This document shows, in pieces, positions 1-64,000 of a stretch of DNA of 64,000 nucleotides; positions within the stretch are counted from its first letter, which is position 1, and each line of letters begins with the position of its first letter. This stretch comes from a virus (lineage: Duplodnaviria; Caudoviricetes), in IMG/VR virus record IMGVR_UViG_3300013426_000017, positions 32,001 to 96,000 of that record; one strand, written 5' to 3'. Below the pieces are notes generated by a model. That model worked only from the letters and a program-made list of their open reading frames with translations. It made no database searches and had not been told where the DNA came from. The position numbers and the translations under genes are program-made.

Positions 1-218
1 CATTTATTGTAGATTGAGCTATTAAATAACTCTTTTTTCGTATCTATTGGTTGCAAAATATAAAAAAATATGTTATAATATTAAAAAAAGATAAAAATGC
101 AGGGCGCCAAGCTATAGGCTATGGCAATTTTATCTAAAAATATTATAAAAATAGGGCTAGTTTTAACTTTTTTATGGAAAATTTTTACTTTTTTGATAAT
201 ATAAAAAATAGCGAGGGA

Positions 219-1037
219 TTAATCCTCGCTATCATCCTCTATTAAATCATCCCAAGTAATAAAATAGCCATTAATACTATCTCTTTTATTTAAAAACCAA
301 TCTTTCATAGCCTACACTACTGAAAATTTAGTAGAAATGCCATATGTGCCGCAAGAAACAGGCTTGATGTGATATGACATGGTATTTCCTTCTTTATTCT
401 CACAAGGCTGTAATGCTTTAATCAATGAATATTCTATAACCTAGAATAATTCAGGGTCTATTGGTGAATCAGTTCCCAATATTTCTTGTAAATCTTCCTC
501 ACTAACTAATGGCTTAAATTCTATAGTAGCTATATCATACTTATGATACATAGGTTGCTGATTAGTGTGGCGAGTAAAGCCTTGGCGATGCTAGTCCCAG
601 CGCCCTTCGTAACCGTTAGCAGTATAGCCTATATATATCAATTCACCCTTGGAGTAGATGCCATATACACCAGTGCCGCCATTAAGTGAAGCAAAAGTAG
701 AGTTAAAATACATATCAGTAGTAGGTAGAGCATATACATTACCCTCACTATCTTGATAATGGTAATTATTAATTAGTGTTTTACCACTAGGAATATGTTT
801 ATAAATATCCCAATAGATATTGGGTGGTAAATGTAGATAGATGACACTACAAGGATGAGTAAATAGAGTTATCTAATCTTCTATTGTGGCAACATAATGC
901 CAAGCAATCTCATAGTTCTTCATAGTAGACTCACCTACGTTACCTCTAATAGTAGTGTAGATTTCTTTACCATCAGTAAATGTAATTATTAGCTTGTGAC
1001 CTTTAGTGTTAGGAATTTTTTCAAGTTTAACTTCCAT
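219..1037 (-). CDS. GIY-YIG nuclease-domain protein (272 aa, 4 in-frame TAG read as Gln)
   Basis: Manual translation from ATG at 1037 (RBS AGGAGG) to TAA at 219 is open apart from 4 TAG. Contains GVYGIYSKGELIYIGYT...RW(D)QH and a later LQPCEN motif typical of GIY-YIG. Confidence 0.8.
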
Positions 1038-1361
1038 AATTTTCCTCCTAATTTTTATTTTTTTTATATTATAACATAATTTATTTTTTATGTCAAATTT
1101 TTAAATGAATTTTTGAAATGAAATTTTGGTCTCGATTTGGGATACGAATATGGGATGTTTATAGCTTCGAGGGATACAAAGCTGGTCACCTCATATCGCA
1201 GTTTTTAATCTCCATCAAAATTTTTTAATACTATACTATAATTCAATTTTTATTTATTTATAATTTACTTCTACTAATCTAATTTATCTTTTACCCTTCT
1301 ATCATTCTTCTTACTTCCTCAAAAAATTTTTTTAACACTTTTATCCACGAACGAGCGGCCC

Positions 1362-1542
1362 GGTAACTTTATTACTTAATTGGATGAGCCACTTTGCGCG
1401 ATAGCGCAAAGGGGATTAGACTATTAAGTAATAAAGTTACCATATACTTATAAAAGAAAATATTAACCCTAAATTATTCTATCGCATAGCGATAGAATAA
1501 TTTAGGAGAAAATTTATTCTTGCGTAGCAAGAATAAATTTTC
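1362..1542. repeat. Three adjacent long inverted repeats (possible origin/cruciform region)
   Basis: 1362-1441 has 19-bp outer arms plus inner CTTTGCGC-GATA-GCGCAAAG. 1468-1506 has an 18-bp stem with ATA loop. 1508-1542 has a 16-bp stem with GTA loop. DnaA-box-like TTATCCACG at 1341-1349. Confidence 0.85.
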
Positions 1543-1685
1543 CTATTAAAGATAAAGTAATAATTATTAAAATAATAACCAAGTAAGGGTCACACCCCTC
1601 TATTGTCAGTTTCCCTATTCTATTTATAAGGATAAGGGTTTTTTAACAATTTAATTACTTCCACGCTGTCGTCTTTTTTAACAAC

Positions 1686-2300
1686 TCATTCTACAACATT
1701 CGTCATCCAATCTATCTAATAAATTGTCTTAATATTCTAGAATACATCCTTCTCTTGGACATAAGTAGTTAAAGAATATTTTATTAGCCCCAATTTCTCT
1801 AATACATACAATATATTAGTAATTGTATCATTAGTATCTCTATTCTTCAAACTTAATCCTACAAAAGCCTTAATCTAATCCAACTTAAACTAAAAAGGAT
1901 TACATCCATTAGCATAATAACAATTTAATAAATAAACATAAGTAGAAATAGTGCGTTCATTCAAAGTATCACATAAAATTTTTACTGTCTTGTTAGGAAC
2001 TAAAGCAGCCAAATTAGGTTCTAATTTAATTAACCAATAAGTATCCTTATCTCGTTCGGCTACTAAGCCTAACTCCTACAAATATTTAAATTTCGTAGAT
2101 AAAGTTTGGCGACTCATATTTAACTCATGAGCTAATTTAGAAAAATTAATCACTTTTTTAGAAAAATATCTCTTACCACTAATTTTCTCCATAACAGATT
2201 CATTCTATAAATAAGCATATAAAATATCATTATATTTTTTATTGGCACATATTTCTTTAGACTTAGGAATTTGCCGCGAATTCGGTTGAATCTCCAACAT
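1686..2300 (-). CDS. Winged-helix DNA-binding protein, putative replication initiator (204 aa, 6 in-frame TAG)
   Basis: ATG at 2300 with RBS GAAAGGAG. Open to TGA at 1686 when TAG=Gln. HTH-like NFSKLAHELNMSRQTLSTKFKYLQELGLV and a second ILYVLEKLGLIKY helix; flanked by iterons. Function is inference. Confidence 0.7.
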
Positions 2301-2316
2301 AATTCTCACTCCTTTC

Positions 2317-2423
2317 ATATAGATGTCGTCTTTTTTAACTATTTATATAGATGTCGTCTTTTTTAACAATTTATATAGATGTCGTCTTTTTTAACTTTTT
2401 AAATAGTGATGAGTTTTTTTAAC
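2317..2423. repeat. Iteron-like direct repeats, 23-bp unit, 28-bp period
   Basis: ATATAGATGTCGTCTTTTTTAAC at 2317, 2345 and 2373; degenerate fourth copy at 2401; partial copy TGTCGTCTTTTTTAAC at 1667-1682. Confidence 0.9.
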
Positions 2424-2561
2424 ACTTTTACTTAACATTTTTAATTACTTATAGATAATTCATCATACTTTTCCACCTTTCTTTATATATTATAAAAATT
2501 ACACCCAATACCTTAATATAACTTGTCCAAAATTTTTTAAATACATTATTAACAACTTTTT

Positions 2562-2774
2562 TTAACAACCCATAATATTCCACTCAGGCTATAGGATACG
2601 AATCAATTCTCTCTCCATTGCAAACAAATTCTTCCCCACATTGTCATACATAATAATAAAGTTATCATCAGTCAAATATGGTCTCTTCTCTTTATGTCGG
2701 CGCCGACGTGCCTCAAACCTATTAGAACAACCAACATACTTAATCTTACCTTCATACACAATAGCATAAACCAC
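2562..2774 (-). CDS. Small GIY-YIG domain protein (70 aa with TAG readthrough)
   Basis: MVYAIVYEGKIKYVGCS...R...H...ERELIRIL. Reading TAG(2589-2591) as Gln completes the LQPEWN motif and ends at TAA 2562. Confidence 0.8.
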
Positions 2775-2898
2775 ACTATGCGCTTCATGACAAATAGATG
2801 TCTAAAATCCCAGCAATTTATTCAAATGTTGATTTTTATAAAAAAATATTATATAATAATAATAGAAATAAAAAAATAAATAGAAAGGACTAATAAAT

Positions 2899-3720
2899 AT
2901 GAATGACCTTGAATCTATAATCCTCTCCCTCTTTGACGAAGGATATACCAAAAGCGAAATAGCCTCTCAACTCGACGAGACCTTGGCGAAGGCCAGCTCT
3001 GAGACCGAGAAGGCTAGACATAATGCGCTAGTAGCCAAGGACGCCGCCAATATCCATGCCGCAATAGCTAAGTATTATACCGACAAATATAATGACTCAA
3101 CTAGCCACTACTCCATCGAGGACATTACTGAACTACTGGATTCCCTTTATTCCGATGATATCTGTATCATTTGTGCCGATAACACTACTAATCCTGATAC
3201 CCTCGATGCCATAATCGAACGCATTAAAAGCGCATTTTACGACTATTGGTATTTCACTCATGATAATACTGAAATAGAAATCACTCCCGAAGAAATCACC
3301 TACATACTCGAAAGCTATTACAACCGCGACCATGATGAAACCACCCCTCAACTCCTCACCAACATTGCTGAACTTGTGGATGTCTACTTCACGCGCACTC
3401 GTAAAAATTATCATGGTCGAGAAATTTATAAATGGTTCCCCCATCCCGATGATTTCGCTGATTATCTTGATACCATTAATTTCCCTAACGCCAATCCATT
3501 CCACGATCCAAGTGAAACTTTGGCGCAGGCTATTGATACCTTCCTCGTCGAATCTATTGGCGATTATAAATCCGGCACTCTCGCTAAAATGTTTCCCGAG
3601 TCCAAGGATGTGGGCGATTATGTTCTCACCCTCTATAAATCATACAAATACCTTCAGACTCTTGGTCTCAATAATAAGACCAATTTCAGCGATATGCTCA
3701 ATGCAATATTCAATGCATAA
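2899..3720 (+). CDS. Hypothetical protein
   Basis: 273-aa ORF with RBS GAAAGGA and an upstream TTGATT-17-TATAAT promoter. Confidence 0.8.
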   Translation: MNDLESIILSLFDEGYTKSEIASQLDETLAKASSETEKARHNALVAKDAANIHAAIAKYYTDKYNDSTSHYSIEDITELLDSLYSDDICIICADNTTNPDTLDAIIERIKSAFYDYWYFTHDNTEIEITPEEITYILESYYNRDHDETTPQLLTNIAELVDVYFTRTRKNYHGREIYKWFPHPDDFADYLDTINFPNANPFHDPSETLAQAIDTFLVESIGDYKSGTLAKMFPESKDVGDYVLTLYKSYKYLQTLGLNNKTNFSDMLNAIFNA

Positions 3721-3724
3721 AGCC

Positions 3725-3758
3725 AATAGGTTAGTCAATTACGACTAACCTATTTTTT
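3725..3758. terminator. Intrinsic terminator between convergent genes
   Basis: AATAGGTTAGTC-aattac-GACTAACCTATT followed by a T run. Confidence 0.75.
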
Positions 3759-4326
3759 CATATACACCCAATTTAAATAACCAACCACCGACATAATTAC
3801 CAATGGTGGCGACCAAAGGTATCCAAATACTGCCAAACCCACAATTACTACTAAACCAATAGAAAGTATCAGCAATACAGTGGTCAGCGCCAATCATAAT
3901 AAACCCAGTAACACAAGCAATAGTTAACAACCATCTACCTATCCTATCACCCCAACCAAGAGCATGAGGGACCGTGGCGCAGGCCATCATAAATCCGCAC
4001 AAGACCGCCGATACACCGACGCACAAAGCGCCCGTCGCCAGTCTCCCCTCAATAATTGCACTACTGGCCAATCCGATTCCTACCCAAGGCTTACTTAACA
4101 GCGAACCAATGGCGCAACCTACAAAATTACCTATCCAAATAATTCCCAAGTTCTTCACTTTTGGCTCCAATACCATTCTACCAGTGAACAATTCTACGCC
4201 AAGTATAATGACGCCAATCAATCCTACAGAAAATGCTACAGCACCCGCCATTCCGCCAATAGATAAATAGGCCATGGCGCCAATGCTTATCAATATACCA
4301 GCTATCATACTTCTATTAAACAACAT
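3739..4326 (-). CDS. Formate/nitrite transporter (FNT)-like membrane protein
   Basis: SMIAGILISIG, FSVGL, ELFTG, WIGNFVG, FI..G.DHCIAD.FY and T.GN..GG are FNT-family motifs. The TAG end extends two codons to TAA 3739. Confidence 0.75.
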
Positions 4327-4618
4327 TTAATCATCTCCTTTGTTTATATTATAACAAAAAAATTTAGATTTTTCAAGACCTATGGCGCGCTTCCAATTTT
4401 TATTCCCATTATTGGACAAATAATAAAAAATATTATATAATATTATTATAAAGAATAAAGGAGGCATTAAATTATGAACGAACGCAAATTCAAATGTAAG
4501 CTATCTAATGGTCGCACAGTAATTATCACTGCGCCAAGTCCCGGCTCATTAAGACGATTAGCTATTCAGAAATATAATTCAACAATAGAAAATTTGCGTG
4601 AAGTGGAGGAAGTAACTG

Positions 4619-5359
4619 ATGCCTGTAGCGAAAAGTTATCAGAAATATGAGATACTATGCGAACCATTCATTGATAATGGGCGCAACTATGTAAATATTA
4701 AAAAGGACGGCTCCTTGAAAACCGTCAGATGGTATACTGACAAAGAATACTCATCTATGTATAAATTGCCTAAAAGTGGCGGCGCCAGCCTTGAGATCGC
4801 ACCATCTGGACCCTCGGCGCCAATAGTCAAAGATATTCTTGGATTTAAAAATGGGTTTATTACTCTCATAACCGGCCCCATAGAAGATTGGGAAAATTAT
4901 CTCAATATGTCCAACGCACGGTATCATAGAATATGGGGTTGGTATATAATTTCGACCGAGACCGTTCCCTCAGATTTGCCTGACGACCTCACTACGATAA
5001 CCCTCTCTTGGTCTCTCGTGGGCAATGAAGATGGCACTCTCCTCCCTGAAGATAAAGTGGCGGAAGCAGTAGAAGCCCTCAAATATCCCGCAACTCCCTC
5101 GCATTATGTGGGCGAAGTCGGTGATCGTCTCTCCCTTGATCTAACCGTCGCCAAAGCCATCCCCATAGAAACTGTCTGGGGTAAGTCTACCCTCCATGTA
5201 ATGGTAGATGCCAATGAGAATGAGTTCATCTGGAAAACCAATAGCAAGTCATGGGAAGTGGGCAGTCAGCGCCACATTAAGGGCACGGTAAAAGAGCATA
5301 AGATCTGGCGCAATAGTCAACAGACCTGGCTCACCAGATGTCAGGAGGTTAAAAATTGA
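4619..5359 (+). CDS. Phage protein with C-terminal OB-fold-like domain
   Basis: C-terminal VGEVGDRL...IKGTVKEH...QTWLTRC pattern resembles a common phage OB-like domain. Confidence 0.6.
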   Translation: MPVAKSYQKYEILCEPFIDNGRNYVNIKKDGSLKTVRWYTDKEYSSMYKLPKSGGASLEIAPSGPSAPIVKDILGFKNGFITLITGPIEDWENYLNMSNARYHRIWGWYIISTETVPSDLPDDLTTITLSWSLVGNEDGTLLPEDKVAEAVEALKYPATPSHYVGEVGDRLSLDLTVAKAIPIETVWGKSTLHVMVDANENEFIWKTNSKSWEVGSQRHIKGTVKEHKIWRNSQQTWLTRCQEVKN

Positions 5360-5721
5360 TAGCAGTATTTTTAATCGGCATCGCCACAATAGTTTCATTA
5401 CTATTGGACCTACCAGCATGGGTATTCGCCATTATAAATATGGCGGCCCTTATAGAGGCATGGTGGGCTACCAAACTCATGGAAGTCAGTGTTGAGGAAT
5501 TTAAAGTTCTATTGGATGAAACCACTAGTATAGTCCACAATAGTCTCCAAAAGACAGAGACTTGGTATAAATATCTCAATTCCACTGCTGATAAATTCAC
5601 GCCAGAAGAAATTGAATATTTCCATTTATTTACGGAAGAAGAGCTTGAGACGTTATATTATTTAGTAAAAACTCTACAAAAAGTAGAAGAGGTAGTAGAA
5701 GAAGAAAGCGAGGACGAATAA
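5356..5721 (+). CDS. Hypothetical membrane-anchored protein
   Basis: Hydrophobic N-terminus; overlaps the upstream stop; RBS AGGAGG. Confidence 0.65.
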   Translation: MIAVFLIGIATIVSLLLDLPAWVFAIINMAALIEAWWATKLMEVSVEEFKVLLDETTSIVHNSLQKTETWYKYLNSTADKFTPEEIEYFHLFTEEELETLYYLVKTLQKVEEVVEEESEDE

Positions 5722-5957
5722 TGGGTATTACCCCTCCTTGGTATGCTAATGATTATGATGCATTTAATTGCTACGCTATGAGCGAAGAAGCTAAACATAA
5801 TGTCTATCAATTAGGACTAGCTATACGTGGCGCCGCCAATAACTACCAAGAAGAAGTTCAAGAAGCCCTATGTCACACCTATTGTGGTTGTTCTATGGAC
5901 GATCTAACCGACGCCGAATTCGACTATCTCCAAAAGGTAGTAATGTATAGGGTTTGA
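5721..5957 (+). CDS. Hypothetical protein
   Basis: Translationally coupled ORF (TAATG overlap). Confidence 0.65.
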   Translation: MGITPPWYANDYDAFNCYAMSEEAKHNVYQLGLAIRGAANNYQEEVQEALCHTYCGCSMDDLTDAEFDYLQKVVMYRV

Positions 5958-5982
5958 CAAATAAAAAAATTTTTGATATAAT
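5954..5982 (+). promoter_or_regulatory. Sigma-70/sigma-A type promoter (representative of about 20 copies)
   Basis: TTGACA-17-TATAAT. The same TTGACA/TTGATT-N17-TATAAT AT-rich motif recurs near 2829, 6053, 7828, 9728, 11086, 13742, 15967, 18309, 18921, 19238, 19744, 36592, 37519, 41063, 42127, 43685, 45880, 50265, 55838 and 62003. Confidence 0.85.
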
Positions 5983-6115
5983 ATATTTATAACTAAAACC
6001 TCCATAATAATAAAGAATAGGGATAACTATACATAGGTATAGTTATCCCTATTTGATTTATATTAAAATATATTATATAATATTTATATAAAGTAAATGA
6101 AAGGGGCTTGCATAA

Positions 6116-7831
6116 ATGATTAATGATTTGACCCAACAGGACAAAGAACGAATTTTGGCGTGGGTGGCGAATTATGCGGAACTTGATAAAAACGCAAAGG
6201 GATATACTGTGGCGCCGGCCCCGATTAACGTGGAACCTATGCTGGTGGAATGGGATCGCGCCAAGCAATGGCTCTATCACCTGTTTGGCAACAAATTTAT
6301 TATATCAAAAAATATTGAATATTACAAGCCCTCTTACGATATTAGACAAGATATGTATCAGCGAGTAGTCAAAAATAACGACCTTCGTTACGCCATGGTC
6401 AAGAACTTCCCTAAGTATGAAGCTCAGAATCGCATCATTGAAATGTTCTTCGAGGAAAATCTCGTTGCTAACAAGTGCCCCTTCGATTATACCTTCACTA
6501 TACCCAACTCTGATGCCACTTATAGTGCCAAAAAGGGCATGAAAGTAACACGCGCCATAGCTAACCTCGCCAAAAAGCTAAACATTAATCATAATACCAT
6601 AGAAAGCTTCCTTATCGCTCAAAGTCAGGTAATGAACGATGCCAAGCTCACGGGCAAACTCTGCATTTCTATTCACCCTTTGGACTTCATGACCATGAGT
6701 GATAATGATTGCGGTTGGGATAGCTGTATGAAATGGCGCACCGATGGCTGTTATCGAGTGGGCACGATAGAAATGATGAATTCTCCTTGCGTAGTATGTG
6801 CTTATCTTGAATCTGAAAATCATAGTCTTAAAATACCTGGCGCCGACGCTTGGAATAGCAAAAAGTGGCGCGAGTTATTCATTGTTAATGATGACTTAAT
6901 AATGGAAATCAAGCCCTACCCCTACCACAATGACACTCTGACCAAGGAAGCTCTCAGTATGATTCGTGACCTCTATCCCAATGGTTATTTCAATGAACCT
7001 GAGTATATCTGCCCCTACGAATACCATAATTACTCGTGGGGTAAATGCAGTTTCGATTTCACTACGGATAAAATGTATAATGACATTTATGAGAATGATG
7101 GCGATGAGCATTGGGGCTGCGTGCGCAAGGAGGGCATAGACCCTAACTATTGTCTCAATTATAGTGGCGTGGCGACTTGTGCATACTGCGGCAAGCCCCT
7201 GATTGATTTGCATCATGAACATATTTTGCTTTGTGAAGAATGTCGCAAGCCAAATGTGATAGGGCATTGCGCAAAATGCGGATGTGATATTACTGACTTG
7301 AATCTGGGTATTCAGATTGGTGGGAAAATGTTTTGCGGCAAAGAAGCATGCCGGCCAAAAATACGGTCTGATTCTTTTATAGACACGACTAAAAATGATA
7401 TAGATGATCTAGCCAGTTATTGGTCGCACACTCGTCTATTAAAAGAGAATTGTAAACTCGTTTACCTTGCAAGGGAAAAAGACAACCCACAGCCTACTGA
7501 CGTCTCTAGCTATACTGAAACATCACGCCTATTTCTTGACCACAATACATTCCCTATTGGTTATCTGCCTCATTTCAAAAATGGCAAATGGTATTACAAC
7601 ATAGAAGATATAACCGAGTTTCGTCATTTATGCCCTTGGGGTCTCAGTGTGTCGTGCGCATCAAGAGATGCATACCTGCCTTACACTCATTTTATTGGAG
7701 ATAATGCTAATATGCCATTCTCTCTTGAAAATATGCTTAAATTATATTCCGAGGGAAAATTAGAGCGATTTATTGGATGCTATGATATAGATGTAATGGC
7801 ATATTTGGCAGCTAATAATGACTTTATTTGA
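6116..7831 (+). CDS. Conserved phage protein, paralog 1 (SIHPLDFMTMS...WNSKKWR family, Zn-ribbon tail)
   Basis: 571-aa ORF sharing motifs with 7892-9709 and 12090-13376. Confidence 0.85.
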   Translation: MINDLTQQDKERILAWVANYAELDKNAKGYTVAPAPINVEPMLVEWDRAKQWLYHLFGNKFIISKNIEYYKPSYDIRQDMYQRVVKNNDLRYAMVKNFPKYEAQNRIIEMFFEENLVANKCPFDYTFTIPNSDATYSAKKGMKVTRAIANLAKKLNINHNTIESFLIAQSQVMNDAKLTGKLCISIHPLDFMTMSDNDCGWDSCMKWRTDGCYRVGTIEMMNSPCVVCAYLESENHSLKIPGADAWNSKKWRELFIVNDDLIMEIKPYPYHNDTLTKEALSMIRDLYPNGYFNEPEYICPYEYHNYSWGKCSFDFTTDKMYNDIYENDGDEHWGCVRKEGIDPNYCLNYSGVATCAYCGKPLIDLHHEHILLCEECRKPNVIGHCAKCGCDITDLNLGIQIGGKMFCGKEACRPKIRSDSFIDTTKNDIDDLASYWSHTRLLKENCKLVYLAREKDNPQPTDVSSYTETSRLFLDHNTFPIGYLPHFKNGKWYYNIEDITEFRHLCPWGLSVSCASRDAYLPYTHFIGDNANMPFSLENMLKLYSEGKLERFIGCYDIDVMAYLAANNDFI

Positions 7832-7891
7832 TTTTTATTAAAAAATATAATATAATATATACATAAAGATGATAAAGGAGATGTCTGATTT

Positions 7892-9709
7892 ATGGATTTA
7901 AGAGACGTTCTGAGTGAACAAGACAAGACTCGACTGAAAAATTACATAAACATATATTCTGGCGCCAATATAGAATGCCAGGATGTAGACAAGGTTCTCG
8001 CAGAATGGGCCCGCGCCAAGGTAGACCTCTATCACATTCTTGGCGACCAGTTGATAGTAGATTTTCCATTTGAGTATCATCGTCTCCTGTCCGACATTTC
8101 CGATGAATGTTATATGGCCATCTATGGCTATGATGTGGTTAATCCTGCTTATTGTGAAATGTTCACAGCCCTCGATACCTATTGGAAACCATTATCAGGT
8201 GGAAAAGGTGCAATAGAAAATAATTCCATACATAATCATGAAGCATGGCCTAGCGCTATTTTCAACGATACCGAGATAATTGCAACTAATGTTCTCCCCG
8301 ACTGGATGGAAGGTTATAAGGTGCAGAATAAAGAAACTGGTAAGGAAGTCACTTTCCACAAGGGAGAGAAATATTTCCGTGCTCTTGGTAAGCTGATACA
8401 TAACTGCCCATTAAGTGATGAAGTATTTGAAAATTTTCGTATTAAGATGTCCCAGATTACTAATCAAAAGATTCTCAAGGGAACTATGTGTATTTCCATT
8501 CATCCTATGGATTATGTTACCATGAGTGACAACGATTATGATTGGGATAGTTGCATGAATTGGACCTCTGACGAAGGCGGTGACTATCGCCTGGGCACCG
8601 TAGAAATGATGAATTCACCTATGGTTGTGTGTGCCTACCTCAAGGGCGATAGAGAATTTCAGTGGGGTAACTATCATATTAGTAATGACCCAAATTACTG
8701 CTGGAATAGTAAGAAATGGCGTGAATTGTTCATTGTGCAGCCTGATTTTAATATTGAGGTTAAAGCATATCCCTATGATAATGAAGAATTTACTAAAGTT
8801 GTCATGGATAAGCTGGAAGAGTTGATGGGCAGCATCCACAAGGAAGAAATTTATTGGAATTATCAAACTTATTTTAATGATGGTAGTCTTGAGATTAAAT
8901 TTATAACTAATGACAATGGCATGTATAATGATTTTGGCACCTATAGGAATCAAAAGGGTCATCTTATGAGATACAATAAGAAGCTTGTGGGCGAGTGGAT
9001 GGCCAACAAATTTAATAGGAAATATATTAATTATAGTGGCGAGCCCCACTGTATGTGCTGCGGCACTCTGATTAATTCCTATGAAGCACAGAGTAATCAG
9101 GTAGTATGTGGTAATTGTGGTGACTATGTAGTTGAAACATGTTGTTGCTGTGGTTGTTCTATCTATAATAATGATGATGTCTATTGGAACTATGATGGTA
9201 GTAACCCTTATTGTTCTGAATGTTATAATGACATCTATATTCATGATGATATAACGGATGAAGACATCTATCGCACTGACGCAATCCAGTTCTGCCTCAT
9301 GGATCATGAAACGGCCCTTGATGATACTACTGTCGATACAGCTTTTGGCCCTAAATATAAGATAAATGATTACCTTAATCGAGCAGTAATGAATCATGCT
9401 ACCTATGATGAACTCATAAGTGAATTTGAACTCACTCCTCATATGACGGTTGACTATAGATGTATGAGTGCTTTTCCAGCTATTTATTACTATACTTTTG
9501 AGGAAATAGCACAGAATGATAATCTGCTTAATTTTTTTGGATTTGTCAAAGATGATGATAAATTCATTCAGGCGAGAGGTAAAAGTCATTATGCTGATGT
9601 CAGTGGGCAAGTTCTTAATTTTGAACAGCAAGTAGAAGCTTATAAAAAATATCATGAATTGGCTTGGTATCGTGAGCGCAAATCTTATATGGCGCCACAC
9701 AATACCTGA
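7892..9709 (+). CDS. Conserved phage protein, paralog 2
   Basis: 605 aa; SIHPMDYVTMS, WDSCM, YRLGTVEMM, WNSKKWR, CxxC repeats. Confidence 0.85.
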   Translation: MDLRDVLSEQDKTRLKNYINIYSGANIECQDVDKVLAEWARAKVDLYHILGDQLIVDFPFEYHRLLSDISDECYMAIYGYDVVNPAYCEMFTALDTYWKPLSGGKGAIENNSIHNHEAWPSAIFNDTEIIATNVLPDWMEGYKVQNKETGKEVTFHKGEKYFRALGKLIHNCPLSDEVFENFRIKMSQITNQKILKGTMCISIHPMDYVTMSDNDYDWDSCMNWTSDEGGDYRLGTVEMMNSPMVVCAYLKGDREFQWGNYHISNDPNYCWNSKKWRELFIVQPDFNIEVKAYPYDNEEFTKVVMDKLEELMGSIHKEEIYWNYQTYFNDGSLEIKFITNDNGMYNDFGTYRNQKGHLMRYNKKLVGEWMANKFNRKYINYSGEPHCMCCGTLINSYEAQSNQVVCGNCGDYVVETCCCCGCSIYNNDDVYWNYDGSNPYCSECYNDIYIHDDITDEDIYRTDAIQFCLMDHETALDDTTVDTAFGPKYKINDYLNRAVMNHATYDELISEFELTPHMTVDYRCMSAFPAIYYYTFEEIAQNDNLLNFFGFVKDDDKFIQARGKSHYADVSGQVLNFEQQVEAYKKYHELAWYRERKSYMAPHNT

Positions 9710-9818
9710 GCAAATTAATTCCCCAGTTGATTTTTATTAAAAAATATAATATAATATATTTGTAAGTTAAAGAAAGAAATAAAATTAATTAAAGAAATGA
9801 AAAAGGAGAAAAAAAATT

Positions 9819-10217
9819 ATGAAAAAGTTTACTAACAAGGATCGTTACACCGCAATTATCGCAACTCTGACTGGCGCTGAGGCTGAAATTTCTACCGATG
9901 AGCTTGTTGAGTTCTGCCAGAAGCAGATTGATGCGCTTGACCGCAAGTCTGTTAAGGCCAAGGAGAAGGCTGATGCCCGCAAGGAGGCACTCGACGAGCT
10001 GACCGATACCATCTATGATATTCTCACTGATGTGCCTATGACTATTGGTCAGATTCTCGAGATTCTGGACAATGACGAGCTGACTAACGCTAAGATTTCC
10101 AACCGTTGCTCGAAGCTCGCCAAGGCTGGCAAGGCCGTTAAGAGCGAGGTTTCCATCCCTGCTGATAAGGAAGCTGGCACCAAGGCTCGTAAGTTGGTTG
10201 CATACGCAAGGGCTTAA
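9819..10217 (+). CDS. Putative winged-helix DNA-binding protein
   Basis: PMTIGQIL...LTNAKISNRCSKLAKAG pattern; strong RBS; biased codon usage suggests high expression. Confidence 0.6.
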   Translation: MKKFTNKDRYTAIIATLTGAEAEISTDELVEFCQKQIDALDRKSVKAKEKADARKEALDELTDTIYDILTDVPMTIGQILEILDNDELTNAKISNRCSKLAKAGKAVKSEVSIPADKEAGTKARKLVAYARA

Positions 10218-10315
10218 TTTAATATAAATAGTTGGGGGTAGCTATTTTAAGCTACCCTCTTGACATATTTATGGTAGTATGATATAATAAAAGAAAAAGC
10301 TATCGGAGTGATATA

Positions 10316-11089
10316 ATGAAATATTGTTTAAATAGTAATGTGGGGCCGGCCCTGCTCAATGAGGCAGACGAGATAGCTATCACCAAAGAGGATTTCGGTT
10401 CTGTCTACATGATCGCTGGACGTTATCCCAATGCCACTATAATTGTGCCGGAGCCTATTGATGAATTTGACTGGGATGGTCTCAAGGCGCTAAGCGAAGC
10501 GTTCCCCAATAGAATCATGGTTTGTGTGGCGCATGCCTATGCTTTGAAAATGTGCGCTGAGATGGAAATACCATTTTTCTATCGTTATGCAGTAACCTCA
10601 TTCCAAGAGGTTAGATCGCTAAAAGAACTTGGCGCCGCCTATATCGTAGTCGCGCCTCCGCTGTTCTTTCAACTGGATAAGGTCAAGGCGCTCGGCGTCC
10701 CTGTAAGAGCGTGTCCTAATAAAGGTAGCGACTTGGGAATTTTATCTGCCAGTTTTGCCCATGATTCATGGATTTTGCCCAAGGAAATAGATGAATATGA
10801 GGATTACATAGATACTTTGTATTTCGTGGGCAAGACACCTGATGCAGAAGCGACGCTATATAAGATTTATTCTAAGGATAAGCGTTGGCTTGCATCACTT
10901 GATATGGTAATACCTGATTGCCCTACGGATACATTTGAATCAGGTATTATTGAACCAATGGCGCCACGTCGCATTAAATGTGGTCAAGTATGCGAAATAG
11001 ATGGTCGCTGTCATTTCTGTGAGAACGCGCTCAAGACAGCCAGCGGCGCCACATTGCGATACTATAACGCGCAAAAAGAGAAAAGTTGA
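10316..11089 (+). CDS. Hypothetical protein with C-terminal Cys cluster (possibly U32-peptidase-like Fe-S protein)
   Basis: CGQVCEIDGRCHFC C-terminal cluster. Family assignment is tentative. Confidence 0.5.
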   Translation: MKYCLNSNVGPALLNEADEIAITKEDFGSVYMIAGRYPNATIIVPEPIDEFDWDGLKALSEAFPNRIMVCVAHAYALKMCAEMEIPFFYRYAVTSFQEVRSLKELGAAYIVVAPPLFFQLDKVKALGVPVRACPNKGSDLGILSASFAHDSWILPKEIDEYEDYIDTLYFVGKTPDAEATLYKIYSKDKRWLASLDMVIPDCPTDTFESGIIEPMAPRRIKCGQVCEIDGRCHFCENALKTASGATLRYYNAQKEKS

Positions 11090-11137
11090 TTTTTTAATTA
11101 TTTTATGATATAATATTATTATAAAATGATATAGAAA

Positions 11138-12097
11138 GTGGGTAATAAATTGAGGACGTTTACCGAAGGTGAATTTGAAATATTCGAGAATATTTGTCGG
11201 ATGAACCAAAAGCAACTACACAAAGGATTAAAAGATATATTCTCAGATATGTATGGACAACGAGCAGTAATAAATAAAGAAAAGTATTTATATATTCAAG
11301 GCACAACTCCTGTCCTTTTGGTTGCTCACTTGGACACTGTTTTTAAAGTTCCTAATCGAGGAATTTATTTTGACCAAGAAAAGAATGTAATTTGGGGCGG
11401 CGTCACTGGACTTGGCGCGGATGATAGAGCTGGCGTATTCGGTATTATTTGGCTCATCTCATGTTACGAATTTCGCCCCCACATTCTATTCGTAGAAGAT
11501 GAAGAAATTGGCGGTCATGGTTCCATTAATGCGGTTAAAGACAATATTATAGACCCGAGGCAGTTTAAGTATGTTATTGAACTTGATCGTGCCAACGCCA
11601 AAGATTGTGTATTCTATGATTGCGTCAATGTGCCATTCGCTAAGTATGTAGAAAGTTTTGGATTTGAGACTGCCCACGGCACATTCAGTGACATTAGTAT
11701 TCTATGTCCCGCTTGGGGCATTGCTGGCGTTAACCTGTCTATTGGTTATCAGAATGAGCATAGCCTTGCAGAAATGCTCACTGTTCATTGGATGCTGGAA
11801 ACGCTTGACAAAGTGGCGCTGATGCTTGAAGATGCAGAGAATGCCGAGAGATATGAATACATGGCGGCGGCGCCTGAATTTGGGGCTTGTAATTGTTCTT
11901 ATTGCGGCGGGTTCACATCCTATTCAACTGCAATGATTATCCCTAAAGAGTATACCCAAGAGGGTAGAGAAATGAAAAAGGTGTGCCTCAATTGCATGCC
12001 TGATCATGTAGACTATTGCGACAATTGTCACGAGTTCTATGAAGTCGAAGTAGCTGGCGACAAATGTCCGGAATGCGGAGGTCGCCACATTGTATAA
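11138..12097 (+). CDS. M28/M20-family zinc peptidase with Zn-ribbon tail
   Basis: VAHLDTV, GLGADDRAG, DEEIGG, IELDR, SDIS and GYQNEHS metal-ligand motifs. Confidence 0.85.
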   Translation: MGNKLRTFTEGEFEIFENICRMNQKQLHKGLKDIFSDMYGQRAVINKEKYLYIQGTTPVLLVAHLDTVFKVPNRGIYFDQEKNVIWGGVTGLGADDRAGVFGIIWLISCYEFRPHILFVEDEEIGGHGSINAVKDNIIDPRQFKYVIELDRANAKDCVFYDCVNVPFAKYVESFGFETAHGTFSDISILCPAWGIAGVNLSIGYQNEHSLAEMLTVHWMLETLDKVALMLEDAENAERYEYMAAAPEFGACNCSYCGGFTSYSTAMIIPKEYTQEGREMKKVCLNCMPDHVDYCDNCHEFYEVEVAGDKCPECGGRHIV

Positions 12098-13376
12098 TGA
12101 GATTTGGGAAAATGTAGAGTCAGTAATTCGTTACTCGCAAGAGTATTGTGATGATATGAGTATCGACTTGACAGAGTTGCGAACCGAATGGGAGCAAAAC
12201 AAAAAGAAATGGCTCGATATGTGGGGCGGCCCCATGCTAGAGGCGCCACAACCTATGACATTTGGTTTGAGCCAAGAGAACAAAGATAAAGAAGTTCTCG
12301 AATTTTGCGAGTGGCTAGAAAGAAGATATCATGCTTATGACCTCAGCGATTTCGTATGGACAATCAGACATTCATTTTTTCAAAATAAAATTCCATTCAT
12401 TTGCGAATGGGATGGCTACCCCAAAGGAATCAAAGAGGGTATGAAAATAACTAAGGCATTTAGATATTTTATAGAGGATAAAGACAAGCTTGAGGAGATA
12501 AGAACTGAGGCAAGTCGTATTATCCAAAAGGACAAGATCAGTGGAACATTGGTGTTCTCAGTGCATCCACTTGACTATTTGTCCATTAGTGAGACAACAT
12601 ATAATTGGCGTTCTTGCCATGCTATGGATGGGGATTATCGGTTGGGCAATTTGAATTACATGACCGATGCTTGCACTGTTGTGTGCTATATTAGAGATTC
12701 GAGCGGTTCAAAATATAAATTGCCCAATTTCCCTGAATCAGTCCCTTGGAATAGCAAAAAATGGCGCGTTCTGTTCTATATGGGCAATGGCGCCACAATA
12801 GCAAGTCGTCAGTATCCATTCACCGCACAAGATATTCTGCCTATCATAGACCATGAGCTATCTCAGCCTTGGAATACTACTGGTTTTACACTTGGCGCTG
12901 CCCCTTGGGCGACCGATATAATTAATGATATGCAAAATCAAACTAAGAATGCGCCACATACCGGTCAATTTAATGATGCATTGATATCAAGTTTATACTT
13001 GAATGTGTGGCATAAGGGTTGGGCAGATAAGCCAATTGTAGTAGGTGAACCAATTCATTGTTTGCACTGCGGTAAGGAATATCCCGCTGGCGCAGATACT
13101 TTTCTATGCTTTAGTTGTGAATGCGATTATGGTATTCAAGTTAGGGAGGATATATTCGTGTGCGATTGTTGCGGATATAGAAAACCAATAAGTGAAGTAT
13201 ATCAGACACAAGATGGTAACTATGTTTGTGAGCAATGCATGGAGCAAGAAACTGTATTTTGTGCCAATTGCGGCGAACTGGTATTTTATGATTTAGCAAA
13301 ATATCGTCTCAGCTGTGATAGTTATTTCTGTCGTGATTGCTGGGATTGGATAGATGATTCGGAGGAAGATGAGTAA
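12090..13376 (+). CDS. Conserved phage protein, paralog 3
   Basis: SVHPLDYLSIS, WRSCH, YRLGNLNYM, WNSKKWR, multiple CxxC. Confidence 0.85.
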   Translation: MYNEIWENVESVIRYSQEYCDDMSIDLTELRTEWEQNKKKWLDMWGGPMLEAPQPMTFGLSQENKDKEVLEFCEWLERRYHAYDLSDFVWTIRHSFFQNKIPFICEWDGYPKGIKEGMKITKAFRYFIEDKDKLEEIRTEASRIIQKDKISGTLVFSVHPLDYLSISETTYNWRSCHAMDGDYRLGNLNYMTDACTVVCYIRDSSGSKYKLPNFPESVPWNSKKWRVLFYMGNGATIASRQYPFTAQDILPIIDHELSQPWNTTGFTLGAAPWATDIINDMQNQTKNAPHTGQFNDALISSLYLNVWHKGWADKPIVVGEPIHCLHCGKEYPAGADTFLCFSCECDYGIQVREDIFVCDCCGYRKPISEVYQTQDGNYVCEQCMEQETVFCANCGELVFYDLAKYRLSCDSYFCRDCWDWIDDSEEDE

Positions 13377-13708
13377 TGGCAGTAAGAGGTAGTATAGCAA
13401 AGGCTCATGTGGCAGAGGTCATGGCTAAGGCATTTGGCGAAGACTGGATTGGTGAATATAATGGCAAATATTATATTTGGGCCAAGGACGGTTCTCAGCG
13501 AGTGCAGATTGCTGTGGCGTTGACGTGTCCTAAGACACTTGTGGGCACGGTTGACAGTGTTTCTCAAGGCGGAGATTTTGATTGGTCTGTGCAGGGCGGT
13601 CTAGTTTCGGTCGCTAAGCCTGTTCTTAATACCACTGAGATAACCGAGGAGGAAAAGCTGAATATTGAGCGCCTTAAGCAAACATTTAATATGGATTTCA
13701 AGTATTAA
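13376..13708 (+). CDS. Hypothetical protein
   Basis: Coupled ORF followed by a terminator hairpin. Confidence 0.75.
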   Translation: MAVRGSIAKAHVAEVMAKAFGEDWIGEYNGKYYIWAKDGSQRVQIAVALTCPKTLVGTVDSVSQGGDFDWSVQGGLVSVAKPVLNTTEITEEEKLNIERLKQTFNMDFKY

Positions 13709-13710
13709 AA

Positions 13711-13750
13711 ATAAGGGATGCTAATAATTAGCATCCCTTATTTGATTTTT
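13711..13750 (+). terminator. Intrinsic terminator
   Basis: ATAAGGGATGCTAA-ta-ATTAGCATCCCTTAT followed by T-rich sequence. Confidence 0.7.
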
Positions 13751-13799
13751 ATTAAAAAATATAATATAATATATATAAAGAATAAAGGAGGAAATAAAA

Positions 13800-14120
13800 A
13801 TGAGTGTTGAATATCGTGCTGTTGTTTCTTGTGGCTGGATAATCAGTAATGATGAAGTGCGCGAGTTGGATGGCGATATTTATGATGAGCTAGTGGATTA
13901 CGAGACGCTCATTTGTCAGAATGGGTGGGGCGGCCACAGCGATTATGTCTATGTCTATGGCGACTATGCATTTTCTTGTGATGAGGACACCATTTATACC
14001 CCCGGCACCAAAGCGCCGACCATTGAAGAGCACCCCGAAGAGATTATGAAGTTTTATGAATTGTTTCCTTCACACGTGGGCGAGCTACCTCAGTTGCATA
14101 TAATGGTTCAAGTATATTAA
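13800..14120 (+). CDS. Hypothetical protein
   Basis: RBS AAGGAGG and upstream promoter. Confidence 0.75.
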   Translation: MSVEYRAVVSCGWIISNDEVRELDGDIYDELVDYETLICQNGWGGHSDYVYVYGDYAFSCDEDTIYTPGTKAPTIEEHPEEIMKFYELFPSHVGELPQLHIMVQVY

Positions 14121-14138
14121 TCGAAAGGATTTGATACT

Positions 14139-14342
14139 ATGAGAAATTACACCGAACGTATCCAGTGGTATAGAGACTATATGATAAAGAATGAGAATGC
14201 GGCTGATCGCCAGACTCGCAAATATGTCGATTATCTCAAAAGATGGTTTGGCGCCGGTTTTTGTGATGGTGTGCCTGACTTCGCCACGCGCATTAAGTGG
14301 AAATGTGAGCCGATGCCGATAAATATCTATTTGTATCAGTAA
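14139..14342 (+). CDS. Hypothetical protein
   Basis: RBS GAAAGGA; operonic position. Confidence 0.65.
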   Translation: MRNYTERIQWYRDYMIKNENAADRQTRKYVDYLKRWFGAGFCDGVPDFATRIKWKCEPMPINIYLYQ

Positions 14343-14352
14343 GGAGGATATT

Positions 14353-14583
14353 ATGGAACAATATATGATGTATTTTAAAGCAGAAATATACGATGAAGAT
14401 GCAAATTGTAAGCGCACCGAATGTGGTTTTATTCATGCAAAGACCATGAAAGATGCCGGCGGGTGGGCTGAAGCATGGTATGGTAATGAAATAATTAGTA
14501 TCTATTTCGAGCCACTGGATGAAAGCCCCATATTTACCACTGAGCGGGAAGCGACTGATATCATGGAGAGAATGGCATGGTAA
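14353..14583 (+). CDS. Hypothetical protein
   Basis: RBS AAGGAGG. Confidence 0.7.
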   Translation: MEQYMMYFKAEIYDEDANCKRTECGFIHAKTMKDAGGWAEAWYGNEIISIYFEPLDESPIFTTEREATDIMERMAW

Positions 14584-15281
14584 CTGGACTGTATGATATA
14601 TTTAATGAGCGGTGGGGCGATCAGACTATCTGGCTGTTCTCAGATCCGCATTTTGGCGAGACTGAAGAAGAGTCAGGGCTAGTCCATAAGCCCACTGATA
14701 AGGAGCAGGTTCGTCTTATTAACTCAAAGGTCGGCCGCAAAGATACGATTATTTTCTTGGGCGATATAGGCGAACCTAGTTGGCTCAAGGATATTCGCGG
14801 CTACAAGGTTCTGATTACCGGCAATCATGACACAGGCAGGTCTAACTATCAGCGTCGGCAATTCCAGCGAACATTCGATGCTGAAGAGTGGACAAGGGAT
14901 GAAGTCTACATGGAAATGACGCAGAATTATCCTAACTACCGAGTCATCGTGGAAAAGGTCTACGATTTTCATGCGCCATTCACTAAGTGGGTGGCGACTA
15001 TGGACAATCAACTTTGCGACGAAGTATACCCTGGTCTTTTGATCATTGGGCCTAAACTCATTCTCTCTCATGAGCCAATAGAAATAGATGGTATGTTTTC
15101 TATTCACGGGCATATTCACAATCTCACGCCGCCGACTGATAAGGATTTGAATGTATGCTCTATGAATGTAAATTATACTCCTGTTAATCTAAATCAGCTC
15201 ATGAAGCGTGGACTCACATCTAAAGTAGACTCACTCCATCGCATTACTATTAATCATGCAGCAGAAAGGAAGAATAAATGA
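14577..15281 (+). CDS. Calcineurin-like metallophosphoesterase
   Basis: SDPHFG, LGD, GNHD, SHEP, HGHIH. Confidence 0.9.
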   Translation: MVTGLYDIFNERWGDQTIWLFSDPHFGETEEESGLVHKPTDKEQVRLINSKVGRKDTIIFLGDIGEPSWLKDIRGYKVLITGNHDTGRSNYQRRQFQRTFDAEEWTRDEVYMEMTQNYPNYRVIVEKVYDFHAPFTKWVATMDNQLCDEVYPGLLIIGPKLILSHEPIEIDGMFSIHGHIHNLTPPTDKDLNVCSMNVNYTPVNLNQLMKRGLTSKVDSLHRITINHAAERKNK

Positions 15282-15739
15282 ATTTACATAAATGCAAAAA
15301 TTGTGCTATGAAAGACCCCGATGTCAATAGTTGCAAGTTGACTAAGTGGGAAGTTAGGCCTGATACCGATAGTTGTCCTCAGTTTATTGATGCTAATCAT
15401 CTTGCAGTATGTGCTAGCTGTGGCGTCATGGGGCCTGAAAAGGCATTTATCTATCTGACTGATAAAGAAGTATTTGTATGCCCTCAGTGTCAGGCAGCAC
15501 TCGGCACTTGTAATGAATGTGACGAAGCTCAGGTCTGCGAGTATAAGACCAACGCCTCACCTCTCCCAAAGCTGATCCCGTGCCAAGTTCGCCAAGGTAA
15601 TATGATTATGACTACTCAGGCGCGCAATCCCGAGCGTGAGAAAATTACCTGCCAAGCAGGTTGTAAATGTTATGATAAAGAATACGGTTGCCAGCGCAAC
15701 GAGGGGTGTTGTGTCAATTACAATGAAAGGAGCGTGTGA
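15278..15739 (+). CDS. Cys-rich hypothetical protein
   Basis: Many CxxC motifs; ATGA overlap with the upstream gene. Confidence 0.7.
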   Translation: MNLHKCKNCAMKDPDVNSCKLTKWEVRPDTDSCPQFIDANHLAVCASCGVMGPEKAFIYLTDKEVFVCPQCQAALGTCNECDEAQVCEYKTNASPLPKLIPCQVRQGNMIMTTQARNPEREKITCQAGCKCYDKEYGCQRNEGCCVNYNERSV

Positions 15740-15945
15740 TAATGTCCCCCACTATTAGTCTACTGGTTCTGTGTGCTATACTACTGGTCACTTGGTGCGG
15801 CAGTATGATGTATATGTTTCACTATGGCAATTGGGAGAAAGTCGGCAAGATATTTACTTATATAGGTTGCGCTAGCGCAATCATTTGGTTTATTGTAAAT
15901 ATTGTTTCGGCTGTTCTCACAATTACCTTGACCTATGTGGCATAA
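15736..15945 (+). CDS. Small membrane protein
   Basis: Two hydrophobic segments; RBS AAGGAG. Confidence 0.6.
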   Translation: MIMSPTISLLVLCAILLVTWCGSMMYMFHYGNWEKVGKIFTYIGCASAIIWFIVNIVSAVLTITLTYVA

Positions 15946-16183
15946 GTTTATTATAAAATTCCCCATTTGATTTTTATTAAAAAATATTATATAATATTTA
16001 TAGAAAGTGAAAAGGGGAAATAAAAATGAAAATTTCAAATGAGGTGGCTATGAATGCTTGGGAGCGCCTGGATGCTGTCATTGACTCACTTGACTGGTCG
16101 GGTGTGTTTATTAATGACGAACTGGACATTGTAGAGCAGGCTATGAGCGTTCTTGAGCAATATATTATAGAAAGGAGTCGTTA

Positions 16184-16795
16184 ATGTTTCTAATAAGTTT
16201 CAAGTGCGGAAAATATAAGGGATTTCAGCTAATGTCGCAATCCATGTATGACAATTATTGCAACATAATAGATAAAGCACGCAAATATCTAGATCAGGGT
16301 CAGGGGAACTTTTCCCTCGATCCGGGAGATGGAACGAAGCCTATTACTATTAGCGGCTCCAAAGCCCTTGATAGTTGTTTTAGCGAGGAAGAGTTTTCAG
16401 CGAATGAGTGCTTGGCGACTATGGCACTTGTGGATTATAATATCCATGAGAGTTATGGATTTTTTCCATTGCATGAAATTCATGAAGTTGTTTGGGATTA
16501 TGATTTTGCACAAGCATCAATCCCTGACGAGTATGAAGAAGATTTGCTAGATCATGAGCTTGACATCCATCATATTTTATTTTGCGTAAACTGTCATCCT
16601 CGTTACTATAGTAAGGATTACTATGTGGCATTTACTCGTAATGAGACTGATGCAGAGCAGATAGAATATATTGATAGCAAGCTTGATGAATATATCCAAG
16701 AGGTAATTGATTCAGAATATAAGCATTATAATGCGCCGAAGTGGTTATCTGCTAAGAACATTGAATCCTCATGGCAGGAGATTATAAATGAATAA
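16184..16795 (+). CDS. Hypothetical protein
   Basis: 203-aa ORF with RBS AAGGAG. Confidence 0.75.
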   Translation: MFLISFKCGKYKGFQLMSQSMYDNYCNIIDKARKYLDQGQGNFSLDPGDGTKPITISGSKALDSCFSEEEFSANECLATMALVDYNIHESYGFFPLHEIHEVVWDYDFAQASIPDEYEEDLLDHELDIHHILFCVNCHPRYYSKDYYVAFTRNETDAEQIEYIDSKLDEYIQEVIDSEYKHYNAPKWLSAKNIESSWQEIINE

Positions 16796-17888
16796 TTGTT
16801 GGCGATTTACTCAGGCGGATTGGCGTGCTATAATGGAGGATTTTCGCCAGAAGGCTCGCGATACTAATAATTATGACCGAATACGATTTTCAGAGTGGAA
16901 ATCGCTAATGACTGCCATTAATATAGAAATGAATTATGAAAAAGATACAGAGGATTTTTATATTAAATGCTTCGACGAGAATGGGGATTGTGTTGCGGTT
17001 TATTTATTTGGTGTTGATGAAACTACGGCATCTGGCAAACGGCAATTTGGTGACTATTTAGCCACATATATAGTTCATATTCCTGAGGAGGATGAGATAA
17101 GTTTGGCAATAAATTATGATACGGCTACTACTGCTGCTACTAATTATAATGGGCATACAAATACAGCTACCTGGAACCCTGGTGGTATGATAATTAATTC
17201 AAGCGATTTAACTACTAGTTATGCAATTAATGCATATGGTGTTATAGAAAATAAATCTGAAATCAAGGAAAATAAAACGATGGAGAACAAGATATTTAAT
17301 TTTGATTTTGGCCCGATCAAGGGAGATAGCGTTCGCATGTCTATGTATGGTCTTGCTATTAAAAACAAGGATGGCAACTATGTAGCATGGGACAAAGTTA
17401 ATGAGAATATTATGAATGTTGATATTCTTAATTTCAGTGGCGATGGCCTGATGTATAAGATGCCTGTGGCGATCAAGGATATTAAGGATGGCGATATTGT
17501 TATCCACAATAGGGTTCCTATGTTCGTTCTTGAGGTATTTGAGAAGTCGCTGGATGTCATTGATATCTATTCTGGCGAACGTAAGAGTATTATACCAGCC
17601 AAATCTCCTTTTAATTTTGATTTTTGTACAAAAATTATTTCTATTTTAGACACTGATTTGGTGGCCACTAGTTCTCCTTCCGAAGATAATCCTTTTGGTA
17701 GTCTGTGGATGCTTATGTTGCTTAGTGGTTCTATGGATAATGACTCAAATTTACTGCCTTTAATGTTAATGACAAATCGCGATTCAATTGACCCTATTAT
17801 GCTTATGTGCCTAATAAATAATAAAAATACTGACAATAATCTTCTGCCGCTCATGCTAATGATGAATGGGGGTAAATTCGGATGTTAA
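16788..17888 (+). CDS. Hypothetical phage protein with NPFG / Leu-Met-rich C-terminal repeats
   Basis: 366 aa; C-terminal LLPLMLM repeats. Confidence 0.75.
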   Translation: MNNCWRFTQADWRAIMEDFRQKARDTNNYDRIRFSEWKSLMTAINIEMNYEKDTEDFYIKCFDENGDCVAVYLFGVDETTASGKRQFGDYLATYIVHIPEEDEISLAINYDTATTAATNYNGHTNTATWNPGGMIINSSDLTTSYAINAYGVIENKSEIKENKTMENKIFNFDFGPIKGDSVRMSMYGLAIKNKDGNYVAWDKVNENIMNVDILNFSGDGLMYKMPVAIKDIKDGDIVIHNRVPMFVLEVFEKSLDVIDIYSGERKSIIPAKSPFNFDFCTKIISILDTDLVATSSPSEDNPFGSLWMLMLLSGSMDNDSNLLPLMLMTNRDSIDPIMLMCLINNKNTDNNLLPLMLMMNGGKFGC

Positions 17889-18298
17889 TTACAATATTTT
17901 GTATAGTAGGCGCTATTCTATGTTTTATTATATCAGCTCATTGTCTAAATAGTAGGCATGAATGGTGTGATGCTATAGGTATAGTTTGTTTGTCTTTAGG
18001 CGCTCTTAGTATTATTGCAAGCATTGGATGCTGCATTGGAATAATTATAGCTCATGCTAATTCTGAGGGCCAATTGGCGGGCTATCAGGCAGAAAAAGAG
18101 ATACTTGAGTATCGTCTTGACCAAAAGGAGTATCTCAATGATAACAATATTGGTATGACCGAACTGATGGAGGATATTGCTGAGTATAATAGTAAGCTTG
18201 CAGAAGCTCAGCATGGTCTTCATAATCCTTGGACTAGTTGGTTCTATGCTGACTATGTTGAAGAACTCACGCCAATAGTTTTGGGCGATGTAGATTAA
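17882..18298 (+). CDS. Membrane protein
   Basis: Two N-terminal transmembrane segments. Confidence 0.7.
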   Translation: MLITIFCIVGAILCFIISAHCLNSRHEWCDAIGIVCLSLGALSIIASIGCCIGIIIAHANSEGQLAGYQAEKEILEYRLDQKEYLNDNNIGMTELMEDIAEYNSKLAEAQHGLHNPWTSWFYADYVEELTPIVLGDVD

Positions 18299-18369
18299 TT
18301 TTCCCTATTTGATTTTTATAAAAATATATGATATAATATATACATAAGAAATAAAGGAGTATATGTTAT

Positions 18370-18555
18370 ATGTATATTTGTCCTGAATGTAAACGAGAAT
18401 TTAATAGCGAGGAAGGCATTAGAAAACATTTCCTAGCGTGTTGGCGCGAACAACATCCTGGCCACAAGTCTAATGCCGCACCTCGCTCAGAAGATATCGT
18501 AACGCGCCAAGCCGATAATGATGTCTTTAACTTTTTCAGAGGTCTACAGCCATGA
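18370..18555 (+). CDS. Small zinc-finger protein
   Basis: YICPECKREF...RKHFLAC (C2H2/C2HC-like). Confidence 0.65.
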   Translation: MYICPECKREFNSEEGIRKHFLACWREQHPGHKSNAAPRSEDIVTRQADNDVFNFFRGLQP

Positions 18556-18911
18556 TTATTCAAGACACAGTAATGATTAAATCCCATTTGATAATTACTG
18601 ATATACATAGTGAGTATATTATCAAGTGGCAGGGTAGAATCATAGATACCAATCCAATACTCAAAAATGGTGCCCCTATATTCATTATTATAGGTAGCGA
18701 GAGTCGTATAGAATTGAACACTTGTGACATGAAGCAGATTGAGGAGACAGCCAAAAGAATTACTAGACCTAGAGGACGTGGCGCAGTCAGCACTGACACC
18801 GCACGAATCTATATTAAAGAGGTCGATGGCGCAGAAATCTACATAGGTAGTGTTATTCATAATAGTGTGAAAACATACGCGCCAATGTTCGATCCTGTTG
18901 GCTATAAATAA
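18552..18911 (+). CDS. Hypothetical protein
   Basis: ATGA-coupled ORF. Confidence 0.7.
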   Translation: MIIQDTVMIKSHLIITDIHSEYIIKWQGRIIDTNPILKNGAPIFIIIGSESRIELNTCDMKQIEETAKRITRPRGRGAVSTDTARIYIKEVDGAEIYIGSVIHNSVKTYAPMFDPVGYK

Positions 18912-19019
18912 AATTCTTAATTGACAAAATTAAAAATTTATAATATAATATATACATAAAGAAAAATGATTTTTTAATAATTATCCTCCTCTTGGGGCGC
19001 CAAGTAAAATACGCAATAT

Positions 19020-19104
19020 GCGCGAGTGATGGAATAGGTAGACAGCATTCTCTTAGAAAGAATGGCCAAAAGGCGTGTGGGTTCAAGTCCCACCTTGCGC
19101 ACCA
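19020..19104 (+). tRNA. trnL: tRNA-Leu(TAG)
   Basis: GCGCGAG/CTTGCGC acceptor, ATTCT-CTTAGAA-AGAAT anticodon arm, long V-arm, TTCAAGT T-loop, ACCA end. Confidence 0.92.
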
Positions 19105-19362
19105 ATATTTGGGCAACGGTAGTCCATAACTGTGCAGCGAGGTTCGAGTCCTCAAGTTAATCTGGTTCGACTCCAGTAGCGCAAGGTGCAAAACAGCGGG
19201 TTGGTAAACCTCCTTTCGAGGAAAGCTTTCACTTAATTGACAAAATTAAATTTTTATTATATAATATATATATAATAAAGATTTATTTCCCTAATATGTT
19301 CTGTGTTTTTATTCCTTTCTTACAAGGCGTTGAGGGTCCGCCTCATAGACCCTCATGAATAT

Positions 19363-19449
19363 GGAGATGTGTTGTAACCGGTAGCCAAGTTGGTCTCAAA
19401 AACCAATGCGTTAATTCGCGTGTGGGTTCGAATCCCACCATCTCTACCA
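19363..19449 (+). tRNA. trnL: tRNA-Leu(CAA)
   Basis: TTGGT-CTCAAAA-ACCAA anticodon arm, long V-arm, GTGGGTTCGAATCCCAC, ACCA. Confidence 0.92.
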
Positions 19450-19798
19450 CGGGTTCTCGGCCTTCTATCCACAAAGAGGGTTCCAAGAGGTCTAACGCGA
19501 GGGTATCTCTTGTAAATAATATATACTTCGCGAGGCTAGGAGTGGCGACCTACCTGCTATATAAATATCGCTTCGATCGAGCGCTTAGGCACGCGCTATA
19601 AAAGATATTGCTTTGACAACGGAGATGAGCGGTCTCACCTAGTGAATAGAACAAAAAGATGCCCGCCTAGAATGCATTCAGAGGTTAACCGATTTCCCTC
19701 AAGGAGTATGTCCTTAAAAAATCGGGCTAGCTTAAAAAACCATTTGACATTTTTAAAAAAATATTATATAATATTTATAGAAAGTGAGAAATGGAAAA

Positions 19799-19939
19799 AT
19801 GAACAAACGAATAAAGAAAAAGACTGGCGATGAGCTTCAAGACTTCTTGATGTGGCGCAATCGGGGATCGATAATCGCGCCAAAGAGAGGCAAAGGCTCA
19901 TTCAAAAGAAAAGCAAAACATAAAAATAAAGAATGTTAA
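19799..19939 (+). CDS. ArfA-like small basic protein (46 aa; below the ORF-track cutoff)
   Basis: MNKRIKKKTGDELQDFLMWRNRGSIIAPKRGKGSFKRKAKHKNKEC. KRGKGSFKRK.KH resembles the ArfA KKGKGSYxRKxKH motif. Own sigma-70-type promoter at 19744. Confidence 0.55.
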   Translation: MNKRIKKKTGDELQDFLMWRNRGSIIAPKRGKGSFKRKAKHKNKEC

Positions 19940-19943
19940 ATAT

Positions 19944-20023
19944 GGTGCCATCGACTAAAGGTTAGGTCCTCACCCTTTCAAGGTGAAAATGGTTTTTGGG
20001 TTCAAGTCCCCCTGGCATCACCA
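19944..20023 (+). tRNA. trnE: tRNA-Glu(TTC)
   Basis: TCACC-CTTTCAA-GGTGA anticodon arm; GGTGCCA/TGGCATC acceptor; enlarged V region and imperfect T stem. Confidence 0.8.
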
Positions 20024-20199
20024 TGCGTATAGCGCAACTGACATAGAGGATGGATTTCCTTGTGGGTTCCTTAAACTACCACCAATCATTATTGAGTATG
20101 TGGCTTAGTCATTTGCAGTCAGTATAATAAATAAAAACGAAAGTAAAGCGAATCCTCATTTGATAAAAATAAAAAATTTTGTTATAATAATTATAGAAA

Positions 20200-20827
20200 T
20201 TGAACCTTGAAAAATAAACACTTGATAACTCAGTGCAGAATGGATGCGATGTCCATGCTGAGAAACATCGAAAAGCGCTCGGAGGTGCCCGAACGAAACA
20301 AGGATACTTGTGGAAACCTGACCGCGGTATGCAAGGCGACTTGTATGCTGAACACCATTTGTGTGGAAAGTAAAGATGTTGTGCTGGCGTTGTCGCATGT
20401 AAAGGATGCCGTGGACAGGGGTGTGCAATAGAAAGCTATCTTGACAAAAGATGGCCTCTCCTAGTTAGGGTGAAACGAGTGGTGTCGTCATTAAACCTAG
20501 GAAATACCAACAAACACCTGTGCCGTGATGTATCAGAAATGATACTATAACTGTCTACAAGCGAACGAGTAGCGGAAGGCAAAAGAATAATGAAGAAAAA
20601 GTATGATATTCTACTTGCGAAGAATAACAAGTAAATTCTGAATATCCCGTGAAAGTTAGAGGTAATCAATCCTCTAGGGGCTTGGGCTCGAAAGAGTGAG
20701 GGCAAAAAGTTTAGTTAAGACGTTAGCTAAGCTCAGATTTGTTTTCTCCCGTGTCTGAATATGCGTGAAGATATACGTTGCAGTAAGGCGAAGGCCTATC
20801 AATGAGTGTTTATTTTTCAAGGCTCAA
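20200..20827 (+). ncRNA. Large structured ncRNA, ROOL/GOLLD class (size favours ROOL)
   Basis: 5' TTGAACCTTGAAAAATAAACACTTGATA pairs with 3' TATCAATGAGTGTTTATTTTTCAAGGCTCAA. Many internal hairpins, promoter directly upstream, embedded in a tRNA cluster, no credible ORF. Confidence 0.7.
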
Positions 20828-20974
20828 ACCTTGAGTAATTGGATGGAGGTATGATTATGAAAACTATGTTGAATAAATGTGCGTCCATGAGAAGTCCAGA
20901 TATTTCTGGCGATGAGACCTAACTCATCTAAATACAAGGCGTAATATGGCGTCGCGTAAGAACGCCATATATAT

Positions 20975-21048
20975 TGCTCGGTAGTGTAAAGGTAGCATAT
21001 CGGATTCATGCTCCGAAGATTTGGGTTCGATCCCCAACTGAGCAACCA
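20975..21048 (+). tRNA. tRNA with CAT anticodon (Met or Ile2; atypical body)
   Basis: TCGGA-TTCATGC-TCCGA anticodon arm; TGCTCGG/CTGAGCA acceptor; ACCA end. Confidence 0.8.
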
Positions 21049-21243
21049 GCGCTTTGGGCGCCCAAGACCGCCGTTCGGGGAACCTAAAATGTATTGTGAA
21101 ATGGATTTAGGCTGGCGTAATATCCTACCCTTTCTATATATTTAGTAAATATATGGAACAAAAACTATTAATTGTGAGGAGTTTTTACACCTGAGCCAAG
21201 TAATTGGTTTTGTTTTTTACCTCACAATTTTTTATTTAGATAT

Positions 21244-21334
21244 GCCCGATTACCCAAGTGGTTGAAGGGGTCCGCTTGCTAAGCGGATAGGGGTCGTAAG
21301 ACCCGCCGAGATTCGAATTCTCGATCGGGCGCCA
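21244..21334 (+). tRNA. trnS: tRNA-Ser(GCT)
   Basis: TCCGC-TTGCTAA-GCGGA arm, long V-arm, G73, GCCA end. Confidence 0.9.
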
Positions 21335-21355
21335 TAAATCCAAAAGGAGAACAAA

Positions 21356-22387
21356 ATGGAAAAGAATTTATCTATTATAATTCCCGTATATAATGGTGAG
21401 AAATATATTGGAACCGCATTGAGTTCCCTCGTAGATGCAAAGAATTTTCTCAAGGAGGTCATTATTGGTTGTGACCACTGCACCGATGGAACCAAGAGTG
21501 TAGCTGAGAAATTTGCTGAGACATTACCTATTAAGATTGTTGACGTGGCGCTGGACCTGCCTAATGGCCCCGGCAACGCTAGACAAGCGGGTCTTGATGT
21601 GGCGACTGGCGAATGGGTTGGTTTTCTTGATGTTGATGATGTTATTCCTACTGGCACTGTGCAGGCTGTAGCGCATACTATAGACGAGGTTGAGAAGAAG
21701 GTTGCTGAAGCTAAGATTGAAATTCCTATGATTATTGGTAATTTCACTGAGCGTAATGGGCTCACTGGTGAGACTGGTTTTGTCCATAAGAATGATAGCA
21801 CTTGGGTGCATGGCAAGTGGTATAATCGTAAGTTCCTCGTTGATAAAAATATACGATTTGACACTGAGTTGTATACTCATGAGGATGTATATTTTAATAA
21901 TCTTGTAGTTTCTCATATCATCGGTTGCGGCGGCTCCTATTGCACCATGGATCAGAATACTTACTTTTGGAATCAAAACATAGGTTCCATGACTAGCTCC
22001 CCTCGCTATACCGAGGAAAATTTTGCAGATTACGCATTTAGTGTCATGGAAGCGGGCTTGGCGATGCGTGAAAAATACCCCGCCAAGAAGAGTGAGTATC
22101 TCAAGATATTGTTGAATAACTATTGTCTGATGTATTTGTATTATATGAATTTCTTGTATTATCATCCTGAAGATATTAATCCTGAGATTAAAAATATCAT
22201 GAATGATTATTATCAGAGAATTTGCAATACATATAACGCGAAGACTGGGGACATTTGGGCATATTATAAAAATATGGTTGCTCAGTATCCCGCCTGGAAG
22301 GAAAATGTGGCACGTTCCTATCGTCCATTCTTTGAGAAGTGGACATTGGAAGATTTCTTATTCGATAAGGTTTGGGTTGGTGATTAA
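21356..22387 (+). CDS. Glycosyltransferase family 2
   Basis: LSIIIPVYN, DHCTDGT, GPGNARQAGLDVATGEWVGFLDVDD, HED. Confidence 0.92.
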   Translation: MEKNLSIIIPVYNGEKYIGTALSSLVDAKNFLKEVIIGCDHCTDGTKSVAEKFAETLPIKIVDVALDLPNGPGNARQAGLDVATGEWVGFLDVDDVIPTGTVQAVAHTIDEVEKKVAEAKIEIPMIIGNFTERNGLTGETGFVHKNDSTWVHGKWYNRKFLVDKNIRFDTELYTHEDVYFNNLVVSHIIGCGGSYCTMDQNTYFWNQNIGSMTSSPRYTEENFADYAFSVMEAGLAMREKYPAKKSEYLKILLNNYCLMYLYYMNFLYYHPEDINPEIKNIMNDYYQRICNTYNAKTGDIWAYYKNMVAQYPAWKENVARSYRPFFEKWTLEDFLFDKVWVGD

Positions 22388-22403
22388 TCATCAACCCTGA
22401 TAT

Positions 22404-22566
22404 CCGGGTGTAGCGCAGTTGGTAGCGCGCCTGATTTGGTAAAATGGCAGAATGGGATTGCTTGAGGGGTTCGCCTTGAGGTCAGTTGAATCTGTTGCAA
22501 GTTCGAATCTTGCTTTTACCACTAGGGTTCAGGAAGCCGGGGGTTCAAGTCCCTCCACTCGGACCA
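22404..22566 (+). tRNA. trnP: tRNA-Pro(TGG) interrupted in the anticodon by an 87-nt tRNA-like insert (exons 22404-22437 and 22525-22566)
   Basis: Removing 22438-22524 gives a canonical tRNA-Pro: CCGGGTG/CACTCGG acceptor, CCTGA-TTTGGGT-TCAGG arm, GGGGG-TTCAAGT-CCCTC, ACCA. Confidence 0.85.
22438..22524 (+). tRNA. Nested degenerate long-V-arm tRNA-like element (no canonical anticodon)
   Basis: Perfect GGTAAAA/TTTTACC acceptor, GCA/TGC D stem, GCAAG-TTCGAAT-CTTGC T arm, ends ACTA; anticodon loop is non-canonical. Confidence 0.75.
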
Positions 22567-22569
22567 TAT

Positions 22570-22644
22570 AGCCTCGTCGTATAAAAGTGAGTATGCTGGG
22601 CTTTGAACCCAGAGGAGGTGGAGCGTTACCACCCGAGGCTGCCA
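22570..22644 (+). tRNA. trnQ: tRNA-Gln(TTG)
   Basis: CTGGG-CTTTGAA-CCCAG arm; AGCCTCG/CGAGGCT acceptor; G73; atypical T-loop AGCGTTA. Confidence 0.8.
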
Positions 22645-22839
22645 CTATAGCCTATATAGGGCTGTATACATTCATTTTTGTTCTCCAATTTCAAGAAATA
22701 GTGTGGTTAATCGCCACACTATTTTTTTATGCCATGGCGCCGGCTCGCTTTGAGTTCTCATCACCTAGCCATGATGCGCATCAAGGCACGGTTCGCGCCA
22801 CGCCGTTTTCCCCTTGAATCGCGCTATAGGAATTTTTTT

Positions 22840-22886
22840 GGACAAAAGAGGCTCATAGAACATGATTTATTTTCAAAAATACTAGA
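22840..22886 (+). promoter_or_regulatory. Candidate second (late/phage-specific) promoter class GGNCAAAA-N24-TT(C/T)A
   Basis: Same motif and 31-32-nt offset at 22840, 28834, 47890, 52975, 58557 and on the minus strand at 2528. Confidence 0.55.
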
Positions 22887-22932
22887 AAGGGTTATTTCTA
22901 TAGCCCAAAAGATTAAAGGAGGTTAATACGTT

Positions 22933-23199
22933 ATGTATGGTATGACACGAGAACATAATGAGCGCGTTTATGGTTTAAAGCAATTCGTGGTAGATACTGA
23001 AAGCGAAATCGCCACATTGCCTACTGTTGATCCTACATTAGTGCCCGGCAGCACAGCGTTTGTTATAGCTACATCTAACACATATATGTTGAACAATCAA
23101 CGTTCTTGGGTTAAATTAGCTCGTAGCTCATCCGGTTCTGACACTCCTGATCCTAGCACCGATAATACCTACATTTGGGATGGCGGTAGTATTGGTTAA
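22933..23199 (+). CDS. Small virion/fibre-associated protein ending in a DGG motif
   Basis: PGSTAFVIATSNTYML...W pattern; C-terminus YIWDGGSIG. Confidence 0.65.
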   Translation: MYGMTREHNERVYGLKQFVVDTESEIATLPTVDPTLVPGSTAFVIATSNTYMLNNQRSWVKLARSSSGSDTPDPSTDNTYIWDGGSIG

Positions 23200-23216
23200 A
23201 GAAAGGAGTTGAGATA

Positions 23217-24467
23217 ATGGCTGATGTATATATGAAATCTAAATTCTATTTCAAACGTGGTGATTCCTCGGCTTGGACAGAACAAAATTTGGTTCTTGGC
23301 CCAGGTGAACCAGGATTTGAATTAGATACCGGAAAATTAAAAGTTGGTAATGGCACAACACCTTGGAATGAATTACCTTATATCACTGATAATATAACTC
23401 TTCCCGCTGACGTTGTTAAATATTTGGGTTCGGTAGGCGTATTGCCTGAAACCGCTATTGAAGGCGAGATATGCGAAGTAGATGATATGTTCTATATTTA
23501 TAGTGGTGGTCAGTGGAAACAAATAGGGGGCGGCGCCAAACCTGGCACTGTAGAAGTAATTAAAATTCGTGATGATGGCACCTCTAATCCAATTGTTGAA
23601 TCGAATGGTATTAAATATAATTCTATAGAAGATGCTCTTGCTAATATAAGCGACGGCGATTTAATTATTATTCCTGCTAATTTTAATTCTGTGATTAAAA
23701 TACCAACAAACACAAATGCAGGCATTGAATTAAAAAATATTAATATTAAGAATGATAAAGAAACGCCTTTAACTAATGGATATCAATCTACTCTTACTGT
23801 AAGCGGCACAGGCACTATGGAATGCCAAAAGCATGGTAATCCTACGGTTATGAATAGTGGAAATATGTATATTGCTGGAGGAAATTATATACGAACATTA
23901 GATTCTAAAGATAATGGTTATTATACAATCGTTAATCATGGCAATATGACATTTACTGGCGGGTTGGTGAGTTGTGATAAAGCATATTCTAGTCTAATTG
24001 AAAATGGTTATTGGGATTATTCCAATAGCGATCCTGCAAAAGGATTTGTGACTGGTCAAAATGAAGCGACTCCTAAACTAGTTATTAATGATGGAACATT
24101 TTTAGGTGGATTGTATGTTGTCAAAAATGATGATAATGGTTAGGTTGAAATTAATGGTGGTAATTTTTATGGAACAATCTATACTTGTGGTAAATTGCTA
24201 ACTATTAATGGAGGTAATTTTAATTGTGATAATTACTATAATTTACGAGCAAGAAAATTAAACGATAATATTAATATTGCTGATGTCGTAATTACCGGTG
24301 GCACCTTTTATTGTTCTACACCAAGATTTAATATTCTTGTGGAGCAAGAGGCCAATGTGATTATCAGAGGTGGCAAATTTAATTGCGAAGTACCTACTGC
24401 TTTATTAGCTGAAGGCTATCAATCTCAATTGGTAAATGATTATTATGAAGTAAGTGCAATCGGATAA
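23217..24467 (+). CDS. Fibre/adhesin protein, Mtd-N-like N-terminus plus beta-helix (416 aa, 1 TAG)
   Basis: Track ORFs 23217-24143 and 24195-24467 are in frame and joined across TAG 24141. RG..W...GE.G..DT.K.KVGNG..W..LPY N-terminus; INGG.F repeats. Confidence 0.8.
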
Positions 24468-24478
24468 GGAGGAGCGCA

Positions 24479-24817
24479 ATGGCTTTCAATGTAGTGTATA
24501 GCGACAAAGACCGTATCCAAGGCGCCATTGAAAGTGGCGTTATTCCTCGTGAGAGTCTAGTATTAACTAGTGATGACGCAAAACGGTCTGAAATGTATTA
24601 CTATGACGATAATGGTCAATTAAAGACTATTACCAAAAAAACCCAATTTAATTCTATGGTTGGAGCACGAACCTGGGCTAATAAATATGATTATATCGGG
24701 GAAGTGATTTCAATTAACATAGATGGTCAATGGGCCCCCTATTTAGTCGATGATAATAATGATTTTGTCTGTTTAAAAGACGAAGGATATGAAATCGTCG
24801 ATGGCGGCGACCCCTAA
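24479..24817 (+). CDS. Virion-associated protein ending in a DGG motif
   Basis: RBS AAGGAGG; C-terminus EIVDGGDP. Confidence 0.7.
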   Translation: MAFNVVYSDKDRIQGAIESGVIPRESLVLTSDDAKRSEMYYYDDNGQLKTITKKTQFNSMVGARTWANKYDYIGEVISINIDGQWAPYLVDDNNDFVCLKDEGYEIVDGGDP

Positions 24818-24842
24818 TATTTTTTAAGGAGGAAAAATATTT

Positions 24843-26087
24843 ATGGCTAACAAAACTTTAACCACCCAGATTATCTTGCGCAATGGCACGACCGCTGAAT
24901 GGGAAGCTAGCACCAAGATACTCAAGAAGGGTGAGGTTGGTATTGATACCACAAAAAATGAAATTCGCATTGGCGATGGCGAGCATACTTGGAAAGATTT
25001 AAAAATCGCCGGCGCCGATCAAGCTGCTATTCAGGCTTTGATTGATAAAGCAGAAGATAAAGTTTCCGTATTATTGGTTGAGGATAATGAAACTGATACT
25101 GAGATGCTCGCTACCGTTGCTAATCCTGCGCAAGGAGATATGGCTATAGTTGAGCGTGCAGTAGCTACAGGCTCAAAAGTCAACAGTCACACAGCTTATG
25201 CCTATGATGGTGAGAAATGGTGCGCGATGGATGGCAACTACAATGCTAAGAATGTTTATTTTGATGATGACTTTACCTATACTAATGCGATTGGCGCGAT
25301 TGGTGCCCCATCCGGCGGTTCTGGCACTCTCGCAGCATCGGGTAAGAGCGTTGAAGAGTTTATGGCTAGCATCTTGGCAAAGGAGGCTAACCCCGCCACA
25401 ACTCTGCCTGCCGCATCTGTGGAGATTACTAGCGGCAGCGGCACATTTGAAATCGGCACTCATAAGAATATTTCATATTCGGCATCTTTGTCTACTGGCT
25501 CCTACACTTATGGTCCTGCCACTGGTGTTGTTGCCGGCACTATAACCGCTAGTTTCGATGGTAAGACTAAAGATGGCGCTACTGGCACTTTTGAAAACGT
25601 TGTTGCTGATGGCACCAAGGAATTGAGTGTTTCTATCACTCACAATGAAGGTGCTGTTCCTAAGACCAATTTGGGTAATGCCTATGCAACTGGTAAGATT
25701 GCTGCTGGCACTAAGACTGCTACGGCATCTGCTAAGCTCGTTGGCGTTCGCCACATGTTCTATGGTCCTATGACCACTGACGCAGAACTCAATAGTGAAA
25801 ATATCCGTAAGCTCAGCCATGAGGAAGCAAGTAAGAAAACTATTACTACATTTGGCGCAGGCGCTGGCGCAGTGAAGGTTGTTGTTGCTGTTCCTACTAG
25901 CATGTCGGTTACTCAGGTGCTCATGCCTAGTGCAATGAACGCAGACGCAACGGCTAGCTTCGTCAAGCAGGCTGGTAGTATTCAGGTTGAGGGTGCTGAG
26001 AGCTTTACCGCTGCGGCCTACAATGTTTGGGTCTACAAGCCCGCATCTATTGATAGCACTGAAAAATATGCTGTCACAATTGGTTAA
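24843..26087 (+). CDS. Fibre protein with Mtd-N-like N-terminus
   Basis: IILRNGTTAEW...LKKGEVGIDT...IGDGEHTWKDL; Thr/Gly/Ala-rich beta-strand body. Confidence 0.8.
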   Translation: MANKTLTTQIILRNGTTAEWEASTKILKKGEVGIDTTKNEIRIGDGEHTWKDLKIAGADQAAIQALIDKAEDKVSVLLVEDNETDTEMLATVANPAQGDMAIVERAVATGSKVNSHTAYAYDGEKWCAMDGNYNAKNVYFDDDFTYTNAIGAIGAPSGGSGTLAASGKSVEEFMASILAKEANPATTLPAASVEITSGSGTFEIGTHKNISYSASLSTGSYTYGPATGVVAGTITASFDGKTKDGATGTFENVVADGTKELSVSITHNEGAVPKTNLGNAYATGKIAAGTKTATASAKLVGVRHMFYGPMTTDAELNSENIRKLSHEEASKKTITTFGAGAGAVKVVVAVPTSMSVTQVLMPSAMNADATASFVKQAGSIQVEGAESFTAAAYNVWVYKPASIDSTEKYAVTIG

Positions 26088-26108
26088 TAAAAGGGGAGGA
26101 TAAATAAT

Positions 26109-28781
26109 ATGGCTACTATTTTAAATAATGCTGCCTATATGGCACTTCCTATGAATATCAAACGCGGCAATCCTATTCCTCTCGATACGACTGCTGTATG
26201 GTATAATAAAACAGAATTAGAAACTTATGCCGCATCTGGCGCTACTGCTTATGTTGGTCAAGTTCTGACATTAGTTGCTGATGGCAAGTGCGAAGCTTAC
26301 ATGATTAGCAATGAGAATGGCGATCTTGTTAAATTGGCACAAACCACCGCATCTGGCGACCTTGCATCTGATGTAGCAAATTTACAAACTCAAGTAGGTA
26401 ATCTCACAAAAGCTGTTGGCGCGGCCGCTGAAGGCGAGAATGAGGCTACCGGTCTATATAAGTTAATTGCTGATGTTGAGGCAGTGGCGAAGGCCCGCCT
26501 CGAGAGCATTGAAGCTGGCGATGCAAGCGTCACTATAGCTGGCAGCGCCACCAAGCCTAGCGTAGCAGTTAAGATTTCTGAAGCAGAAGGCAATGCGCTG
26601 TCCCTTGCAACTGATGGTCTCAAGGTTGAAATTCCCGATGTCAAGGTTCCTGTTTATAGCTTGGTTAAAGATGGCGAAGCTGCTGAAGGCGACGTCGCCA
26701 CATACCATTTAACCAAGGATGGCGTAAATGAAGGCGTAGCAATCAATATTCCCAAAGACTTGGTTGTTGCATCTGGTTCGGTTGTTGAACTCGCTGATGG
26801 CAATCTCCCTGAAGGCGTTGAAACTGCTGGCACCTACATTCAGTTGAATCTCGCCAATAGCACCAAGCCCATTTATGTCAACGTTGGCTCCCTAATTGAG
26901 TATGTCACTGGCGGTTCGGGCGCAGATGACGCCATCCAAGTCAACGTCTCTAGTGATACTCACAAGGTAACCGCTAGTGTCAAGGATGGTTCTCTCACTA
27001 AAGAAATGCTTACTGAGGGTATTGTTGTATCTCTTGATAAGGCCGATAGTGCAGTTCAGAAGGTTGTTTCTGGCTCCAATAATGGCACCATTAGTGTTGA
27101 TGGCGCAGAAGTTGTAGTTGCTGGTCTCAAGAATGCGGCATTCGCCACTGTTGAGTCTATAAATGAAACTGCTCAGGGTTATGTTGATACCGCTAAGGCA
27201 GCATTGGAAGGCAAGGTGGGCGACGAGGCTAGTGCGGCAACAATCGCCGGTGCCAAGAAGTATGCTGATGATGCGGTCGCCACAGTTAAGACCAATCTCG
27301 AGGGGCAGCTCTCCAATAAGGTTGCAGACCTCAAGAATGACGATGTGGCAGTTGATAACCAATTTGTTACCGCAGTCAAGGAAGCAAATGGTATTGTAAC
27401 TGTTGAGCGCAAGGCCCTCGGTGCGGATGACATTCCTGAGCTTGGCGTAAGTAAGATTACTGGCCTGCAGGGTTTGCTCGATGGTAAGCAAGATAACTTA
27501 ACATTTGATGGCTCCTATAAAGCAGGTGTTAATAATGCTGCTACTGTATCCACTGTTAATGCAGCTAAGACCGCATTGATTGGCGACGCAGATGCTGAAA
27601 CCACTGATGGCAATACTATTGCTGATGTTCGTCGTTATGTCGATGCCAAGACTAAGGGTATTGCATCTGATGTAAAGCTTTCTGAGCTAAGCGATAAGGT
27701 CACCGCTAACTCCACTAGTATTAAAGACATTCAGGATTCTTTGGCGGATGGCGGTTCTGTTTCTAACAAGATTGCTGACGCTAAAAAGGCGGGCACTGAT
27801 GCCGCAGCCGCTGTAACCACTCTTGAAAATGGCAAAGTTAAGGATAATGCTGATGCGATTGATGCTATCAACAATGCCGAAACTGGTATTTTAAAGCAGG
27901 CTAAGGATTATGCTGATGGTAAGGATGCCGCAATCTCCAATGCTAAGAAAGCTGGCGATGATGCCGCCGCTGCAGTCAAGGCACTTGAGGATGGTCAAGT
28001 AAAGACTAATACCGATGCAATTAGCGCTATCAATACCAAGCTTGGCGCAATCCCTGCTGATAAGACGGTGGCAGAAGCGATTGAGGACGCTAAGACTGCA
28101 GCTACCTATGATGATACAGCGTTGTCTAATCGCGTAAAGGCTGTTGAAGATGATTATCTCAAGGGTGCTGATAAGACCGAGCTCGAAGGCAAAATTACCA
28201 CTGAGAAAGAGCGTTTGGACGCATTCTTGAACGCTGCTGAAGTTGGCGATGCCGCAGTAGATACCTTGAAAGAAATTCAGGACTATATTACTACTCATGG
28301 CGAAGCCGCCGATGAAATGGTCAAGAATATTGCTGCCAATAAGACTGCGATTGAGACCGAAGCATCGACCGCACGCGCCAATGAGCAGACATTAACCAAC
28401 GCTATTACCAAGTTGAATGGCGCGGCTAACATCGAAGGTTCTGTTTCTAATAAGATTGAGGCTAGAATTACTGACCTCCAGCTTAATGATACCTACGTCA
28501 AGAAGGAATTGGATAAACGCTTAATGTCCAACAGTGAGGGTAGTAAGCTCGCCGATATTGCTAAAGGCGCACAAGTCAACGTTATTGAGACTGTTAAAGT
28601 CAATGGCGCGGCACTTGATGTTGCAGATAAGGCTGTTGATATTGCGGTTCCTGTAGCAGACGATACTAGTATTGCAATTACTGAGAATAAGATTGGCGTT
28701 AAAGCTGTCGATGTTCAAAAGTTATTCATTGCTGAGGGCGATGTATTGATAATTGATGGCGGTAATGCTAATAGTTTCTAA
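26109..28781 (+). CDS. Long fibre protein (coiled-coil and beta repeats)
   Basis: 890 aa; AK.YAD repeats, DTLKEI motif, C-terminus LIIDGGNANSF. Confidence 0.85.
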   Translation: MATILNNAAYMALPMNIKRGNPIPLDTTAVWYNKTELETYAASGATAYVGQVLTLVADGKCEAYMISNENGDLVKLAQTTASGDLASDVANLQTQVGNLTKAVGAAAEGENEATGLYKLIADVEAVAKARLESIEAGDASVTIAGSATKPSVAVKISEAEGNALSLATDGLKVEIPDVKVPVYSLVKDGEAAEGDVATYHLTKDGVNEGVAINIPKDLVVASGSVVELADGNLPEGVETAGTYIQLNLANSTKPIYVNVGSLIEYVTGGSGADDAIQVNVSSDTHKVTASVKDGSLTKEMLTEGIVVSLDKADSAVQKVVSGSNNGTISVDGAEVVVAGLKNAAFATVESINETAQGYVDTAKAALEGKVGDEASAATIAGAKKYADDAVATVKTNLEGQLSNKVADLKNDDVAVDNQFVTAVKEANGIVTVERKALGADDIPELGVSKITGLQGLLDGKQDNLTFDGSYKAGVNNAATVSTVNAAKTALIGDADAETTDGNTIADVRRYVDAKTKGIASDVKLSELSDKVTANSTSIKDIQDSLADGGSVSNKIADAKKAGTDAAAAVTTLENGKVKDNADAIDAINNAETGILKQAKDYADGKDAAISNAKKAGDDAAAAVKALEDGQVKTNTDAISAINTKLGAIPADKTVAEAIEDAKTAATYDDTALSNRVKAVEDDYLKGADKTELEGKITTEKERLDAFLNAAEVGDAAVDTLKEIQDYITTHGEAADEMVKNIAANKTAIETEASTARANEQTLTNAITKLNGAANIEGSVSNKIEARITDLQLNDTYVKKELDKRLMSNSEGSKLADIAKGAQVNVIETVKVNGAALDVADKAVDIAVPVADDTSIAITENKIGVKAVDVQKLFIAEGDVLIIDGGNANSF

Positions 28782-28793
28782 TAGATAATTAAT

Positions 28794-28833
28794 AAGGGTT
28801 AGGCTCGTGGAGTCTAACCCTATTTTTTATTTT
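28794..28833 (+). terminator. Intrinsic terminator
   Basis: AGGGTTAGGCTC-gtg-GAGTCTAACCCT followed by a T run. Confidence 0.8.
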
Positions 28834-28948
28834 GGGCAAAAATAGTTAGTCCCACAATTTAATTTTTCATAATTAGATGAAATAAAAATTTAAATAATTG
28901 AGTATCGAATCATGTGTTCGGTATTTGATTAAAGAAAGGGAGTTAATT

Positions 28949-29998
28949 ATGGCAAATAAAACATTATTAGCGCAAATTAAATAGCGTAGCGATACCGCCA
29001 CTAACTGGACGACCGCAGATCCGGTAATTGGCGATGGTGAAATTATTATTGTAGAAACAAGTGCTGGCGAGAAACGATTCAAAGTCGGCGATGGGGAGAA
29101 GACATTTACACAACTCCCTTATGCGGATGAGAACATACTTAGTAAAATAAAGAATTATACTGCTGGCGATGGAATTAGTATCAGCAATGAGGGCGTTATT
29201 AGTTCTACTGGTGGTAGTGGTAGTAGTGATGTGTTTGTTATTGAAATAGATGATGACAGTGAAAATATTACTACTTCATTCGATGATATAAAAAATGCTA
29301 TACAAAATCATCTTGGCTTAATATCAAATTTTGGTAGTGGCACAGCATTATTGGTTGGAAGCTATATTAGTGATGCTACTACCGATCATGATGAATATAT
29401 TGAATTGATTTGTCCATTAGGAATTGGATATATAGTATATGTGTTACTTCGAGCCCCAGGATCAACTACCGTTAATCAATCGCATGAACGATTTAGTACG
29501 CCTTATGCAAGCTGGTACAATCCACCTGCATCTGGCGCTGCTTATTGGAATGCTACCAATAAAAAATGGGAAATAAAAGATATTGTATCTGGTAGTGATA
29601 CGTTTTATTTGGAGATGGAAATAGATGGCAATGGTAATATCACTAGTTTATCAAAGACATTTGCAGAAATTCAATCGGCGGTTGAATCTAATAAAATTAT
29701 GATGGTTATTGTCGCTGGTGAAGGAAGATTTTCTACATCAGCATGTGCAAGTAATTCAAGTGTGATTTTAATTTATACAACATGGATTGACGACGGAAAA
29801 AGGTTGTTATTTAATATTAATAATGACAATACCGGTAATTATCAATGGGTATCTATTTACACAGCAGGCAACGGTATCTCAATATCTAACAATGGCACTA
29901 TCTCAGTAACCGCATCTAAAATATATTCTGGAACAAGCAATGCGCCGAGCGCCGACTTAGGCGAGAATGGCGATATCTATATACAAACGGAGGGTTGA
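28949..29998 (+). CDS. Fibre protein with Mtd-N-like N-terminus (349 aa, TAG at codon 12)
   Basis: MANKTLLAQIK(Q)RSDTATNW...GE...FKVGDG..TFTQLPY is in frame with track ORF 29231; RBS AAAGGGAG. Confidence 0.85.
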
Positions 29999-30001
29999 TA
30001 A

Positions 30002-30259
30002 ATGGATGAATTAGCAACATTGACTTACAAAGACTTCTCGGCAGGCTATACTGCTGGAGATGGCATGGCGATTCTTGACTCTGATACCACAGTTGACGAA
30101 CTCATAAGCTGGGTATTCAGCGATAAACCCCTCTGGTTCTATGATGGAATTAAATACCGCTTAGTAATCCATTTCCAAGCTCTTGAAGATGGGGGTATTA
30201 TATATTACTTTGATGATGAGGGTAATATTGTCAATCATCAATTTGGTGGTGAGAGCTAA
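30002..30259 (+). CDS. Hypothetical protein
   Basis: RBS GGAGG; operonic position. Confidence 0.7.
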   Translation: MDELATLTYKDFSAGYTAGDGMAILDSDTTVDELISWVFSDKPLWFYDGIKYRLVIHFQALEDGGIIYYFDDEGNIVNHQFGGES

Positions 30260-33200
30260 TGGCTACAACAGTCACCAAGAAACTCAGTCTAACTAAAAGC
30301 AATATTGAGAATTATTGTAATGCACAAGATGTGTCGTTTGACGTTAGTGACCACGCATGGCGTAAATGGTTAAATGGTAGCACCGATGGCTATATAATTC
30401 TCAAAGACAACGCTAAGAGTGAGCTGTATCCAACCGCTACGGCTCACCCATATCAAATTGATTCATTAATTTCGGCATCTCGTTCTGCAGGCACTTGCAC
30501 TGTCGACTTGCAATTTGCAGGAACTAAAGTCCATGAGGAATCGTATACATCAGGCTCTCAAAAAGAAAAATCTAAATCGGGAATAACTAATAATGCCATT
30601 TCTAATAGTACTCGTGTCACTGAAATAAAATGGCACGTCTATGGTAAGAATGGCGATAACCAGCGTGGTGATAAACTTGAACTCACCCTATATTTTAATC
30701 AATACACTATGATTGCTAGTGTAGGCAATGATATTCAAGGCATTAAATCAGTTAGCGCATCAGTTGCCAATCCCTATCAAGGCGATAGCGTTACATTTAG
30801 TGCTGAATTAATTAAAGGAGCAACATGGGGCGGTTGGTATAGCGATGCGGCATGCTCCAACTTAGTGAGCAATGACCAAAATTATACAATCACCGCTGCC
30901 TCAGACCTAACACTCTATGCTAAGGCAACTGTCTCAGCCGACATCTATACTTGTGCCGCGGTGGCGAAGGATGGTATAGCGAGCGCCACAGTCAGCGATG
31001 ATCAAGTGTTATCCGGCGAATCTTGCACCTTTGCCGCTACTACGCAAGATTATTATACATTCACCGGTTGGTATATGGACGCAGATTGCACGATATTAGT
31101 ATCCACTGACAACCCATACACAACGCCAATAGTAAGCAATGCGACATTCTACGCCAAGGGAGAACTCGTTAAACATAACATTAGTGTGGCGCAGCCCCAG
31201 GATGGTAGCGCCAGTGTATCTGCAAGTTAGGTATCGCATGGCGCCAGCGCCACATTCACTTGCACACCTACCAAGGCCAATAGAGAGTTCTATGGCTGGT
31301 ATAAAGATGCAAATCACACACAACTAGCAAGCACTAGCGCCACTTGTACTGTAACAATTACTGGCGATCTCACACTATATCCTGTAATTGGCAAGACAAG
31401 ATATACCAAAGTTATCCATCCTGTCAAGCTACTTGATCCCTTGCCTTATCGTGGATTAGTCAACGGCGCCACGCCCTCACAATCTATTCCAGTAGATGTG
31501 AATAAAATATCCAACATAACCTTAGCACAGGCTACATCTTCAGTCTACGCATATCAACCTCACGTAACTTCGGCCCCACACACCTATGGCATGTCGATGT
31601 GGTTTGGCGCAGATCCCTTGCCCGATATACCTGACAATGCCACAATAACTGGTATTCATGCCGAATTCGGCTATTCACTTGTGGATGCTAATTATGATTC
31701 GATTAAAATTGGCGCCGGTCGTATGGAATATATATCAGATAATGATGAAACGCCAATTACTGATAATGCATCATTTGCCTATGTGGATGAGACTGAGGAA
31801 GAGCGAAGTGCGGATGATGTTCAAGTGCTGGCTACCGAGTTCTTGTTCGGCAATCGAGTAAGCAATTATGAAGACCCAATGGTTCGTAGTGACGATACTA
31901 AGTCTCTGAAGGTTCAAGCGGGTAGTAATATTATCACCGATTCGTTTACCTTGGCCGTTGGCAATTCAACCTCGTATCCATCTAGTGTGGCCGAACTCAA
32001 GGCTGGCAAGCTAGGTTTTCAAATTAACTGTGTTAGCCAATCCACTAGCACAAGCAATCGCAGATTTAGATTGCATGCCTTTGATTTATATGTTGTTTAT
32101 ACAATAGAGGATGTATCGTATAAATGCGATGTAGTAAGCGATGGACATATAGATGTATCTATCGAATCTCATGATGTGGCGCCGGGGGTTGAGAACACCT
32201 GGACCGCGCGTCCCCAAGGTGGATATAGGTTTGATGGCTGGTATAGTGATGCTAACTATTTAAATCTCATATCTACCGATTTAGAATATACACAAGCAGT
32301 TACTGGGTCATTGACTTTATACGCAAAGAGCAAATACCATTCGCGTGTTGTGACTCGTGTGCTTGATATTCCCTATGGTAAGGGCACCACGTATTTCACG
32401 GGCCTAGATACAAATAACAAGGTACTTGACTCGGGCACCAATGGCTCTGGTTGGAAAGCTGATATGAATTGTGCGGACTATGGATGGATTGCTACCATTG
32501 GCGGCACATCAGATGTCACAAGTGCCGCTTCACTAACTAATAAATCTAGCAAGCCTTATACTATAAAAGCTGTTTTAAATACGGCTGCAAAAGATGTATT
32601 GTTCCCTAATGACACTGCTCACATGGTGCGCTTAGACAGCGTGAGTGAATTAGGCCGAGCCGCTATAGGAGCGCGAATAATAACTAATAAAATTACTAAT
32701 CCTATTACAGGCGAAGATTATGTAACACCGCTATTTGGTGGTATTAATGGCTCAGTATGGCGTGCTAATGCAATACATAATGTAGAGAGGATTGATACTA
32801 ATATCCGTCACGATTGGGTATTAAATGTAACCAAGGAATCTGAAATCGGATATTTGATGCACCAAGGAACATCGTCTATATATCGAGCTGTTGGTATTAA
32901 TGATATTACACTGACCGGTTATTTCGAGGAATACGATTATGTGGCTAATATTGCCTCTAATTCTCGCGGCGTGCGTTCCGCCACAGTCAATCAAGCTATT
33001 GGTTACGAGGGCGATACAATTACATTCACTGCGGATGTAGGTAGCTATGTCACATCATTTGGTTGGTATAGTGATGAAGCATGCACGCAATTGGTAAGCA
33101 CCGAGCTCAGTTATAGTTCGGTTCCAGATGCGAATGTTACACTATACACCAAAGCAGTCGCGCCAGAAGGTGAGATATATACTTGCTAGGCGGTGGCCAA

Positions 33201-34431
33201 GGATAATATGGCGACGGCCTCGGTCAGCGAATCAGATATGCTAGCGGGGGGTAGCGTCACATTCACGGCTACCTTGAATCCTGGCGTTGAGTTCTCAGGG
33301 TGGTATAGTGATGAGTCTTGCACGCAATTGGTAAGTAACCAATTATCCTATACCGTAACAGTCAATTCTAATTTGATATTGTATGCTAAGGGCGCTAAAA
33401 TCTTGTATACTATTGGTGTGGGGCAGGCAGAACATGGCCACGCCACAGTAAGTAAATCTACGGCCTATTATGGCGATACAGTCACATTTAGTTGTTCAGT
33501 TGATGATGGATATGAATTTGTTGGTTGGTATTCAGATAGTGGATTAACTCAATTGGTTAGTAATAAAGCTAGCTATAATCATACCATTGTTAGCAATATA
33601 AAATTATATCCTAATATCGAAATTGTTACATATAGAATAAAAATTGGTAATGATAAAGATACCCTAAATGGTTTCCCAATTAAACTCGAGGGAGTCGTTG
33701 TAGAGTATGAAAAACTAACTGACGATGAAATCGACTATCTGCGGACTGGTGAGTATGATAAAATTGGCAGCTCTAAAATTTAGCAGCGAAAAACGGTTAA
33801 TAGTTCATCGGCCTTAGAAGATGTCTATTTGACATTAGATTGTCCATACAATGCCTATATTGCTTGGTATGGCCAACCATACTCATTCTCGGTCCTGGGG
33901 AAAACCTAGATGATATATTTATATTTCCTTGATGAGAATAAGGCCGATGTCACGGCTTGGTCATATTATTGGTACTAGCCAACAAAAGATGCAGTATTTC
34001 ATATTTCGTCATTTATGGAAGAAGACTCGTGTATTTGTACCGCAATAGCAAAAACAGGTATCAGTAAAGCGTCCGCAACCTCACCAGTATACCAAGGGAA
34101 AACGGCTATTTTTGAAGCCAAAGTAAATACGGGATATAAGTTTAATGGATGGTACTCTGATGAAGCATGCACAACACTGGCCTCGTCTGACAATCCTGCG
34201 AGTCTCACTGCGCCAACTGCTAATAATACGCAATCTACATTAACTCTCTATGCGAAAGCTGATTATACTGGTGCGCCGCCACTCTCATTTAAATCAAATG
34301 GGACGTGGAAAAATGTAGTAACAGTATTCCAAAAAGTCAATGGCACTTGGGTAGAACAAAGTGACCCTGCCTCGCTCTTTACAGGTTCGCCATCAGGCAC
34401 TGAATCATCCTATCTATATTTAGGAGACTAA
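30259..34431 (+). CDS. Large adhesin/receptor-binding protein with InlB-B/Listeria-Bacteroides-like repeats (1390 aa, 5 TAG)
   Basis: Four track ORFs share one frame, broken only by TAG at 31228, 33187, 33781, 33907 and 33976. Repeated F.GWYSD...LVS...Y......LTLYAK units. Confidence 0.88.
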
Positions 34432-34433
34432 TT

Positions 34434-35150
34434 ATGAAAGATATAAAAAATGCAATTTAGGCCTAGCGAGAATATCGCTAGGCCTTAGAGGTTAATCCAT
34501 TCAAGGCTGATATCTATGAATACTTGGCACCTTATGGATATACCGACCTAGATGATTTTACTTCAGACAAAATAGAATACCTATTAAAAAATAGCAATAT
34601 ACCAATTACAATCACTAATCCAGATGAATGTCTGCAATCAGACCTTATGGAAGTTCTAACCGCTAAACAACAACTATTTATCAGTATCAACAATGGTAAA
34701 ATATTTGCTTGGCATTAGAATGATGATATTGACACTGAACTATTTGAGAACTATGGCATCCCGGTCTATGAAACTCATGGCGAAGGTGGCACAATTATTA
34801 GTGGACCTGATGATTTAGATATTGCCCTAGTGTTAGATAGAAATGATTGGGATGTGATTAAGTCCAATTATTTTCTTGAGATTTTGGCGCAGATGGTAAA
34901 AAAATACCTACCAAATTATACAATAGAAATTGACAGTAATGATATATTGTGTGATGGTAAAAAAATAATAGGCGCTACAACAGGTGAGGTAGGTAGTAAG
35001 CTACTCTACATGGCGCATATTAGTTTCTATGACTTTAGCGCATTGGCGAAAATACTCTGCAGCAAAGAAAGCACTAAGACCCCCGGTTGCATACCCGCAG
35101 AGCTGAGCCGCGCCACATTATTAGAAGAATTGAAATCATGGTTGGAATAA
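34434..35150 (+). CDS. Lipoate/biotin-protein ligase (BPL/LplA/LipB)-like protein (238 aa, 4 TAG)
   Basis: ATG 34434 (RBS AGGAG) is in frame with track ORFs 34524 and 34830. GEGGTII and NDILCDGKKIIGA motifs. Confidence 0.7.
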
Positions 35151-35237
35151 TCCTATTGGGGAATCGTGTTATGCGATTCCCCAATTGATTTTTTTAAAAA
35201 AATATTATATAATAAAAATAAAAAAGGAAGAAAAAAT

Positions 35238-35819
35238 ATGAGAACAGAGCGTCAGGCGCATGGGTTTATATTTGAAGAAAGCATAATAAATAAATATCAT
35301 ATTAAGAAGAATACTGAATATACAGGCAAATGGGATGGTTATTTGCCATCTAAAATACCCGTATCTATTAAGCATATTAAGAAAGGCAATGCGATTGATT
35401 TGGCCGACCTATTTCGCCAAGCGTCAATTATAGAAGATTTTATTCTGATTATTGGTTTTTATGACGATATCAATCCAGACGATATTTATATATTACATTT
35501 TTCTGAAAATGAATGGCACAATTATTTTCTCGATTTAGCTGACTTTGAGAATCTATTTAAAAATGCCTTAAATAGTGTTTCTAATAGTTTTAGTGATGAT
35601 GCTAAATGGACTCAATTGCGTAAAGAATGTGTAGATTTTTGGAAGCAAAACACTAGCGGATATATCACTGTTAACGGTAAGCGTGACCATAAATCTCAAA
35701 AGCGTTGGCAATGTTCTATTAACAAGACTAATTTTTTTAAAGAATTTCTTCCTAAATTTCAAATTACTGAGGAGGAATTATTTTATTATGCCTCGAGAAA
35801 CCAAAAGCAATGGGCGTAA
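35238..35819 (+). CDS. Putative PD-(D/E)xK-like restriction endonuclease
   Basis: HGFIFEE...WD...PVSIK pattern; overlaps the downstream methyltransferase. Confidence 0.55.
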   Translation: MRTERQAHGFIFEESIINKYHIKKNTEYTGKWDGYLPSKIPVSIKHIKKGNAIDLADLFRQASIIEDFILIIGFYDDINPDDIYILHFSENEWHNYFLDLADFENLFKNALNSVSNSFSDDAKWTQLRKECVDFWKQNTSGYITVNGKRDHKSQKRWQCSINKTNFFKEFLPKFQITEEELFYYASRNQKQWA

Positions 35820-36603
35820 AGACCATTTAGATAGATTTTATACACCTGATAATATTGTCCAAAAGTGTTTAGCGCTATTGGATTTGACTCAATTCGATTG
35901 TATTATTGAACCTAGTGCAGGGACAGGTAATTTTTCTAAATATTTGCCCAATTGTTTATCGTATGATATTAGCCCACAAGATGATGATATTTTACAAGCT
36001 GATTGGCTTACGCTAGATAAATCACAATTTATTGGCAATAACATTTTAGTTTGTGGCAATCCCCCGTTTGGCGAACAAAATACTCTAGCTATTAAATTCT
36101 TTAATGAATCAGCTAAATTTTGTCATACTATTGCATTTATTTTGCCACTATCATTTAAAAAAGACTCAATTCAAAATATGCTTGATTTAAATTTTCATTT
36201 AATTAATGAATTGCGTTTAGATGATGCTGAGTTTTACCTTAAAGACCAAGATTGGATACGGGTTCCTTGTGTATTTCAGGTGTGGCGCCGCACTGACCAA
36301 CTTCGCCAAAAAATAAAACTAAGAACTACTACTGATTTATTTGATTTTACTACTCCTGATAAGGCAGATTTTCGTATCCAAAGAGTGGGCGGCAATGCAG
36401 GAAAAGCGTCATTTGAATTAAATCGGGCGGTATCAAGTAATTATTTTATTCATAACAAAAGCACATTGCCAAATTCTGATTTTGTAAATTATATTAATCA
36501 ATTGATATTTCCAACAATCGAGTATACTGTTGGCCCCAAATCGTTATCCAAAGGTGAATTGATTCAAATAATTGAAGAAAATTTCCCCCATTTGATTTTT
36601 TAA
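35788..36603 (+). CDS. N6-adenine DNA methyltransferase
   Basis: FYTP, IEPSAGTG, GNPPFG; start chosen at the ATG after GGAGG. Confidence 0.9.
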   Translation: MPRETKSNGRKDHLDRFYTPDNIVQKCLALLDLTQFDCIIEPSAGTGNFSKYLPNCLSYDISPQDDDILQADWLTLDKSQFIGNNILVCGNPPFGEQNTLAIKFFNESAKFCHTIAFILPLSFKKDSIQNMLDLNFHLINELRLDDAEFYLKDQDWIRVPCVFQVWRRTDQLRQKIKLRTTTDLFDFTTPDKADFRIQRVGGNAGKASFELNRAVSSNYFIHNKSTLPNSDFVNYINQLIFPTIEYTVGPKSLSKGELIQIIEENFPHLIF

Positions 36604-36644
36604 AAAAAATATTATATAATATATATACAAAATGAAAAAGGAGA

Positions 36645-37007
36645 ATGATAAAAATGAACAAGCGACCGTTTAACCGATATAAATATTATGTTCAGGGCAA
36701 TAAGGTTCATGCTGTTAGCAAGTATGCTGGCAAAACTGTTCGCGCCACTGCTATTTGCTCACCCAATGATGAATTCGATATTGGAATAGGAATGGGTGTA
36801 GCGGGGCGTAAGTGCAATATTAAAGTTGCTGAGAAGCGTGTGCGCCATGCGGAACAGAGACTAACTGAAGCAAGAGCTGCACATGATGCAGCAGTAGAAG
36901 AGCTATGTGCTGCCTATGATTATTATGATAATGCAATTGACCAGGCAGCGGACGCTATGAATGATTTTTATGATTATATAGGAGAGGTAGATAATGCCGA
37001 AGATTAA
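36645..37007 (+). CDS. Conserved phage protein
   Basis: A.A.CSPNDEFD..IG pattern plus coiled coil. Confidence 0.7.
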   Translation: MIKMNKRPFNRYKYYVQGNKVHAVSKYAGKTVRATAICSPNDEFDIGIGMGVAGRKCNIKVAEKRVRHAEQRLTEARAAHDAAVEELCAAYDYYDNAIDQAADAMNDFYDYIGEVDNAED

Positions 37008-37443
37008 AATGACACCCGAAGAAGTTGCCACGTTTTGGCATCAGAAAAGCATTGAACTTGAAGAAAAACTCAAAGATTCAGAAGGCACAAGACGGAACCT
37101 TGCCATTGAACTTGGTGATTTGAAAAATAAATATATTGCGCTCAAACTTTCAACAGAAGAAGATATGAGAAAATTAGAGAAGTGCGTTGACAATGAAAGA
37201 GGCCGTGTATATCAGAAAGAGAATGATGCATATATATACTTGAAAAGATGGCGCCAGACTATTGATGAACTTAAAGCCGCTCAGCTCACAATAGCAGACA
37301 AAAACAATCAGATTCGTGAACTTACACCCAAAATGACCTACGAGCAGATTATCGACCTCAAGTGTGAAAATGCAAGACTTAAAGAAGAAAATGCCAAATT
37401 TGCTGAGCGGAAGCGAATACTTGACAAATTCAAAATTTTTTGA
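36994..37443 (+). CDS. Coiled-coil hypothetical protein
   Basis: RBS GGAGAGG; heptad-rich. Confidence 0.7.
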   Translation: MPKIKMTPEEVATFWHQKSIELEEKLKDSEGTRRNLAIELGDLKNKYIALKLSTEEDMRKLEKCVDNERGRVYQKENDAYIYLKRWRQTIDELKAAQLTIADKNNQIRELTPKMTYEQIIDLKCENARLKEENAKFAERKRILDKFKIF

Positions 37444-37571
37444 TATAATAAATATGTAAGGGATTAAGGGATTAAGGGAGAAAAATAAAAAATAATTTTT
37501 TCCCTAAGTTCCAATTAATTGACAAAATTAAATAATTATTATATAATATATATGTAATAAGAAATAGATAT

Positions 37572-37647
37572 TCCGGCGTAGTGTAAAGGTTAATGCAGCT
37601 GGCTCTAACCCAGCGGATCCCCGTTCGAGTCGAGGGCGCCGGCGCCA
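37572..37647 (+). tRNA. Amber suppressor tRNA (anticodon CTA), probably Gln-charged
   Basis: GCTGG-CTCTAAC-CCAGC arm with CTA at 37605-37607; unpaired 1:72 and G73 (Gln-like); GCCA end; TTGACA-17-TATAAT promoter at 37519-37547. Confidence 0.92.
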
Positions 37648-37749
37648 TATATTATGGCTCAAACCTACAAGGTAATGCTACCTATAAGTGCATCCTGCTA
37701 ATGGAGGTTAGGTTAATTAGCATTCCTTTCTGAGTAGAAAAATGTATAT

Positions 37750-38179
37750 GCAGATATGGTGAAATTTTGGTAAACACAATGGACTTTGATGTATTCTATT
37801 TAATGGTAAATTAAATACTACCAATTTTGGTAGAGAGTGCCTAAAGGGAAACTTTTAGAGTAGAAGCTGGCTAAAACGGCGAAGGCGAATACAGAACGCC
37901 GTGCTAAGTTAAATAAATTGGTGCTAATTGAGTATCTAAAATACTAATTATTAGATTGTATCTCAAAACAATTTATGTGAAATTAGTTGAAATGGTAGGA
38001 CTAACATCCAATTTATTTATAAATGTGTAGAGAGTATATACCAGCTACCTAAGTCTGAATAAGATATGGTAAAGACGTATTCCAGACTACAACACAGAAA
38101 TGTGGCTATGGCGACATAGAGTAGTAAGAAAATCCATCGGCATTACGCCTTGCGGGTTCGAGTCCCGCTATCTGCACCA
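37750..38179 (+). tRNA. trnL: tRNA-Leu(TAA) with a group I intron (exons 37750-37786 and 38129-38179)
   Basis: Spliced arm ATGGA-CTTAAAA-TCCAT; GCAGATA/TATCTGC acceptor; long V-arm; ACCA. Confidence 0.9.
37787..38128 (+). mobile_element. Group I intron (342 nt) in the tRNA-Leu(UAA) anticodon
   Basis: Follows U, ends in G. P/Q/R/S-like cores AAACGGCGAAG, AACGCCGTGCTAAG, GTGTAGAGAGTATA, AAGACGTATTCC. Confidence 0.88.
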
Positions 38180-38201
38180 TTATTTTTTAAGGAGTATAAA
38201 A

Positions 38202-38477
38202 ATGGTTAGTTTTATTCTCAACGACCAAGATACTGGATATGATGTAATCGTAAACCGTATCAATAGATATTACAAGGTTCATAATCGAGATGCTGTAATT
38301 GTATCTATTGGTATTTCCTATGATGGAGAAAAGTGGGAGTATATGAATGAAGTAGCATATCCCCTAGATTATCTATGTAGTGAAATTGAGTTTCTCAATG
38401 ATTGGTGGGAAGGCCAACAATATATTAAGCTACTTGGCATCGAGTCAGTTTCTAATCTAAAAATAAATGGAGAATAA
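38202..38477 (+). CDS. Hypothetical protein
   Basis: Start reassigned to ATG 38202 after AAGGAG (the track start overlaps the intron/tRNA). Confidence 0.7.
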   Translation: MVSFILNDQDTGYDVIVNRINRYYKVHNRDAVIVSIGISYDGEKWEYMNEVAYPLDYLCSEIEFLNDWWEGQQYIKLLGIESVSNLKINGE

Positions 38478-38645
38478 AAAATGTTTAGAACAATTACATT
38501 AACTGAAAGCGAACTTGTGGTATTCATCAATAGCCGATGTTGGAACGATATTAAATATATTATTCCAAAAGGTGCTGATGAATATCTTGTTATTTATTGG
38601 GAAGATACTGATGAATATGATTTTTATTAAGGAGGAAATAGGAAT

Positions 38646-39815
38646 ATGGCATTGACTGAAAAAGGGCGACAGGCCCTTGGTTATATTCAAAAATACTTTA
38701 GTGAGGGTGAATTTTGTGCTAAAGATTTGTCAGATTCATGTGGCGCAAAGGTAGCCCCCGCCACACTCACCGCAGTCGCTAACCAAGGTTTCATTGAAAA
38801 ATTGGGTGGTTCACCCGTTCAGTATAGAGCAGTAGATGAATTTGCTGAACTCATGAAATCGCTTGAAGAAAGCGAAAAAAGTGGCGCCACTAATACAAAT
38901 TTACATAATGCAAAACGGGTAAAAAATGATGAATTTTATACTCGCTATGAAGATATTGAAGCAGAGGTTATGAAATATCGTAAGCAATTCCGAGATAAAA
39001 TTGTTTATTTGCCTTGCGATGACCCCGCTGAAAAGAAAAGTGAATTTTGGTCATTTTTTGTTGCCAATTTTGAAGCATTTGGTCTCAAGAAATTGATTGC
39101 TACTCATTATGAAGAAAATGGCCAGGCATATAAAATTTGGATTGACCGAGACAATGATTTGAATGGCAATGGTTGGATTGATGATGGCGATGCCATTCAG
39201 GAAGACTTGATGGGCAATGGTGATTTTCGCAGCCCCGAATGTATTGAAATTCTCAAAGAATGTGATATAGTATGCACCAATCCACCATTTAGTCTGTTTA
39301 GAGAGTTTGTAGATGTTATTATGACTCATAATAAGCAATGCTTAATTATCGGTAATCAAAATGCATTTACTTATGCCGAAATTTTTGAATTAATTAAAAT
39401 GAACCGCTTATGGACTGGATATAATATGGTAAAGCAGTTTATGGAACCCGATGGAAATTTAAAATCCTTTGGAAATATTTGTTGGTTTACTAATTTGTTT
39501 ACAAATAAGCGTCAAGAGGAACTGATACTAACTAAGGATTATAATCCAATTGATTATCCTACATATGAAAATTATAATGCTATTGAGGTTGGGAAAGTAA
39601 TAAATATACCTAAAAATTACGATGGTATTATGGGTGTCCCTATTACTTTTATTGATAAGTATAATCCTAATCAATTTGTGATTATTGGGCATACTCATTC
39701 CGGTGACAATAGCCCCGAAGTAGAGGCAATAAGAACTGATAATAATCATCGACATGGCGGATTTATCAATGGTAAAGAAAAATATATGCGTGTTCTAATT
39801 CGTCGCAAGAAATAA
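38646..39815 (+). CDS. EcoRI-family adenine methyltransferase with N-terminal wHTH
   Basis: KNDEFYT, VYLPCDDP, GDFRSPEC, TNPPFSLFREF, MGVPITF. Confidence 0.88.
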   Translation: MALTEKGRQALGYIQKYFSEGEFCAKDLSDSCGAKVAPATLTAVANQGFIEKLGGSPVQYRAVDEFAELMKSLEESEKSGATNTNLHNAKRVKNDEFYTRYEDIEAEVMKYRKQFRDKIVYLPCDDPAEKKSEFWSFFVANFEAFGLKKLIATHYEENGQAYKIWIDRDNDLNGNGWIDDGDAIQEDLMGNGDFRSPECIEILKECDIVCTNPPFSLFREFVDVIMTHNKQCLIIGNQNAFTYAEIFELIKMNRLWTGYNMVKQFMEPDGNLKSFGNICWFTNLFTNKRQEELILTKDYNPIDYPTYENYNAIEVGKVINIPKNYDGIMGVPITFIDKYNPNQFVIIGHTHSGDNSPEVEAIRTDNNHRHGGFINGKEKYMRVLIRRKK

Positions 39816-39895
39816 AAATAAATAATAAATAAATTCCATTTAAAAAACACAACTAAAGTTAATTTATATTATAAAGCGTTAAAGGAGATTTTAAA

Positions 39896-41062
39896 ATGGA
39901 GATTCGTAAAACAACTATTACTATTCGTGAGCTGTGTGCTGGTTATGTAAACGACACTGAGACTGACATTGAACGTGGTGTATGGGCTTATGGTGGAAAG
40001 CTGTGTGTTCGTCCTGAATTTCAGCGTTCCTTTGTCTATAATGCCAAGCAGGCAAATGCTGTAATTGATACAGCCCTCAAAGGGTTTCCCCTTAATATCA
40101 TGTATTGGGTTGATAATGGCGACGGCACTTATGACTGCCTCGATGGTCAGCAGCGCACAATTAGTCTGTGTAATTTTGTAGATGGTCTGACATCATATCA
40201 TGGTAATGCTGTGTATACCGAAAAGCCGATGTATATTTCTACCCTTAAACGCTTGTATCCTGAAATGGAGCAGAAATTTCTCGATTATCCTCTTGAGATT
40301 TATATTTGCCGTGGCGCCAAGGCCGATCGTATGGAGTGGTTCAAGACGATTAATATTGCTGGCGAAGAGCTCTCGTCACAAGAGCTGCGTAATGCTAACT
40401 ATGTAAGTAAGTGGCTGACTGATGCAAAACGCTATTTTAGTAAGGCTAATGGTAATGCAAAGTGCCCCGCGGAGAATGTGGGTTCCATGTATACTAAGGC
40501 TAATGCAAATCGTCAGGAATTGCTTGAGCAGGTAATCACTTGGTATATTGATTCCAAGAAGGATGAAGATATTTGTCAGTATATGGATGAGCATATTAAT
40601 GATGACAATGCTACTGAACTTTGGGATTATTTTAATAATGTAATAGAATGGATTGAGACTCTATTCCCCGGCACATATGATAAGGGCATGGCAAATCTCA
40701 ATTGGGGTTCCCTTTATAATAAATATCATGATGAAGAATTTGATTCTGAGGAAATTGTGAATAAATTTAATGAGCTGATTGAATTTAAGGCATCTAAGGA
40801 GCTTGATGCATCAGTAGGAAAAATTGTAGAATATTGTATTACTCGCGATGAAAATCTACTTAAGCATAGAGCATTTAGTGAAGCTCAGCGAACTACTTTG
40901 TATAATCGTCAGAAGGGCATATGCCCTGATTGCGGGGAACATTTTATTAAAGCTGATATGCATGCTCACCATATTGTCCCATGGTATGGTGGCGGTATTA
41001 CTGAACTTACTAATGGCGTTATGCTTTGTAAGAAATGCCATACTAAACGTCATGCCGAATAA
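39896..41062 (+). CDS. DUF262 (GmrS-like) plus HNH endonuclease
   Basis: RPEFQRSFVY, LDGQQR, F..IN..G..L...E; C-terminal CPDC...HAHHIVPW..GG.T..N..MLCKKCH. Confidence 0.88.
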   Translation: MEIRKTTITIRELCAGYVNDTETDIERGVWAYGGKLCVRPEFQRSFVYNAKQANAVIDTALKGFPLNIMYWVDNGDGTYDCLDGQQRTISLCNFVDGLTSYHGNAVYTEKPMYISTLKRLYPEMEQKFLDYPLEIYICRGAKADRMEWFKTINIAGEELSSQELRNANYVSKWLTDAKRYFSKANGNAKCPAENVGSMYTKANANRQELLEQVITWYIDSKKDEDICQYMDEHINDDNATELWDYFNNVIEWIETLFPGTYDKGMANLNWGSLYNKYHDEEFDSEEIVNKFNELIEFKASKELDASVGKIVEYCITRDENLLKHRAFSEAQRTTLYNRQKGICPDCGEHFIKADMHAHHIVPWYGGGITELTNGVMLCKKCHTKRHAE

Positions 41063-41177
41063 TTGACAAAAATAAAATTTTTTGTTATAATATAAATACA
41101 AGGTAAATAATACCTTCACAATTAATTTTCCCCTATTAATTGTTTGGGATTTTCAGAAATGGAAATCCCTTTTATAT

Positions 41178-41252
41178 GCTAGGTTAGCTCAGAGGCAGAG
41201 CGGGCGCCTTGTAAGCGCCAGGCCGAGATTTCGAAATTCTCACCTAGCTCCA
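41178..41252 (+). tRNA. trnT: tRNA-Thr(TGT)
   Basis: GGCGC-CTTGTAA-GCGCC arm; GCTAGGT/ACCTAGC acceptor; CCA. Confidence 0.88.
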
Positions 41253-41373
41253 GGAATGATGGTTCGAGTCCATCTCGCTGATCGAGGTTAGGTAAGTGCG
41301 CGCGATCAAGCCCCTCTCGCAGTTCCGGTCTTAATTGGCTACTGTCCCATGAGGGGGGCGCTTTAGATAAGAT

Positions 41374-41462
41374 GCGCCATAAATTCGTCCGGCGGCGAAA
41401 CCGGTCTTGAAAACCGTGTGTATCAGCAATGATATGTGGGTCGGCACCACTGTGGCGCGCCA
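41374..41462 (+). tRNA. Non-canonical 8/4 tRNA, anticodon TGA (Ser; allo-tRNA-like)
   Basis: 8-bp acceptor GCGCCATA/TGTGGCGC, 4-bp T stem GTGG/CCAC, loop CTTGAAA, long V-arm, G73, CCA. Confidence 0.75.
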
Positions 41463-41483
41463 CTTAACAAGGAGAATGAATAT

Positions 41484-41635
41484 GCGCTCGTAGCTCAGAT
41501 GGTAGTAGCACTTGACTTTTGGTAGATTAGCCTAGCGGTCAGGCGGCGGACTGTTAATCCGCTTCAGATTAGTTCAACTCTAGTATCTACCGCCAAATCA
41601 AGGTGTCGCGGGTTCAAGTCCCGCCGAGCGCACCA
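41484..41635 (+). tRNA. trnK: tRNA-Lys(TTT) interrupted at 36/37 by a complete tRNA-Asn (exons 41484-41520 and 41596-41635)
   Basis: Removing 41521-41595 gives GCGCTCG/CGAGCGC acceptor, CTTGA-CTTTTAA-TCAAG arm, GCGGG-TTCAAGT-CCCGC, ACCA. Confidence 0.9.
41521..41595 (+). tRNA. trnN: tRNA-Asn(GTT), nested inside tRNA-Lys
   Basis: GGTAGAT/ATCTACC acceptor, GCCT/AGGC D stem, GCGGA-CTGTTAA-TCCGC arm, G73, CCA. Confidence 0.9.
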
Positions 41636-41751
41636 TTTCTTTCTTTTTTAGCCCTATATAGAATTACATGATGATTTTATATAGGGCATTTTTTATTTAG
41701 TTAATTAATTTTATTAAGGAGAAATATATATTTAAATCTAAAAATGTTTGT

Positions 41752-42081
41752 TTGATTATTAGTGTGGCGTTGGCTATTTTGTGCCTTATTATTATGATTG
41801 TTGCTTTAGGCACTGGTTCGCAGGGGCTTAATAGTAGTGATGGCACTGAGGTAGCCGGCACTGCTCTGGGTATGGCAATTGTTATGCCATGTGTAGTAGT
41901 TGGTGGTATTGGAACTGTATTGCATACTATTGGTGGTTGTGTCTATAAGCGGGGCTTGGTTCTTGCTGGACTGATTTGTGAGTGCGCTTCTATTATATTT
42001 ATGTTTCTCTGGGGAATGTATTATATTCCCGCTATTGTTCTTGGTTTTATTGGTTACGCCAAGATGCCAAAAAAGGTTTAA
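41752..42081 (+). CDS. Multi-pass membrane protein
   Basis: Three to four hydrophobic helices; start uncertain. Confidence 0.65.
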   Translation: MIISVALAILCLIIMIVALGTGSQGLNSSDGTEVAGTALGMAIVMPCVVVGGIGTVLHTIGGCVYKRGLVLAGLICECASIIFMFLWGMYYIPAIVLGFIGYAKMPKKV

Positions 42082-42198
42082 AATCTAAATGTTTAATAGG
42101 CGCGTCTAGTTGAGACACGTCTTTTTTGATTTTTGTTAAAAAATATGTTATAATATATCTAGAAAGTAAAATAAGCATATATAAAGGAGTATAAAGTT

Positions 42199-42810
42199 AT
42201 GCAGTTATCTGAAGTATATAATAGAAATAAAAAAGTTCTTAATCATGCTTTATATATTCAAAATTTGTTAGAACAGGCTCTTAATAAAGGAGTATCTTTA
42301 ACTGATGATATTGTTAATTGTGGTGATACCTATTTATATTATATTAGTACTGCAAGTTTAACTGCTCAGGCAAAGGCTCCTTTAGGTGAAAAGTTTTTAT
42401 GTAATCTGCTTGGATACACAAGAGTTTCTTCCAGAGAAAATCGTGGTGATGCAGTCGATAAAGAAGGAATTTATTATGAATTCAAAAATTCTTTTACTAA
42501 TCAACAACAAAATTTAAATATTAGACAGATTAGATTGTGGCAAAATGTTGATTATTATTATTGTTTTTATATTAATGAAGAAGATTTGGATAAAAGTGTA
42601 TTTTTTATTTTAACAAAAGATGAAATGATTAAAGAGGTTGCTCTTTGTGGAGGATATGCTCACGGGACAATAACAGCAAATGTTGTTAATGAACATAATG
42701 AATATTCTATTACTATCCCAATTTATAATGATAAAAATGAAAAAACTAAGCGCTGGAAAGAAAAATATCTTTCTAATGAATTGAAAAACAAAATCTTAGG
42801 AGGGAAATAA
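42199..42810 (+). CDS. Putative PD-(D/E)xK restriction endonuclease
   Basis: GDAVDKEGIYYEFKNS and QIR motifs; directly upstream of a methyltransferase. Confidence 0.65.
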   Translation: MQLSEVYNRNKKVLNHALYIQNLLEQALNKGVSLTDDIVNCGDTYLYYISTASLTAQAKAPLGEKFLCNLLGYTRVSSRENRGDAVDKEGIYYEFKNSFTNQQQNLNIRQIRLWQNVDYYYCFYINEEDLDKSVFFILTKDEMIKEVALCGGYAHGTITANVVNEHNEYSITIPIYNDKNEKTKRWKEKYLSNELKNKILGGK

Positions 42811-42812
42811 AT

Positions 42813-43607
42813 ATGAGCATTGATAAATTTTATACTCAAGTAGAAGTTGCTAAAGAATGTATTGATTTAGTACCTGATCTTGACACTTATGATTTAATTA
42901 TTGAACCTAGTGCTGGAAATGGTAGTTTCAGCTCTCAACTAAATTGTATTGCTTATGATATTGAACCAGAAAATAAAAATATTATTAAGTAGGATTGGCT
43001 TACAACAAAACCAGTTAAGAATAAACGAATTTTAGTAATTGGCAATCCACCATTCGGTTCTCGTTCAAGTTTGGCAAAAGCTTTTATTCGTCATAGCCAA
43101 GCTATTGGGGCAGAAACGATTGCTTTTATCTTACCAGATACTTTTAGTAAATTAAGCAATCAATCTTTAACTCTTTTTCCAAAAAATTGGAAATTAATTG
43201 TTGAATACAAATTATCTAATTCTAACTTTATAATTCAAGAATCTACAAAACCATATTACGTACCTTGTACTTTTTATGTATGGACTAAGCGTGATAGCGA
43301 TATTAATTTACGTCAAGTAAAAATTGAAGCTAATGATGATTTTGAATTTTTATCCAGAGGTAGTAAAGATGCCGATTTTACCATTAATGGCAATTCTGGC
43401 AAGGTTAAAGAAATATACGAAGTAACGAATAGTAAAGCTGAACATTATATTAAAGCAAAGAAAAAAAATGCTGAAGAACTTAAAGAAATTTTTAGAAATT
43501 TAGATTATACATTTTTGTCTTCTGTCAATGGCGGTAATGCTTGGATTGGTCAACAAGAAATTCTTAAAGCTTATACTACTCAATAGTCACGTAACGGAGA
43601 CGTTTAA
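42813..43607 (+). CDS. N6-adenine DNA methyltransferase (2 in-frame TAG)
   Basis: DKFYT, IEPSAGNG, IIK(Q)DWL across TAG 42990, GNPPFG. Extends past TAG 43584 to TAA 43607. Paralog of 35788-36603. Confidence 0.88.
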
Positions 43608-43738
43608 TCACAAGCGTTATACTTATATTGAGTAATTTTAATGGATTAGATATTTAATTAAATATCTAATCCATATTTTTTATTTGATTTTTATTAAAAA
43701 ATATGTTATAATATTTATATAAAGTAAAGGAGGGAAAA

Positions 43739-44020
43739 ATGTTGATAACTAAAGCTTGTGTAATAACATTTGATAAGGCTGGTAAAAAGTATACAATACC
43801 CTGTCATCGCCACAGTAATGCTTATTGGATTATCAGTCAGTTCCTCTCTTAGGACAAAATAGATAAGTCTCGTACTCAAGAAGGTTTTCTTGATGAGCAA
43901 GATAATTTCTACAATAGGTACGAAGCCTATAATCACGCAGTATTAGATGGCCAAATAATTGATATTCGTGAAGCTGACGATTTTAGAGTTTGTGAATTAT
44001 TTTCGGAGGATTTATGGTAA
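43739..44020 (+). CDS. Conserved phage protein (HRH...EGFL...LFSEDLW; 1 TAG)
   Basis: RBS AAGGAGG; open to TAA when TAG 43850 is read as Gln. Confidence 0.75.
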
Positions 44021-44268
44021 TGACAGCTAAAGAACTAATTAATAGCAATGCCATGTTGCACGGGTGGGAGAAAGAAGATTTGTGCGAACTATTGGATAAA
44101 TACCCCGAGATTAAAACCGCTACATACGAACAGCTTGAAGAATTCAAACAAAAAAGATATTGGGATGCCCAAGCTCTCATTGATGAAGCTGCAAGAATAG
44201 AAGAAGAGGCGGATATGATTAATGTTTTTTTAAATTGGATTTATAAAGATTTGCATAAAGGAGAATAA
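44020..44268 (+). CDS. Hypothetical protein
   Basis: TAATG coupling with the upstream gene. Confidence 0.7.
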   Translation: MTAKELINSNAMLHGWEKEDLCELLDKYPEIKTATYEQLEEFKQKRYWDAQALIDEAARIEEEADMINVFLNWIYKDLHKGE

Positions 44269-44270
44269 AA

Positions 44271-44600
44271 ATGTTAGAAGGAATAACTATACTTAATAAG
44301 ATAGCAATCACAGGGCTGCCTGCATGGCTTACTATAATCTGGATAGCCATTACAATGATTAGTTTAGCTACCTCAGTTATCGTACTGTTTGCCGATGGAA
44401 AAATAAAAATTATGCTTGTATCTGGTATCATAGCAGTTATTATGTTATTCACTGGTCTTATTTTAGAAAGCACTATCAAGACTGGCGAATATCGTTATGA
44501 ATGCACGATTGATGATTCAGTGTCCTATAATGACATAGTTGAGAACTACGAAATTATTGAGCAGCGCGGTGATATATGGGTACTAGAGGATAAATCATGA
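44271..44600 (+). CDS. Membrane protein
   Basis: Two transmembrane segments; RBS AAGGAG. Confidence 0.7.
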   Translation: MLEGITILNKIAITGLPAWLTIIWIAITMISLATSVIVLFADGKIKIMLVSGIIAVIMLFTGLILESTIKTGEYRYECTIDDSVSYNDIVENYEIIEQRGDIWVLEDKS

Positions 44601-44757
44601 ATGAGATATTTTGTAAACATTTAAAAATAGAAGATATTTTGGGCCGAGATATTTATGACCATCCTACCTATAAATATTTTTGCACCAAAAGAAATAAAGA
44701 GATTTTTTATCTCATGTGCGCAAGATGCGAGGATAATACCATTAAGGAGACAACTGA

Positions 44758-45108
44758 ATGATATACATGTCTAATGCCGCCTTGAAGTGTGCGGCAGATG
44801 TTTGTCTTGAATTGCCTAATTATCAAGTAATTATCTGCCCGAGTCTCCGAAGTAAAAGAGATGACATACTGGGCGAAATAACTGATTATATTCCGTCAAA
44901 GGCTATAAATATTCATAGAATATTGAAAAGCAACTCTAACTGTTATATTGAATTTACTAATGGCAATATTATTAGAATTGTAACGGCACATGAATCCTGT
45001 AGAGGATATAAAGCCAACTTAGTCGAAGTAGATTCAGAAGTTAGTGAAGAATTTATTAATACAGTATTGCGACCAATGGAGATAAAGCAACTAAGAGAAA
45101 AGCGGTGA
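44758..45108 (+). CDS. Hypothetical protein resembling a terminase/helicase ATPase sub-domain
   Basis: IEFTNGNIIRIV...RG......D pattern; no Walker A. Confidence 0.5.
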   Translation: MIYMSNAALKCAADVCLELPNYQVIICPSLRSKRDDILGEITDYIPSKAINIHRILKSNSNCYIEFTNGNIIRIVTAHESCRGYKANLVEVDSEVSEEFINTVLRPMEIKQLREKR

Positions 45109-45114
45109 TAATAA

Positions 45115-45855
45115 ATGAAATATTTTGTTGTATCAGATATACATAGTTTTTTTGGTGAATTTAAAAAGGCAATAGACGAAGCGGGATTTGATCCTACTGA
45201 CGAAAACCATAGGCTAATTATTTGTGGCGACTTGTTCGATCGAGGATCTCAGCCCCTAGAGCTCATGCAGCATCTTAATGAGGAGGTTCCCAATGCTATA
45301 CTCATTCGCGGCAACCACGAGGATTTGTTTGTTAAAATGTGCGAACGCGGCGAACCTTGGATGCATGATTATAGCAATGGAACTGCACAGACTATATTTG
45401 ATTTCACTGGCGTGGATAAGCCTTGGCCATTTGAATACCGGGCTGAAGTAGCGCTTGGAATGGTGCGGCCAATGCTCAATCGCATGGTAGACTATTACGA
45501 GACTGATCATTATGTATTCGTGCATGGTTGGATTCCTTGTGTTAAGGAACATCATAGGCTTGCAAAATATCGCCCATTAGAAGAAGATTGGCGCGATGCC
45601 CCCAAAAACAAATGGGAAGACGCCAGATGGTATAATGGCATGGATTGTGCCGCCCAAGGTGTAGTGGTCCCCGGCAAGACAGTAGTGTGTGGCCATTGGC
45701 ATTGTAGCTATGGGCATTGGTTTTATGAGAATGATGGTAAGCCTGAGTTTGGCGAAGGAGCTGATTTCTCACCTTATTATGCCAATGGAATTATAGCAAT
45801 AGATGCTTGCACTGCATACTCGGGCAAGGTAAATTGTATCGTGCTTGATGATTAA
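45115..45855 (+). CDS. Calcineurin-like metallophosphoesterase
   Basis: SDIHS, GDLFDRG, RGNHE, FVHG, GHWH. Confidence 0.92.
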   Translation: MKYFVVSDIHSFFGEFKKAIDEAGFDPTDENHRLIICGDLFDRGSQPLELMQHLNEEVPNAILIRGNHEDLFVKMCERGEPWMHDYSNGTAQTIFDFTGVDKPWPFEYRAEVALGMVRPMLNRMVDYYETDHYVFVHGWIPCVKEHHRLAKYRPLEEDWRDAPKNKWEDARWYNGMDCAAQGVVVPGKTVVCGHWHCSYGHWFYENDGKPEFGEGADFSPYYANGIIAIDACTAYSGKVNCIVLDD

Positions 45856-45937
45856 GGATGCTAGAAATAGCATCCTTAATTGATTTTTTATTAAAAATAT
45901 GATATAATATATATATAAAAAAAAGGAGTTGATACTT

Positions 45938-46534
45938 ATGAATTTTATTTTACCAACTATTACAATTAATATTGAACGATGGAAATGGAATAGAAAATAC
46001 CGAGTATTTGTATCTAACAAAGGGCGAGTAAAGAATGTTGAGGGCCAGCTTCTTAAAGCTAGAATGACTAGTTCGGGTTATTTAGCAGTTAAAGTAGCTG
46101 CTAAAAAAATGATGAAAATTCATCGTCTTGCTATGGAAACGTGGCGCCCCATCGCAAACCCACAGGAAATGACTGTAGACCATCTTGACCATAACAAGCG
46201 TAATAATGATATTCGTAACCTTGAATGGGTTACTGAGGTAGAAAATCGCAAACGTGCGGCGGCAGATATGGTTGTCGAAAAAGAAGTAGAACTCATCAAA
46301 GCCAAAGAAATGATACAACATAAACAAATTTATGTTGATTGTAATAGTGGCGAAAAATTTACTAATCTTAATAGTTATATAACTTATTTATATCGAACTG
46401 ATAAGAGTATTTCTCGTAATGTACAATTGACACCAGCAGTCTGCGCCACAAAAATAAAAAATAAACTTGCCGCTCATGGCGGAATAACTAAATGTTATGG
46501 ACATAAAATAGCCATGATAACTGTAGCAGAATAA
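45938..46534 (+). CDS. HNH homing endonuclease (NUMOD4-HNH type)
   Basis: VSNKGRVK, IHRL, TVDHLDHNKRNNDIRNLEWVT..EN. Confidence 0.88.
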   Translation: MNFILPTITINIERWKWNRKYRVFVSNKGRVKNVEGQLLKARMTSSGYLAVKVAAKKMMKIHRLAMETWRPIANPQEMTVDHLDHNKRNNDIRNLEWVTEVENRKRAAADMVVEKEVELIKAKEMIQHKQIYVDCNSGEKFTNLNSYITYLYRTDKSISRNVQLTPAVCATKIKNKLAAHGGITKCYGHKIAMITVAE

Positions 46535-46551
46535 ATAAGGAGGAATTAAAA

Positions 46552-47889
46552 ATGAGTATGCATTGCGGATATTGCGTAAAAGTTACTAATTTACGCCCGC
46601 ACACTAATGCAGATAGATTGCAGATTGCCACTTTCTTTGGCAATGATACTTGTGTGGGGCTGGATGTGGTCAAGGGTGAGATTGGTATTTATTTTCCCTC
46701 AGACTTGCAGCTAAGTGAAGAATTTTGTGTGGCGAACCACCTTTGCCGCAAGAAGCCTGATGGCACGCCTGATACTGGCTATCTTGATCCTGAGAAGCGC
46801 AATATCAAGCCTATTAAGTTGCGAAGCGAGAAGTCAGATGGAATTTTCTTGCCTATTAGTTGTCTTGAGTATACTGGTATAAATCTTGATGATATTAATA
46901 TTGGTGATACTGTTACTGTAGTTAATGGACATGAGATTTGCAAGAAATATATTCCTCGTGGCCGCGCCAAAAGCAACGCCGCCAAGGGTAAGGGTAATAG
47001 GACTCGTAAGAAGCATGCACCCGTGGCACCGCTATTTACTGAGCATGCTGATACTGAGCAACTTGCCTACAATCTTGGCGCATTTAAGCCGGGTGATGAA
47101 ATTGAGATCACTCTGAAGATGCATGGCACTAGCCAAAGGACCGCATACCTACCGGTTCTCAAGGGATATAGGCGGACTATTTGGGATAAGTTGCTTGGCC
47201 GCGAAGGTATTCCTATCTATGATTGGGATTATGTGTCTGGTACTCGTAGAACTGTCCTTGATGATTGGGATGGTGGTTTTTATGGTAGTAACGCGTTCCG
47301 TAAGCAGCACCATGATAAGTTCGTTGGTAAGTTGCGCAAGGGCGAGGAAGTGTATTATGAAATTACATCATACACTGATAATGGAACGCCTATTATGTCA
47401 AGTTGCTCAGTTCCAAAAGAATATCAGAATATTTATGGTGATACTATGGAATTTAGTTATGGTTGTTCACCTGATGGCGGTGACGTGCCTCAGTCCGACT
47501 TGTATGTGTATCGCATGACTATGACTAATGAAGATGGTGATGTTGTAGAATATTCACCCGATTTTATGCGTTATCGTTGTGAGCAGATGGGAGTTAAGTG
47601 CGTTCCTGAGTTTGTTCATGAGTTTATCCCCGACCAAGAGTGGCTAGATTCAATGGCGCTAACTGCCGGCGAATATGTCATGGGAGTGGCTGAGCAATAT
47701 TACGATGGTCCTGACCCAATTGGCAAGACTCATGTGCGCGAAGGTGTGGTAGTTCGTATCATTAATCGGCCCAAGTTCTGCGCCTATAAGCACAAAAATT
47801 TTTTATTTAAACTAATTACTGGTATTATTGTGGATAAAATTGCTGATTCTCGTGACGAGATTGGTGAAGACGTTTTAGAAGAATTATAA
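46552..47889 (+). CDS. ATP-dependent RNA ligase (DRB0094/Rnl5-like, N-terminal OB-like domain)
   Basis: N-terminal RPHTNADRL; motif I TLKMHGTS; YYEI; YVYR; REGVV; motif V YKHK. Confidence 0.8.
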   Translation: MSMHCGYCVKVTNLRPHTNADRLQIATFFGNDTCVGLDVVKGEIGIYFPSDLQLSEEFCVANHLCRKKPDGTPDTGYLDPEKRNIKPIKLRSEKSDGIFLPISCLEYTGINLDDINIGDTVTVVNGHEICKKYIPRGRAKSNAAKGKGNRTRKKHAPVAPLFTEHADTEQLAYNLGAFKPGDEIEITLKMHGTSQRTAYLPVLKGYRRTIWDKLLGREGIPIYDWDYVSGTRRTVLDDWDGGFYGSNAFRKQHHDKFVGKLRKGEEVYYEITSYTDNGTPIMSSCSVPKEYQNIYGDTMEFSYGCSPDGGDVPQSDLYVYRMTMTNEDGDVVEYSPDFMRYRCEQMGVKCVPEFVHEFIPDQEWLDSMALTAGEYVMGVAEQYYDGPDPIGKTHVREGVVVRIINRPKFCAYKHKNFLFKLITGIIVDKIADSRDEIGEDVLEEL

Positions 47890-47968
47890 GGCCAAAAAGA
47901 TTAAATAATTTACCTACAACCTCATAATATAGTGAAAAATATTACGAGTTATAGGAGGTTGGTTATTA

Positions 47969-48853
47969 ATGATAAATCGGCAATTTGGGGTATATTTAGT
48001 TTTAGAAAAAGACCTGGAGATGAGTGCTTAGAAAAAACGAACATATTGGAAATGTCGTTGCCAAAAATGTGGTAATATTATAAGCGTTAGAGACGATAAT
48101 CTTATGCGTAATTCATAGTCCTGCCCTAAGTGTAAACACGATATTACTAATTAGCGTTTTGGTTTATTAACTGTTTTATACAAAACAAGAATAGATAAAA
48201 ATGGACATTCATATTGGATGTGTTAGTGTGATTGTGGAAAGCAAAAGGAAATTTCTTCTTCCAGTTTAAGATAGGGGACGACCCGATCTTGTGGCTGCTT
48301 GCATAGTATCACTACATCTCAGAATGTCTTAAAAGATTTAACGGGATAGAAATTCGGCAAATTAACTGTAATTTCAAGGGCTTCTAAAATTGGAGAGAAA
48401 AAAGTCCAATGGTTGTGTAAATGTGATTGCGGTACAGAAACAATAGTTAGCGGTGGCAATTTAAAAAACGGACATACCTATTCTTGTGGTTGCGTTCGTT
48501 CTAAGGGTGAGCTAAAAATACGAGAAATTTTAATTTCATTAAATATAAATTTTATAACGGAGTATCGTTTTTCTGATTTACCCAATAGGCGTTTTGATTT
48601 TTATTTACCGGATTATAATCTTTGCCTTGAGTATGATGGGAAACAACACTACCAATATGTAGCAGCTTGGCATTAGACATTAGAAAATTATATTGCGGCT
48701 TGCGACCGAGATCAAGAAAAAAATAAATACTGTTATGAACATAATATACAATTAATTTGTATTTCATATCAAGATTATGATAAACTAAACGAAGAATATA
48801 TAAAACAAATATTATCTACTATAGAAGCTGAGGAGATTTCTGATGATACCTAA
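47969..48853 (+). CDS. Homing-endonuclease-like protein: CxCxCG repeats plus Vsr/DUF559-like nuclease (294 aa, 7 TAG)
   Basis: RBS AGGAGG. DITN(Q)RFGLLTV, WMC(Q)CDCG, DLTG(Q)KFGKLTV; SKGE...FDFYLP...LEYDGKQHY. Confidence 0.85.
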
Positions 48854-49151
48854 TACCCTAAACTCAATCAAATGCACTCGTGCCCATGTCTATCGAGAAA
48901 ATGGTCGCTTGTATGTTGACTATTGGGGAGTGGATGAAACCAATCCCAAAGTTGAAATCCATATCCCCAAAATGTCACTCGACCTCAAGAGCATGCAATT
49001 CAATACTAATACCACTAAAAATTGGTATACTGGGTCAGTAATAACTAGTAGAGAAATTATGGCTAGTTCCGATAAGAAAGAAATGTTCGAGATATTGGTG
49101 AAAAACGATAATGGAAAAAATAAAAATAGAAGCGATAAAAAATCTCGATGA
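48843..49151 (+). CDS. Hypothetical protein
   Basis: RBS GAGGAG; overlapping operon. Confidence 0.6.
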   Translation: MIPNTLNSIKCTRAHVYRENGRLYVDYWGVDETNPKVEIHIPKMSLDLKSMQFNTNTTKNWYTGSVITSREIMASSDKKEMFEILVKNDNGKNKNRSDKKSR

Positions 49152-49299
49152 TTTTACCATCTATCTCATTCCTATTAGTGGCGTCAAACCGCTCAAGATA
49201 ATATTTGATAATGATTCAGATTTAGCACTTGATATGGAAACAGCAACTGAATCATTAATATTAAAAGGGGTAAGAATTATAGATGATTTATTTCGGTAA
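49111..49299 (+). CDS. Hypothetical protein
   Basis: Fills the operon gap. Confidence 0.5.
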   Translation: MEKIKIEAIKNLDDFTIYLIPISGVKPLKIIFDNDSDLALDMETATESLILKGVRIIDDLFR

Positions 49300-49561
49300 T
49301 ACAACATTTTATGAATTAAATACAATTAAGGCTTTACCAGGTAGTGTCTATTATACTACTGATACCAATGAATTTTATATTTTCACTACTGATAACACAT
49401 GGGCTAAACTTGCAGAAAGCACTATTATTTCTGAAGTAAGTAAAAGAAGATATACCAATAAACGACTCAAATGTCCATCTTGTGGCGCAACCCATAAGGA
49501 AAACGAGGAACGATGCTATTGGTGCGGCAATTATTTTGTATCGGAGGACTATTATGAGTAA
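49283..49561 (+). CDS. Zn-ribbon hypothetical protein
   Basis: CPSCGA...CYWCG. Confidence 0.65.
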   Translation: MIYFGNTTFYELNTIKALPGSVYYTTDTNEFYIFTTDNTWAKLAESTIISEVSKRRYTNKRLKCPSCGATHKENEERCYWCGNYFVSEDYYE

Positions 49562-49799
49562 AATACCATTTGGCTATTACACCAATCAATATAATAGTGG
49601 TAAGATAGACTTTGAAAACCTAATGAATTTGATAGAAGCTCAAATGAATTATGAAATAAATCGAGAAGTAGTGGAACGTATATCTCATTTAGTTCCAGTA
49701 GAACAAATAAATGTATTTTGTCCTTGCTGTGGCGCGCTCCTAGTGCCCGGCGCCACAAATTGTATATGGTGTGATTGGGAGGATAAAAATAATGATTAG
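49554..49799 (+). CDS. Zn-ribbon hypothetical protein
   Basis: CPCCGA...CIWC; start after GGAGG. Confidence 0.65.
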   Translation: MSKIPFGYYTNQYNSGKIDFENLMNLIEAQMNYEINREVVERISHLVPVEQINVFCPCCGALLVPGATNCIWCDWEDKNND

Positions 49800-50253
49800 T
49801 AAAAAACATTTTATTGATGTAATGAATCAGCTAGAGGAGCTTAGAATTAAACAAGATAGTCTTGATATAGCTCTGCGTGATCTTTGTGGCAGTGGATTTG
49901 GGTCTTTTTATCTATCTGATTATCAAAATATTATAATTGATATTCTTACCGAAAATTTTAAGGACGAATCACATTGGTTAGAATATTTTTGTTATGAGAA
50001 TGATTGGTTAGCTGGATATAAACAAGAAAAAATTACCATGGAGGACGGTTCACACCCAAAAATTGAAAACTGGGGCGATGTATATGATTTTCTTACCGAT
50101 ACAAATACCTTAAATGAAATTCCATGTGATGCATATCATTTTAATGCATATACTGGTATGGGATGTTGCTGGGCAACCGCTGAGCGAGATTGGTGCAATT
50201 GTGAGGGAAGAAAAAAGCTATGCGAACTAAAAAAAGTAACTAATGTTTGGTAA
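49792..50253 (+). CDS. Hypothetical protein
   Basis: MISKKHF...WLEYFCYE.D pattern; RBS GGAGG. Confidence 0.7.
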   Translation: MISKKHFIDVMNQLEELRIKQDSLDIALRDLCGSGFGSFYLSDYQNIIIDILTENFKDESHWLEYFCYENDWLAGYKQEKITMEDGSHPKIENWGDVYDFLTDTNTLNEIPCDAYHFNAYTGMGCCWATAERDWCNCEGRKKLCELKKVTNVW

Positions 50254-50806
50254 AATTTTTTTAATTGATTTTATTTAAAAAATATAATATAATATATATA
50301 TAAAGAAAAGAGGAGATAAAAAATGATAGGAATTATTAGTATATGTTTATTACCATTTGTGCTACTCATAATGATTCATTCCTTACAGATTGTTATTCAT
50401 GGTGCATTAATGGGTATAGATGTGGCGCCGCCAGACACAGAGAAGCTAGCACCCCAGCTTGAGGAGTGATTGAGCGCCCAGCGCCACGCTTCTTATGACA
50501 TCACAACGTTAGCTGAAATATTTAACACATCCAATAGAGCAATTAATGGTAGTATGACTGCCCTATTGCACAATGGCATTATTGGCTATGATGTTATAGA
50601 TAATGTTAAATATTATTATCGAAAGGGTTGATACTATTGATTCAGGTAGATATATCATGTCATTCTAATGGCCAAGCCATTAATGAATATTTGTGGCATT
50701 GGCAAGATTATTATGCCAAAAGAAAGATAATTAATGTAGATGTAACACCTACTGATCCCGTTGGCTGGTTCCTCACTATAGTGTATGATTCGGAGGTTAG
50801 GATATA

Positions 50807-51088
50807 ATGCCAAAGGGTAATCGATTTGAAATGCATAGTTTTTATTGTTTGACTTGTGGCAATAAGACATTTGATTTGCCGCGTCAATATAGCCACATGT
50901 ATGGCAAGGGACATATTAAAGACCTATATTGTCCTACTTGTCGCGCCACGAGAAAGACATTAGAGTGTAGAAATGAAACTGAGGTATTTGAGTTTAAGGA
51001 AGATTTTTTAAATGGAACCTATGAAGACGGTATGGATACTTGCGGGGCCGCCGGGCTCGGGAAAATCGACCTGGCTCGAGCAGAATAG
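50807..51088 (+). CDS. Zn-ribbon protein
   Basis: CLTCG...GHIKDLYCPTC; RBS GGAGG. Confidence 0.7.
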   Translation: MPKGNRFEMHSFYCLTCGNKTFDLPRQYSHMYGKGHIKDLYCPTCRATRKTLECRNETEVFEFKEDFLNGTYEDGMDTCGAAGLGKIDLARAE

Positions 51089-51548
51089 ATTACCCCAGAG
51101 CAGAGTAATTTCAAGGGATGAAATTCGTTTCTCGCTTGTAACTGATAAAGATGATTATTTTGGCCAAGAGGATGAAGTATGGCGCCAGTATGTAAAAGCG
51201 GCTCAGATAGCGATTTTGGACAAAGAAATTAAAAATATTTACCTTGACGCCACACATCTCAACGAAGCATCAAGAAATAAAATCTTGAATCTACTGGCGA
51301 AGCCGACCTTGCCCTATTTTGAAATTAAGGTTGTTTATTTTGATGTGTGTTTTGCAGTATGCTGCGAACGCAATGCAAAAAGAACGGGTTTGGCTAATGT
51401 TCCTATTAAAACAATTCGCAGGATGATGAATGCATTTCAAATTCCGACATTTAATGAAAAACATCTGTATACTGAAATTTGGCGTGTAGATGCCCAAGGA
51501 AATATTGAAAAGGAGATAAATTATAATGTATGTTGCTGTCCCGTATGA
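51012..51548 (+). CDS. P-loop kinase, polynucleotide-kinase-like (AAA_33)
   Basis: GPPGSGKSTW, ISRDEIR, DATHL...R, RNAKR. Confidence 0.88.
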   Translation: MEPMKTVWILAGPPGSGKSTWLEQNRLPQSRVISRDEIRFSLVTDKDDYFGQEDEVWRQYVKAAQIAILDKEIKNIYLDATHLNEASRNKILNLLAKPTLPYFEIKVVYFDVCFAVCCERNAKRTGLANVPIKTIRRMMNAFQIPTFNEKHLYTEIWRVDAQGNIEKEINYNVCCCPV

Positions 51549-51798
51549 AGAGTATGTAAATTTGATAGCTTGTGAAATGCAGTGCGATATGTTGCAGCGT
51601 GACGGGGCTGATAACTGGGAATGGTATGGCGAGTCTTATGATGAAGTGGCACAGAGCTGGTGCGCTGATGTAGGCGTGCCGTATAACCCTAATGATTATT
51701 ATGGTTTTAGTGAAGTGGCGGAAGCCATAGTCGCCAAAGCCATAGAGCTGGGTAATATAATTCTGCTTGAGGATGGAGGGGATGAAGGGAATGAGTAA
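51526..51798 (+). CDS. Hypothetical protein
   Basis: GADNWEWYG phage motif; RBS AAGGAG. Confidence 0.7.
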   Translation: MYVAVPYEEYVNLIACEMQCDMLQRDGADNWEWYGESYDEVAQSWCADVGVPYNPNDYYGFSEVAEAIVAKAIELGNIILLEDGGDEGNE

Positions 51799-52334
51799 GA
51801 TTTGGGTAACGAGCGACACTCATTTCGGTTAGCCACGATAAAGAATTTATTTGGGGCGCTCGTGGTTTTAATTCAGTAGATGAGATGAATATTGAAATTG
51901 TAAAACGCTGGAATAGTGTAGTCGCCCCTGAAGATACCGTCTATCATCTAGGTGACGTGGCAATGGGAGGTCTTGAGAACCTCGAATGGGTTGATAATCT
52001 CAATGGAACCATTCATTTTATTCGAGGTAATCATTGCACTGATGCACGCGCAGCCAAGCTCGGCGCCACAAAATATGCCGATATACTCAAGTATGGTAAA
52101 TATAGATTTTATTTGTCCCATTATCCTACTTTAACCGCTAATTGGGATGATAATAAGCGAGGCCTGAAAGGTTGCACTTGGAATTTGTGTGGACATAGCC
52201 ATTATACCAACCCAATGCAAGATATGGACAAGGGCATCATCTACCATGTAGAGTTAGATGCGCATCAGTGCTATCCGTGCCTATTGGATGACATTATCGC
52301 AGAAGTAAAAGAATATGTTACAATTAATAGCTAA
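51791..52334 (+). CDS. Metallophosphoesterase requiring a +1 frameshift at GGT-TAG-C (or a pseudogene)
   Basis: Frame 0 gives MSKIWVTSDTHFG. HDKEFIWGARGF...YHLGD...GNH...SHYP...GHSH continues in the +1 frame after 51833. Confidence 0.7.
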
Positions 52335-52501
52335 CCTAATTGGTTAGCTATTTTTTTATTCGTCAGCGCCATGAGAGCCGTTGTTGGCTAAATTCCGCAT
52401 TAGGTAAATTTTTGCCCTAAATGTTAGGAACGAGTTGCGTTTTATAAAAATTTATGATACAATACTAACATAAAGAAATAAATTAAGGAGCGTATTGTAT
52501 T

Positions 52502-52990
52502 ATGAAGCAAGAGCCTATATTCAACTGGGATCCAGAAGAAGGAGTAGCTAGTTGTATAATTAAATATAAAAATCAAACATTTTGTGGCGTCGCCATGTGT
52601 CACGAAGAAGATAAGGATATGATGAGCGAGAAGACTGGTATCGAGATCGCATATCGTCGCGCCACAATTGATTATCTGAAATATATACGTGATATGGAGC
52701 TCAAGCCTGCACTCAAAGCACTCAAGCAATTATATTACACTATGAAGCATAGCACTCATTTTAATCCCAATAGTTATGAAAATTCAAAATTACAGAGACA
52801 TATTCGTATGTATGAGTTTGATTTAGAAACAATTAATGAAATGATGGTTGACGGACGTAAAAATTTGAAAGATTATATCGACAAGAAAGATGAATTCTAT
52901 AAGAAGACTCGCATTGGTCGCCAGATTAGAGAAGCGGAAGAGAGTGGAGAATTGTTGTTTGACTATTCAGAATCGGACAAAAAAGATTAA
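52502..52990 (+). CDS. Conserved phage protein
   Basis: GVAMCHEEDKD...TG.EIA..RA pattern; RBS AAGGAG. Confidence 0.75.
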   Translation: MKQEPIFNWDPEEGVASCIIKYKNQTFCGVAMCHEEDKDMMSEKTGIEIAYRRATIDYLKYIRDMELKPALKALKQLYYTMKHSTHFNPNSYENSKLQRHIRMYEFDLETINEMMVDGRKNLKDYIDKKDEFYKKTRIGRQIREAEESGELLFDYSESDKKD

Positions 52991-53050
52991 TTTACTCACT
53001 ATAAATTTTATATTATAATGAAAATAAAATTCCACAAAGGAGTGAATTTT

Positions 53051-54600
53051 TTGGCGACCTATAATTTTTATGATACGTGTAGCCTATTGCTAAGGGTCGA
53101 TGATTTATTCACTAAGCCAGAAAATATAGTGATTTCATCTATTACCCTCAATGAGCTAGAGCATATCAAGACGTCGGCGAATAAGGACGAAACAATCAAA
53201 CAAGATGCCCGCGTCCTGTTGCGTAAATTAGCAACCAATAGGGATAAGTATGAAGTTTGGATATTTAATGAATCTATGTTGGAGCCTATGACGGATAAAC
53301 ATTTATCTGTCACCCCCGATTTAAAAATCTTGGCGACCGCATTAGATTATGATACTAGAATTCATCCTGATGAAACAACCTTTATTACTAATGATTTGGC
53401 GCTATTCAATATTGCCAATTTATTCTTTGGCGATGATAGTATCCGAATGGTTGAGGAGTGTAATGATGATTATTCGGGATATCTAGACCACGTGTTCACA
53501 GATGAGGAACTAGCCTATTTCTATGAGCATCCGTATGAAAATGTCTACAATCTTGAGGTAAATGAATATCTCAATTTATATAATAGCGAAAAAGATTTAA
53601 TAGACCAAGTGTGTTGGACTGGCGATGGTTATCGCCATGTTGGGTCATATACATTCTCATCTATGGCATTTGGTGATATTAAACCTATAAAAAATGACCC
53701 TTATCAATATTTGGTAATGGATAGTCTTAAAAACAATCAGATAACGATGATTAAAGGGTTGCCTGGTTCAGGAAAAAGTATTTTAGCACTCTCTTATCTA
53801 TTTAGCCAATTGGATAAAGGGCGTATTAACAAAATAATTATTTTTTGTAATACTGTCGCCGCAAAAAACGCGGCAAAACTAGGGTTAGTTGGGTAAGGCC
53901 CTAGTATAAAACCTGGTGAATTGCTGGGATCCCCTTAGAGCTACACAAACCACAGCGTAAGGATGAAACAGGCCTAGATGCGAAGGTGTAAAAATTGTGG
54001 AGATTGGGCAATCAGCAGCTAAGCCCCGAATAGGGGAAAGTTCAACGACTATCGAAATCATGCATATAATGTAGAAGAGAGTAGAGTAGATAAGAAATTA
54101 TCGAAGCGCCAGGAATTTAAATTAAAAAATAGTTTAAATTAAGATATAGTCTGGCTCATAATGAAAATTATGAGGTTATTGTTTACCCCGGTGAGAGGGA
54201 TACCAAGCTGCTAGATTCTCAGATCGGTAATCTGCTAATTACAAAGTTGGGCAGTCGCATGGCTGTTGAACGTCTACTAGAAGACGAGCGTTTGATTCTC
54301 ATGCCATTAGCAGATTGTCGTGGCGTAGATACATCTGACATGAAAGCTGGTGTTTATATTTCAGAAGCTCAAAATATGGATATTTATCTAATGAAGCTTG
54401 CCCTCCAGCGCATTGGCGAAGATAGTATTTGTATCATAGATGGCGACTATAGTGATCAGGTTGACGATCCCGCATTCGCAGGTCGCCAAAACGGCATGCG
54501 TAGAGTATCTAAAGTATTTCGTGGTGCGGATATTTATGGTGAGGTCGAGCTGCGCCATATTCATCGTTCTAAAATTGCAAAAATTGCGGAGGGGCTATAA
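53051..54600 (+). CDS. phoH: PIN-PhoH protein, interrupted by a group I intron (exons 53051-53885 and 54182-54600)
   Basis: PIN (YDTC...ELE...D..IL...TND), Walker A GLPGSGKS; spliced KLGFYPG; RG, EAQN, RIGE, GDYSDQ. Confidence 0.9.
53886..54181 (+). mobile_element. Group I intron (296 nt, no ORF) in phoH
   Basis: P1 CTAGGGT/GCCCTAG with U-G at the splice site; P10 GGGTAA/TTACCC; cores AATTGCTGGGA, AATCAGCAGC, GTTCAACGACTA, AAGATATAGTCT; terminal G. Confidence 0.93.
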
Positions 54601-54649
54601 AGCCTTTCTACATTTTTAATATAAAATTTTGAGAAAGGAGGACTGTGAT

Positions 54650-55450
54650 ATGAGTAATAGTCCCTTAGTGAATTATACACGTATTAGTCCAAATAAATCT
54701 AGCCGTCAAGGCAACAAGATTGACATGGTAATTATACATTGCGTTGTGGGGCAAGCATCTGTTGAGTCTCTTGGTAGTCGTTTCGCTCAATCTAGCGTAG
54801 GCGCATCGTCCAACTATGGCATTGGTGCGGATGGTCGTATCGGTATGTATGTCGAAGAAAAAGACCGCGCTTGGTGTTCTGGTGGCGTCGATAGTAAAGG
54901 CAACCCTATTCGAGTGAATGGAATATCTGGTGCAGATATTGACCGTCGTGCGGTATCCATTGAATGTGCTTGCGATGCATATGCGCCCTATAAAATCAAT
55001 GATAAAGTGTATAAGTCACTAATCAAATTACTGGCGGATATTTGTAAGCGTAATGGTATAGTTCGTCTGAAATGGCAAGGTAATAAGAACCTAGTAGGCA
55101 ATGTAGCCCAACAGAACATGGCAGTCCATCGTTGGTTTGCCTATAAATCTTGCCCCGGTGATTATATCTATAACTTGCATCCACAGATTGTTAAAGAAGT
55201 TAATGCTACATTAGAAGAAATGGAGGATGAGAACATGACTCAGGAGAAGTTTAATGAGCTGGCTAATAATTGGTTGGAAAGTTTAAATCAAAAAGAATCT
55301 TCAAACTATGCTAAAGATTCCCTGGCCTGGGGCAAAAGTAGCGGTTTAATGATTGGCGATGAAACTGGCAATCAAATGCCAAAAGGCCTGTTAACTCGTG
55401 AACAATTTATTGTCGTATTAAAACGTATGTATGATAAGTTCATAAAATAA
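54650..55450 (+). CDS. Endolysin, N-acetylmuramoyl-L-alanine amidase with SLH-like C-terminus
   Basis: IHCVVG, ASSNY.IG.DG, RAW, SIE, HRWF..KSCPG; LMIGD...P...TREQ tail. Confidence 0.9.
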   Translation: MSNSPLVNYTRISPNKSSRQGNKIDMVIIHCVVGQASVESLGSRFAQSSVGASSNYGIGADGRIGMYVEEKDRAWCSGGVDSKGNPIRVNGISGADIDRRAVSIECACDAYAPYKINDKVYKSLIKLLADICKRNGIVRLKWQGNKNLVGNVAQQNMAVHRWFAYKSCPGDYIYNLHPQIVKEVNATLEEMEDENMTQEKFNELANNWLESLNQKESSNYAKDSLAWGKSSGLMIGDETGNQMPKGLLTREQFIVVLKRMYDKFIK

Positions 55451-55452
55451 TT

Positions 55453-55791
55453 ATGAAAAAAGAAAAAAAGAAAAGAGAATTTTCTAAGTGGCTATTAGTC
55501 CAAGAGTCTATACTAATTTGGATCACTACTGTGGCGCTGTTGGGCCTTGCCTACTTATGTATTATTCTTGGTTATTTGGGCACCATCCCTTGGCTGGCAT
55601 CGTTATGTGCATTGCCTTGGGGTGCGTATGGAGTTAGCCAAGTATATTACTATAAGAAGGCACTTGTAGAAAATTCTAAAGATGGTATAAAATATGAATC
55701 AGTGATGAAGGCACTAGATAATGCCAGCCCTAATCTCGCTGATTCAGATAATATAGCAGATGATCCCGATGGAAACTACCCCGATATATAA
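55453..55791 (+). CDS. Putative holin
   Basis: EFSK, two transmembrane segments, YY.KA..EN; follows the endolysin. Confidence 0.6.
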   Translation: MKKEKKKREFSKWLLVQESILIWITTVALLGLAYLCIILGYLGTIPWLASLCALPWGAYGVSQVYYYKKALVENSKDGIKYESVMKALDNASPNLADSDNIADDPDGNYPDI

Positions 55792-55794
55792 AAA

Positions 55795-55835
55795 TAACGG
55801 ATATGGTTTAATAACCATATCCGTTTTTATTTTTT
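55795..55835 (+). terminator. Intrinsic terminator
   Basis: AACGGATATGGTT-taat-AACCATATCCGTT followed by a T run. Confidence 0.8.
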
Positions 55836-55920
55836 AGTTGATTTTTTTCAAAAAATATGATATAATATATACATAGAATAGATAAGGTGGCAAATAGAAT
55901 TAAAATAGAGGGGTGTGATA

Positions 55921-56403
55921 ATGGAAAAAGTTGAAGTCTTATACACAGATGGAAGTTGTTTAGGAAGTGGCGCCGGCGGTTATGGCGTCATTGGGCTGAG
56001 CGGCGCCAAGGTCGTTTATGCGTATTAGGAGCACGAAGAACTAACAACAAATAATAGAATGGAAATGAAAGCTATATTACATGCTATAGAAAATTTCGGT
56101 AAAGCAGATGGTGGTTTTGCCCAACCTGTAATTGTCTATTCTGATTCTCGCTATTGTGTTAATACATTTAATGATTGGGGATTTAAATGGCGAATGAATA
56201 ATTGGATTAAATCAGATAATAAAACCCCAGAGAATTTAGATTTGGTCCAAAAATATATAGAATATATAGATAAAGGATATATAATTGATTTGAGATATGT
56301 CCGTGGCCACAATGGGACGCTAGGCAATGAATTAGCAGACCAATTGGCTACAGGAAAAATGTCAGTATCGGAGGTAATGGAGAAATATGGCGTATCAAGC
56401 TGA
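55921..56403 (+). CDS. rnhA: Ribonuclease HI (1 TAG)
   Basis: YTDGSC, TTNNRME, SDSRY, VRGH.G..GNE.AD. TAG 56026 separates the first catalytic Asp from the rest. Confidence 0.92.
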
Positions 56404-58276
56404 AAATATTAAATCATTAGATTATTTTGAGCATATTCGCAAATATCCAGGAATGTATATAGGTTCAAAAGATGCAAAAGGCCTATTACATTGTGTAAAA
56501 GAAATTATTTCTAATAGCATAGATGAATATTTGAACGGCGCAGGTGATACCATTCAAATTACGTTTTTACCTAACAATGGAATACGTATTGAAGATAATG
56601 GACGAGGTATTCCGCATGGTGAGCATGCTACAGGTTGCAGTATATTACAGGCATGTTTTGGTATTGCTAATACTGGTGGTAAATTTGATAATGCAACTGG
56701 TGAATCAGGTTACAATACTAGCGGTGGTGAACATGGTACTGGTGGGAAAGCGGTAAATGCATTATCTCGTAAAATGATAGTTACTACTAGTCGTGAGGGG
56801 CTAAAAGAAATCGTTGAATTTGCAAAAGGCGAATTCATAAGTTATCATAAAATATCCGTAGATAAAAATCTTACTGGAACTTCGGTAGAATTTTATCCGG
56901 ATAATGAAGTATTAGAAACTATAGAATTTGATATTCCCGCCATTAAAAAAATGGTAAGAGAATTTAGTTATTTGTGTAAAGGATTACGATTTACAATTTC
57001 AGAATCTAACGGCGCCACAGAAGAATATCTATCAAAAAATGGCTTGGCAGATTATATGGATTATTTAAGTCAAGGTCAGGAATTTTTAGTGCCACCATTT
57101 TATTTTGATGTTCATGAAGATAAATTTCAACTTGAGGTTGCTATTGGATATACTAAATCTTATTCGTCTGTTACTAAATTATATACAAATAATATCCCGC
57201 AGGAAAAAGGAACCCATTATACAGGATTTAAAACTGCTTGGACGTCTAATTTAAATACATTTGCTAGAGAAAACAAGTGGCTAAAAGATAAAGAAGCCAA
57301 TCTTGCTGGTAGTGATTATGATGAAGGCATGATTTTAATTCTCAATTTTAAAATGATTGATCCAGTATTTAAAGGACAGAATAAAGAGGAATTAAGTTCA
57401 TCAGAAGGTAGAACTTATACTCAAAAGCTTACTGCGGCGGCATTGAAAGAACTATTACCCATTCGCATTAAAGATATTAAGGTTATCGTTGATAAAGCAT
57501 TAAGTGCTCGCAAAGCAAGAGAGGCCGCAAAAAAAGCTCGTGACGCAATACGTCAGCCAAAAGAAAAAGGATTAAAGGCTAAATTAGCATTAAGTAAAAA
57601 GTTCACCGATTGTGAAAGTAAAAATCCCAGAGAAAGAAACCTGCTATTGGTTGAGGGCAATTCTGCGGCGGCATCGGCTATTGAAGCGCGTAATACTAAG
57701 ACTGATTGTATTTATATGCTGCGAGGAAAGGTAGTTTCGCCGCTCAAAACTGATGTGGCTAAAATCCTCCAAAATCAAGAAATGTCTGATATAATTCGTG
57801 TTATTGGCGCTGGTTTTGGTAAAGAATTTGATGCTAATAAAATGAATTTTAATAAAATTGTAATAACAAGCGATCAGGATTCTGATGGCGCCGACATAGA
57901 GCTCCTTTTGCTGACCTTCTTCTACACATATATGAGACCTTTAGTAGAAGCTGGCAAATTATATCGAGCAGTAACACCGCTATATATTATTAGGCAAAAG
58001 GATAAAGAACATTATTGTTATAGCGAAGCAGAATTGGCACAGTGGAAAGAATCACACACCGGTAGCTATGATCTTCTCAGAGCAAAGGGCCTTGGCGAAT
58101 TAAACCCAGCTGACCTCCACCGAGTCTGTTTTCTAAATGAGCGTTATAAGCGTATAACAATTAGTGATGCTCAAAAAGCCACTGAATTACTTGAAATTTT
58201 GCAAGGTCCAAGCGTTGAGCCTCGTAAAAAGTATATTTATGAAAATGCTACAGAACTCGGATTTGAATTTGATTAA
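56387..58276 (+). CDS. gyrB: Type IIA topoisomerase subunit B
   Basis: EIISNSIDE, DNGRGIP, GGKF, VEGNSA, LRGK, DQDSDG, KGLGE. Confidence 0.93.
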   Translation: MAYQAENIKSLDYFEHIRKYPGMYIGSKDAKGLLHCVKEIISNSIDEYLNGAGDTIQITFLPNNGIRIEDNGRGIPHGEHATGCSILQACFGIANTGGKFDNATGESGYNTSGGEHGTGGKAVNALSRKMIVTTSREGLKEIVEFAKGEFISYHKISVDKNLTGTSVEFYPDNEVLETIEFDIPAIKKMVREFSYLCKGLRFTISESNGATEEYLSKNGLADYMDYLSQGQEFLVPPFYFDVHEDKFQLEVAIGYTKSYSSVTKLYTNNIPQEKGTHYTGFKTAWTSNLNTFARENKWLKDKEANLAGSDYDEGMILILNFKMIDPVFKGQNKEELSSSEGRTYTQKLTAAALKELLPIRIKDIKVIVDKALSARKAREAAKKARDAIRQPKEKGLKAKLALSKKFTDCESKNPRERNLLLVEGNSAAASAIEARNTKTDCIYMLRGKVVSPLKTDVAKILQNQEMSDIIRVIGAGFGKEFDANKMNFNKIVITSDQDSDGADIELLLLTFFYTYMRPLVEAGKLYRAVTPLYIIRQKDKEHYCYSEAELAQWKESHTGSYDLLRAKGLGELNPADLHRVCFLNERYKRITISDAQKATELLEILQGPSVEPRKKYIYENATELGFEFD

Positions 58277-58288
58277 GGAGGAAATAAA

Positions 58289-61200
58289 ATGAGTGATAAT
58301 TATATAACTGAAGTAGATATTTTAGATGAAGCTAAAGATTGTTTCCTCACTTATGCATCTGAAGTCTTGACCGATCGAGCTATTCCTGCTGCAGAAGATG
58401 GCCTATTAAGTTCACAAAGGAAAATATTGTGGACGATGGAAGATGTATTGAAAATGAACAATAATAGCAAGACAAAAAAAAGCAATGCTTTGGTGGGTTC
58501 TACCCTATCGACCGCATATTTTCACGGTAAATAAAAGGTAATCAATTAAAAAAATTGGTCAAAAGTAAATAAATGCGTAATTTTAATCTTCATATGTAAT
58601 GACAAAAAATAAAGGAGTCGTTTACGTATGAAAAAAATGAAAAAAAACCTTATTCCTGCGATTGAATATTTATTATAGAATCCTACGATATCCATGACTA
58701 AAGTTGGATAGCTATTTAATGTTGACCGTCATGCAATTGCTAAATACAAAAACACTTATTAGTTATATAAATATGAAAACTAGTCAGATAAAAATGATGA
58801 ATTTGTATATTATTTTTCTGATGCAGAACTAGAGTTTATTTATTTTTATTTAAATAATCCCAATGTTGGGTATGAAAAATTAGCAGCGCAATATCCTGAA
58901 GCGCCAGAAAGACGAGCCTTATATCATTGGTTAGATATATTAGGCAAAGAAAAAACAGTTGGTGGTGCTATTAAATATCACTATGATAGAACGCGTTTTA
59001 AACAAATTCTAACTGAAGAGGATGCTTATTGGTTAGGGTTTATTACAGCGGATGGCTGTATTATTGAAGGTAAATGGCTGCAACTATAGTTAGCTGCTAT
59101 TGACTATGAGCATCTTGTTAAATTTGGAAGATATATGGGATTAGCTGAAGAAGAAATAAATGAAATTATTAAGGACGGATATGGTGGCGCTTATACACGA
59201 GACAATCCTATTGTCAATATAAAAATTTGCTCATTAGAAATTATAGCAAATTTGCAAGATAAAGGTGTAACTGCTCGTAAAAGTGGCAGTGAAATTCCAT
59301 ATATTTGTTCAACCCCAGAGCTTGAGCTTGCTTATATCCGAGGACTAATAGATGGAGATGGATATATACGCTCAACCCAATATGGCATGGGCATTGTTGG
59401 TAGCTAGGACATCTGTAGTTATATTCAATAGTATATCACTAATTATATCTGTGATATTTCTACTAATCATATCCATAAGCATGGGATAATTTATAAATTA
59501 GAATTAGCTGGTAGATTATAGACCACTAAAATTTTACAAGCACTATATAATAACGCAACAATTTACTTAGACCGCAAGTATCAATTATATTTACAAAAGT
59601 ATACATAACAATGAATCGAATTGCCGTGACTAAATTCCGGAATTAAGCGGGAAGGCTAAACTAGATTAATCTAGCATGCTAATCCGAACCGAAGGCTAGT
59701 CTAAGACTAGTCAGGGGCAACGCATAGTAGGTGAAAAGATATAATCCTACCACGAGGCCGGAACATACTTGATAGGTATGAAAAGATATGCTGAACTTAT
59801 GAGAAATCATAAGAAGTAGAAAATAAAAAATTTCTACGATAACAAAAGTGGATGCTAGTTGTTATGGTGTTTTATGCAAAATGGCGCAAGAATATCTTAT
59901 GCGCTATCCCCTGATCCATGGGCAAGGTTCGTTAGGCACTCAAGAAGATAATAGTCTTGTTGCCTCTAGCCGCTACACAGAGGCCAAACCATCTATATTC
60001 GCAGATTTAATGATGATAGATTATAAAAAACATCCAGTTCCCACCAAAGAAACTTATAATGGGGAATATCAAGAACCGGTTGTCTTGCCTGCATTATTCC
60101 CTAATGCTTTGTGTAATGGTCGCCAAGCTATAGGCATTTCTATGGCTCATAGTTCGGCGCCACATAACTTAACCGAAGTTATTGAAGGAATTATAGCTTA
60201 TATTCAAAATCCTGATATAGACATTAAGGGCCTAATGGAATATATTAAAGGACCTGATTTTCCCCTTGGTGGCGAAGTTATTAATAAAAAGGATATTTAT
60301 CAAGCCTTCGCCACAGGCAAATCTTCTATTTCGCTCAAGGTTCGTGGCGATTATACAATAGATGGTAATACAATTACATTTACCACTATTCCTTATAGAA
60401 CTTATCGCAATAAGATTAAAGAACAATTAGAGAAAAATGTTGAGATGTTTGAAAAGGCCTTAGAAGATTTTAGTGATAAATCAAATTTAGGGCAAAATAA
60501 ATTAGTATTTGAAGCTAAGCCCGGATGTGTTAATACACTATTAAATTTATTATTCAAATATACTGATTTGCAAACAACAATATCATATAATATGAATTTT
60601 ATTGTTGATGGCACGCCTAAATTATGTTCTATAAAAGATTTAATTACGGCTTATGTTACACATCAGCAGCAAGTTATGATTAATGTGGCGCAGACCGACC
60701 TAGACAAGGCACAATACAGAAAGCATATTGTTGAGGGTCTATTGATTGCAATTAATGATATAGATACTGCTATAGAATTGATCCGTTCATCGACAGACCG
60801 TAGTGAAGCAAAGTCAAAATTAATAGCACATTTTGGACTATCTGAAGACCAAGCTAATGGCATTCTTGATATGAAATTGGTTAAGCTAACTAAATTAGAT
60901 AAAGATGATTTGTTAAACGAATTACAGAATCTTATTAAGGCTATTGAAGATTATGAAAAAATTATTTCCGATGAAACCTATCGTAAAGGGTTATTAGTTG
61001 TCAAACTTAATAATCTGAAAAATAAATATGGTGATGCTCGTAGAACTCGGTTAACTCAATTATCCGAACTTGCAAAAGAGGATAAAGAGATTGAGTATGT
61101 TGAGCCTGAAAAATGTGTAGTAGTATTAACTGAGTCTGGCGGTGTGAAACGCATCCCCGCCACCTCATTTAAAACTCAAAAGAGAAATGGCAAAGGTGTA

Positions 61201-61986
61201 AAAACGCAAGATGATATAACCAATGCCATTATTAGAACCAATACAGTTGACCATCTGATGGTATTTACCAATAAAGGCAAGATGTATCGTCTATTGGTAG
61301 ATAATATTCCAGTAGGAACTAATGCATCAAAGGCAATTTCTATTAAGACACTAGTTGAAATGGAAAGTGGCGAAGAACCTACACTCATTTATTCAATCTA
61401 TCGTGATACTAATGCTAAATTTGTAGTATTTGCGACTAAGCGTGGCGTATTGAAAAAAACCCCGCTTGATGAATATACTGGTCTCAAAAAGAAAAATGGT
61501 ATGATAGCAATTAAACTACGTGAAGGTGATGAACTAGCATCAGTATCTCTCGCAAGCGATGAAGATATTCTGATGATTACCAAGAAGGGCCAGGTAATAC
61601 GTGTGGCGAACTCCGATGTGGGATCCTCAAGCCGCGCCACAATAGGCATGAAGGGTATTAATATGCCAGAAGATGATGAAGTTATTGCTATGTTGCCTAT
61701 TCGCGACGAAACCGATTATTTGGCTTTATTTAGCGTAAGTGGTCTTGGTAAAAAGATACCCCTCAATGAGATAGCACGCCAAGGTCGAGGCGGAAAAGGT
61801 ATTCGTTACTACAAAGATAATGATTTGGCGGCGGCGTGCCTTGTAGCGGACATAGACCATATCCTCATAGTTGGGCTAACTAATTCAATTTGCATAGGTG
61901 CAGAAAGTATTCCGATTATGCAGACAAAAGCCGCAGCAGGTAATATGTTAATCAAGAACCGTATCAAAACGGTTAGCAAAGTATAA
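58289..61986 (+). CDS. gyrA: Type IIA topoisomerase subunit A, interrupted by a group I intron (exons 58289-58528 and 59851-61986)
   Basis: DRAIP..DGL..QR; spliced FHG|DAS; catalytic SRYTE; C-terminal pinwheel with GyrA-box-like QKRNGKG. Confidence 0.92.
58529..59850 (+). mobile_element. Group I intron (1322 nt) carrying a homing endonuclease in loop L1
   Basis: Exon end TCACGGT pairs with GCCGTGA at 59623. Catalytic core at about 59630-59850 (AATTAAGCGGGAA, AATCCGAACC, GGGCAACGCATA, AAGATATGCT); terminal G. Confidence 0.88.
58628..59608 (+). CDS. Intron-encoded double LAGLIDADG homing endonuclease (326 aa, 8 TAG)
   Basis: AYWLGFITADGCI, AYIRGLIDGDGYI and YLDRKY. RBS AAGGAG. Open to TAA when TAG=Gln. 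Confidence 0.88.
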
Positions 61987-62042
61987 AATCAAGGTTACCA
62001 ACCTTGATTTTATACAAAAAATATGATATAATGAGGTAGAAA

Positions 62043-63158
62043 ATGAGAGAAATACAAGAGCTTATTGACACCTTAAATAGTTGGACAAAAGCATATGATG
62101 AGGGTCATCCAATTGTTAGTGATGAGACTTGGGATACTAATTATAATCGGCTATTGCAATTCGAACAAGAAACGGGAATAATTTATCCCAATTCGCCCAC
62201 GCAGTCTATTAATTATCAAGTTGTTAATGCCTTGACTAAAGTAAAACACGACCACCCAATGTTATCTCTAAGTAAAACTAAAAGCGTAGAGGAATTAGAA
62301 GTATTTTGCGGTGACCATCTAATGGTAGGTATGCTAAAATTAGACGGGTTAACTATATCCTTGCATTATCAGAATGGTGAACTCATTAGAGCAGAAACAC
62401 GTGGTGATGGTCAAGTAGGCGAAGATGTGACTCATAACGCAATGGTTATTTCTAATATACCTAAATCTATTAAGTCCAAAGAGGACATAATAGTAGATGG
62501 TGAAATAATTTGTTCATATTCAGATTTTAAAGCATTTGAAAATGAATATGCGAATCCTCGTAATTTTGCATCTGGCAGTATTAGACTATTAGACGCAAAA
62601 GAGTGCGCAAAACGACGCTTGCGATTTATTGCTTGGGATGTTATTACCAATGTGGCGCAGTCCCTACAATTAAAATTGACTTGGGCATTAAATAATGGAT
62701 TTGATGTAGTCCCATTAAAAGTATTTAGGGCAAATGAAACGTCAGTTAATAATATTATTGATACATTAAAAAATGATAATATAACGGATTATCAATATCC
62801 GATTGATGGCATTGTGTTTAAATACGACGATTGTAATTATTATCATAGTCTCGGCGCTACGAGCCACCATCCCAACGGAGGCAGGGCGTTCAAGTTTTAT
62901 GACGAAGCCTATGAATCTCATCTATTGGATATAGAATGGAGCCCTGGTCGAACGGGAGTATTGACCCCTATTGCAGTATTTGAAACTATAGATTTTCTAG
63001 ACTCGCGGGTCAACAAAGCGTCGTTGCACAATTTAAGCATTATGAAACAAACCTTAGGAATACCATATGTAGGACAAAAAATTAAGGTAGCAAAAATGAA
63101 TCAAATTATACCGGCTGTCGTGGCAGCACAAACCCCAGAAGGCGAGTGGATAGAATGA
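62043..63158 (+). CDS. ligA: NAD-dependent DNA ligase, N-terminal part (adenylation and OB domains)
   Basis: PMLSL, KLDG, TRGDG.GED.T, NPRN.ASG, DGIVFK, GRTG.LTP, ASLHN; stops at TGA before the Zn finger. Confidence 0.9.
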   Translation: MREIQELIDTLNSWTKAYDEGHPIVSDETWDTNYNRLLQFEQETGIIYPNSPTQSINYQVVNALTKVKHDHPMLSLSKTKSVEELEVFCGDHLMVGMLKLDGLTISLHYQNGELIRAETRGDGQVGEDVTHNAMVISNIPKSIKSKEDIIVDGEIICSYSDFKAFENEYANPRNFASGSIRLLDAKECAKRRLRFIAWDVITNVAQSLQLKLTWALNNGFDVVPLKVFRANETSVNNIIDTLKNDNITDYQYPIDGIVFKYDDCNYYHSLGATSHHPNGGRAFKFYDEAYESHLLDIEWSPGRTGVLTPIAVFETIDFLDSRVNKASLHNLSIMKQTLGIPYVGQKIKVAKMNQIIPAVVAAQTPEGEWIE

Positions 63159-63706
63159 TAGAAGAATGGAGACAAATTATAGAAGCACCTGATTGCGAGG
63201 TTAGTAATTATGGGAATGTTCGAGTTAGAGCTAGAACTATAATCACAACTACTGGGGGTAATCGTCATTATAATTCACGTATTATTTCACAAAATCGAAA
63301 GAAAAGTGGATATATTGAGGTTGCTTTGCCAATCGAAAAAGGGAAAAGAATATACCGTTTAGTTCATCGACTTGTGCTAGAAACATTTAATCCTGTTGAT
63401 GGTATGGAAACATTAGAAGTAAATCATATAGATGAAGATAAAACCAATAACAACCTTAATAATTTACAATGGGTATCTGCCAAACAAAATTGTAATTATG
63501 GCACAAGAAATGAAAATATTTCTACAAATGGCGTACGATATGAAATATATTGTCCTGAATTAAATAAAAGATTTTATTCGCAGAAAGAGGCGGCACAATA
63601 TATAGGGATTTCTACTGGCGCAATGAGTGAATACGTTAATGGAAAATCTAAACCGCGTAATGGATATCATTGGATTCGAGTTGGAGGATACGGTTATGAA
63701 AAATAA
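63155..63706 (+). CDS. Free-standing NUMOD4-HNH endonuclease splitting ligA
   Basis: EEWRQI...EVSNYGNVR, VHRLV, VNHIDEDKTNNNLNNLQWV...N; ATGA overlap with the ligA stop. Confidence 0.9.
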   Translation: MIEEWRQIIEAPDCEVSNYGNVRVRARTIITTTGGNRHYNSRIISQNRKKSGYIEVALPIEKGKRIYRLVHRLVLETFNPVDGMETLEVNHIDEDKTNNNLNNLQWVSAKQNCNYGTRNENISTNGVRYEIYCPELNKRFYSQKEAAQYIGISTGAMSEYVNGKSKPRNGYHWIRVGGYGYEK

Positions 63707-64000
63707 TATTTTATACATCCCACTACCCGATAGTTGCCCCATATGTGGCGGTCTTACTCAGATAAAAGAATCAGATAGCGGCACTCGAGAATTGTATTGC
63801 ACAAATCCAGATTGTCAAGCAAAATTAATTAATCGTATTGAACATTTCCTTAGTAAGAAAGGCTTAGATGCTCGTGGCATATCCAAAAAGACCCTTGAAA
63901 AGTTGATTGATTGGGGTTGGATTGAATCTCTCATAGACGTATTTAATCTCACGCCATATCGCAAAGAGTGGGTTCAGAAGCCTGGGTTTGGCGCAGCATC
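63696..64000 (+). CDS. ligA: NAD-dependent DNA ligase, C-terminal part (Zn finger and HhH), runs off the window
   Basis: Own RBS GGAGG. MKNNILYIPLPDSCPICG...LYCTNPDCQAKL...HFLSKKGLDARGIS.KT...PGFG. Confidence 0.85.
   Translation, partial: MKNNILYIPLPDSCPICGGLTQIKESDSGTRELYCTNPDCQAKLINRIEHFLSKKGLDARGISKKTLEKLIDWGWIESLIDVFNLTPYRKEWVQKPGFGAA

What the first reader, a model, noticed from the sequence alone, without database searches (positions are those of the whole stretch)
22404..22566. Second nested tRNA: tRNA-Pro(UGG) split by an anticodon-less tRNA mimic
Seen: the 87-nt insert (22438-22524) keeps a perfect acceptor stem, a D stem and a perfect T arm, but has a non-canonical anticodon loop and ends ACTA instead of ACCA. 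Removing it restores TTT|GGGT; the junction is ambiguous by 2 nt because of a repeated GG. Inference: the insert kept the acceptor/T-arm features that processing nucleases recognise and lost its decoding function. That is expected if it is selected as an excision signal rather than as a tRNA. Two independent cases with different isotypes and insertion positions (34/35 and 36/37) argue for a system rather than an accident.
Basis: partly seen in the sequence, partly recalled or inferred. Interest (0 to 1): 0.9.

Follow-up and report, generated by a model that had tools for sequence, protein, structure and literature searches.

The report
tRNA-shaped intron in phage tRNA-Pro
A proline tRNA gene of a 175-kb uncultured phage is split in its anticodon by an 87-base insert that is shaped like a tRNA but has no anticodon. 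The same layout is conserved, co-varies and moves between tRNA genes in related phages, which suggests an undemonstrated way of splicing tRNAs with ordinary tRNA-trimming enzymes plus an RNA ligase.

Summary
Window 22404-22566 is a tRNA-Pro(UGG) gene interrupted after U34 by an 87-nt tRNA-shaped insert (22438-22524). The insert has a 7-bp acceptor stem, a D arm and a canonical T arm. It has a short hairpin in place of an anticodon arm, then A73 and a CUA tail.

I found five further sequence versions of this nested gene in independent assemblies.
- Insert stems are 97% paired, and 8 of 18 pairs show compensatory changes.
- Exon stems are 100% paired, and 8 of 21 pairs show compensatory changes.
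- An uninterrupted allele in five related phages is 75/76 identical to one spliced version.
- A homologous insert sits at the same loop position in a tRNA-Thr, so the insert is mobile.

All 13 nested tRNA genes examined obey one rule. The insert runs from the first base of the inner acceptor stem to exactly 4 nt past that stem. Removing it leaves a 7-nt loop with U33 and R37.

The phage encodes an Rnl5-like RNA ligase and a PNK-like kinase. It has no splicing endonuclease, RtcB or RNase Z.

RNA-level splicing is not shown, because the public RNA runs were uninformative. The 3' cut has no known enzyme.

This scan found the same kind before on other DNA. The only literature precedent I found is a remark on 'enigmatic' introns in Lak megaphages (PMC6784885).

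The parts
22404..22437 (+). 5' exon of tRNA-Pro(UGG): acceptor 5' strand, D arm, anticodon-stem 5' strand and loop nucleotides U32-U34
   Evidence: ARAGORN intron mode and the spliced fold. The D-stem and acceptor pairs co-vary with the 3' exon across homologues.
22438..22524 (+). 87-nt tRNA-shaped insert (intron). Acceptor stem 22438-22444 with 22514-22520. D stem 22447-22449 with 22459-22461. Short hairpin 22466-22476 with a 5-nt loop and no anticodon. Variable-arm hairpin 22483-22494. T stem 22497-22501 with 22509-22513, and T loop TTCGAAT 22502-22508. A73 at 22521. CUA tail 22522-22524.
   Evidence: Rfam tRNA 40.6 bits, with the anticodon arm skipped. Covariation: 8 of 18 pairs compensatory. 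The covariance model R1 finds one copy per related genome at 97-106 bits, while real class II tRNAs score at most 47 bits.
22525..22566 (+). 3' exon of tRNA-Pro(UGG): G35 G36 G37 U38, anticodon-stem 3' strand, T arm, acceptor 3' strand, A73 and an encoded CCA
   Evidence: Exons of the L026 version are 75/76 identical to an uninterrupted tRNA-Pro in five related phage contigs.
41484..41633 (+). Second nested gene of the same genome: tRNA-Lys(UUU) split after U36 by a complete tRNA-Asn(GUU) with CCA (41521-41595)
   Evidence: Sequence. Boundary rule 7/7, overhang GCCA, spliced loop CTTTT|AA. The spliced form is called tRNA-Lys(ttt) and the insert tRNA-Asn(gtt).
46552..47889 (+). ATP-dependent RNA ligase (Rnl5/DraRnl-like, PF09414 + PF21189). 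Candidate enzyme for sealing the exons; this role is inferred.
   Evidence: phrog_968 'RNA ligase' E 2e-61. TIGR02306 36.9 bits, below its cutoff. Atlas clusters carry RNA_ligase/PHA02142. Homologues are present in all 8 related genomes searched.
51012..51548 (+). Polynucleotide-kinase-like P-loop kinase. Candidate 5'-end healing enzyme; this role is inferred.
   Evidence: phrog_505 'polynucleotide kinase' E 6e-22. Weak match to the kinase part of bacterial Pnkp.
45115..45855 (+). Calcineurin-type metallophosphoesterase. Possible 3'-end healing enzyme; this is a weak inference.
   Evidence: phrog_246 / phrog_20114 phosphoesterase. Weak match to the phosphoesterase part of Pnkp.

Best explanation
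The 87-nt insert is a mobile, tRNA-shaped intron in a working phage tRNA-Pro(UGG) gene.

Proposed pathway:
- The gene is transcribed as one 163-nt precursor.
- The insert folds into an L-shaped tRNA mimic, using its acceptor stem, D arm, T arm and the D/T-loop contacts.
- The host's tRNA end-processing machinery therefore recognises it. RNase P cuts at its 5' end, between U34 of the outer tRNA and G1 of the mimic.
- A second endonucleolytic cut falls exactly 4 nt past the mimic's acceptor stem, after A73 plus a 3-nt tail.
- The two exons stay held together by the outer acceptor, D and T stems. This leaves a nick between U34 and G35 of the anticodon loop.
- The phage's own RNA ligase seals the nick, with the kinase and phosphoesterase healing the ends if required.
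- The product is a normal tRNA-Pro(UGG).

What is shown: the anatomy, the boundary rule, selection on both structures, the presence/absence polymorphism and mobility of the insert, and the presence of the ligase and kinase genes.

What is inferred: excision at the RNA level, the identity of both nucleases, and the role of the ligase.
For: 1. Removing 22438-22524 gives a canonical tRNA-Pro.
2. Six diverged versions keep the layout. Insert stems are 97% paired, with 8/18 pairs compensatory. Exon stems are 100% paired, with 8/21 pairs compensatory, including acceptor pairs that span the insert. Both give 0/500 shuffles, and slid controls are only 33-53% paired.
3. An uninterrupted allele in five related phage contigs, at the same Cys-Pro-Val locus, is 75/76 identical to the spliced L026 version. 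The exons have therefore not decayed, and the boundaries are exact.
4. A homologue of the insert (84-86% identical to the L023/L025 versions, closer than the window's own) sits at the same 34/35 site of a tRNA-Thr(UGU). The shared target is TGATTT|G.
5. All 13 nested genes (Pro, Lys, Gln, Leu, Thr, Ile, amber suppressor) obey one rule. A 7-bp inner acceptor stem starts right after the outer 5' loop part, and the 3' overhang is exactly 4 nt. The spliced loop is 7 nt with U33 and R37. N-1 is U in 11 of 13, which from general knowledge is the base RNase P prefers.
6. The rule gives anticodons that fit the tRNA body (Gln, Leu), where ARAGORN's own junctions gave Glu and Arg.
7. The insertion position in the outer loop varies (32/33 to 36/37) but is fixed relative to the inner structure. 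The inner structure therefore defines both cuts.
8. This is the only tRNA-Pro gene in the genome.
9. The phage encodes an RNA ligase, a PNK-like kinase and a phosphoesterase.
10. No known ribozyme or group I core is present in the insert.
Against: There is no RNA evidence. In the RNA runs laid, the matches to the 5' exon continue into bacterial tRNA-Pro sequences, not into the phage 3' exon.

I know of no bacterial endonuclease that cuts 3 nt past the discriminator regardless of sequence. On a non-CCA tail, RNase Z is expected to cut after N73, which would leave 3 extra nucleotides in the loop. CCA tails, as in the Lys/Asn nest, normally block RNase Z (general knowledge).

U(-1) can pair with A73 in all Pro versions. 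This could shift the RNase P cut.

The ligase is present in every related phage searched, whether or not its tRNA-Pro allele carries the insert. Its presence therefore does not discriminate.

The fold energy of the 163-nt precursor is not unusual (z = -1.1).

The closest relative has lost the Lys/Asn nest, so individual nests are dispensable.
Confidence: 0.55

Rival explanations
1. The intron is spliced, but by a different chemistry. [quoted passage not shown] The phage kinase and phosphoesterase then heal these ends, and the phage ligase or a host RtcB seals them. The tRNA shape serves as the recognition handle for that enzyme.
For: The phage carries a complete heal-and-seal set: a PNK-like kinase, a metallophosphoesterase and a ligase. 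The healing enzymes would be unnecessary for RNase P/Z-type ends. The 3' cut, 4 nt past the acceptor stem regardless of tail sequence (CUA, CUG, AUA, CAA, CCA, CCU), fits no known RNase Z behaviour.
Against: No homologue of the archaeal/eukaryal splicing endonuclease, RtcB or an MBL nuclease was found in the phage. N-1 = U in 11 of 13 nests, and the exact start at inner position +1, are what RNase P would give. Heal-and-seal sets are common in phages as a counter to anticodon nucleases (general knowledge).
Confidence: 0.2
2. The functional product is the tRNA mimic itself, or the unspliced double-tRNA. It could be a decoy or sponge for a tRNA-targeting host defence nuclease or a tRNA-binding protein. 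The outer tRNA would be mainly a carrier that supplies transcription, folding and 5'-end processing.
For: The mimic keeps the elements of the tRNA L-shape (G18-G19, the TTCGA(A/G)T T loop, compensated stems). It also keeps a conserved GGG-N5-CCC hairpin with purine-rich flanks in place of the anticodon arm. The same mimic family is carried by two different tRNAs. Phage tRNA arrays are thought to counter tRNA-cleaving defences (general knowledge).
Against: Other nests in the same phage group carry unrelated inserts, 58 to 123 nt long. These include a real tRNA-Asn and minimal acceptor/T-arm forms. They share only the tRNA shape and the exact boundaries. That points to shape and ends mattering, not a specific RNA. 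The exons are under strong structural selection and match an uninterrupted allele 75/76. This reading is not exclusive of splicing.
Confidence: 0.15
3. Dead gene. A tRNA-like fragment was inserted into the tRNA-Pro gene and inactivated it, and nothing is spliced.
For: There is no RNA evidence of a joined product. The closest relative lost the other nest (Lys/Asn) to a homing-endonuclease gene without obvious replacement.
Against: Exon stems are 100% paired across six diverged versions, with 8 compensatory pairs, some spanning the insert. The exons are 75/76 identical to an intact allele. It is the only tRNA-Pro gene of the phage. The precise 1-to-76 boundaries recur in 13 of 13 nests.
Confidence: 0.07

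Closest known systems
'Enigmatic' introns in tRNAs of Lak megaphages (Devoto et al. [quoted passage not shown] 4)
   Same: These are short introns in the anticodon loop of phage tRNA genes. One, in tRNA-Thr(TGT), 'itself may encode a tRNA'. Alleles with and without the intron exist.
   Different: That paper only remarks on them; it gives no structure analysis, boundary rule or mechanism. The present case is in a different, 175-kb phage group. The insert is an anticodon-less mimic with a non-CCA tail, with covariation evidence and evidence that it moved between tRNA-Pro and tRNA-Thr.
Group I self-splicing introns in bacterial and phage tRNA anticodon loops (for example cyanobacterial tRNA-Leu(UAA))
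   Same: They interrupt the anticodon loop, are removed at the RNA level, are mobile, and show presence/absence polymorphism. A 342-nt intron at the classical U34/A35 site of tRNA-Leu(UAA) lies in this same window (37750-38179).
   Different: The insert is 87 nt with a tRNA cloverleaf. It has no P1-P9 core, no Rfam group I match and no terminal G. It cannot plausibly self-splice, so it needs proteins or RNase P.
Archaeal/eukaryal tRNA introns cut by the splicing endonuclease at a bulge-helix-bulge motif and joined by RtcB or Trl1
   Same: A protein-dependent cut-and-ligate logic in which the exons are held together by the tRNA body.
   Different: There is no BHB geometry: the loop strands between the outer anticodon stem and the inner acceptor stem vary (3-5 nt by 6-8 nt). 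The position is not fixed at 37/38. The phage has no splicing endonuclease and no RtcB. The host is bacterial, judged from the TTGACA/TATAAT promoters read.
Phage T4 Pnkp/Rnl1 repair of tRNA-Lys nicked in the anticodon loop by the PrrC anticodon nuclease
   Same: A phage-encoded kinase and ligase seal a break in a tRNA anticodon loop. The proposed last step here is the same reaction.
   Different: In T4 the break is host-inflicted damage, not a programmed step of maturation. The ligase here is Rnl5/DraRnl-like, not Rnl1. PF09511 gave no match, but its control was silent, so that result is uninformative.
tRNA-like structures used as RNase P/RNase Z processing signals (mitochondrial tRNA punctuation; MALAT1 mascRNA)
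   Same: A tRNA-shaped element without a decoding role directs precise endonucleolytic cuts at its own ends.
   Different: In those systems the flanks are simply released. Here the flanks would have to be re-joined into a functional tRNA, and the 3' cut lies 3 nt beyond the usual RNase Z site.

Membership tests
tRNA (Rfam RF00005), applied to the insert | Score above the family's gathering threshold | tested here: met
   40.6 bits against a threshold of 29.
tRNA (Rfam RF00005), applied to the insert | 7-bp acceptor stem, D arm with G18-G19, and T arm with a TTCRA loop | tested here: met
   Sequence and ARAGORN drawing. The stems are kept by compensatory changes.
tRNA (Rfam RF00005), applied to the insert | Anticodon arm with a 7-nt loop, U33 and purine 37 | tested here: not met
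   Infernal skips the arm entirely. The best hairpin has a 5-nt loop (GGG-N5-CCC in the homologues). ARAGORN does not call the L023, L025, L026 or L034 versions as tRNAs.
tRNA (Rfam RF00005), applied to the insert | 3' CCA end, either encoded or addable after N73 | tested here: not met
   The tail is CUA here, and CUA, CUG, AUA or CAA in the other Pro-hosted versions. It is CCA only in the Thr-hosted homologue.
tRNA-shaped introns of phage tRNAs (the Lak-phage 'enigmatic' introns, PMC6784885) | The insert lies in the anticodon loop of a phage tRNA gene, and its removal restores a canonical tRNA | tested here: met
tRNA-shaped introns of phage tRNAs (the Lak-phage 'enigmatic' introns, PMC6784885) | The insert itself is tRNA-like | tested here: met
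tRNA-shaped introns of phage tRNAs (the Lak-phage 'enigmatic' introns, PMC6784885) | Alleles with and without the insert exist | tested here: met
   An uninterrupted tRNA-Pro in L044-L048 is 75/76 identical to the spliced L026 version.
tRNA-shaped introns of phage tRNAs (the Lak-phage 'enigmatic' introns, PMC6784885) | Removal at the RNA level (a true intron) | tested here: inconclusive
   The RNA-run contigs that match the 5' exon belong to bacterial tRNA-Pro. One joint that skips exactly tRNA-Asn (41520 to 41596) was seen at 90% likeness and may be a bacterial or intron-less tRNA-Lys.
Group I intron | Conserved P1-P9 core, length of about 200 nt or more, and a match to the Rfam group I model | tested here: not met
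   The insert is 87 nt, and Rfam matches only tRNA at E <= 1.
BHB-type tRNA intron (archaea/eukaryotes) | Bulge-helix-bulge motif at the exon-intron junctions, and a splicing endonuclease available | tested here: not met
   The junction geometry varies relative to the outer stem. PF01974 is absent from the phage, while the archaeal controls matched it.
Phage tRNA heal-and-seal repair set (Pnkp + RNA ligase) | ATP-dependent RNA ligase, polynucleotide 5'-kinase and a 2',3'-phosphoesterase are encoded | tested here: inconclusive
   The ligase is clear (phrog_968 E 2e-61; atlas PF09414/PF21189). The kinase is likely (phrog_505 E 6e-22). The phosphoesterase is generic. No enzymatic activity was tested.

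The most novel reading that the evidence does not exclude
Bacteria and their phages may have a third, undescribed way of splicing tRNAs. In it the intron is a tRNA mimic whose own ends are cut by the tRNA end-maturation machinery: RNase P at +1, and an endonuclease that measures to position 76. The nicked anticodon loop is then sealed by a phage Rnl5-type ligase.

Because the sealing enzyme is phage-encoded, maturation of phage tRNAs would be gated by phage gene expression. In relatives this includes the amber suppressor that reads the recoded TAG.

The intron would spread between tRNA genes by the reverse reaction, that is, ligation of the excised mimic into a cleaved anticodon loop.
Probability: 0.3. 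Interest if true: 0.92.

Novelty: new variant of a known kind. Interest (0 to 1): 0.8.

Why it matters
Bacterial tRNA introns are thought to be self-splicing group I introns. Protein-dependent tRNA splicing is considered an archaeal and eukaryal trait.

A family of short, mobile, tRNA-shaped introns that rely on RNase P-type recognition and an RNA ligase would be a new splicing route. It would also give the widespread phage RNA ligases a role beyond damage repair. In addition, it could be a way for stop-codon-recoding phages to control when their own tRNAs become active.

In practice, such genes are missed or mis-typed by tRNA finders. ARAGORN called Gln as Glu and Leu as Arg here, so phage tRNA inventories and inferences about genetic code are affected.

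The element is small and testable with one transcript and three enzymes.

Tried and rejected
**RNA evidence.** The four runs laid were Logan contigs, not raw reads. Matches at 22404-22439 in RNA runs X15, X18 and X19 run on into bacterial tRNA-Pro sequences. They say nothing about the phage transcript. A joint from 41520 to 41596 in X15 skips exactly tRNA-Asn, but it was seen at 90% likeness and cannot be told from an ordinary tRNA-Lys. The DNA-like run X1 carries the insert and shows no joined form.

**Host identification.**
- The nested pattern and a 40-nt exact phage word found nothing in genome contigs.
- The INPHARED phage collection gave only a 40-nt tRNA match.

**ROOL-anchored search.** This returned three phage tRNA arrays without clear nests of this kind.

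**PF09511 (Rnl1) search.** It found nothing, but its control was silent, so it is uninformative.

**PDB sequence search with the ligase.** No meaningful hit.

**Fold energy of the precursor.** Not significant (z = -1.1). The evidence for structure rests on covariation, not on energy.

**Why Pro-hosted tails avoid CCA.** My idea was that CCA followed by GG would mimic the UCAGG strand of the outer anticodon stem. In-silico folding gave only weak support: the correct stem had probability 0.47 with CUA and 0.15 with CCA. Other natural tails tested in the window context were also low (AUA 0.20). I keep this as speculation only.

**Alternative register.** I considered RNase Z cutting after A73, with the tail CUA supplying positions 32-34. 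I rejected it because the CAA tail of L027 would lack U33, and because RNase P would have to cut 3 nt upstream of +1.

**Retro-insertion route through a phage reverse transcriptase.** There is no RVT_1 match in the genome, although two Mtd_N (DGR-type) proteins are present.

**Literature.** Searches for a described mechanism found none.

Full report
**1. What is there**

The window is part of a 175,406-bp IMG/VR virus record. It is 96% complete with 37% G+C. All of the record's tRNA genes lie in this window.

- At 22404-22566 (+ strand), ARAGORN in intron mode calls tRNA-Pro(UGG) with an 87-nt intron.
- Without intron mode it calls only the insert, as a weak 'tRNA-Glu(ttc)'.
- Deleting 22438-22524 gives a canonical 76-nt tRNA-Pro with an encoded CCA.
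- The insert scores 40.6 bits on Rfam's tRNA model, against a gathering score of 29. The alignment covers the acceptor stem, D arm and T arm and skips the whole anticodon arm.
- The insert has a perfect 7-bp acceptor stem and a 3-bp D stem with G18-G19 in the loop. It has a short hairpin with a 5-nt loop where the anticodon arm should be.
- It also has a variable-arm hairpin and a perfect T arm with loop TTCGAAT. It ends with A73 followed by CUA, not CCA.

**2. The second case and the genomic setting**

At 41484-41633, a tRNA-Lys(UUU) is split after U36 by a complete tRNA-Asn(GUU). The insert runs from G1 to CCA at 41521-41595.

The same window also holds:
- a ROOL RNA, at 302 bits;
- a tRNA-Leu(UAA) with a 342-nt intron at U34/A35;
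- an amber-suppressor tRNA(CUA), plus several non-canonical tRNAs.

The genome appears to read TAG as sense in many genes: ORF coverage rises from 0.78 to 0.905 when TAG is read through.

**3. Relatives**

One close relative, a 174-kb genome (locus L013, handle G001), has the same nested Pro gene. It carries two compensatory pair changes in the insert, and its other changes fall in the insert's loops.

I then searched with a degenerate pattern. It required the outer anticodon stem-loop halves, separated by an insert that contains a T loop. This found further diverged versions:
- L023 and L024 in IMG/VR;
- L025 (identical to L029), L026 and L027 in metagenome assemblies.

A pattern taken from the insert alone found L034. 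There, a homologue of the insert sits in a different gene, tRNA-Thr(UGU), again between positions 34 and 35.

Insert identities range from 72% to 95%. The Thr-hosted copy is 84-86% identical to the L023/L025 copies. That is closer than the window's own copy is to them, at 72-76%. The insert family has therefore moved between tRNA genes. The two target sites share TGATTT|G.

**4. Selection on both structures**

| Alignment | Cells paired | Pairs with changes on both sides | Shuffles reaching this | Slid controls (paired) |
|---|---|---|---|---|
| Six insert versions | 97.2% | 8 of 18 (acceptor 3, D 1, T 4) | 0 of 500 | 35-53%, with 0-1 such pairs |
| Six nested Pro genes, outer stems | 100% | 8 of 21 | 0 of 500 | 33-53% |

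The outer compensatory pairs include acceptor pairs whose two strands lie on opposite sides of the insert.

One caveat applies. The outer anticodon stem-loop was fixed by my search pattern, so its invariance is not evidence. The Thr case was found through the insert only, and it still gives a canonical loop.

With six sequences the shuffle control is only indicative. The explicit compensatory pairs are the real evidence.

The 'anticodon' region differs between lineages. It is GGGG-UUCG-CCUU-like in the window and GGG-N5-CCC in the others, and it never forms a 7-nt loop.

**5. Intron-less allele**

A search for the joined exon sequence found five phage contigs, L044-L048, with an uninterrupted tRNA-Pro(UGG). 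It lies at the same Cys-Pro-Val position of the tRNA array. It is 75/76 identical to the L026 gene once its 88-nt insert is removed by the rule in section 6.

This fixes the boundaries at the DNA level and shows a presence/absence polymorphism. It also shows that the exons of the interrupted allele have not decayed.

The nested gene is the only tRNA-Pro gene of the window's genome.

**6. A general boundary rule**

ARAGORN's intron mode showed further interrupted tRNAs in the related loci. A script tested every possible junction in 13 nested genes. In every case:
- a 7-bp inner acceptor helix (6 of 7 pairs in two cases) begins immediately after the outer 5' loop nucleotides;
- that helix is followed by exactly 4 unpaired nucleotides (N73 plus 3) before the outer 3' loop nucleotides;
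- the spliced loop is 7 nt long, with U33 and a purine at position 37.

The insertion point in the outer loop ranges from 32/33 to 36/37. The cuts are therefore defined by the inner structure and not by the outer one.

The tails are CCA (6 nests), CUA (3) and CUG, AUA, CAA and CCU (one each). The length is constant but the sequence is not. N-1 is U in 11 of 13.

Splicing by the rule gives Gln(UUG) and Leu(CAA), where ARAGORN's own junctions gave 'Glu' and 'Arg'. The rule's anticodons fit the tRNA bodies: a Gln-type D arm, and a class II body with A73.

Apart from tRNA-Asn, none of the inserts correctly tested is called a tRNA by ARAGORN. The window's own insert draws only the weak 'Glu(ttc)' call.

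**7. Machinery**

The phage encodes:
- an ATP-dependent RNA ligase, at 46552-47889. Evidence: phrog_968 at E 2e-61, and atlas clusters carrying PF09414 plus the PHA02142 OB domain, which is the Rnl5/DraRnl type;
- a PNK-like kinase, at 51012-51548;
- a metallophosphoesterase, at 45115-45855.

Six-frame searches found no tRNA-splicing endonuclease, RtcB, CCA-adding enzyme, MBL-type RNase Z or reverse transcriptase.

Ligase homologues occur in all eight related genomes searched, including the five whose tRNA-Pro is uninterrupted. The ligase is therefore compatible with the model but is not correlated evidence for it.

**8. Most likely mechanism**

The insert is a mobile tRNA-shaped intron.

- *5' cut.* It falls at position +1 of a tRNA-like fold with U at -1. 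That is what RNase P does, from established knowledge of RNase P substrate rules. This step is inferred.
- *3' cut.* The sequence rule requires a cut after position 76, and the enzyme is unknown. Canonical RNase Z cuts after N73 on non-CCA tails and is blocked by CCA. This step is the weakest part of the model.
- *Sealing.* After both cuts the exons remain paired through the outer acceptor, D and T stems. This presents a nick in the anticodon loop, which is the kind of substrate that phage RNA ligases seal. This step is also inferred.

I put 0.55 on this package. I put 0.2 on splicing by a different nuclease chemistry followed by heal-and-seal. I put 0.15 on the mimic or the composite RNA being the real product, and 0.07 on a dead gene.

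**9. What is not shown**

No RNA-level evidence could be obtained. The runs available were assembled contigs, and the RNA contigs that match the 5' exon continue into bacterial tRNA-Pro sequences.

One RNA-run joint skips exactly tRNA-Asn in the Lys nest. It cannot be told from an ordinary tRNA-Lys at 90% likeness.

The DNA-like run X1 carries the insert and shows no joined DNA form.

**10. Comparison with what is known**

The only precedent I found is Devoto et al. 2019 (PMC6784885). That paper reports 'enigmatic' introns in Lak megaphage tRNAs, one of which 'itself may encode a tRNA'. It also reports alleles with and without the intron. It proposes no mechanism, and my other literature searches found none.

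- The element is not a group I intron: it has no core and is only 87 nt long.
- It is not a BHB intron: the geometry varies and there is no endonuclease gene.
- It works like the RNase P/Z-directed release of tRNA-like structures, combined with a T4-style sealing of the anticodon loop.

Earlier follow-ups in this scan reached the same reading on other phage genomes (e1-3416708, e1-1968979, e1-5481721, e1-5647142, e1-5369829). I used them as the lead to the 2019 paper and re-derived the rest here.

What this locus adds:
- an anticodon-less mimic whose tail is non-CCA in all five Pro-hosted lineages while keeping 3 nt;
- explicit covariation in both the intron and the exons;
- a near-identical empty-site allele;
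- a homologous intron in a second tRNA isotype.

Noticed in passing
window 20205-20817 (+): A full-length ROOL RNA (Rfam RF03087, 301.9 bits) lies inside the first tRNA cluster, between tRNA-Glu and tRNA-Met. Other ROOL-carrying phage contigs (L015-L017) also place it within large tRNA arrays.
   Followed up: partly
window 37750-38179 (+): tRNA-Leu(UAA) has a 342-nt intron between U34 and A35, the classical cyanobacterial group I site. Rfam gave no group I match at E <= 1. RNA-run contigs cover 37830-37914 and 38015-38140 at high depth, with variable middles, which suggests abundant related RNAs in gut metatranscriptomes.
   Followed up: partly
whole genome G000; suppressor tRNA at window 37573-37643: TAG is probably read as sense. 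ORF coverage rises from 0.78 to 0.905 when TAG is read through, with many in-frame TAGs in the minus-strand block at genome 130-175 kb. The phage carries a tRNA(CUA). In relative L026 the suppressor tRNA itself carries a 72-nt tRNA-shaped insert.
   Followed up: partly
window 22570-22644 (+): A non-canonical tRNA-Gln(UUG) with T loop AGCGTTA starts 3 nt after the CCA of the nested tRNA-Pro. It scores 46 bits on Rfam, and ARAGORN misses it at default settings. In G001 a 55-nt stretch separates the two genes.
   Followed up: no
window 41373-41459 (+): An odd tRNA-Ser(UGA)-like gene with a long variable arm and a non-TTC T loop. It matches only the tRNA-Sec model, at 42 bits and below threshold.
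   Followed up: no
window 19105-19200 (+) and 41253-41290 (+): T-arm-like hairpins (GAGG-TTCGAGT-CCTC, CTGG-TTCGACT-CCAG, GATGG-TTCGAGT-CCATC) sit directly after tRNA-Leu(UAG) and tRNA-Thr, without a full tRNA around them.
   Followed up: no
L021:1735-2490 (G001, closest relative): Where the window has tRNA-Ser-like plus the Lys/Asn nest, G001 has a GIY-YIG homing-endonuclease-like ORF with in-frame TAG codons. Only a decayed 3' remnant of tRNA-Lys remains.
   Followed up: partly
L044:1254-1377, L046:6665-6789 (-), L047:1575-1697 (-): A tRNA with an insert of about 50 nt in its anticodon loop. The insert is not tRNA-shaped; it has a GGTCTAG...CTAGACC-type hairpin. It is conserved in three related phage contigs and is a different kind of interruption.
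   Followed up: no
L023:7503-7701, L027:769-923: ARAGORN's intron mode mis-types nested tRNAs because it places the junction 1-2 nt off. It calls a tRNA-Gln(UUG) 'Glu(ttc)' and a class II tRNA-Leu(CAA) 'Arg(ccg)'.
   Followed up: yes
window 23217-24143 and 24843-26087 (+): Two proteins with the Mtd_N (major tropism determinant) domain typical of diversity-generating retroelements lie just downstream of the nested tRNA. No reverse transcriptase was found in the genome.
   Followed up: partly
window 22300-41700 in run X1: Four runs of one named organism (coded 'organism A', 2016) hold 83-87% of the sampled words of the 4-kb stretch window 18900-22900. The one run laid, X1, covers 22300-41700 at about 28x, similar to a non-phage contig. 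The phage may be a prophage or carrier-state phage of a cultured isolate, which would make experiments feasible. The contigs break at 22404-22433, as if the host's own tRNA-Pro shares the 5' half.
   Followed up: partly

Follow-up and report, generated by a model that had tools for sequence, protein, structure and literature searches.

To our knowledge, the only accepted tRNA introns of bacteria and phages are self-splicing group I ribozymes. In the tRNAs of Lak megaphages, Devoto et al. 2019 (PMC6784885, Fig. 4) reported 'enigmatic introns' and remarked on a tRNA-Thr whose intron 'itself may encode a tRNA', and a survey of jumbo phages published in 2026 remarks that such introns 'could encode another tRNA' (PMC13037316). 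These two papers note the feature only, giving no boundary rule, selection analysis or mechanism, and beyond them our literature search found nothing further on tRNA-in-tRNA introns. The original prediction for the phage gene considered here, namely a complete tRNA-Asn lodged in the anticodon loop of a tRNA-Lys(UUU), had left its novelty to such a search: the nesting as such had already been mentioned in both papers, but the mechanism is not given there.

We have analyzed this nested gene within the window, that is, the whole stretch of 64,000 nucleotides of gut phage DNA under study, as well as in related phages, from which the same locus was fetched via the neighbouring ORF and the RNA ligase (L and G numbers denote the loci and genomes of these relatives). 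As in the Lak phages, the phage uses an alternative genetic code, a short predicted tRNA interrupts the anticodon loop of one of its tRNA genes, and some relatives have this insert while others lack it; moreover, the ligase of Lak-B4 is a distant homologue of the ligase encoded here (25.5% identity, E 1e-11). The present phage differs from Lak in belonging to another lineage (~170 kb, with its nearest ligase relatives in large Bacillus siphophages), in having tRNA-Lys as the host of the insert and in carrying as insert a fully canonical tRNA-Asn, the only Asn gene of the genome. To the previous reports the present case adds an intron that is a fully canonical tRNA, empty-site alleles that match exactly, the presence of the nesting in six independent assemblies and a measured conservation of the split gene.

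The locus shares with group I introns, known from cyanobacterial and plastid tRNA-Leu(UAA) and from other bacterial and phage genes (PMC3984707), the position in the anticodon loop, the polymorphic distribution and the presence of homing-endonuclease genes in sister inserts. It differs from them in its length of 75 nt, the lack of a ribozyme core and the end in ...GCCA instead of omega G. A search of positions 41100-41800 found no group I core (RF00028) even at E<=1, whereas the same search does find the group I catalytic intron located at 53842-54173 (plus strand; 90.7 bits). Identity with a group I intron was consequently rejected on the basis of the missing RF00028 match, the size of only 75 nt and the terminal A. 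A self-cleaving ribozyme was likewise rejected, as Rfam detects no ribozyme in the region of the nested gene. Having no ribozyme core, the insert cannot self-splice and would need protein enzymes together with a ligase.

In archaea, the intron of tRNA-Trp encodes a C/D box RNA. More generally, the bulge-helix-bulge introns of archaea and eukaryotes (reviewed in PMC4090602) resemble the case proposed here in that proteins cut and ligate around an anticodon-loop intron that can be a functional RNA. The nested gene has, however, no motif of two 3-nt bulges and a 4-bp helix, its insert lies at 36/37 and not at 37/38, and its splice sites would be set by the tRNA shape of the intron rather than by an exon-intron helix, in a phage without splicing endonuclease. 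A bulge-helix-bulge intron was thus rejected, given the absence of the motif (by inspection), the 36/37 site and the lack of PF01974 in the phage genome. Cutting by RNase P and RNase Z at an embedded tRNA fold has precedents in mitochondrial tRNA punctuation, the t-elements of plant mitochondria and the mascRNA of MALAT1, but there the flanks stay unjoined, whereas here they would have to be ligated into a second tRNA. A phage ligase that reseals a break in the anticodon loop is known from the repair of PrrC-cut tRNA-Lys(UUU) by Pnkp and Rnl1 of phage T4 (reviewed in PMC3400036), and the present phage encodes a ligase as well as a kinase-like protein (AAA_33) and two metallophosphoesterases that may serve in end healing. 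In contrast with T4, the break would be programmed by the architecture of the gene and not made by a nuclease of host defence, the ligase is Rnl2/Rnl5-like instead of Rnl1, and the break is situated at 36/37 instead of 33/34. A link of the nested gene to PrrC is only an idea.

Structure and genomic setting of the nested gene

The nested gene extends over 152 nt (41484-41635, plus strand) and consists of a 5' piece of 37 nt, the 75-nt insert and a 3' piece of 40 nt. ARAGORN calls the insert (41521-41595) a tRNA-Asn(GUU), 75 nt long, in which G73 and CCA follow an acceptor stem of 7 bp, while the Rfam tRNA model gives this segment 54.2 bits. The acceptor strands GGTAGAT and ATCTACC pair at 7/7 positions and are followed by G-CCA; the inner tRNA also has the other traits of an elongator, namely a cloverleaf, the GUU anticodon, U33, a purine at position 37 and the T-loop TTCAACT. 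When the outer pieces are joined (41484-41520 with 41596-41635), ARAGORN calls a tRNA-Lys(UUU) of 77 nt with the loop CTTTT-AA and an encoded CCA, the insertion site lying within the 7-nt anticodon loop between U36 and A37. The predicted tRNA-Asn, intact and running exactly from G+1 to CCA, is thus borne out by ARAGORN and Rfam, and the uninterrupted alleles presented below fix its boundaries to the base; the ARAGORN calls suggested as a check on insert and exon join also came out as expected. The accompanying claim that deletion of the insert restores a flawless Lys anticodon loop and perfect stems holds for the loop but not for all the stems, since the D-stem has a mismatched or bulged position at C13/T23. 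This position, which is the sole blemish of the outer cloverleaf, is common to the uninterrupted orthologues.

According to ARAGORN with introns allowed, the nested pair represents the sole Lys gene and the sole Asn gene of the 175-kb genome. The outer Lys gene is itself not reported by the program under this setting, because the insert is located at 36/37, and routine annotation would therefore miss it. The centroid fold of the 152-nt RNA contains the outer acceptor and T arms alongside the inner acceptor, anticodon and T arms; by inspection, the outer anticodon stem is separated from the inner acceptor stem by two opposed single strands of 5 and 6 nt.

Table 1. Features of the window considered in this work, with the evidence on which each assignment is based.
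Feature	Position	Strand	Evidence
tRNA-Pro(UGG) 5' exon (second nested gene)	22404..22437	+	ARAGORN with introns allowed; boundary set at inner +1
87-nt tRNA-shaped intron of tRNA-Pro, ending A-CTA	22438..22524	+	Rfam tRNA 40.6 bits
tRNA-Pro(UGG) 3' exon	22525..22566	+	ARAGORN; inner-unit boundary rule
Promoter-like TTGACA-17-TATAAT with extended -10, upstream of tRNA operon	41063..41091	+	12/12 consensus; pattern match only
tRNA-Thr(UGU), first gene of operon	41178..41252	+	ARAGORN; Rfam 55.7 bits
Long-arm tRNA-like gene (tRNA-Sec-like fold) between Thr and Lys	41373..41459	+	Rfam tRNA-Sec 42.3 bits
tRNA-Lys(UUU) 5' exon, positions 1-36, ending CTTTT	41484..41520	+	Exon join called tRNA-Lys (ARAGORN); equals uninterrupted L018, L026
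Intron: complete tRNA-Asn(GUU), G+1 to G73-CCA	41521..41595	+	ARAGORN; Rfam 54.2 bits
tRNA-Lys(UUU) 3' exon, position 37 to CCA	41596..41635	+	ARAGORN on exon join; uninterrupted orthologues; 3-allele comparison
Intrinsic-terminator-like hairpin with T run, directly past outer CCA	41651..41697	+	16-pair stem, then ATTTTTTATT
Metallophosphoesterase, possible RNA end-healing phosphatase	45115..45855	+	PF00149 2e-16; weak match to bacterial Pnkp
ATP-dependent RNA ligase (Rnl2/Rnl5-like), candidate exon sealer	46552..47889	+	phrog_968 'RNA ligase' 2e-61; TIGR02306 1.8e-9
P-loop kinase-like protein (AAA_33), possible 5'-OH polynucleotide kinase	51012..51548	+	PF13671 3.7e-16
Second metallophosphoesterase	51885..52334	+	PF12850 1.2e-9

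The elements around the nested gene are listed in table 1. Among these, the long-arm gene preceding Lys scores less than the gathering score of the tRNA-Sec model (42.3 against 47 bits) and is not called by ARAGORN, but it is kept upstream of Lys in L023. Downstream of the consensus promoter, and still ahead of tRNA-Thr, there is another terminator-like hairpin followed by a T run (41146-41169, plus strand), which may serve in attenuation or in processing. Directly upstream of the operon (38646-41062, plus strand) are found an EcoRI-type adenine methylase (PF13651, 3e-105) and then a GmrSD_N plus HNH protein, a pair that is present also in L027.

Other features of the sequence deserve mention in their own right. 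A tRNA with the suppressor anticodon CUA is encoded at 37573-37643 (plus strand) and the ORFs of relatives contain in-frame TAG codons (HNH gene of L004, GIY-YIG gene of L001), which together indicate that TAG is a sense codon in the clade. The gene for tRNA-Leu(UAA) at 37750-38179 (plus strand) contains, after U34 and before A35, an insert of 342 nt with G as its last base; it is split also in L006 (2416-2846) and in L027 (1350-1681, with an insert of 244 nt) and uninterrupted in L008 (2791-2876). This insert has no Rfam group I match even at E<=0.1, although its site is the classic group I site of trnL. The first tRNA cluster contains a full-length ROOL RNA (RF03087, 301.9 bits) at 20205-20817 (plus strand), flanked by a Glu-type tRNA and tRNA-Met. 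Of note, the first ~40 bases of the G000 contig (175,406 bp) recur near its end, and this suggests that the assembly may be circular or circularly permuted (the record is classed as linear).

Empty sites, nested alleles and conservation of both tRNAs

The uninterrupted Lys orthologues of L018 (737-813) and L026 (5228-5304) read GACTTTT-AATCAAG straight across the junction and, apart from one base pair of the acceptor stem and one base of the D-loop, are identical to the exon join of the window. As the uninterrupted alleles equal the exon join, the insert corresponds exactly to 41521-41595, without duplication or deletion of the target. The same Lys site shows presence/absence polymorphism of the insert among related phages: it is empty in L018, L026, L029, L030, L031 and L003, carries a different insert with an HNH gene in L004 and L015, and has the nested arrangement in the window, L023, L027, L028, L024 and L025. 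These last six assemblies contain three distinct alleles and derive from IMG/VR (the window), Logan run SRR19668116 (L023), two ENA assemblies, one of them labelled gut metagenome (L027 and L028), and an NCBI assembly and a Logan run (L024 and L025). The phage is present, for instance, in the samples from which ERZ964367, SRR19668116 and SRR13434605 derive. In the closest relative, G001 (locus L001), a GIY-YIG gene (2117-2760) has replaced the Lys/Asn gene, of which the last ~25 nt of tRNA-Lys remain (2840-2868); tRNA-Lys is dispensable in this phage, since its gene has been lost to that endonuclease gene. The Lys locus is a hotspot for mobile elements.

The nested alleles L023, L027 and L024 have a further tRNA-Asn gene, unrelated to the nested one, which stands alone 6 nt upstream of Lys. 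Such a gene (L023 1608-1682, L016 3724-3798, L024 1699-1773) is absent from the window, which has lost the upstream tRNA-Asn present in its relatives. The nested tRNA-Asn of L023 and L024, where the free gene is also kept, has G32, whereas that of the window, its only tRNA-Asn, has the canonical C32. Searches of IMG/VR, JGI metagenomes and GTDB genomes with junction and inner-tRNA patterns yielded no further copies, a search with the anticodon arm retrieved only unrelated free-standing tRNA-Asn genes, and blastn against INPHARED found nothing similar to the nested gene.

All 41 base pairs of both cloverleaves form in each of the three nested alleles, and four pairs are changed on both sides, situated in the outer acceptor stem (6:67), the outer T-stem, the inner anticodon stem and the inner T-stem, the last being U-G, U-A or C-G depending on the allele. 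In a control in which the 3' partners were slid by 1-3 columns, pairing dropped to 33-49% and double changes to zero. The nesting with compensatory changes that the original prediction proposed to look for in related phages is thus found, with two of the double-sided changes in the outer and two in the inner tRNA. Between nested alleles, 4-8 of the 77 positions of the Lys exons are different; for the inner tRNA the count is 7-10 of 76, a divergence of 9-13% which argues against a recent import of the locus. For comparison, the ligase gene lying 5 kb away in the same genomes shows 83-86% identity overall and 63-70% at third codon positions, a neutral benchmark that may be distorted by phage mosaicism, as the tRNA locus and the ligase gene may differ in their history. 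The sequence directly outside the outer tRNA is unalignable, conservation ending exactly at the outer tRNA ends. The exons are therefore better conserved than third codon positions, which indicates purifying selection on the split Lys gene; had this gene been dead since the insertion, it would have decayed, and its retention implies that the insert would have to be removed from the RNA. On this comparative basis, we consider it likely that such removal occurs and yields a working tRNA-Lys.

Alternatively, the Lys gene could be dead, with tRNA-Asn being released by RNase P and 3' trimming and the Lys halves being discarded as leader and trailer. The fully canonical nature of the inner tRNA and the dispensability of Lys in the closest relative would be compatible with this possibility, which we nevertheless regard as unlikely in view of the outer exons, which are about 95% identical among nested alleles (4-8 differences in 77 positions), set against 63-70% identity at nearby third codon positions. 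Moreover, all five substitutions in the outer stems keep pairing (two of them being double changes), the anticodon loop, T loop and CCA are intact, conservation stops precisely where the outer tRNA does, and the outer exons evolve more slowly than the inner tRNA. Decay of the outer halves in relatives, which had been named in advance as the mark of a pseudogene, is not found: the Lys exons are conserved and their pairs are kept in the three alleles.

A family of tRNA-shaped inserts

The tRNA-Pro(UGG) of the window is a second nested gene (table 1). In its insert, a D arm, a T arm, a long variable arm and an acceptor stem of 7 bp can be recognized, but the anticodon arm is degenerate; the same insert in the closest relative (L005) shows compensatory changes, from U-A to C-G in the inner acceptor and from A-U to G-C in the inner T stem. 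The tRNA-Pro of G002 was considered as an empty-site allele for this case and rejected because it is too diverged. Directly after the nested Pro gene lies a tRNA (22570-22641, plus strand) that is recognized by Rfam only (46.2 bits), the L005 orthologue of which (6823-6897) is called tRNA-Gln(UUG) by ARAGORN.

Related phages contain further inserts of this kind: in Glu-type tRNA, inserts of 95 nt and 75 nt as well as a version of 844 nt that contains an ORF, 735 nt in Asn and 98 nt in Gln. The orthologous Lys genes of L004 (2069-2879) and L015 (1956-2766) have a different, tRNA-ended insert of 734 nt at 34/35, the ORF of which (L004 2199-2813, with TAG read as sense) encodes an HNH endonuclease (phrog_2255, 7.6e-20). 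For some interrupted genes of the relatives ARAGORN returns the labels 'SeC(tca)', 'His' and 'Thr', which we rejected as due to the splice point chosen by the program; when the inner unit is taken to run from G+1 to three bases past the discriminator, the mislabelled genes read Glu(UUC), Asn(GUU) and Lys(UUU).

In 10/10 cases compared, representing seven independent insertions, five of them in related phages, the insert starts with an acceptor strand that is paired at 7/7 positions and extends to the third base beyond the discriminator, the terminal triplet being CCA eight times and CTA twice, and its exact removal restores a 5-bp stem and a 7-nt loop (the two HNH-bearing Lys cases were read by hand as CTT-TTAA). 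The insertion site in the host loop varies, being 34/35, 35/36 or 36/37. Constant insert ends combined with a varying site in the loop indicate that both cut sites are set by the shape of the inner tRNA and not by the host tRNA, which is how RNase P and enzymes acting on the 3' end would choose them.

Candidate enzymes and a putative splicing route

The candidate for sealing the exons is the ATP-dependent RNA ligase of table 1, the TIGR02306 match of which is of the DRB0094 type and the homologues of which contain PF09414. The family has the invariant motif LKMHGTS, resembling motif I of T4 Rnl2, and a profile search of the PDB gave a weak match to the latter enzyme; a search of the PDB with the single sequence gave no match, and structure prediction from an alignment of 12 sequences was unusable (mean pLDDT 35). 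No match to the Rnl1 family (PF09511) is present in the phage genome, its ligase being of the PF09414/TIGR02306 kind. The arrangement of ligase, phosphoesterases and kinase-like protein is conserved in relatives. The nearest cultured relatives of the ligase are found in large Bacillus phages (47-49% identity), which hints at a host among the Bacillota. Bacillus phage PBC2, which has the nearest cultured homologue, possesses 19 intact tRNAs and no intron; the presence of the ligase without any tRNA intron indicates that the enzyme is not dedicated to splicing. In the genome of our phage we found neither RtcB nor the splicing endonuclease EndA (PF01974), no detectable RNase Z, RNase P protein or CCA-adding enzyme, and no reverse transcriptase.

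In the route that we propose, a single precursor transcript would derive from the small operon, including tRNA-Thr, the odd tRNA, Lys with its enclosed Asn, and the terminator. The inner tRNA-Asn would fold and follow the usual course of tRNA maturation, with RNase P cutting 5' of the inner G+1 and leaving a 3'-OH on the Lys 5' exon. An endonuclease of RNase Z or RNase E type would cut just past the encoded CCA, freeing tRNA-Asn and leaving a 5'-phosphate on the Lys 3' exon. The outer acceptor, D/T and anticodon stems would keep the Lys exons together until the Rnl2-like ATP-dependent ligase of the phage seals U36 to A37, the predicted spliced junction being GACUUUU joined to AAUCAAGG. One gene would thereby give two products, tRNA-Lys(UUU) and tRNA-Asn(GUU). 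We infer all enzymatic steps and the chemistry of the ends from what is observed of the anatomy, the empty-site alleles, the selection, the boundary rule and the presence of the ligase, and judge this combination of RNase P, a cut after CCA and joining by the phage ligase to be moderately probable.

In favour of this route, the two ends of the insert fall exactly where any tRNA is cut during its maturation. A U at N-1, followed by G+1 and combined with a G73-CCA end, makes a favoured substrate of bacterial RNase P, and the base at N-1 of the inner tRNA-Asn is U. RNase Z enzymes that cut just past an encoded CCA are documented (PMC7479834, citing Minagawa 2004), the instances that this source and its references provide including the RNase Z of T. 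maritima, archaeal RNase Z, B. subtilis RNase Z with Co2+ and sometimes RNase E. An Rnl2-like ligase requires exactly the 3'-OH and 5'-phosphate ends that RNase P and the 3' endonuclease would leave. On the other side, Rnl2-type ligases favour nicked duplexes over loops. Two of the sister inserts end in CTA and not in CCA (for these, a cut by RNase Z after the discriminator was considered and rejected, as it would leave 10-nt loops), the ligase family occurs in phages such as PBC2 that have no tRNA introns, and Lys is dispensable in G001. Bacillota, furthermore, trim CCA-encoding precursors mostly by exonucleases, and the RNase Z of B. subtilis is inhibited by CCA unless Co2+ is present (PMC7479834). 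The original prediction that the inner tRNA acts as an intron, with two tRNAs produced per gene, therefore fits all the comparative evidence (empty sites, conservation, compensatory changes), but its enzymatic side is weakened by a ligase that is not specific to intron-bearing phages.

The insert could also be a true intron removed by other chemistry, a dedicated endoribonuclease of phage or host recognizing the tRNA-shaped insert and producing a 2',3'-cyclic phosphate and a 5'-OH. These ends would be healed by the kinase-like protein and the phosphoesterases of the phage and then sealed by the ligase, in the manner of the T4 Pnkp/Rnl pathway, or be joined directly by a host RtcB. The AAA_33 kinase-like protein and the two metallophosphoesterases near the ligase, in an arrangement conserved among relatives, would suit this chemistry, and the CTA-ended inserts speak against strict recognition of CCA. 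We assign to it the same low probability as to a dead Lys gene, given that no candidate nuclease was found, that the phage lacks RtcB and EndA, and that known enzymes already cut at the boundaries, which are a natural RNase P site on one side and a natural 3' end of a tRNA on the other.

A further proposal concerns the origin only and is compatible with either an intron or the other readings: a mature tRNA-Asn would have been ligated into a cut Lys loop, copied to DNA and recombined into the genome. It finds some appeal in boundaries that run exactly from +1 to CCA without target duplication, as well as in the presence of a repair-type ligase. Nevertheless, CCA is encoded in the tRNA genes of this phage anyway and hence is not diagnostic, no reverse transcriptase is encoded, the HNH genes of sister inserts point to homing at the DNA level, and none of the free-standing Asn genes found in relatives or collections is similar to the inner one, all of which renders this origin less probable still. 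Finally, an assembly chimera, considered in the original prediction, or a sequencing artefact is refuted to near certainty by identical junctions in six assemblies (IMG/VR, Logan, ENA, NCBI) from different samples and assemblers, with three diverged alleles.

Returning to removal by tRNA processing enzymes and a ligase, we see even chances that the locus represents protein-dependent tRNA splicing in bacteria or phages with a tRNA as the intron, and that the ORF-less and HNH-bearing inserts would together form a new class of mobile introns. If true, tRNA splicing would exist in a third form, one that uses ordinary tRNA end-processing enzymes plus a ligase, a route that so far has been demonstrated by nobody. 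The nested Lys/Asn gene offers the cleanest test case, having a complete tRNA as intron, exact ends and natural intron-less alleles as controls. Because standard tRNA finders miss the outer genes, the tRNA repertoires of phages are undercounted, and with them the arguments on codon use and stop-codon recoding that have been built on such repertoires. Phage RNA ligases, if the proposed route is true, would gain a routine job beyond the repair of damage inflicted by the nucleases of host defence.
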